A stretch of 36,850 nt of DNA, from positions 16,289,024 through 16,325,873 of the forward strand of contig NC_057751.1 in NCBI RefSeq assembly GCF_004010195.1. Direction: 5' to 3'. The translations under genes and the position numbers were made by a program. The DNA comes from Chiloscyllium plagiosum (taxonomy: Eukaryota). Every line of letters starts with the position of its first letter. Within the stretch, counting starts at the first letter, position 1. Positions 1 to 36,850 of the stretch are shown here, piece after piece. The notes beneath the pieces are model-generated. The model saw only the letters and a list, made by a program, of their open reading frames with translations, was not told where the DNA came from and did not search any database.

Positions 1-450
1 AGGGTAAATAGACAAGGTCTTTTCCCTGGGGTGGGGGAGTCCAGAACTAGAGGGACATAGGTTTAGGGTGAGAGGGAAAAGATATAAAAGGGATCTACGG
101 GGCAACTTTTTCACACAGAGGGTGGTGCATGTGTGGAATGAGCTGCCAGAGGAAGTGGTGGAGGCTGGTACAATTGCAACATTGAAAAGGTATTTGGATG
201 GGTATCTGAATAGGAAGGGTTTGGAGGGATATGGACCGGGTGCTGGCAGGTGGGACTTGTCTGGGTTGGGATATCTGGTCGGTGTGGACGGGTTGGACCG
301 AAGGGTCTGTTTCCGTGCTGCACATCTCTATGACTATAACTCTAAGTACGTGAACAGGAAAGGTTTGGAGGGATATGTGCCGGGTGCTGGCAGGTAGGAC
401 TAGTTTAGTTTGGAATTATGGACTGGTTGGACCAAAGAGTCTGTTTCTAT
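1..450 (+). mobile_element. CR1/HER1-like LINE 3' end with a partly duplicated tail
   Basis: RGNFFTQRVVHVWNELPEEVVEAGTIATLKRYLD (CR1 ORF2 C-terminus) plus 3' UTR ending ctctatgact. Confidence 0.9.
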
Positions 451-633
451 TTCAACGGTTCTGCATCTATTGATACCCCATTGTGGAAGAGAGGGATTTC
501 AGGTGACGATCCTCTGGAAGTGATCGTGTTCGATGCGCTGCAGTGTCTGGGACAGCCCCTCCCACCGGGGAGTACTAACTAAGAACACATCAGGAGCTGG
601 TGTGTCGGCGCAGCGAGATCACCAGGCCCGTAC

Positions 634-761
634 CTCCTCTCTTCGCACGTCCAGCGACATCAGAGCCACAAACGCCGAGATCTGCAGGAGGAAATCGATG
701 AAGACAGCGAGTGCCGCGTAGAGTGCAAAGGTGCGGACAGCTGGCATCTTGGTGAGGGCAC
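634..761 (-). CDS. NPC1L1: NPC1L1 exon 8 equivalent (end of sterol-sensing domain)
   Basis: (G)[42 protein letters not shown]; cctcctgcag| and GAG|gtacgg; 128 bp, phase 1 to 0. The gene continues beyond the window start. Confidence 0.96.
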
Positions 762-951
762 CTGCAGGAGGGGATGACAGGCCTGTGTCAGTCCTACCCA
801 TGGTCAGTGTAGCCACACGCTTCCAACAATGGCTGCTGCAGTTGGGCTCATGTGCAGCAGAGGATCTCCCCCACACTCCCCTGGAAACGCTATTTGACGG
901 TGGGAGGTTGCACCGTTCCAAAACCAGCTTGAGACCAACTGACTCCCGGTT

Positions 952-1672
952 AGTGAGCGAAGAGGGTTACCTCAGAGTACAACGGGATCTGGATCAGATT
1001 TGGCCAGTGGGCCGAGGAGTGACAGATGGAGTTTAATTCAGATAAATGCGAGATGCTGCATTTTGGGAAAGCAAATCTTAGCAGGACTTATACGCTTAAT
1101 GGTAAGGTCCTAGGGAGTGTTGCTGAACAAAGAGACCTTGGAGTGCAGGTTCATAGCTCCTTGAAAGTGGAGTCGCAGGTAGATAGGATAGTGAAGAAGA
1201 CGTTTGGTATGCTTNNNNNNNNNNNNNNNNNNNNNNNNNNNNNNNNNNNNNNNNNNNNNNNNNNNNNNNNNNNNNNNNNNNNNNNNNNNNNNNNNNNNNN
1301 NNNNNNNNNNNNNNNNNNNNNNNNNNNNNNNNNNNNNNNNNNNNNNNNNNNNNNNNNNNNNNNNNNNNNNNNNNNNNNNNNNNNNNNNNNNNNNNNNNNN
1401 NNNNNNNNNNNNNNNNNNNNNNNNNNNNNNNNNNNNNNNNNNNNNNNNNNACAGAGGGTGGTACGTGTATGGAATGAGCTGCCAGAGGAAGTGGTGGAGG
1501 CTGGTACAAGTGCAACATTTAAAAGGCATTTGGATGGGTATATGAATAGGAAGGGTTTGGAGGGATATGGGCCGGGTGCTGGCAGGTGGGACTAGATTGG
1601 GTTGGGATATCTGGGTCGGCATGGACGGGTTGGACCGAAGGGTCTGTTTCCGTGCTGTATATCTCCATGACT
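952..1672 (+). mobile_element. CR1/HER1-like LINE 3' portion (spans a gap)
   Basis: MEFNSDKCEMLHFGK...QRDLGVQVHSSLKV...QRVVRVWNELPEEVVEAG. Confidence 0.9.
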
Positions 1673-1976
1673 GGGGGATCTGAGAACATAGTGGTGTGAG
1701 GCAAGCCCAGAGTTAAGGGAGGAAGCTTAGCTTATGGTGATCGACAGAGTACCTCATTGCTGAAGGAGCTAAATTCGAGGGTAGGCCTGAATGACCAAGC
1801 ATCTCCCATGCAATATGGTAAAAACTATGGCCCAACCCATCCCCTCAGGAACACAAGCAGAAATGATAAGGATCTCTGTGCACGAGGCGTCCATTTTCCA
1901 TTGGAGATAAATCGAGGAGAGTCTCACCACCGACGGTGTCTCTCCACCGATTAAAGATCAATGCGGTATTTCTTAC

Positions 1977-2091
1977 CGAGAAAGAAGCAGATCGATTCGG
2001 AGATGCTGCAGAGGAGCATGCTGGGAGCCACGTCTCCTAGCACCCGGCCAATCTGCTCCTCCCTCCCTTCTCCCACTCGCCTCTCGTCCCT
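1977..2091 (-). CDS. NPC1L1: NPC1L1 exon 7 equivalent
   Basis: [38 protein letters not shown](G); catcaacag| and G|gtaaga; 115 bp, phase 0 to 1. Confidence 0.96.
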
Positions 2092-2404
2092 CTGTTGATG
2101 GAAAGGACAGTGTGAATGTTCTGGAAGGTTCTGCTCGCTGCAGGGTGCCCCGGTCACGAGTTGGCCAAAACCCTTCCGTTTCCCCCTCCTCACCACCGAC
2201 CTGACTGACATTCCGGAACTTTCTGCCCAACCCTCACCTGTCGAAATTCAGTTGTAGGTTCAGTGAGATTCTTAATCCCCTTCCCTTCCCTTCCCCTACT
2301 ACAGTCTGCAGGGTCCAGTCAAGTCACCATGTCCCCGACCCTGTTCCTCGGGGAATCGTCGCCCGCATTGCTTTGGAGCCCCGATCTTCCCTCCTCCCGC
2401 TGAC

Positions 2405-2587
2405 CTGGTACTGGAGGACGAGGATGAAGAGGTTGTCAGCTCCGACAGCGAGGACGAGGAAGGGGACCACTTCGAGGATGATGAGCGAGGACGGCACGCC
2501 GATGTAGGCGTAGAAACCCATTGAGGCGAAGACGGCGCCCAAGACCACGAGGATTCCTCCCAGGCCCAGCGTGACCTTCGAATCGAC
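2405..2587 (-). CDS. NPC1L1: NPC1L1 exon 6 equivalent (sterol-sensing domain)
   Basis: [61 protein letters not shown]; ctgcag| and CAG|gtcagc; 183 bp. Confidence 0.96.
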
Positions 2588-3279
2588 CTGCAGTTGTGGC
2601 AGGAGGAAAAACCCGGAAACACCCGCAAGTGACCATCTTTCTCTTTTTTTTGTCTGTGCAGAGTTTTGGCCAGCAGTGAAGTCAGGCCTGGCCAGACATG
2701 GTAGGCCTCTTTGTAAATTAGCGGCGAAATAAGGCATAAAATGGCTGCCGGGTGACTCATGCATTTGTGGGGCAAGGGCGGGGGAGAATGGAGTGTTATT
2801 TATTGTGTTTATTTCCTGTTCGTCCTTAATTGCCTCTTGAGGACGTTAATGGTGCGCTGTCTTCCTGGAGGCAGTTAAAGAGTCAGCCTGCAGGTCTGAC
2901 ATCACATGTAGGCCGGACCAAGTAAAGACAACTGATTTGTTTCCAGAAAGGGACATAGTCAACCAAATGGACCTGAAACATCGATTCAGCGCTTTACAGC
3001 GATTTTAATCCCAGATTTCTTTAATGAACTGAGTTCAATGCGTAAACGACCATGAGAGGATTTGAGGTCAGACTAGGCCTCAAAGTTCCCATTCCAGTAC
3101 CATGACTGTTTGACCACATTCCCTCTCAAAACAAAAGGGTATGGGAAGCCGTGTGCGGCAATTAATGGCTGTTCTCTGCCTCTGAATGACAAATACTGAT
3201 TCTGAAACAGTTTTCGAACCTGTGTTAATTTTAATCCTGCAGTACAGATGTGGTGCTTTCATTTGTTTACCTAAAGCGA

Positions 3280-3830
3280 GAGTCATAGAGATGTTCAGCA
3301 CAGATACAGACCCTTCGGCCCAACTTGTCCTTGCCCACCCAGATATCCTCACCCAATCTAGTCCCACCTGCCAGCACCCGGCCCATATCCCTCTCAACCC
3401 TTCCTGTTCATGACCCCAGGGAAAAGACTTTGTCTATTTACCCTATCCATGCCCCCTCATGATTTTATAAACCTCTATAAGGTCACCCCTCAGCCTCCGA
3501 CGCTCTAGGGAAAAACAGCCTCAGCCTATTCCGTCTCTCCCTACAGCTTAAATCCCTGCAACCCTGGAAACACCCTTGTAAAATCATTTCTGCACCCTTT
3601 CAAGTTTCACAGCACCCTTCCGATAACAGGAAGACCAGAATTGCACGCAATATTCCAAACGTGGCCTAGCTGATGTCCTGTACGGCTGCAACATGACACC
3701 CAACTTTGACTAGATCCCTGCACCAATTAGAATCATACAGCACCCAAACAGGCCCTTCAGCCCAACGTGTCCATGCCGACCAGATTTCCCGAACTGAGCT
3801 AGTCCCATTTGCCTGCCTTTGGCCCCAATC
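3280..3830 (-). mobile_element. CR1/HER1-like LINE 3' fragments
   Basis: Reverse-complement 3' UTR (gacccttcggcccaac) and ORF2 C-terminal remnants. Confidence 0.85.
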
Positions 3831-4196
3831 CCACCATATTTCCTGTTTTCCGCACCCAATGGCCACACTCAGACAGTATTTCCTGGAAGTTTATGACCAA
3901 TCGGCTTTCGAGGGAGCTTTTGAGATGATGCAGCGTTCGAAATCATGAGAAACGGGGACAGAGCAGAGAGTGGGAAATCTGCTCCCACCGATGGAAGGGC
4001 CAAAAGCTGAAGGATGTCAATTTAAGATGATTGGTCGAAGGGAAAGTGGGGACGAGGAGGGAGGAGAAAGCAGTTATGGGACCGGAGGGAAAATGGTGGA
4101 AGAGTTGAGTGGGGACGCGGAGGGGTTTAGCTGTGTTGCTCTTGCACAGGGCCAGCACAGATGCAATGGGCCGAACGGTGCTATGTGACGATTTAG

Positions 4197-4850
4197 GGCG
4201 GCACTGTTGCCTCATGGTGCCAGGGTCCTGCGTTCGATTCCAGACTCGGGTGACTGTCTGTGTGGAGTTTGTACATTCTCCACACCTCCGACCCCCCCCC
4301 CCCCAGTGTCTGTGCGTGGGTTTCCTCCGGGTGCTCTGGTTTCCTCCCACAATCCAAAGATGTGCAGGTTAGGGTGGATTTGCCATGCTAAATTACCCAG
4401 AGTGCCCAAGGATGTGCAGGTTAGGGTGGATTGGCCGTGCTAAAATACCCATAGTGCCCAGGGATGTACAGGTTAGGGTGGATTGGCCATGCTAAATTGT
4501 CTCAGTGTTGAGGGATGTGCAGGTTAGGGTGGATTGGCCATGCTAAATTACCCATAGTGTTCAGGGATGTGCAGGTTAGGGTGGATCGGCCATGCTAAAT
4601 TACCCATAGTGTTCAGGGATGTGCAGGTTAGGGTGGATTTGCCATGCTAAATTACCCATAGTGCCCAGGGATGTGCAGGTTAGGGTGGATTGGCCATGCT
4701 AAATTACCCCTAGTGCCCAGGGATGTGCTGGTTAGATGCATTAGTCAGGGGTAAATGTAGAGTAGTAGTAGAATGGATCTGGGTGGGATACTTTTCAGAG
4801 GGTCGGTGTGGACGTGTTGGGCTGAATCCCCACACTAAGGATCCTATGAT
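4197..4850 (+). mobile_element. HE1-like tRNA-derived SINE with about 7 internal 52-bp tandem units
   Basis: B box gttcgattcc; unit gatgtgcaggttagggtggattggccatgctaaattacccatagtgttcagg starting at 4359, 4411, 4463 ... 4722; LINE-like tail. Confidence 0.85.
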
Positions 4851-5147
4851 TCCACGACACTCTCTTGCTCTGTGGAGACTTCAGTTCCCTCCCCTGCCTC
4901 CCCTGAGACAGTTTGTGCGCATGGATGTCCACTCCCTGGAAACAGGCCATGACGGGACGGTGACTGGGGTCCTTCTGAAGAGGGGGCAGGGACTGAAGCG
5001 GCCATGGATTAGCGCCATGATTTGGGATGACCGTGAAGCGAGCCACAGCGGCTCCCGTTACCCCCCCACCCCCACGCACTGGGGCCCCGGGCGTTCAGGG
5101 TCAGAGGCTTTACAGGCCTGAGGTAGGCCTTGGACGATGCTACTCAC

Positions 5148-5276
5148 CATGACGGTTCGCCAGCTCGTGTACTCCCCTAGCGCCAAAGCGATGTAGATAA
5201 ATATTACCAGGTAACTGATGGCGAAGATGGGAATATCTTCCGCCGTGGTTCTGTTGATCTCATCCTCCAGGGACCG
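5148..5276 (-). CDS. NPC1L1: NPC1L1 exon 5 equivalent (start of sterol-sensing domain)
   Basis: RSLEDEINRTTAEDIPIFAISYLVIFIYIALALGEYTSWRTVM; tgttcccag| and ATG|gtgagt; 129 bp. Confidence 0.96.
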
Positions 5277-5530
5277 CTGGGAACACATTGGGGGAAAGAA
5301 AGAGTCTTTCACAGAGGCCTGTCACCTTGAGGGCCCGGCTGAGGTGTGAGGTGAAACACGTGACTCAGCAGTCCCTCTGTCCTGTGCCACCGTTCAATAA
5401 AACCACGTCTGATTGGATTGTGGCCTCAACCCCACATTCCTGCTACCCCAGTGTTACCCATCAGTTCCCTGGTCAGTGGAGAGTCTAGCTCCCTCAGCCT
5501 GAAACGTTAGGCCTCAGCCTAAGAGGGTCA

Positions 5531-6045
5531 GGCACGGTGGCTCAGTGGTTAGCATTGCTGCCTCACGGTGCCAGGGATTCGTGTTCAATTCCAGCCTCGG
5601 TCGACTGTCTGTCTGTGGGCAATTTGCACCTCCGGGTGCTCCGGTTTCCTCCCACAATCCAAAGATGTGCAGGTTTAGGATGCTAAATTACCCATAGTGC
5701 TCAGGGATGTGCAGGTTAGGGTGGATTGGCTGTGCTAAATTACCCATAGTGCTTAGGGATGTGCAGGTTAGGGTGGAGTGGCCGTGCTAAACTACCCATA
5801 GTGCTTAGGGATGTGCAGGTTAGGGTGGATTGGCTGTGCTAAACTACCCACAGTGCTCAGGGATGTGCAGGTTAGGGTGGATTGGCCATGCCAAATTACC
5901 CATAGTGTCTGGGGATGTGCAGGCTAGGTGGACTAGCCACGGGAAATATAGGTATACGGGGATAAGGTAGTGACTTGTATCTAACAAAGGGTCGGTGTGG
6001 AACTGATGGGCCGAATGGCCTGCTTCCACACTGTAGGGGTTTGAT
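5531..6045 (+). mobile_element. HE1-like SINE with about 5 internal 52-bp units
   Basis: A box tggctcagtgg, B box gttcaattcc, tandem units, tail gggccgaatggcctgcttccacactgtagg. Confidence 0.9.
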
Positions 6046-6594
6046 GGTGCAGTAGAGACCTTTGGCATCTTGTAGGCCTCAATAGGATCAACTGTTCAAC
6101 AGGATCCTTACTTAAATGGAGAGGCCGAAAACGATGTACAGTAGTCCAGATGTGATCTCACCAATGCAGTGTTACCAATAACTGAAAATATCGATTAAGT
6201 GCCCTTCCCAAGCTTTTTTATTGTTGCTGGTCGACGTGAGGGATAACCATGAGAAAGCTGAAACCGCAGTTAGAAGTTATAGGGTCGGTAATTGTCATAG
6301 AGAAATCCTGTTTAGCTGCACCTCTCTCACTCTCACACTGTGGTCTCTCTCTCTCTCTCTCCCTCAACAATTTTCAAGCCCCAGCGACCGCCCTCCCCCT
6401 CAGAAGCAGAAGGACGGGCCTTGGCGGGGTGAGGGGGGGGGGGGGGGAATTCATTGGCGAAGGGCGTTGTTAAAACCCTTTCCGTCTGGCGCCATGCCAA
6501 GGGAAGGGTGGGCGGCTGGGTTAGCGACCCCCCTCCTGTGGTGATGGCCAACATTACTGACCCTCCCGGCCGGCATTCCCGCCCAGACACCTAC

Positions 6595-6767
6595 CTCAGA
6601 CATATAGGCAAAGCTGAAGTTGATGGACTTGTTGTTTTTATAGTCCTGGAGAATCTTTAAATACTCCCGCTCCCAAAGCACCACGTATTCATACTTGGGA
6701 TCGTCGGGCTGGTAGTTGTTCAGAGAGAACGTCACAATGAAGGCCTCTGCCCTGCTGTAGTCTTCGT
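6595..6767 (-). CDS. NPC1L1: NPC1L1 exon 4 equivalent
   Basis: DEDYSRAEAFIVTFSLNNYQPDDPKYEYVVLWEREYLKILQDYKNNKSINFSFAYMSE; ctttaacag| and GAG|gtaggt; 173 bp, phase 1 to 0. Confidence 0.96.
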
Positions 6768-6989
6768 CTGTTAAAGACAGAGCCGAGGTCAAAGGGAACA
6801 GCAAACTGCCAAATCCTCCCCCACCCACTCCCCCCTGTCCTGTGAGTCGTTCCTAATTGCGTGAGAAGTGGCGATCACTGGTTGGAAAGGGGCGCCAGCT
6901 ATGCCCATCCCTAATTACCCACAATCGTCTTGACTCTTTACCGTTCCCAGGCCAATTAAGATCCAACCAGGCTGCTGTGGATCCGGACT

Positions 6990-7450
6990 CAAGTTGAAAG
7001 TGAGAGGGGAAAGTGTAAAAGGGACCTGAGAGGCAATTTTTTCACGCAGAGGGTGGTACGTGTATGGAATGAGCTGCCAGAGGATGTGGTGGAGGCTGGT
7101 ACAATGGCAGTATTTAAGAGGCATTTGGATGGGTATATGAATAGGAAGGGTTTGGAGGGATATGGGCCGGGTGCTGGCAGGTGGGACTAGATCGGGTTGG
7201 GATATCTGGTCGGCATGGACGGGTTGGACCGAAGGGTCTGTTTCCGCGCTGTACATCTCTATGACACTAAATGGGACTGGATTGGGTTGGGATATCTGAG
7301 TCAGCATGGACGGGTTGGACCGAAGGGTCTGTTTCCGCGCTGTACATCTCTATGACTCTAAATGGGACTGGATTGTGTTGGGATATCTGGGTCAGCATGG
7401 ACGGGTTGGACCGAAGGGTCTGTTTCCGCGCTGTAAATGACTCTATGATC
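6990..7450 (+). mobile_element. CR1/HER1-like LINE 3' end with a triplicated tail of about 90 bp
   Basis: ORF2 C-terminus, then tgggact...ggaccgaagggtctgtttccgcgctgta three times (about 7181, 7272, 7362). Confidence 0.9.
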
Positions 7451-7790
7451 TCTCGACATGCGTGTAGACCAGATCAGGTGAAGACAGAAGATTTTCTTTC
7501 ACTGAAGGGAGATCAGTGAAAGTGACAGGGCCTTTCTTCAGTAACAGGTGAGCCAGCTCGCTTGAACTGACACGTTACCCCACTCCCAGCCCAGGGATCA
7601 CCAGCCCAGTCGAGTTATCACTGCGTCCCCCCTCAGAGCTGAGTGAAAATATTTCTCGAAAGAATCTCAAAACCAAGCGAACTGCACCTTGACCCGGATT
7701 CGCCAAAACCCATCCCTTCGGGCACAAGGACGGCGTTCCTCAGGGAAATGAGGAATGTGGCTCGAACCTCCTCACCCTGAACTCGCTCAC

Positions 7791-7891
7791 CCTGATATCC
7801 GCCCACGGCCAAAAATGGAAAAACCGGTGCGCCATAGTCCGCCATGCAGCTCATTCCCAATTCCGTGCTGTCCTTGAAAGAGAGAGGTGAG
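7791..7891 (-). CDS. NPC1L1: NPC1L1 exon 3 equivalent
   Basis: (N)SPLSFKDSTELGMSCMADYGAPVFPFLAVGGYQ; tctctccag| and G|gtgagc; 101 bp, phase 2 to 1. Confidence 0.96.
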
Positions 7892-8361
7892 CTGGAGAGA
7901 CAGAACGAGAGAGAGAGAGAGAGAGATGGCGATCTCGTTCAGGGTCATGTGGAAGCAGTCCTGACGGGAGAACAGTTACAGGAAGCAGCTACTCGACAAC
8001 GGGAGGCTTTCAAAGACGACTCGCAATGGGATGCGGGGGGTGGGGGGACAGGCGGCGCAATTTCCCAGTTTATGGAGTTTCGGAAAAGGACAGTGACCAG
8101 TTTGGCGGAGATGGGCAGAGAGGTGGCGGATGAGGTTCGGTGCAGAGAGAACTGGGAGGTGGTCAAAATCAAAAGGGGGGGGAGCAATTCTGCAGGAAGA
8201 GAAGGAGCTGAGGGGGGGTATGTGCATGGATTGCCGAAGGTAGCAGGACTAAGGGGGAGAGCACAGTTAACAAAGTGCCTAACGTCCTTGTCTTTATTAG
8301 TAGGGGTGGAGAGTACAAGAGGTGATGGTTACCTCAGACAAGCCACTTGTTCGACCCCCCC

Positions 8362-8716
8362 GGGGTATTGTGTGTGCCACATTATGGGAATGATGTGAAA
8401 ATGTTGGAGAGAGAGAGAGAGCGCAGAAGGGATTTACAACAACGGGGACGGGAAACATCAGCGATGAGGAGAGAGATGGAAGACGTTGGGAGCGTCCTCC
8501 TCCCGATAGAGGATTTCAGAATCAGGAGTGGGGGCTGGACAGGGTAGAGAGAGAGAGAAGCTGTCCCTGTTTGTGAAAGGAACAAGAACGAGGGGGGGGG
8601 GTGGGGGCAGACATTTGAAGGGACGTTCAAATGAAGCAAGGGGGACGTGAGAGAGAACCCCCTCACCCAGCGCGTGGTTAGGGTGTGGGAATGCACTGCC
8701 TGGAAACCTGGGGGAG
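8362..8716 (+). repeat. Decayed CR1-like fragment; near-identical inverted copy of 29434-29801
   Basis: Direct comparison; the ORF track gives identical peptides at 8382..8696(-) and 29454..29693(+). Confidence 0.9.
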
Positions 8717-9173
8717 CGGGGAGGGAAAGATCGACAGGGAGAGAACGGTGGCTCGGTGGTTAGCACCGCTGCNNNNNNNNNNNNNNNNNNNNNNNNNNNN
8801 NNNNNNNNNNNNNNNNNNNNNNNNNNNNNNNNNNNNNNNNNNNNNNNNNNNNNNNNNNNNNNNNNNNNNNNNNNNNNNNNNNNNNNNNNNNNNNNNNNNN
8901 NNNNNNNNNNNNNNNNNNNNNNNNNNNNNNNNNNNNNNNNNNNNNNNNNNNNNNNNNNNNNNNNNNNNNNNNNNNNNNNNNNNNNNNNNNNNNNNNNNNN
9001 NNNNNNNNNNNNNNNNNNNNNNNNNNNNNNNNNNNNNNNNNNNNNNNNNNNNNNNNNNNNNNNNNNGGGGGTGAAGAGGGGGGAGGGAGAGGGGAAATGA
9101 GGTGGCGGGGGGAGGGGTTGGGAGGGAGAAGTGGAAGGGGTTGGGGTGGCGGGGTGGGGGGAAGGATACCTAC

Positions 9174-10741
9174 TTGACGCAGTAGAGGAAGTGATCCCTC
9201 CAGTCCACGGTGCCGGTGACCCCTGCCATGGTTTGGTTGGCGACAGCGTCGATAAGGCTCCTGTTGTTCTGGAAGTACTGGAGCAGGCTGTTGACCGCAC
9301 AGTCGGTAGGCCCGGGGTTATTGGGCTGGAGCGGGGCGTAGCAAATGTCCTTCAGCGTGATGTTCCTCTGCGCTGTCTCTGACCACACACTGATGGCCTG
9401 CAACCGGCTCTGGAGATCCAGCAGCTGGAGCAGCAGCTCCTTGGAGAACAGGCCGCTGAAGGCCGTGGGCCCGAAGAACACCGAGTCGTAGGTGTACCCC
9501 GGTGGGCCTTCCCCCGTCGCCGTGGCGATGATCTGGTTGGTGCGGAAGAAGGGCCCGAACTGGGCGTCGTGGAAAGCTTTCTCGCGGCGGGCCCTGCTGT
9601 CCGGGGCAGACCACAGTTCCACTGGGTCAGTGGTCAGCTCGACAAAGACTAGGCCGCAGGACAGCACGCCAACGATGACGCAGGCGGTGACCAGGACAGG
9701 CAGTGGGTGCCGTGCCACTGCCGTTCCCCAGCTCTGGAAAACCCAGCTCAGTCTCTGCTGTGTGGCGGAGGTGGAGGATGAGGAGATGGGAGCTGAGGGA
9801 GCCGCAGGGGCCTTGCTCCCCTCCTTGCGGGCGTCTGGGCGCTGCCTGAAGAGGAGGAGGAGGCCGGCGAAGAGGAGGATGGCCCCGCCGAACAGGGCCA
9901 GGCCCAGCGCCAAGGGCCCGTCCATCTGGCCAATCGCCCAAGGGCCGGGGGGCGCCGGGGGAAAGGGCAGCGCCGGGCAGGAGGCCACGCAGTCCTGGCA
10001 GGAGCATGCCTGCCCCCCGGGGCTCGAGGGCCGGTCACAGCGATGGAAGCTGCCGTCGTAAGGCACGATGCCCCCTCCCGGGCCCGGGCCCGGCTCCGAG
10101 CCATTGTTCTTTGGCGGGACCAGCACGAACTTGATGTCGAGCGGCGCCAGGCCGTTGGAGCTGTCCCCTTGGAAACGCAGCCAGCGTTCGGCGTTACACA
10201 GGGTGGAGCCGTACTTGCCGCACATGGCGGAGATGGCGTAGCCGCCGGTGGAGGGGATGCGGACGTCGCGGCAAGAGTCGTAGCTGCCCTCGGCAAAGCG
10301 GCGGCTGTAGTAGCACTGGTACTCCAGCACGGCGTCGAGTAGCTGACCGGAGACGTTGGCGATGAAGGCCCGGGTCACGTTGATGTGGACGCTCTGGTTG
10401 GGGCTGCAGGTGTTCTGGCAGTACAGGTTGACAAAGTTGTCCACACAGGACGGGCAGCGGCTCAGCAGCGGCTTGGACATGGCCAGGCTCCTGTCCAGCA
10501 TCTCCAGCTGCTTGGCCGAGCAGCAGGCCCGAGGCTCCGCCCCAGCGCCCTCCGCCCCCACCAGCATCGGGCACACCCGCTGCAGCAGCTCCAGGTGCCT
10601 GCCCGGCGTCACCCGCTTGGCCGGCCCGTTGTACAGGCACGGCACCCGGGCCTGAATCAAGCTGCCGGTCACCTCCGGGTTCTTCCCACAGTCTTCGTAG
10701 AAAGCGCAGAAACCTTCCTGGTGGACGGGGGTGTAGGTCGC
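9174..10741 (-). CDS. NPC1L1: NPC1L1 large exon (human exon 2 equivalent): N-terminal cholesterol-binding domain, TM1-2, start of middle luminal domain
   Basis: ATYTPVHQEGFCAFYEDCGKNP...CSCQDCVASCP...ELTTDPVELWSAPDSRARREKAFHDAQFGPFFRTNQ...DWRDHFLYCV. Acceptor ttcctttctcttccag| at 10742, donor AA|gtaggt at 9173; 1568 bp, phase 0 to 2. One large exon over this span is typical of NPC1L1, whereas NPC1 splits it into many exons. Confidence 0.97.
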
Positions 10742-10951
10742 CTGGAAGAGAAAGGAAACCGTTTCTGGAGCCAAATGGAGGCAGTCGCCATGGAGACAGT
10801 CTCGTGGGGAGGCCACTCGGTTGGCTGCTCTGAGGCCACACCGTCTTGCCAGCTTCTGTACCCTCCTGGACTTCTCAGACGCCAAAGCAGCCCATGTCCA
10901 AGGGCAGCTAGATCTTGGACAGCATCCCAGTCTGGACTTGCCAAGAACTTT

Positions 10952-11685
10952 CACGCTGCTAAGTGCCAGGTAATGGACGCCCTCAGCAAAAGAATCTGAC
11001 CATCAACCCCTTGACGTTCGATCGCATTACCATCACTGTATCCCCCCCCTCCAATGTCAACATCCTGGGGGTTACTGTCTCCAACAAGAGAGAATCTAAC
11101 CATCACCCCCTTGACGTACAAAGGTGTTACCATCACTGAATTCCCCCCCCCCCCACTATCAATATCCTAGGGGGTTACCGTCTCTAACAAGAGAGAATCT
11201 AACCATCGCCCCTTGACGTTCAATGGTGTTACCATCACTGAATTCCGCCCCCCCCACTATCAATATCCTAGGGGGTTACAGTCTCCAATAAGAGAGAATC
11301 TAACCATCGCCCCCTTGACGTTCAATGGCATTACCATCACTGAATTTCCCACACACAACTATCAACATCCTGGGGGTTACCATTGACCAGAAACTGAACT
11401 GGACCAGCCCCATATAAACACAGCGGCTACAAGAGCAGGTCAGAGGCTGGGAATCCTGCAGTGAGTAACTCCCCTCCTGACTCCCCCCAAAGCTTGTCCC
11501 CACCATCGACAAGGCCCAAGTCAGGAGGGTGTGAGGGAATACTCCCCACTTGCCCTGGATGGTGGTGGGGGGTGGGGGGGGGTAGCTCCAACAACACTCG
11601 AGAAGCTCGACACCATCCAGGGACAAAGCAGCCCCCGCTCGATTGATCCCACCCCCACAAACCCCCAGTCCCTCCACCACCTCTT
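10952..11685 (+). mobile_element. L2/CR1-group LINE fragment with 4 tandem copies of an internal segment of about 95 bp
   Basis: INILGVTIDQKLNWT (post-RT LINE motif) at about 11360-11405, preceded by the repeated aagagagaatctaaccatc...ccttgacgttcaatgg unit. Confidence 0.75.
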
Positions 11686-12344
11686 ACTCATTGACGGTGA
11701 AGCCTCAGAAACCTTTGGATGAGTCCCGACTCCCGCAAGCGAGGGGCGTTCATGGACTCTTGCAGAGGGAAACAGAGCTGGAAAAAGGGAACGGACTTGC
11801 CTTGGAATTCCTCATTTCACATCTGAGGCAAGAGGTGAGACATGGGGGAAACAGCATTTAAATATTAAACTGAGGCCTTTATGTTTTCAGCCTTATTGAG
11901 TAGGCCTCCCACCCAAAAACAGTCCTTAGCAATCTAGTTCGGAAGGCAAGATGGGCGTAGCTCACTAGACAACAGAGTTGGCTGACTTACTCTTCCAAGT
12001 TAGTCAAAGAGTCATGCAGCACAGAAACAGACCCTTCGGCCCAACCAGCCCATACCGATCCTAATCCCAAACTAAACTAGTCCCACCTGCCTGCCCCTGG
12101 CCCATGTCCCTCCAAACCTTTCCTGTTCATGCACTTATCCAAATGTCTTTATAACATTGTAACGGTATCCACGTCCACCACTTCCTCTGGACATTCATTC
12201 CACACACGCAGCACTCTGTGTGTAAAACAAAAATTGCCCCTCATGTCCTGTTTAAGACTTTCTCCTCTCACCTTAAAAACAAAACCTCTAGTTTTGAACT
12301 CCTCCACCCTGGGGGAAAGGACCTCGTCTATTCACCCTATGTTT

Positions 12345-12650
12345 TGTCACCATACTAGGTAACATCGTCAGTGGGACTCCAGGCTGTTGATAATTCCTGC
12401 TTTCTATTTATATGTTTGGGTTTCTTTGGGTCGGGGATGTCATTTCCTGTAGCGACATCATTCTCCGTGGTGATGTCATTTCCTGTTCTTTTTCTCAGGT
12501 GGTGGGAGATGGGGTCTCACTCAATGTTGTTTGTTGATGTCTGAAGATGTGACCTAGTCGGGTGACGAAACGTCTGGGAACGAACCTTCCAGCTCAGCGA
12601 GCAAACCTACATCCAGAACCTCAACCTGAGATACAAATCTTCTCAAAACG
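12345..12650. mobile_element. Penelope-like fragment inserted in a CR1 3' end
   Basis: Hammerhead core at 12541; repeated gatgtcatttcctgt motif; flanked by a near-duplicated ctattcaccct (about 12328 and about 12653), after which the CR1 resumes. Confidence 0.5.
12541..12580 (+). ncRNA. Hammerhead core of a different Penelope-type family, stem I disrupted
   Basis: CTGAAGA-t-gtgacc-tagtcg-ggtgac-GAAA-cg-TC; stem II has one mismatch; palindromic ACGT stem III. Confidence 0.55.
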
Positions 12651-12959
12651 TGCTATTCACCCTGTCCGTGTCCCTCATGATTTTATAAAACCTCGACAAG
12701 GTCGCCCCTCAGCCTCCGATGCTCCAGGGAAAGCAGCCCCGGCCTATTCAGCCTCTCCCTCTCGCCCAAGCCCTCCAACATCCTGGAAAACCTTTTCTGA
12801 ACTTTCTCCAGCTCGACAATATCTTTCCTGTAACAGGGTGACCGGAACTGGATGCAGTATTCCAGAAGAGACGTCACCAACATCTTGTACAACCACAACA
12901 TGATGTTTCAACCCCTATACCCGAAGGACTGAGTAATGGAGGCACGTCCCTCAGGACCC

Positions 12960-13385
12960 TCACCAACTTTTACACAGGAAGTATTCTGTCTGGGTTCATC
13001 ACAGCAAGAAACAACAGAAAATTGGGAACACAGCCCATTCCCTCACGTTGACTCCATCTTTGCTTCCCGCTGCACTGGGACATTATCAAAGACCCCTCCC
13101 ACCCCAGATACACTCTCTTCCAATCTCTCCATCAGACGGAAGATACAAACGCGAAAACACAACAGCTTCCTCCCCCTCCAAACCCCGATGTTCTTAGACT
13201 GCTGAACGGCCCCCTCGTGTTTTCAAGTCGAATGGCGTCCTTACTTTCCTGTCCACCTCCTGTTGAGCTGTGACCGTGTTCTGCTTCTCGCTCTGTTCTA
13301 TCACCCTCTGATCTGTGTGTTACGATCTGCTCGCCGAAACAAAACCATTCACTGTCCTCAGGTGGGTGTGACAGCAATAACTCAA
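12960..13385 (+). mobile_element. Decayed LINE 3' end, Rex/Babar-like
   Basis: tcccgctgc...atcaaagaccc...aacagcttcctcccc and tail ttcactgt...gtgacagcaataa resemble fish Rex/Babar tails (from memory). Confidence 0.45.
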
Positions 13386-13520
13386 ACCCGCAATCCGGGT
13401 CCCGATTGGTCAGCCCGTGTAGAGAGGGAGCTCGCCAACTGATTGAGGCGGGGGGGGGGGTGTATCTGAGGGTCGGGGGTCAAAGAGAGGGCAGGACTGT
13501 CCTGACAAGTTCAGTAGAAA

Positions 13521-13720
13521 TCACTGGGCCCTTGAGGTAAGCGAGCTAAATGCCTTCTTAACCACTCTGTCTATATGTGACGCAAACTCCAAAGGACCTA
13601 GTATCTGAATCCCTAGGTCCCTCTGCTCTACAGCACTACCCAAGGCCCTGCCGTTAAGTCCTGCCCTTGCTGGTTTTACCAAAATGCAGCACCTCGCATT
13701 TATCCAAATTAAACTCGACC
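13521..13720 (-). mobile_element. CR1-like LINE fragment
   Basis: EFNLDKCEVLHFGK and LGSAVEQRDLGIQI. Confidence 0.8.
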
Positions 13721-13774
13721 TGCACACGCACACACACCTCTGCATAAAAGGCTGCTGACTGAGATAAACGTGAT

Positions 13775-13897
13775 GGGGAGGTGCTGGTATTGGACTGGGG
13801 TGGACAAAGTGAAAAATCACACCACGTCTGGTTAAGGTCCAACAGGTTTATTGGGAAGCGCTAGCTTTCGGAGCGCTGCTCCTTCGTCAGGGAGCTG
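13775..13897 (-). mobile_element. Penelope-type short repeat
   Basis: Hammerhead core followed by aataaacctgttggac...gtgtgatttt; homologous to 15029-15114. Confidence 0.6.
13858..13893 (-). ncRNA. Second copy of the same hammerhead motif, stem I degenerate
   Basis: Minus strand: CTGACGA-a-ggagc-agc-gctcc-GAAA-gc-TA-gcg. Confidence 0.6.
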
Positions 13898-15028
13898 CCG
13901 AAGGTAACGATGCAAGATCTTACGGCCAATGTATTAACGTGGATTGACCATTGATTAACCACAGGAAGCAAAGAGTGAGGGTGAGTGAGTGCTATTGTGG
14001 TTAGCAGTCAGTGACTCATGGTGTACCCCGGGGATCAGCAATGGGACCGCAATTATTCCCAATTTACACAGATGGTTTGGAGCTGGGGAACCACGTGTAG
14101 TGTGTCAAGGTTTGCGGATGACACTAGAGCAAAGTGTGCAGAGGACTGGGAAATTTTGCAAAGGATAGTTGAAGTGAGTGGGGAAAGGTCGGGGAGATGG
14201 AGTACAATGTGAATAAATGTGGAGTCATCCATCTTGGGAGGAGTAACAGTAACATGAACAGTAGGAACTTGCGGCACGCCGCTGTGCAGAGGGACCTGGG
14301 TGTCCTTGTNNNNNNNNNNNNNNNNNNNNNNNNNNNNNNNNNNNNNNNNNNNNNNNNNNNNNNNNNNNNNNNNNNNNNNNNNNNNNNNNNNNNNNNNNNN
14401 NNNNNNNNNNNNNNNNNNNNNNNNNNNNNNNNNNNNNNNNNNNNNNNNNNNNNNNNNNNNNNNNNNNNNNNNNNNNNNNNNNNNNNNNNNNNNNNNNNNN
14501 NNNNNNNNNNNNNNNNNNNNNNNNNNNNNNNNNNNNNNNNNNNNNNNNNNNNNNNNNNNNNNNNNNNNNNNNNNNNNNNNNNNNNNNNNNNNNNNNNNNN
14601 NNNNNNNNNNNNNNNNNNNNNNNNNNNNNNNNNNNNNNNNNNNNNNNNNNNNNNNNNNNNNNNNNNNNNNNNNNNNNNNNNNNNNNNNNNNNNNNNNNNN
14701 NNNNNNNNNNNNNNNNNNNNNNNNNNNNNNNNNNNNNNNNNNNNNNNNNNNNNNNNNNNNNNNNNNNNNNNNNNNNNNNNNNNNNNNNNNNNNNNNNNNN
14801 NNNNNNNNNNNNNNNNNNNNNNNNNNNNNNNNNNNNNNNNNNNNNNNNNNNNNNNNNNNNNNNNNNNNNNNNNNNNNNNNNNNNNNNNNNNNNNNNNNNN
14901 NNNNNNNNNNNNNNNNNNNNNNNNNNNNNNNNNNNNNNNNNNNNNNNNNNNNNNNNNNNNNNNNNNNNNNNNNNNNNNNNNNNNNNNNNNNNNNNNNNNN
15001 NNNNNNNNNNNNNNNNNNNNNNNNNNNN

Positions 15029-15063
15029 CACCTGATGAAGGAGCGTCGCTCCGAAAGCTAGTG
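15029..15063 (+). ncRNA. Minimal type I hammerhead ribozyme motif in a Penelope-type repeat
   Basis: cac-CTGATGA-a-ggagc-gtc-gctcc-GAAA-gc-TA-gtg: complete core, 5-bp stem II, cac/gtg stem I (5' arm cut by the gap), very short palindromic stem III (AGCT). Confidence 0.75.
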
Positions 15064-15114
15064 TTGCTTCCAATTAAACCTGTTGGACTATAACCTGATG
15101 TTGTGTGATTTTTA
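15029..15114 (+). mobile_element. Penelope-type short repeat interrupting a CR1 fragment
   Basis: Homologous to 13775-13897 in the opposite orientation. Confidence 0.6.
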
Positions 15115-16088
15115 ATCTTGGGAGGAGTAACAGTTACAAGGATTATTACATGAACAGTAGGAACTTGCGGCACACTGCTGTGCAGAGGGACCTGGGTGTC
15201 CTTGTGGATGAATCTCGGAAGGTTGGTCATAGAGATATATGGCCTGCAGGTAATGAGGAAGGCAGATGGAGCTCTGTCCTCCATTGCTAGAGGGATGGAG
15301 TTTAAAAGCAGGGAGGTTATGGTACAGGGAGCTGGTGAGGCCACACCTGGAGGACTGTGTAGTTTTGGTCTCCTCACTTGAGAAGGGATGGACGGGCACT
15401 GGAGGGGGATGCAGAGGAGATTCACTGGGTTTGATTCCGGAGTTGAGGGGTTTGTTTTATGAGGAGAGACTGGGATTGTATTTATTGGTATTCAGAAGAA
15501 TTCGAGAAACATATAGAATTACGAAAGAAATCAAGAAGATAGAGGATGTTTCCACTGGCCGGTGAAACTAGGATAAGAGGGCATAGCCNNNNNNNNNNNN
15601 NNNNNNNNNNNNNNNNNNNNNNNNNNNNNNNNNNNNNNNNNNNNNNNNNNNNNNNNNNNNNNNNNNNNNNNNNNNNNNNNNNNNNNNNNNNNNNNNNNNN
15701 NNNNNNNNNNNNNNNNNNNNNNNNNNNNNNNNNNNNNNNNNNNNNNNNNNNNNNNNNNNNNNNNNNNNNNNNNNNNNNNNNNNNNNNNNNNNNNNNNNNN
15801 NNNNNNNNNNNNNNNNNNNNNNNNNNNNNNNNNNNNNNNNNNNNNNNNNNNNNNNNNNNNNNNNNNNNNNNNNNNNNNNNNNNNNNNNNNNNNNNNNNNN
15901 NNNNNNNNNNNNNNNNNNNNNNNNNNNNNNNNNNNNNNNNNNNNNNNNNNNNNNNNNNNNNNNNNNNNNNNNNNNNNNNNNNNNNNNNNNNNNNNNNNNN
16001 NNNNNNNNNNNNNNNNNNNNNNNNNNNNNNNNNNNNNNNNNNNNNNNNNNNNNNNNNNNNNNNNNNNNNNNNNNNNNNNNNNNNNNNN

Positions 16089-17258
16089 CTGGGAGTGTTT
16101 AATGGGGGACAGTGTAGAGGGAGATTTACTCTGTATCTCACCCCGCGCTGTACCTGTCCTGGGAGTGTTGATGGGGGAAAAGTGTAGGGAGAGCTTTACT
16201 CTATATCTAATCCCATACAGTCCCTGTCCGGGGAGTGTTGATGGGGGACAGTGTAGAGAGAGCTTTACTCTGTATCTAACCCCATACAGTCCCTGTCCGG
16301 GAATGTGTAATGGGGGACAGTGTAGGGAGAGCTTTACTCTGTATCTAACCCCATGCTGGCCCTGTCCTGGGAGTTTTTGATGGGGGACAGTGTAGAGAGA
16401 GCTTTACTCTGTATCTAACCCCATGCTGAACCTGTCCTGGGAGTGTTTGACGGGGGACAGTGTAGAGAGAGCTTTACTCTGTATCTAACCCTGTGCTGTC
16501 CCTGTCCTGGGAGTGTTGGATGGGGAACAGTGTAGAGAGAGCTTTACTCTGTATCTAACCCCGTGCTGTCCCTGTCCTGGGAGTGTTTGATGGGGGGACA
16601 GTGTAGAGACAGCTTTACTCTGTATCTAGCCCCATGCTGAACCTGTCCTGGGGGTGTTTGATGGAGGACAGTGTAGAGAGAGCTTTACTCTGTATCTAAC
16701 CCTGTGCTGTCCCAGTCCTGGGAGTGTTTGATGGGGGACAGTGTAGAGAGAGCTTTACTCTGTATCTAACCCCGTGCTGTCCCTGTCCTGGGAGTGTTTG
16801 AAGGGGGGACAGTGTAGAGAGAGCTTTACTCTGTATCTAACCCTGTGCTGTCCCAGTCCAGGGAGTGTTTTATGAGGGGGACAGTATGGAGAGAGTTTTA
16901 CTCTGTATCTAACCCCGTGTTGTCCCTGTCCTGGGAGTGTTTGATGGGGGGACAGTGTAGAGGGAGCTTTACTCTGTATCTAACCCCATGCTGTCCCTGT
17001 CCTGGGAGTGTTTGATGGGGGGGACAGTGTAGAGGGAGCTTTACTCTGTATCACACCCCATGCTGTCCCTGTCCTGGGAATGTTTGATGGGGGGGGCAGT
17101 GGGAAAAATTGTGACTGTGAGGAACTGATTCTTCACGCGCTCCCTTTTGTGATTGTCCATGCTGTCCCTGTCCTGGGAATGTTTGATGGGGGGGGGCAGT
17201 GGGAAAAATTGTGACTGTGAGGAACTGATTCTTCACGCGCTCCCTTTTGTGATTGTCC
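16089..17258. repeat. 70-bp minisatellite (about 14 copies) ending in two hybrid units of about 100 bp
   Basis: Unit ctgggagtgtttgatgggggacagtgtagagagagctttactctgtatctaaccccgtgctgtccctgtc; period 70 (tgtagagaga at 16391, 16461, 16531). Confidence 0.95.
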
Positions 17259-17470
17259 AGTCCCCATTGGACACTGTAGTGAGTAGTGCAGGGGATAATC
17301 GGAACAGGGTGCAGTCTGGGAGGGTGCCCAACCTGACGTCTGTGTTTTTTGTGGGTGTGTTTGGTGGGGCAGTTGGCGAATCCTGGCCGAGAGAATGGAA
17401 GGGGACGTTGTGGTTGCGAATACACCCCGCGCAGGAGTCTGGCGGACGGCGTTTACAAAGAGAGTGAGAC

Positions 17471-17720
17471 CTGTAGGGAAGGGGTTGGGCTGCACAGCGT
17501 CCAAGTACCGATTCACCATGTCGTAGAGCGGTTCGATCGAACCCGCGTCACCGTTCAGCCTCCTGAAAGCGTGCGTGCCAACCTCCTGGAAGGTGAGACG
17601 CTGGGCCGTGCAGTTCTGAGCCGTGGACGGCGGTGAGAGCTGCAGGACCACGCAGAGCGCCAGGCAGACTGCCGTCCCTGCTCCACTGGGCGCCAATCTC
17701 CAAGACACCTCGTTCGCCAT
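17471..17720 (-). CDS. Prominin-family (PROM2/PROM1-like) first coding exon: signal peptide plus N-terminal extracellular segment
   Basis: MANEVSWRLAPSGAGTAVCLALCVVLQLSPPSTAQ...AGSIEPLYDMVNRYLDAVQPNPFPT matches the prominin N-terminal motif G..LY..V..FL..VQ.NPFP. Acceptor ctttgactcggcag| at 17725, 4 nt before the ATG; phase-1 donor G|gtctca (weak) at the position expected for prominins. Paralog not assignable from one exon. Confidence 0.85.
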
Positions 17721-17825
17721 GACCCTGCCGAGTCAAAGATCACCCACAGTCACTGCTAATGTACCCATTCCCCAGCATCACCTCGTGATCTGCCAGCTAT
17801 CCCCTTTTGTCCAAACGCCCTCTTT

Positions 17826-18950
17826 TATGGAATGTGGGCACTGCTGGCCATGCCCCAGCATTTTCTGCCCCCTGTTCCCTCCCTAATTGCCCCCTTGCGA
17901 AAGTGGGGTTGAACCCCATGTGGTATAGGGAACCCCACACAGCGCCCTCAGGGAGGGAATCCCAGGATTCTGACCCAGCGACACTGAATGAACGGCCGAT
18001 ATATTTCCGAGTCGCGGACGGTGAGGGGCTCGGAGGGGGACTTGCAGGGGGGTGGTGTTCCCATGTTCCTGCTGCCCCTTGTCCGTCCAGATGGAAGTGG
18101 CCGTGGGGTTTGGAAGGTGCTGCCTGAGGAGCCTGGGCGAGTTGCTGCAGTGCGTCTTGTAGATGGTACCCACTGCTGCTACTGAGNNNNNNNNNNNNNN
18201 NNNNNNNNNNNNNNNNNNNNNNNNNNNNNNNNNNNNNNNNNNNNNNNNNNNNNNNNNNNNNNNNNNNNNNNNNNNNNNNNNNNNNNNNNNNNNNNNNNNN
18301 NNNNNNNNNNNNNNNNNNNNNNNNNNNNNNNNNNNNNNNNNNNNNNNNNNNNNNNNNNNNNNNNNNNNNNNNNNNNNNNNNNNNNNNNNNNNNNNNNNNN
18401 NNNNNNNNNNNNNNNNNNNNNNNNNNNNNNNNNNNNNNNNNNNNNNNNNNNNNNNNNNNNNNNNNNNNNNNNNNNNNNNNNNNNNNNNNNNNNNNNNNNN
18501 NNNNNNNNNNNNNNNNNNNNNNNNNNNNNNNNNNNNNNNNNNNNNNNNNNNNNNNNNNNNNNNNNNNNNNNNNNNNNNNNNNNNNNNNNNNNNNNNNNNN
18601 NNNNNNNNNNNNNNNNNNNNNNNNNNNNNNNNNNNNNNNNNNNNNNNNNNNNNNNNGGGGGGGGATTCAGTGATGGTAACACCATTGAACATCAAGGGGG
18701 TGATGGTTAGATTCTCTCTTGTTGGAGACGGTAACCCCCAGGATGTTGATAGTGGGGTCGGGGGGGGGATTCAGTGATGGTAACACCATTGAACATCAAG
18801 GGGGTGATGGTTAGATTCTCTCTTGTTGGAGACGGTAACCCCCAGGATGTTGATAGTGGGGTCGGGGGGGGGATTCAGTGATGGTAACACCATTGAACAT
18901 CAAGGGGGTGATGGTTAGATTCTCTCTTGTTGGAGACGGTCATTGCCTGA
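17826..18950 (-). mobile_element. L2/CR1-group LINE 3' end with internal tandem units (spans a gap)
   Basis: Homologous to 21836-23880; three units of about 105 bp at 18657-18940. Confidence 0.75.
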
Positions 18951-19517
18951 CTCCTTCCTGGCCACAGTGTTGCTCCAAGAGGGAATTTTAACGAATGGGA
19001 GTCAATGGGGAAATTCCCGAACTCCCAACCTTCATCCCTGGCGTGCAAGACTGTGAGGCGGAAATCTTCTCTCTCCCCGTCCCCGTTTCCCATCACATAC
19101 CAGGCGTGGGAATGATGTCACCATGGAGAACATGCTTGGGCCTGTTGTAGCCCGTGCTCACCTCTCCTTCTCCAGCTGAGGAGTTATCCCCTGGCGTGGA
19201 TCTCGGGGAACTTTCCAGGGCACGTTTGTGGCGAGTTTACCTGCTGGGATTGGTGAGGGAGGGGGGACAGGGGAATCCACTGAGCCCTCAGAGACCCCAG
19301 TCTGAGGGGGAAGAGATCACCATGGAGGAGAATTTCAGAATCGATGGATCCTCTAAGGAAAGGAAGAGGTTTGTGGGGAGGGTGTGCGCTCCTGTTCTCG
19401 CCTCACGCACTTTTAAGGGATGGACAGCCACCTCAGACTGACAACTTGGCTCCGACGTACACAATGCTTACACGCAGACACGCAAATACTCACAACGGGA
19501 ACACAAAACAGCCTTAC

Positions 19518-19690
19518 CTGGCCAACTTTTGAGAGATAGTGCCTGTCCGTGCTGTCACTGCCCTGTCTTGGAGTTGCAGTCAGCAAAGATAGAGACATCG
19601 GTTTCCCGGTCCTGTGGGATGGGGAGGGCTGCTGCTTGAGACACTTCACAGAGCAGCAAACTTGTCCAACAGGTTCAAGAACCCTCTGAC
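19518..19690 (-). other. Putative non-coding first exon of the prominin-like gene
   Basis: Strong donor CAG|gtaagg at 19518/19517 in unique sequence, upstream of an ATG exon that has its own acceptor; the 5' end is a guess from the TATA-like motif. Confidence 0.5.
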
Positions 19691-19790
19691 ATAAACAAAG
19701 GCGATACGGGGCGCTGAGAAAAGTTATAAATAAACGTGACTGCCGGTCGTTCCTTCCAGATTGCTCACTCAAGGGCGCGGCTCAAACTTC
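19675..19790 (-). promoter_or_regulatory. Putative promoter of the prominin-like gene
   Basis: Minus strand gtttatttataactt (TATA-like, forkhead-like) at about 19721-19735 and tttgtttat at about 19691-19699; motif evidence only. Confidence 0.3.
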
Positions 19791-20603
19791 ACAGAGCAGA
19801 CTTGGTAACGACACCTCCCCAAGCCTGTTCAGACAGGAGCATCACTCGCTCGCAAATGGCCGCAAGGTTAGCAAATGGGTAACGGCAGCCAACAACAACT
19901 CCGTTCAAATCCAGAGAGAGAGAGAGAGACAGAGAGAGAGACAGAGAGTTTGTCAAACTCCCTGCAATGTGGGAAGCAGACCAGTTTGGCCCACCGAGTC
20001 TGTAATGGCCCTCTCCACAGCATTGCCGCCCATCACCCGACCCTATCCCTGGAACCACCCCCCCCCCCCCCCCCCCCCCCCCCGTTTTAACCCCNNNNNN
20101 NNNNNNNNNNNNNNNNNNNNNNNNNNNNNNNNNNNNNNNNNNNNNNNNNNNNNNNNNNNNNNNNNNNNNNNNNNNNNNNNNNNNNNNNNNNNNNNNNNNN
20201 NNNNNNNNNNNNNNNNNNNNNNNNNNNNNNNNNNNNNNNNNNNNNNNNNNNNNNNNNNNNNNNNNNNNNNNNNNNNNNNNNNNNNNNNNNNNNNNNNNNN
20301 NNNNNNNNNNNNNNNNNNNNNNNNNNNNNNNNNNNNNNNNNNNNNNNNNNNNNNNNNNNNNNNNNNNNNNNNNNNNNNNNNNNNNNNNNNNNNNNNNNNN
20401 NNNNNNNNNNNNNNNNNNNNNNNNNNNNNNNNNNNNNNNNNNNNNNNNNNNNNNNNNNNNNNNNNNNNNNNNNNNNNNNNNNNNNNNNNNNNNNNNNNNN
20501 NNNNNNNNNNNNNNNNNNNNNNNNNNNNNNNNNNNNNNNNNNNNNNNNNNNNNNNNNNNNNNNNNNNNNNNNNNNNNNNNNNNNNNNNNNNNNNNNNNNN
20601 NNN

Positions 20604-20768
20604 CTGCACATCCCTGAACACTATGGGGTAATTTAGCACAGCCAATCCACCCTAACCTGCACATCCCTGAGCACTATGGGTAATTTAGCAAGGCCAATCC
20701 ACCCTAACCTGCACATCTCTGGACACTATGAGCAATTTCCCATGGCCATTCCACCCTAACCTGCACAA
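20604..20768 (-). mobile_element. HE1-like SINE tandem units (truncated by a gap)
   Basis: Reverse complement of the 52-bp unit, about 3 copies. Confidence 0.85.
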
Positions 20769-20972
20769 TCTTCATGAAAGGGTCTCTCTCTCTCTCTCCC
20801 TCTGTAGGGTATCAGTTCTAATCTCACCACGGCACCTCATGCTATCTAACTCAATCTTTTTTTTTCAGGAGAATAGGGAACTTCAAAACTGGATGTACAA
20901 CAAAAACCCATCCAGTCCCCGCATTGAGACAGAAGTTGGCCACTTTTATACTGCTCTGACCAAAATGTGACT

Positions 20973-21627
20973 TGTTACGGACCAGACCAAATCCCCTCGC
21001 AATATTTTATGATAACCTGGACCCTAAGTTGTTCTTATATTGCATTCCAATTACAGATTTAGCAAAACTACCAGATTTGAGACTCACTGACGTCTACACA
21101 ATGGAAACTGGCCTTTTGGCCCAAGTCATCCATTTGAATCAAAGCTCGCTTTAATCATACATGATCATTAAAACGCAGCCCCAGAAATTGGAATAACTAA
21201 CTCTGTGGGAAGACTTGACAGAATAGTAGGTTATTTAATGACTTAAACAGTACCAGCTCCATGACAGTAACATCCCATAAACACTATGTCCTTGGCAAAG
21301 GCAAATTTAGTAAATTTGCCAATACTCTATTCTAGGAGGACGAAGAGAGAGAGAGAGAGAGAGAGTAAGAATAGCCAGGTGAGATGTACTGCAGTTTCTA
21401 AATCCAGCTTCAAGACTCCAGCTACTGAAAACCTAAACCGAAAAGTCCAAGTTCTGTGGGAGCTTGACCCCACCCAGTCAGGCTGCTGCTATTGTTTCAA
21501 CTTTTACACAAGGCCTCACAAGCTGTTTACTTTAAGGACTTTCCATCGGCTCCTCTGCTTTAAAATCTCTCTTCAAAATTATCAAAAAAGGACACGAAGC
21601 ACTTCTGAAATTCAAAGGTTTGTCACA
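20973..21627. mobile_element. Probable solo LTR
   Basis: Starts TGTTAC and ends GTCACA (TG...CA, imperfect terminal inverted repeat); AT-rich block; flanks gact/gaca are a possible 4-bp TSD with one mismatch. Confidence 0.5.
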
Positions 21628-21835
21628 GACACCAGACAACAGGAATGAAGTGAGGTCTGAACTGCCCTCTGAAATAGCCAAGTGAGCCAATCACATCAAA
21701 GGAAAGGGCAATGGGAAGCAAATGCTAGTGATTCCTGCATTCCATGAAAGAGTCAATATACCTTAAAAACTTCCCCCAAGAGTCCTCCCAAACTGGGGCC
21801 ATTTTTACAACAGTTACCGCCTGGTTCCCCCTTAA

Positions 21836-23880
21836 CTGCCCCCTTGAGAAGGTGGGGGAGAGCTGCCATCTTGGACCGTGTGTGGTGTAGGGACCCCCCC
21901 CCCCCCCCCCAACACAGCGCTCTCAGGGAGGGAGTCCCAGGATTCTGACCCAGCGACACTGAAGGAACGGCCGATACATTTCCGAGTCGGGACGGTGAGG
22001 GGCTTGGAGGGGAACTTGCAGGGGGTGGTGTTCCCATGTACCTGCTGCCCCTTGTCCTTCCCGATGGAAGTGGCCGTGGGGTTTGGAAGGTGCTGTCTGA
22101 GGAGCCTGGGTGAGTTGCTGCAGTGCGTCTTGTGGATGGTACCCACTGCTGTTACTGAGCGTCGGGGGGTGGAGGTAACACCACTGAACGTCAAGGGGGC
22201 GATGGTTAGATACTCTCTTGTTGGAGTTGGTCACCCCATGATGATGATAGTGGGGGATTCAGTGACGGTAACACCACTGAACGTCAAGGGGGCGATGGTT
22301 AGATACTCTCTTGTTGGAGTTGGTCACCCCATGATGATGATAGTGGGGGATTCAGTGACGGTAACACCACTGAACGTCAAGGGGGCGATGGTTAGATACT
22401 CTCTTGTTGGAGTTGGTCACCCCATGATGATGATAGTGGGGGATTCAGTGACGGTAACACCACTGAACGTCAAGGGGGCGATGGTTAGATACTCTCTTGT
22501 TGGAGTTGGTCACCCCATGATGATGATAGTGGGGGATTCAGTGACGGTAACACCACTGAACGTCAAGGGGGCGATGGTTAGATACTCTCTTGTTGGAGTT
22601 GGTCACCCCATGATGATGATAGTGGGGGATTCAGTGACGGTAACACCACTGAACGTCAAGGGGGCGATGGTTAGATACTCTCTTGTTGGAGTTGGTCACC
22701 CCATGATGATGATAGTGGGGGATTCAGTGACGGTAACACCACTGAACGTCAAGGGGGCGATGGTTAGATACTCTCTTGTTGGAGTTGGTCACCCCATGAT
22801 GATGATAGTGGGGGATTCAGTGACGGTAACACCACTGAACGTCAAGGGGGCGATGGTTAGATACTCTCTTGTTGGAGTTGGTCACCCCATGATGATGATA
22901 GTGGGGGATTCAGTGACGGTAACACCACTGAACGTCAAGGGGGCGATGGTTAGATACTCTCTTGTTGGAGTTGGTCACCCCATGATGATGATAGTGGGGG
23001 ATTCAGTGACGGTAACACCACTGAACGTCAAGGGGGCGATGGTTAGATACTCTCTTGTTGGAGTTGGTCACCCCATGATGATGATAGTGGGGGATTCAGT
23101 GACGGTAACACCACTGAACGTCAAGGGGGCGATGGTTAGATACTCTCTTGTTGGAGTTGGTCACCCCATGATGATGATAGTGGGGGATTCAGTGACGGTA
23201 ACACCACTGAACGTCAAGGGGGCGATGGTTAGATACTCTCTTGTTGGAGTTGGTCACCCCATGATGATGATAGTGGGGGATTCAGTGACGGTAACACCAC
23301 TGAACGTCAAGGGGGCGATGGTTAGATACTCTCTTGTTGGAGTTGGTCACCCCATGATGATGATAGTGGGGGATTCAGTGACGGTAACACCACTGAACGT
23401 CAAGGGGGCGATGGTTAGATACTCTCTTGTTGGAGTTGGTCACCCCATGATGATGATAGTGGGGGATTCAGTGACGGTAACACCACTGAACGTCAAGGGG
23501 GCGATGGTTCAATTCTCTCTTGTTGGAGACGGTAACCCCCAGGATGTTGATAGTTGGGGGGCGTTGGGGGGTGGGGGAATACAGTGACGGTAACACCACT
23601 GAACATCAAGGAGGCGATGGTTCGAATCTCTCCTGTTGGATACAGTAACCCCCAGGATGTTGATAGTTGGGGGGCGTTGGGGGGAATACAGTGACGGCAA
23701 CACCACTGAACGTCAAGGGGGCGATGGTTCGATTCTCTCCTGTTGGAGACAGTAACCCCCAGGATGTTGATAGTTGGGGGGCGGGGGAGGGGGGAATACA
23801 GTGACGGCAACACCACTGAACGTCAAGGGGGCGATGGTTCGATTCTCTCCTGTTGGAGGTGGCGATCGCCTGACATTTGT
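21836..23880 (-). mobile_element. L2/CR1-group LINE 3' end containing a large internal tandem array
   Basis: Tail gctctcccccaccttctcaagggg on -; KCQAIATSNRRESNHRPL and TINILGVT motifs. Confidence 0.75.
22175..23476. repeat. 93-bp minisatellite, 14 apparently identical copies, followed by 4 degenerate copies to about 23858
   Basis: gtaacaccactgaacgtcaaggggg recurs every 93 bp from 22175 to 23477; translation VTPLNVKGAMVRYSLVGVGHPMMMIVGDSVT x14. Confidence 0.97.
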
Positions 23881-24799
23881 GTGTTAAAAATTGTGCTGAA
23901 ATGAACTCGGCTTCCCCCTTCCTGGGACAGGGCACAGTGTCCTGCCTTTAGCTGGAAATGCCTGCTATTAATTCACCTCAGTGCCTTAGCTCACTCCAGT
24001 TGTGAACGTATCCACCCTGTTTTCCTGCGGCTTTGCTCTGTATCTGTCGTTTGATCGGTGTCAATACAGCCCGAAGGATGTCAAAGATAAAAGGCATCAT
24101 TAAAGCAGATGAGATGCTGAGCTCTGTAACTACACGCTGAGGCTACAGGGACGAGAAAGTTCCCAGATTTCGGAGCGGATGAGGGCCATTCGGCCCACGG
24201 TTCGATCACGACAGATCATTGTTCCCCTCGGCCATAGTGCGAGTCCACAGACCCCATCGAGGCTTCTGACGAAGAAGGAATACCGAGGGTGAATTTGGGA
24301 CGGGACTACTTTGGTTCGAGACGGACAGTCCCAAAGTGACGGCCTCCTGCTGTCCCGATGCCACAAATGGAGCGATGGATTAAGCACGATACGCCAGGCT
24401 GTTCACTCTCCTCCTGCCTTACGCACCACACTAGCTATTTTGCCAGCCCTCGCCAACTTACATTGTCGAGACACAGTCGAATGTTCCCACTGACTTGATG
24501 AACAAATGCGCCTCCCCTCGCAACTTGACCCATCGTCGCTTTGGGGGTTTTCTTGTTAAACTTATAGCCGGTAAGAGATCCCAGAGCACTCGCAGAGAGA
24601 AAAACCGGGCCACCGATCCGAAAAAGCAGCGGCTCACCCTTTCCAGCGGTTGTGCTCCGCGGCAGGTTTTCATCCAAGCGCTGTCCACAGCGCTGTGACT
24701 GATCGTTACTTAACTCTCTCCAGCCAGGATCGACCAGCAGAGCCGGTCAATCAAGCAAAAGAGTGCTGGAGAAACTCAGCAGGTCTGGCAGAAATAGTG

Positions 24800-24830
<31 letters not shown>

Positions 24831-25835
24831 GGAGTGAGTACATCAAGTTTTCCGTCAGAAATGTCATGGGTTTTGAGTCGGGGGCAGAGAGACAAAACCG
24901 AATGCAACGTTTGTCACTTTTTCTTTCTCTGCATGCGCGACCGAAAGGGCCATGTGTTCACAAAGCGAAGGGACCGCTGCATCCTGTTTTGTCCCAAATG
25001 CAAGAGTCGGAAACCCGTCGTAAGTGGGGCTCCCAGGTGGGCGGAGGGAGAGACTACCTGGAGAATGACAAGGGGGACTGAGCGCAAAGTGGGATTCAGC
25101 TGGCCACAGGGTGCTGATTGGTTGGCGACCGCTAAGGGTCGTCGACAGCTTTTACCGAGCTAGTGGAGGTGAACGATACTGGCAGAAGCCATGGGACCTT
25201 CGCAAGATAGTGAGTCTCTCTCTCTCTCTCTCTGTCTCTCTCAGAGAAACACGAAACCAGGTTAATTTCCCTCGCCAGTTCCTGCAGCAGCACCCCAGTA
25301 AAGTCTAACATGAAGATTTGCTTCAGACCATAAGGCTGTGAGACAACGAGAGGGTCTTCGCATTGCAAGATCGAGAGGACAGGTTAGTGTGGATTGGCAG
25401 AAGGTAGATCCAGAGGAGATAAAATTTGGCCGAAGACCAGACGCCTATCCCTCCCGACAAACAAAGGGAGAAGGAAATGAGAGCAAACTGAAACAATTTA
25501 CAAACCAGTTCTGACTATGACCTTAAACAATTGAATTCAAGGCAGAACGATCAGATTGCTTTTCACTCGAGCGTACACTTAGAGTGAAGGAAGAGGGTGA
25601 ATTGGATGATTCCCGATGCTCAGAGTCACGTTGACAGGCTAGTCCTCGCCCAACCTACGCTTGGTTCCCCATGTAGGCCCGACTGTACTTTGGTGACAGG
25701 TACGGTGCAGGGGGGCTCAACAGGGGAATGTTGACAGGGGTTTAAACTGAAGGGAGAATTTGAGGAGACATTTGAAACGTTCCAGGGGATTAAGTTGGAG
25801 ATGTACAGGGATGAAGTTGAACATACACAGGAGAG

Positions 25836-26096
25836 AATCTTGACAGTTGTGGAAGTCAGCCATTTGGCCCAGCGAGTCCGCACCGACCCTCTGAAGAGAT
25901 CCCTGTGCATTTCCCACGGCGAATCCACCCCTACCCTGCGCACCCCTGGACGCTATGAGCAATTTAGCACGGCCAGTCCGCCCTAATTTGCACATCTTAG
26001 GACTGTGGGGGGGGGGGGAAACCCTCGCAGACGCAGGGTAACAGTCGCCTGGGGTGGAATCGGCCCCGGGTCCCCGGCACTGCTGAGCCACCGCCA
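25836..26096 (-). mobile_element. Diverged HE1-like SINE
   Basis: ggcggtggctcagcagt...gccgattcc head, gtcctaagatgtgcaaattaggg core, LINE-like tail. Confidence 0.75.
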
Positions 26097-26724
26097 TTAA
26101 CTTGAAAGCAGGCGGGAGACTCCGGGGGAAGTATGAGCCAATCCCAAGTGTTAGCTGGGAATGAGGGTTTGAGGCCTTCAGCTGGAAGACGGACAAAGCT
26201 GGAATCAACAGGTAGGGGACGCGGGTAGGAGACAACAAACGCTTGCAGAAGGCCGGCACTCGTGCAGGCGCTACAGAAATGCACGTCCCTATGCCAATGG
26301 CCGCGCCTGGCAGCTTGCTGTGCCCCCCGCACGAAGGAAGCCACAGACATGCGGACCTCCTTTTCCATTGTCCCCGCACGAGGGTCACGGCAGGAGGGAA
26401 GCGGCCAATCACGTGTCTGGATGAGGTAGCTGCCGGGTTACTCCCTCGTGACTCAGCACCGACGGAGTCAGGTGGCGAAGACGGTTTCGAAGTTGTTCTG
26501 GAATGGCCCGAAGGCCAGACCCGCCCTGGCTGGAATGTGGCGCGATTGCTCAACAAGGAAGAGATTTGGAAACATTCTGGAGTGGTGACACTCAGTGCAT
26601 CAGTCCGGGGTTCTGCCGGGCCTGTCTCCCCACGCAGCCCCACCCCCAAAACTTACCGGCTCCCTGCGCTGTGTTTCCGGTTGATGAGTGGTCACCAGAA
26701 CTGGTCAGAGCAGTAACCTCACCA

Positions 26725-27120
26725 GAACAGAGAATCCCTACAGCATGGAATCAGGCCATTCAGCCCATTGAGTCCATACCAATCCTCCGAACGGGATCTC
26801 ACCCAGACCCACGATTCCTATAACTCTCCATGGCCAATCCACCCTACTCTGCACATCCCTGAGCACTATGGGTAATTTAGCATGGCCAATCCACCCTACT
26901 CTGCTCATCCCTGAGCACTATGGGTAATTTAGCACGGCTAATCCATCCTAACCTGCACATCCCTGAGCACTATGGGTAATTTAGCACGGCCAATCCACAC
27001 TAACCTGCACATCCCTGAGCACTATGGGTAATTTAGCACGGCCAATCCACCCTAACCTGCACATCCCTGGGCACTGTGGGTAATTTAGCATGGCCAATCC
27101 ATCCTAACCCGCACATCCCT
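26725..27120 (-). mobile_element. HE1-like SINE tail plus 5-6 52-bp units, tRNA head missing
   Basis: Reverse-complement tandem units at 26826-27120. Confidence 0.85.
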
Positions 27121-27602
27121 GAAGGGGGGAGGTGGTTGAATAGACTTAAGGGCAGGGGGTTCGGAGCACGCACGCGTGCACTCTGTCACACAGCGCAGAG
27201 ACCATGGGCGATTCCCCTCGATGAGCGAGAGCTCCACTTGACAATTCAGCAAGAGTTCCTCATTCTCTCCCACCCACACACGTACCCACAACAAACCCGT
27301 CATTACTCACAACAGCGATTGTGTCGACCACAAACAGATTGGAGCCCAGTCAAAACACACTGTCGGAAAAAATCAAACCGAGCACCGCTCCGTTAAATGT
27401 CCTTTCCGATTCCCCGTGGGGCGGGAATTGGCAAGCACTGACAGACGGCAAGGAAGCCCGCAGGGATAATGCCCGAATCCTTGGAGAAATGTATCTCGGG
27501 TTGGCTTTTCTCACTGCCCCCTGTACCTGCCTGCCAACCTTTATGGAAATTCAAGAGCATGAAAGCGTTGGAAGGGTTCAAACCTGAGGACCACTTGCAC
27601 CC

Positions 27603-28658
27603 TGTGGAAGACAAGATGGGATAAGATTAGTGGAACATTCTAACACCCATTATCAGAGTAAGGTTAAGGCTGAAAGGTCACTGTGGCGAGATGAGATAAC
27701 ACAGCAGAGCTAATTTCCCTGTTTAGTGTCATTATGACTGGATTGGGACCATAAATATTTGGGACATGACATTAAATATCTAATCAGTAGTTCGTAGAGT
27801 CAGCTTGAGACAGGAGACGATTGTAATAGATGGGATAGCTAAATATCTAATCATGACAGGTTAGTCTGGAATGGACGATCACTGTAGCAGAGGTGATAAT
27901 AAATATCTAACCGTGACATTAGAATAACATTAAGTAGAATGTATAACTAAAGAGATAATGGGAACTAATATCACTGGTTTATTTTTTTTTTGAGCAATCT
28001 CCTGGTTTTTTTTTCTGTTTTTTTTCTTCTCTTTTTTTTCTAAACCCCCACACTAACGTCTAACTGCGGTAGTGCTTATTTTTTTTCCCCAGCACCCATG
28101 GTGTGTGTGTGTGCAGGTGTGAGACACAGTGAGAGACACAAAGTGTACGAATCTTTATTCGATTTCCACCACCAGGAAGATAGGAAAACACCCGGGTGGC
28201 CAGTGACAAACACTGCCCTTCACATCGAAGGACAGTGCTGTGTGATCAAAACAGTGAAGGGGAGGGTAGGGACTAATTCAAAATAGAATTGGAGGGAGAC
28301 ATGATGCACTCCACTCCCTGCGGTGCCCACCTCTCCCTGAACAACTCCAGGGTGTTGGTGGAGCGTGGGACTGAAGTGCAGCCAAAAACAGAGGAGAAGG
28401 TTTTTAAGAAAATCAAAAGGGGAATATCACTGGCTTATTGTGTAGCTGGAGGGAGGTACTTTGATGAATATAGTTAGACACGCTGATAAGCTAACAGAAA
28501 CATAATAAAAAAAAAGGTATAAAGATTCACGGACCCCGAGGTTCGGGGGCATTCGGGAATCTGCTTTCTCAGTGTCACGGTTTTTTGTTGGCAAATAAAC
28601 GACCTATTTCTTGAGGAACTCTCTGCGTCTCCTGGTGATCCTCTACATTTTCCCCACA
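27603..28658 (+). mobile_element. Possible LTR-like element hosting the Tx1 insertion
   Basis: TGTGG...CCACA ends; AT-rich U3-like block, tataaa at 28518, aataaa at 28594; no TSD seen. Confidence 0.35.
27984..28422 (-). mobile_element. 5'-truncated Tx1/L1-clade LINE with A-rich tail and target-site duplication
   Basis: Minus strand TNTLELFRERWAPQGVECIMSPSNSILN*; T-rich tail 27981-28040 on +; TSD aatatcactggtttatt (27967-27983) / aatatcactggcttatt (28423-28439). Confidence 0.75.
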
Positions 28659-29433
28659 ACTGTTCCACCATGACAGCCACGGTCTTACTGCACCCCACCT
28701 TTTCCCGAACTGCCGCCATCGTCCGCCTTCCTGGTCTTTTCCCACCGGGGTGGACGGCCTCACCTTTTAGCCGCGTTTGCCCAAGGATTTCCCCCCCCCG
28801 CCCCCCCCCCCCCCCTCCCCACCCGCCCCCCCTCTCCCCTCTCTCTCTCTCCCTCTTCATCCCCCTCCCCCTCTCTCTCTCTNNNNNNNNNNNNNNNNNN
28901 NNGGGGGGGGGGGGGGAAGGCAGCGTAGGACGGAGGGGGGGGGTCAGTAGACCCGACGCACAAAGGGAAATGTGTCCCACACTCCCCTGCCTCACGGCAA
29001 GCCCACAGCTTAACTTCTGATCTGTGTCTCAGTCCACCCACGACCCATTTCCCTCCTGCACGGGTATCCGCAGCACCCATATTGATATGGAACTACTGGA
29101 TGTCATTGCTTCCTTCACCTCACTTTCTAGCACCTTCCTGTTTGGCGTGGATTTTTTTTTTTAGAAAGCAGACATCTTAGAATTCCACCTTTGAGGGCTT
29201 GGACCTCTGTGAATCTTCGCTTCTTCGCTTCTGCGTTGCCCAGGGTTTCCGAGGCAGACTGGAGGGAAAACGTGGCATCTTCCACCAGAGAGCCACAGCA
29301 GGGCAGGAGGATGACACTCAGCTCCTCGAATGAGCATCAGGGACCCGTCAACAAGTCTCCTTTCTTGCCTCCACTCTCTGTCGCCAGGTAAGTGCCTCAT
29401 GACCCACTCCAACCCCTCAACTGAACCTGCCTC

Positions 29434-29801
29434 CTCCCCCAGGTTTCCAGGCAGTGCATTCCCACACCCTAACCACGCGCTGGGTGAGGGGGTTCTCTCT
29501 CACGTCCCCCTTGCTTCATTTGAACGTCCCTTCAAATGTCTGCCCCCACCCCCCCCCCTCGTTCTTGTTCCTTTCACAAACAGGGACAGCTTCTCTCTCT
29601 CTCTACCCTGTCCAGCCCCCACTCCCTGATTCTGAAATCCTCTATCGGGAGGAGGACGCTCCCAACGTCTTCCATCTCTCTCCTCATCGCTGATGTTTCC
29701 CGTCCCCGTTTTTGTAAATCCCTTCTGCGCTCTCTCTCTCTCTCCCCAACATTTTCACATCATTCCCATAATGTGGCGCACACAACTGGACACAATACCC
29801 C
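29434..29801 (-). repeat. Decayed CR1-like fragment; near-identical inverted copy of 8362-8716
   Basis: Direct comparison; adjoins further CR1 RT remnants (DVVYMNFQKVF on - at about 29885-29918). Confidence 0.9.
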
Positions 29802-31227
29802 CAGGGTGGGGGTGGGGGGGCAAGCAGCCCTTTTATTGATGACTAATAAGGCTCCTCACCAGTCTGTTGTGTGGAACTGTAGAGAACACCTTCTGGAAGT
29901 TCATGTACACCACATCAACAACATTGCCCCCAGTGACCCTTCGCATTCTCTCTTCCCAAAGCAAAACTCCAGCAAGTTAGTCCAAGGCGGTAGCCCCTTT
30001 GGGAATCCACGCTGGCTCTTCCTGATCGACCTGACGGTTTTCCACGCGACTCACGAATTGTTTCTGGAAGCTTTCTCGCCCACCAAAGGTGCGAGGATCC
30101 TTCCAACTGCTCTTGACCAAGGCTGTGATGTTGCCGATGCACCACTGGAACTCTCGCTTCCGTGAAAATCTTCACATCCGGATCCTTGCGAGCCAGGATT
30201 CCCTCTTCTGTCGCACTGGCCAGGTTGGCAACCCCCTCGTTGTTAACGCCAGACGCAAGATATTCATTCAGCATGCCAGCCATGATGGAAGTTGCTTGGG
30301 GTTGTGTTGTCGTTGGACAGAGGGACCTAGGAGCTCTTCAGCTTAATTTTCTACCCCCGCCAGCACCTTCCCAGGCAATGATCGCCGTCTCCGAGATGCC
30401 CGCCTGGTCTGAAGTTCCCTTTTCGTTCCTTTCAGGAGAACGTGGGCGTTGCTTGCACTTGAACTGAGTGGCGTGGCCGTTTCTGAGGGCAGTTCGGAGT
30501 CGACCACGTTGCTGCGGGTCTGGAGTTACGCGCGATCCAGCAAAATTTCCTCCTCTCATCTCCCCGCACAACTGAACTCCCTCGACCCTTGGCGTTGCCT
30601 TGGTAACTGTCTCCGCACGCTCTCCCCAGCCTTCGTCCTGAGGCCTCCTTCATCCAATTGCACATTCCTAGTGACGCGCAAACTCCTGGCATCACATCTC
30701 TGTGTTTGCACCCACACAGAAAGTCTTCTTGTCAGCGGTGGGGTGGGGGAGGAAGGGTGGATGACAGGGGGAGAGGTGTTATCCCCTTGTGGGTCGGTCC
30801 AGGGCCAGAGGGCGTCATCTGGGCTCACCCATTGAAATCAGAGACGAGGAGGGACTCCTTCTCTCCCAAGGGCAGTGAATCGGTGGAACGTTTTAACCAC
30901 AGAGAGCTGTTGAGGCTGGGTGATGACGTCCATTCGTGGCAGAGGTAGATCTTTACTCATGATAGGGGATCAAGGTAAGCGGAGTTGAGCATTACTGGGT
31001 CAGCCATGATCTCAATGAACGGTGGAGCATATTTGACGGGTTGAAGGGCCTCTACGACTTCCGTTCTTGGACTTAAAAGGAACATAACATGATGGTGGTG
31101 GGCTGACTGAAAGGAAACAACTGGGATGAGCTAGTGGACACGGCAGTTAACACACAAAGAAGCATCTCCCAGTGCTCTCGAGAGCACAATACCAGCCTCT
31201 TGGAAAAGGCCTCTCAGTCCAATTCGG

Positions 31228-31490
31228 TAGCACGGTGGCTCAGTGGTTAGCACTGCTGCCTCACAGCGCCAGAGACCTGAGTTCAATTCCCACCTCAGGC
31301 AACTGCCTGCGTGGAGTTTGCACATTGTCCCCGTGACTGTGTGGGTTTCCCCCCACAGTCCAAAAACGTGCAGGTTAGGGTGAACTGGCTATGCTAAATT
31401 GCCCGCAGTGTTAGGTGAAGGGGTAAACGTAGGGGAATGGGTCTGAGTGGACTTGTTGGGCCCAAGGCCCTGTTTCCACACTGTAAGTAA
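31228..31490 (+). mobile_element. HE1-like SINE, single-unit form
   Basis: A box tggctcagtgg, B box gttcaattcc, one gtgcaggttagggtg unit, tail cctgtttccacactgta. Confidence 0.88.
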
Positions 31491-31769
31491 GACAGTGACT
31501 TGTGGATCCAGCAGCTGCTTAAGAGGGACTGGTAGTCTTTGAGTGAGTTTTAATGAGCAGGGCGTGAGTAGCTCCTCAGGAGGAGTCACAGTGCCCTTTT
31601 GTGGCCAAGTTCTGAACAGTGAATAAGACTGTTGTGGAACACCCACTTCCCGTGAATTAATGAATACACATCGTCCTTACACGTCAAATGCGTAGAAACA
31701 TGTACTCAGGTTGCCAGCACTGTGCAGAGAGAGGGGTGTACCTTGAATAAACTACCAAGAGTGCTTTGC

Positions 31770-32790
31770 ACCGTATGTCAAAAGGAGTGAGGAACACTAC
31801 AGGGAGAGGCTGAACAGGCTGGGGCAGGTTTCCTGTCAGAGGCTGAGGGATGACCTTATAAAATCATGAGGGACATGGACAAGGCGAACAGTCAAGGAAG
31901 TGGGCACAATCACAACACGTAAAAGGCATCTGCATGGGTACACGAACAGGAAGGTTTGACGGGGACACGACAAATGGGACTAAATTAATTGAGGATATCT
32001 GGTCGGCTTGGAGGAGTTTGACTAAATGTTGGGAACATCTCTGTAACACCGGAGAGGGTGCAGCGATTTCGAAGGACAATACCAGATACTTGTGAGCACG
32101 GATTTCAGGAAATGGTTGGCAGGCTGGGACTCAGCCATCTTGAATATTGAAGGCAAGGGGGTGACGTGAAGGGGGGGGGGGTTTAGAAGTTTAGAATCCT
32201 TTTTGTTGGGAGTGGCGAGAGGGAAGGTTTCCTCTGTCGATATCAGACAGCCTCCTCACCCCCCCCCCCCCAGGAAATCCCCATCCCAAATTCCAGCAGG
32301 ACTCCCACTCCCCTTGAGCGGTTCGGAAGGAGTTGACCACACTTGCTTCCAACGCTCGGACTTTTTCTTTTTGAGTCTCAGAGTTGGGCCGGTACGTTGA
32401 GGTTGGTGGGACCGCTTCTGCAGTACTGCGTCCAGTTCTGGTCACCCTGTTATAGGAAGGATATCATTACACTGGAGAGGGTCGAGAAGAGATTTAACCA
32501 GGATGTTGCCGGGAGTTGAGTGGTTGAACCATGAGCAGAGGCTGGGCCATTTTTCCCTGAAGGGTCGGAGGTTAAGGGGACACCTTATAGAAGTCTCTAC
32601 AATCATGAGGGGGGATAGAGAAAGTGAACGGCGGGTTTCTTTTTTCCCTTCGAGAGGGGGATTCCTGAGGTGAGAGGAGAAAGATTTGAGGAGGATGAGG
32701 TATTTTCTTTTCTTCTTGGGACGCGGTAATGTGTGCAATGAACTTCCTGAGCAAGTGGTGGGTGTGGGGACAGTTGAAATGTTCCTCACA
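31770..32790 (+). mobile_element. Cluster of decayed CR1-like 3' fragments
   Basis: cagttctggtcaccctgttataggaaggatatc...ggagagggtc, ggggacaccttatagaagtc and related remnants. Confidence 0.65.
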
Positions 32791-32976
32791 GGCAGGAAAC
32801 CGTATTTTGGAAGGGGGGGGGGGGGGTGGGGGGAGGCAGGCAGGACTGAGAAGGAGGGGAGGGAGGTTTACGACATGGATTTACAGAACGGGAAGGGTCA
32901 AATGATGTGTTTCAGGCAAGGAGCTGGTCAGCAAGGGACAAAAGAAGCCTCAGAGCCGTACAGTTGAGAAAAGGCT

Positions 32977-32982
32977 TTTATT
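32977..32982 (-). terminator. Possible polyadenylation signal of an upstream minus-strand gene
   Basis: AATAAA on - at the low-coordinate edge of about 750 bp of unique, UTR-like sequence. Confidence 0.25.
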
Positions 32983-34702
32983 CACGTCGCTCAACAACAC
33001 GTAATGGGTCAAACAACGAGAACCCACTGTTTTCGTCTGTCGTGAACTGGTACAAAAGGATGCAATGGAGTTTATCTGTAAAAGTAAAAACGCACAGGTT
33101 CCGCCAAGTCCTCCTGCCACTTTACGGGAGCGCTTCCAGGTCAAGGGTCGCCCAGGAGTTCACAGCCTTGCACAATAAGACGCACACATCGGAAGAGATC
33201 AAATTGAAAACAAATTCACGTGCAAGAGAAAGGGGGAGGGGGGTGAGGGAGAGTCAGCTTGAAGTGAGGGGTGCGCCTGGAAGCCTGATTTCATTTCCGT
33301 GGTATCCGTTTTGATTCCTTTCACCGGCTGCCTACCAAGACGCTCCATCGACGTTGTGGGTGGTCTGGAGAACTGCGCTCACCCGCCTCTTCGGAGTACG
33401 TGGTCCCGTAGCTACTGGACAGAGACCCGCCTCGACACACGTGTGTGTGTGTGTGTGTGTGTACACACTCGCATACTTTCACCCCCTCCCCCGTCTCTCT
33501 CGCTTTCCAGGAGCGGTGTTGCGAGGACGCTTTTCCACAAATGTTTGATGCGTTGCTTTTCTGGCGCCTCCCGTCACGGCCGGCGTGACGGCGAACGGGG
33601 AGATCCGGCCACTCCGAGCCAGCCACGGTACAGCCCTCCCCAGGAGCGAGGTGCACCATCTCAGCCTTGCGTGTTGCCGGGCACGGTGGGGTGGGGGGGG
33701 GGGGGTGCTGGGACAGACAGCCGCTGTGTGCTATCGCAGTGATTTTTGCCTAAGCCCGAACGATTCACAATACATATTAATTATTACGTTCAGGGAATTA
33801 AATGCAATATATTCGAGTCTGCTCACTGCACTATTTTCTGAAGTAGTGTGAATGGTAAAGTGCATTTAAGACTTCCTAGGAAATTGAGACAAGTAGGAGG
33901 AATGGGCAAGTACGTGGCAGATAAATAGCAATACTGATCGATGTGATGTTTTGTACTTTGATTGGAAATTAGAATGTCATTTTACGATTTGAAAAGAGAT
34001 TGCTTGAAAAATGTTGATCCCTGTTGCCTTTTATTTATTTATTTCTTTGCTGACCACTGAAGTTCATGCACTGCAATAAGAGAAATCAAAACTGGGAATG
34101 GCATGAACAACGCCGATTCGTGCGCATGCACGCACCAAATGATTAGCTCTAGCATTGAGAAAGATCTCGATCTCATTGTACACTAGTTCTCGAAAGCAAC
34201 ATTGCAGGAGCAAAAAGCAGTTTGGAAAATATGTAGTATGTTCACCTTCATTACAAGGGAATTACTTACAAGAGTACGATTGCTTACTACAGTTCTACAG
34301 GAATTTTGCGGGATATCATCTCGAAAACTGGGCAGCAATGGGTGACGTTTGCTCTCTTTACCCAATGAGGGGTAACCCTGACATTGAGGAAGTGCGCAAA
34401 GGTTGACCAGATTTTTTTCTGGAATGACAGGTTTGCGAGTGAGCAGATTTTGGTTCGACTTGGTCTGCATCCCAGGAGATTGAGAGACAGAGAGAGAGAC
34501 AGAGAGAGAGACAGAGAGAGAGACAGACAGAGAGTAAACAGTTCTGATGCCACAGAAACTGTACTAACTCAAGGTCAACACTGTGGGTGTAATCCAATTC
34601 ATCACCAGCTCCCCATTTAGTGTCTCTCACACTGACGGACACAGACACACACACGGGCACGGACACAGACACAGACACAGACACAGACGGACACACACAC
34701 GG

Positions 34703-34898
34703 GGAGAAAGTGCGGACTGCAGATGCTGGAGATCAGAGTTGAGAGTGTGGTGCTGGAAACGCCCAGCAGGTCAGGCAGCATCTGAGGAGCAGGAGTATCC
34801 CAGTTGAGCAGAAGCTCTTCTTCAGGAATGCCATACATGATGAAGGGCTTATGCTAGAAACATCGATTCTCCTGATCCTCAGATGGTGCCTGACCCGA
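34703..34898. mobile_element. Penelope-type repeat as an inverted pair with two decayed hammerhead cores
   Basis: ctcctgctcctcagatgctgcctgacc occurs on both strands around about 34830. Cores: (a)TGATGA-agggcttatgcta-GAAA-ca-TC on + and CTGAAGA-agagcttctgctc on - (GAAA lost). Confidence 0.6.
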
Positions 34899-34997
34899 CA
34901 TACACACATGCATGCTGACACACACTCAGTCACACACACACTCAGTCACACACACACTCAGTCACACACACACTCAGTCACACACACACACCCCTAA

Positions 34998-35470
34998 AAT
35001 GTGTTTAATTCTGGTCGCCTCATTACAGGGAGAATGTGGAAGCTTTCGAGAGAGTGCGGGGGAGAGTTACCAGGAAGCTGCCTGGACTGGAGAGCAGGTC
35101 TTATGAAGAAAGGTTGAGAGTGCTAGGGCTTTTTTCCATTGGAGTGAAGAGGAATGAGAGGCGGACAGGATGACGAGAGGCCTAGATAGAGTGGAGAGCC
35201 AGAGACTTTTCTCATGATGGAAAGGGCTATCACGAGTGGGGCACAGTTTGAAGGTGATTGGAGGAAGGTTTCGGGGGAGATGTCAGAGGTCGGTTCTTTA
35301 CACAGAGAGTGATGGGAATGCACTGCCAGTGGGGGGGGGAGTAGAGTCAGAGACAACAGGGGCATTAAAGCGACTCTTGGATGACAGCGAAATGAAGGCT
35401 ATGCAGGGGAGTCTGACTTAGAGCAGGATAAAAGGCCAGCACAACGTCGAGGGCCTGTACTGGTGTATGT
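34998..35470 (+). mobile_element. Decayed CR1-like 3' fragment
   Basis: ttctggtcgcctcattacaggga...GHSLKVIGGRFRG. Confidence 0.7.
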
Positions 35471-35859
35471 TCACATGCACACACACGCTCATGCTGACAT
35501 ACATACACACTCACCCACGGTCCCACGCATATTCCTATTCCCTCTCTCAGACACACACACACACACTCACATTGATTTTCTCATACGTACACACACACAC
35601 CCCGCACAGTCTCTCAAGATACATAGACATGCTCTTGCATATATATATCTTAAAAGGTAAAGTTCACCCACATCTTCATAACACTGTTGACTGACTTTTA
35701 ATATAAAGGATCAGTATTAAGTTATCACCAGAGAACTGTATTTGATCAGCAAAACTATGCTAATGCTGCATTTTTGAACAAAGTGTGTGTGTCTTTGTTT
35801 TTAGGCAATTTCTGGGTGTATAGATTGCTAAAGAGGTAGAAGTGACTTTCGATAGGTTG

Positions 35860-36450
35860 ATGTGCTCTAACTGTCAACTGTGGAAGATTGGGAGAACTTA
35901 AACGCTCCTGGAGACTATGTCTGCGGGAAGTGTGGTTGGTTGCGAAGTCTATCAGACTGCATGGATCAGTCGGAGTAGCCGTTACAGGCATTGATGAGTT
36001 TACAAGAGCAAGGGGCTATGATATGGCAGTTTCAGCAAGGGAGAAAACCACAGATGGTTGGCTGCTAGGAATGGTAGGACAGGTAGCCAGCTACGGCAGG
36101 GCTCTCCTCTGGCTATCCCCATCTCAAACAGGTATGCCATTTGGATACTGTAGGGATGGCCTTGCAGGGTCGTGTAGCACTGACAGGTATGGGGAAACGT
36201 AGGTATGGGGGACAAGTTAAATAGTCAAGGCAAAAATAGCGCCTGGCAGAGAATGAGGTAGGACTGACAAATTAAACTGCATTTACCTCAATGCAAGAGG
36301 CCTGATTAGTAAGGCAGGTTATCTTAAGGCACAGTTGGGAACATGGGATTGGGATATCACAGCTATTATTGAAACATGGCTCAGGGATTGACAGGACTGG
36401 CACTTTAATGTTCCAGGATATATATGCTGCAGGAAGGACAGAAAGGGAGG
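35860..36450 (+). mobile_element. CR1-like LINE 5' remnant (ORF1 zinc-finger region and start of ORF2 endonuclease)
   Basis: DYVCGKC motif, IPISNRYAI, then LNCIYLNARGLISKAGYLKAQLGTWDWDITAIIETWL (APE domain N-terminus). Confidence 0.75.
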
Positions 36451-36656
36451 CGAACACACACACACACATTCAAAAAGTTGGGGACAGCTCTGTGAAGAAG
36501 AGGATAAAAATAACTCAAGAGGGATTGACAGGACTGGCAGTTTAATGTTCCAGGATATATATGCTGCAGGAAGGACAGAAAGGGAGGCGAACACACACAC
36601 ACACATTCAAAAAGTTGGGGACAGCTCTGTGAAGAAGAGGATAAAAATAACTCAAG
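36383..36656. repeat. 137-bp tandem duplication
   Basis: 36383-36519 and 36520-36656 differ at one visible base. Confidence 0.92.
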
Positions 36657-36850
36657 AGCATGGAGGGCTCTGACTGATAGAGTGGGATCCTCCCCCCCCC
36701 CCCCCCCCCCCCCCCACACACCCATCTCGGACAGGCAACAGACATCTCTCAGGCTCCCTCGTGCTGTCCTGGGTCACGAAGCACATCAAGTGGGGGAGAC
36801 GGGGGAAGAGAGGGGGAGAGGGAGAGAGGGAGAGAGGGAGAGAGGGAGAG

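Follow-up and report, generated by a model that had tools for sequence, protein, structure and literature searches.

A solitary PROM2 first coding exon upstream of NPC1L1 in Chiloscyllium plagiosum, probably beside an under-sized scaffolding gap

Prominin-2 and NPC1L1 exons at the locus

The stretch of DNA analysed here (the window) comprises 36,850 nucleotides of the Chiloscyllium plagiosum contig NC_057751.1 and contains coding exons of NPC1L1 and a single one of prominin-2 (PROM2). The PROM2 exon occupies 17720-17471, on the same strand as NPC1L1 exon 2 and 6.7 kb upstream of it, and the position given in the earlier note for a lone prominin signal-peptide exon upstream of the exon-2 acceptor was right. 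The features identified are the following.

634..7890 (limits approximate), minus strand: six further NPC1L1 coding exons, colinear, located by tblastn with P0009, P0130 and P0131
9174..10741, minus strand: NPC1L1 exon 2, from the NPC1 N-terminal domain to the start of the middle luminal domain (Pfam)
10742..14309, minus strand: repeat-rich 3' portion of NPC1L1 intron 1; in the public model P0130 the bases 10996-10742 are translated into an N-terminus of 85 aa
12336..12365, minus strand: candidate alternative NPC1L1 first exon, 10 codons, phase 0, without signal peptide, at a repeat edge
14310..15028: gap of 719 N; by size it could hold NPC1L1 exon 1 alone
15589..16088: gap of exactly 500 N, likely a fixed-size scaffolding spacer, presumed to hide the later PROM2 exons (2 onward), the intergenic DNA and NPC1L1 exon 1
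16089..17259: 70-bp satellite together with a 100-bp duplication, where the PROM2 contig ends
17471..17720, minus strand: PROM2 first coding exon, encoding the signal peptide and the beginning of the first extracellular domain
17511..17519, minus strand: internal phase-0 GT, ATG/GTGAAT, within conserved coding sequence; site of a hypothetical fusion, whose intron would start at 17516
17721..17726, minus strand: putative acceptor read from the sequence (AG at 17726-17725), with the PROM2 ATG following after 4 nt
19512..19520, minus strand: consensus donor CAG/GTAAGG (intron start 19517), where a non-coding PROM2 5' exon may end

NPC1L1 exon 2 begins at 10741 in phase 0, after an acceptor AG at 10743-10742. 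It matches NPC1_N (E 1.8e-68) and NPC1_MLD (E 6.4e-34) in Pfam and is identical to the public model P0130 in 522 of 522 residues; the NPC1_N, middle luminal and sterol-sensing regions were all found in the colinear exons. The NPC1L1 signal exon was absent, as had been claimed: none of the 14 5-mers of the congener exon-1 peptide occurs in the six frames of the window's called bases (the same kind of search gave a 9-aa match elsewhere, E 3e-5). The window gaps are large enough to conceal that exon. The description of NPC1L1 as lacking a visible exon 1 has to be corrected for the candidate at 12365-12336, where 8 of 10 residues match the start of the congener isoform P0133, followed by GTGAAT. 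Among 24 listed sequencing runs matching NPC1L1 at 9200-10990, 20 carry it, and none of these is an RNA run on record. In the congener, Chiloscyllium punctatum, a duplicated NPC1L1 tail (P0129, 98.6% identical to P0131) is present on the same record as P0131.

The PROM2 exon runs from the ATG at 17720 to 17471, with 250 nt forming 83 codons plus 1 nt, and ends in phase 1 at a donor read as CAG/GTCTCA. It is 93% identical across all 83 aa (77/83 residues, E 6e-43) to P0002, the full-length PROM2 of the epaulette shark (836 aa), and matches an HMM built from 14 chondrichthyan PROM2 proteins with E 1.4e-29. The Pfam Prominin match (E 0.0012) falls under the curated cut-off, the piece being short. 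Among proteins of 147-2000 aa, the relatives matching the exon were seven, all prominins of 370-838 aa; among 50%-identity representatives there were three matches, one shark prominin and two weak ones, with no recognisable Chiloscyllium protein. A quick tree, built without bootstrap from 37 selected full-length rows and leaving out the window's exon itself, joins the nine NPC1L1-linked shark and ray rows to tetrapod, gar and bichir PROM2 with an SH-aLRT of 100, which places them as PROM2 and not PROM1 or PROM3; P0002 groups with tetrapod PROM2. P0192, named 'prominin-2' for C. plagiosum, groups with PROM3.

By sequence similarity the exon is PROM2, the orthologue of the single NPC1L1-linked gene, and the reading as a duplicate is judged wrong; a duplicate of another prominin was rejected on the tree. 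The orphan duplicated 5' end proposed earlier survives only in the sense of a truly truncated PROM2. The frame is open, and its divergence from the epaulette shark is no greater than that of NPC1L1 exon 2 (6/83 versus 33/526 residues, Fisher p 0.81), a comparison of low power for a recent loss. With a rough matrix the canonical donor scores 0.66, compared with 6.9-9.8 for six NPC1L1 donors, and the candidate donor at 19512..19520 has the top score among the scored sites (11.5). The donor had rightly been described as weak and in phase 1: spliced directly to the 10742 acceptor it would frameshift, with a stop at codon 266. The 195-aa read-through frame of the exon gave no entry in an exact look-up in the protein collection. 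Reads of four runs (X3, X11, X14 and X18) mapped to 17262-17866 at 90% likeness gave cover in none, and neither junctions nor loose ends, a result that bears neither way on expression, splicing or loss.

Gaps and repeats between the two genes

The 719-bp and 500-bp gaps previously described are real, and the satellite adjoins the second: 14.3 copies of a 70-bp unit (16089-17093) abut the 500 N. The 500 N are the default spacer of 3d-dna and SALSA2 according to passages of PMC9292758, and the gap here is likely such a fixed-size spacer at repeat-terminated contig ends. Of the seven gaps in the window one measures 500 N and two others come near (470 and 509 N). The 719-N gap is flanked by similar repeat copies, 83% alike. 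Self-comparison within the window shows repeats for 2,640 of the 5,510 non-N bases of the interval (48%), as against the 'almost all' stated before.

The absence of any other prominin exon was confirmed in the window: the PROM2 HMM had one match in 1,488 six-frame pieces, the first exon itself, and a search with 30 segments of 25 aa taken from the PROM2 body found none, versus 19 of 20 NPC1L1 control pieces. The complete multi-exon gene, with its five transmembrane segments, is thus not in the window. Pfam, run on 114 of the 123 listed frames of at least 72 aa from 11 kb onward (the nine left out overlap the prominin exon or tandem arrays), gave only the prominin exon and two matches below cut-off, and Rfam had no matches in the window. 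PROM2 lacks 2,261 nt of coding sequence here, more than the two gaps together (1,219 N); at their stated size the gaps are too small to contain PROM2.

Linkage and records in sharks and rays

PROM2 and NPC1L1 lie on records of the same length in 14 of the 16 shark and ray species comparable for both, the exceptions being small scaffolds or different assembly versions. The accessions are consecutive in whale shark and Mobula birostris, and are at most 21 numbers apart in 6 of 14 pairs and 53-1,836 apart in the other 8; accession order is a hint of adjacency only and is silent on orientation. From these records PROM2 and NPC1L1 are taken as ordinary neighbours in sharks and rays, with an orientation that is presumed for the relatives. 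A join of unrelated chromosomes was rejected, the two genes being linked in relatives. No second NPC1L1-linked prominin was present among the matches listed for relatives. No report on this linkage in sharks and rays was found in the literature; Prom2 is on chicken chromosome 22 in passages of PMC2446394 that do not mention NPC1L1.

The PROM2 records of this group are uneven. In Chiloscyllium, no protein with the PROM2 first exon was found at 147-2000 aa and no PROM2 of 459-1463 aa was among the best 120 matches listed; the search thus covered records of at least 147 aa with the first exon and at least 459 aa without it. Partial records were identified as well: that of whale shark covers aa 415-836 of P0002, that of Mustelus aa 6-350 and that of Rhinoraja aa 20-683. 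A full PROM2 record exists for just one of the five carpet shark species seen; in whale shark the back half is intact, and in Stegostoma NPC1L1 is on a 199-kb scaffold. These carpet-shark records point to a locus that is hard to assemble.

Explanations of the arrangement

The leading explanation, with a probability of about 0.76, is an under-sized scaffolding gap in which NPC1L1 exon 1 and all PROM2 exons from the second onward are hidden. The genes would be ordinary neighbours on one strand, PROM2 first and NPC1L1 after it, and the draft assembly would lack the intervening DNA. The PROM2 contig would have broken in the satellite just past the first coding exon and the NPC1L1 contig in the repeats of intron 1, and the scaffolder would have bridged the two ends by a spacer of set length, 500 N. 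Concealed there would be PROM2 exons 2 onward, an intergenic stretch, the NPC1L1 promoter and its 18-codon signal exon. In the animal, where PROM2 would be intact, its first coding exon would join its own exon 2 in phase 1, and the 10742 acceptor would receive NPC1L1 exon 1 in phase 0; this supposes the gap content given above and the presumed gene orientation in relatives.

One missing block accounts for the absence of both the PROM2 body and NPC1L1 exon 1, which point into the same gap. An under-sized gap is preferred to a join of unrelated contigs because PROM2 and NPC1L1 are linked in other sharks and rays, and of the 'misjoin or under-sized gap' favoured in the earlier note it is the latter half that is supported. 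According to PMC9516821, GC-rich promoters and 5' exons are preferentially missed by short-read assemblies. Against an under-sized gap, no long Chiloscyllium PROM2 was found in the size ranges searched, although the record carrying the congener NPC1L1 is 76.7 Mb long; the C. plagiosum data searched did not yield the remainder of PROM2, and its canonical donor is weak (0.66). The gaps of 470 and 509 N also make 500 N by chance conceivable.

A true truncation or ongoing loss of PROM2 in Chiloscyllium, in which the 5' end alone survives and a normal NPC1L1 exon 1 lies in the 719-N or 500-N gap, is considered unlikely. It agrees with the lack of a long PROM2 in either Chiloscyllium species in the size ranges searched, with the weak donor of the first exon and with a read-through frame that has no annotated protein. 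However, the exon is open and no more divergent than NPC1L1 (with the low power noted above), the patchy carpet-shark records suggest an assembly difficulty, and the search for PROM2 records covered lengths from 147 aa with the first exon and from 459 aa without it.

Leader capture by NPC1L1, the last option of the earlier note, found no positive support and is very improbable. It would need a germline deletion of the PROM2 body and NPC1L1 exon 1, after which the PROM2 promoter and signal peptide would lead NPC1L1 by way of a phase-0 donor inside the prominin exon; the N-terminus of NPC1L1 would gain about 30 mature PROM2 residues, and PROM2 would be destroyed. The genes are linked on the same strand, both have a type-I signal peptide, and in-frame GT sites exist at 17516 and 17582 with a reading frame open through NPC1L1 exon 2. 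The site formerly proposed at 17583/17582 does exist (138 nt), but the donor would rather be 17517/17516, which scores best (6.65 versus 3.18, and 0.66 for the canonical donor). Such phase-0 sites are common, 9 of the 20 GT in 17717-17400. The congener keeps a normal exon 1, so the deletion must be species-specific and coincide exactly with an assembly spacer; moreover, the prominin exon was matched by none of 120 NPC1L1-type proteins (E up to 1), and nothing on an NPC1L1-prominin chimeric transcript was found in the literature. Equally slight is the chance that the contigs belong to this chromosome but stand in the wrong order or orientation, or that a duplication gave rise to the exon as a second PROM2 5' end: Hi-C scaffolding produces inversions and misjoins more often (passages of PMC9292758) and the congener has its duplicated NPC1L1 tail, but no second NPC1L1-linked prominin was among the matches listed for relatives and a single missing block explains both absences.

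If the under-sized gap holds, the locus offers a practical warning and no new biology: in the databases, the NPC1L1 model of C. plagiosum would have an intron-derived N-terminus and no signal peptide, and PROM2 would appear lost when it probably is not. The warning extends to P0192, whose name and grouping disagree. For synteny, the linkage of PROM2 and NPC1L1 in sharks and rays is a minor point. Were the fusion true, a gene for cholesterol uptake would have had its promoter and leader swapped, fixed in the germline, and its tissue expression would be changed.

TMPRSS2-ERG is an example of a promoter and leader fusion made by deletion between tandem genes. The present locus resembles it in that two genes adjoin on the same strand and the 5' end of the first meets exon 2 of the second; here, however, the canonical splice frameshifts and the supposed breakpoint coincides with an assembly gap. 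The epaulette shark PROM2 (P0002) is likewise NPC1L1-linked and has the same boundary after the QPNPFP motif, whereas the window has only the first coding exon, with 753 residues missing. The NPC1L1 of the congener (P0131) and of the epaulette shark, Hemiscyllium (P0009), have an exon 2 94-96% identical to the window's and also beginning in phase 0, with six more exons in the same order, but both carry a normal 18-aa signal exon not found in the window; in P0130 the hole at the 5' end is filled with 85 intron residues. A further likeness is to false gene loss at assembly gaps as described in PMC9516821 and PMC9292758: the present case, a probable one, would share with them the missing 5' exon and promoter, the GC- and repeat-rich setting and the fixed 500-N spacer.

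The PROM2 exon and the NPC1L1 locus

The elements of this region, all on the minus strand, are the following:
17720-17471: PROM2 exon, 250 nt from the ATG at 17720 to a phase 1 donor (CAG/GTCTCA)
4 nt before the PROM2 ATG: putative acceptor
19517: consensus donor, putative end of a candidate non-coding first exon of PROM2
12365-12336: candidate alternative first exon of NPC1L1, 10 codons, phase 0, without signal peptide, at a repeat edge and ending GTGAAT
10741: start of NPC1L1 exon 2, phase 0

The exon limits, phases and donor and the start of NPC1L1 exon 2 are as described in the earlier note. Over its entire length of 83 residues the PROM2 exon is 93% identical to P0002, an epaulette-shark protein of full length (836 aa, "prominin-2-like"), and the next protein matches are six more shark prominins. 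A quick, preliminary tree was built from 37 rows hand-chosen from hit lists, the exon itself being left out; in it, nine P0002-like shark and ray proteins join PROM2 of tetrapods, gar and bichir (SH-aLRT 100). Because of this match and this grouping, the exon is identified by sequence as the first coding exon of a true PROM2. The putative acceptor and the 19517 donor suggest a non-coding first exon farther upstream. Shark naming is crossed: the "prominin-2-like" linked to NPC1L1 is the PROM2 orthologue, whereas the "prominin-2" on another chromosome, including P0192 of C. plagiosum, falls with PROM3, together with the teleost rows named "prominin-2".

Vertebrate prominins have more than 20 coding exons, and no other was recognised in the window, as had been claimed for the interval up to NPC1L1: tblastn with seven proteins returned the PROM2 exon alone, an HMM of 14 proteins matched 1 of 1,488 six-frame pieces, and none of 30 25-aa pieces of the PROM2 body was found (control, 19 of 20). 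The 19 kb upstream (17800-36850) contain no other recognised gene; two Pfam matches below cut-off lie at 34143-34403 (LRRNT_2) and 34369-34617.

NPC1L1 exon 2 is identical (522/522 residues) to P0130, the public C. plagiosum model, and six further exons follow in order. P0130 lacks a signal exon; its residues 2-86 are the intron end (10996-10742, minus strand) translated in frame, and this 85-aa N-terminus without signal peptide is an artefact of annotation that arose because exon 1 is missing. Exon 2 of C. punctatum P0131 and of epaulette-shark P0009 is immediately preceded by a signal peptide of 18 aa, which varies at one residue between them. None of the 14 5-mers of the C. punctatum peptide is present in the six frames of the window, in agreement with the earlier reading. 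The candidate exon at 12365-12336 shares 8 of 10 residues with the start of the congener isoform P0133, a match suggesting that the DNA just upstream of exon 2 is an ordinary intron 1 common to both species. C. punctatum also has a second, 146-aa NPC1L1 C-terminus record (P0129, 98.6% to P0131, same 76.7-Mb record), either a local duplication or an assembly duplicate.

The interval and its repeats

The PROM2 exon and NPC1L1 exon 2 are separated by 6,729 bases, including 1,219 N in two gaps, 14310-15028 (719 N) and 15589-16088 (500 N). The latter adjoins a satellite of 70-bp unit and is the only one of the 7 gaps of the window with exactly 500 N. The interval had been called almost all repeats; self-comparison within the window accounts for about half of it (2,640 of 5,510 called bases). 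Elsewhere, 8368-8724 and 29426-29785 are inverted copies (360 bp, 97.8% identical), which we take to be probably a young LINE-type insertion. At 22174-23560 a 93-bp unit is repeated 14.9 times (99% alike) with a 579-codon open frame on the plus strand, and related arrays of 102-107 bp lie at 10991-11381, 18657-18940 and 23461-23858.

Linkage, gap and alternatives

PROM2 and NPC1L1 come from records of equal length in 14 of 16 comparable shark and ray species: Hemiscyllium, Heterodontus, Cetorhinus, Carcharodon, Heptranchias, Rhincodon, Hemitrygon, Hypanus, two Mobula, Amblyraja, Narcine, Pristis and Rhinoraja. Mustelus departs from this with two small scaffolds, and Scyliorhinus torazame with records from different assembly versions; the count leaves out Stegostoma, Leucoraja, S. 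canicula, Pristiophorus and both Chiloscyllium (either a single gene was listed or the record length was missing). In whale shark and Mobula birostris the two accessions are consecutive; they are at most 21 numbers apart in 6 of the 14 species and 53-1,836 apart in the other 8, a hint of adjacency from an order that is no map and is silent on orientation. Some reptiles and a caecilian also show equal record lengths for the two genes (Rhineura, Sceloporus, Eublepharis, Hemicordylus, Phrynosoma and Microcaecilia). The locus tags of Phrynosoma are 96 apart, which makes the genes linked there without being adjacent.

The favoured reading (probability about 0.76) is that both genes are ordinary and linked and that the gap between them is under-sized. 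The earlier note had offered a misjoin or an under-sized gap; linkage favours the second, and the record lengths argue against a join of unrelated regions. Since both missing parts point into the 500-N gap, a single block lost there would account for the absent 3' part of PROM2 and 5' part of NPC1L1. If PROM2 is intact, the nominal lengths of the gaps cannot be right, because its 2,261 absent coding bases exceed all N of the interval. According to extracts of PMC9292758, 3d-dna and SALSA2 by default insert a spacer of 500 N, and misjoins and inversions are more frequent in Hi-C scaffolding; in an extract of PMC9516821, short-read assemblies preferentially lose GC-rich promoters and 5' exons. 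The PROM2 locus is also broken in whale shark (residues 415-836 only), Mustelus (6-350) and Rhinoraja (20-683).

A real truncation of PROM2 in Chiloscyllium is unlikely, though it keeps some weight because no Chiloscyllium PROM2 was found and the canonical donor is weak (0.66 vs 6.9-9.8 for six NPC1L1 donors, on a rough frequency matrix). The rest of PROM2 was not found in C. plagiosum, within the window or the matches listed. No Chiloscyllium PROM2 was among the best 120 matches of 459-1463 aa, and no Chiloscyllium protein of 147-2000 aa with the exon was found, although NPC1L1 of the congener is on a record of 76.7 Mb. However, the exon differs from epaulette shark at 6 of 83 residues and NPC1L1 exon 2 at 33 of 526 (p 0.81), which shows no excess decay.

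Capture of the prominin leader by NPC1L1 lacks support, short of a direct refutation, and is very improbable: it needs a species-specific deletion that would have to coincide with an assembly spacer, and none of 120 NPC1L1-type proteins matches the exon. The canonical donor spliced to the NPC1L1 acceptor meets a stop at codon 266, the frameshift that had been foreseen. Phase-0 GT sites at 17516, 17582, 17456 and 17447 keep the frame open, but such sites are common (9 of 20 GT in 17717-17400). Of these, 17582 had been proposed earlier; 17516 scores better (6.65 vs 3.18) but sits in conserved PROM2 codons. The literature search found no report of a chimeric transcript joining NPC1L1 and prominin; TMPRSS2-ERG is an example for comparison of deletion-made fusions of tandem genes.
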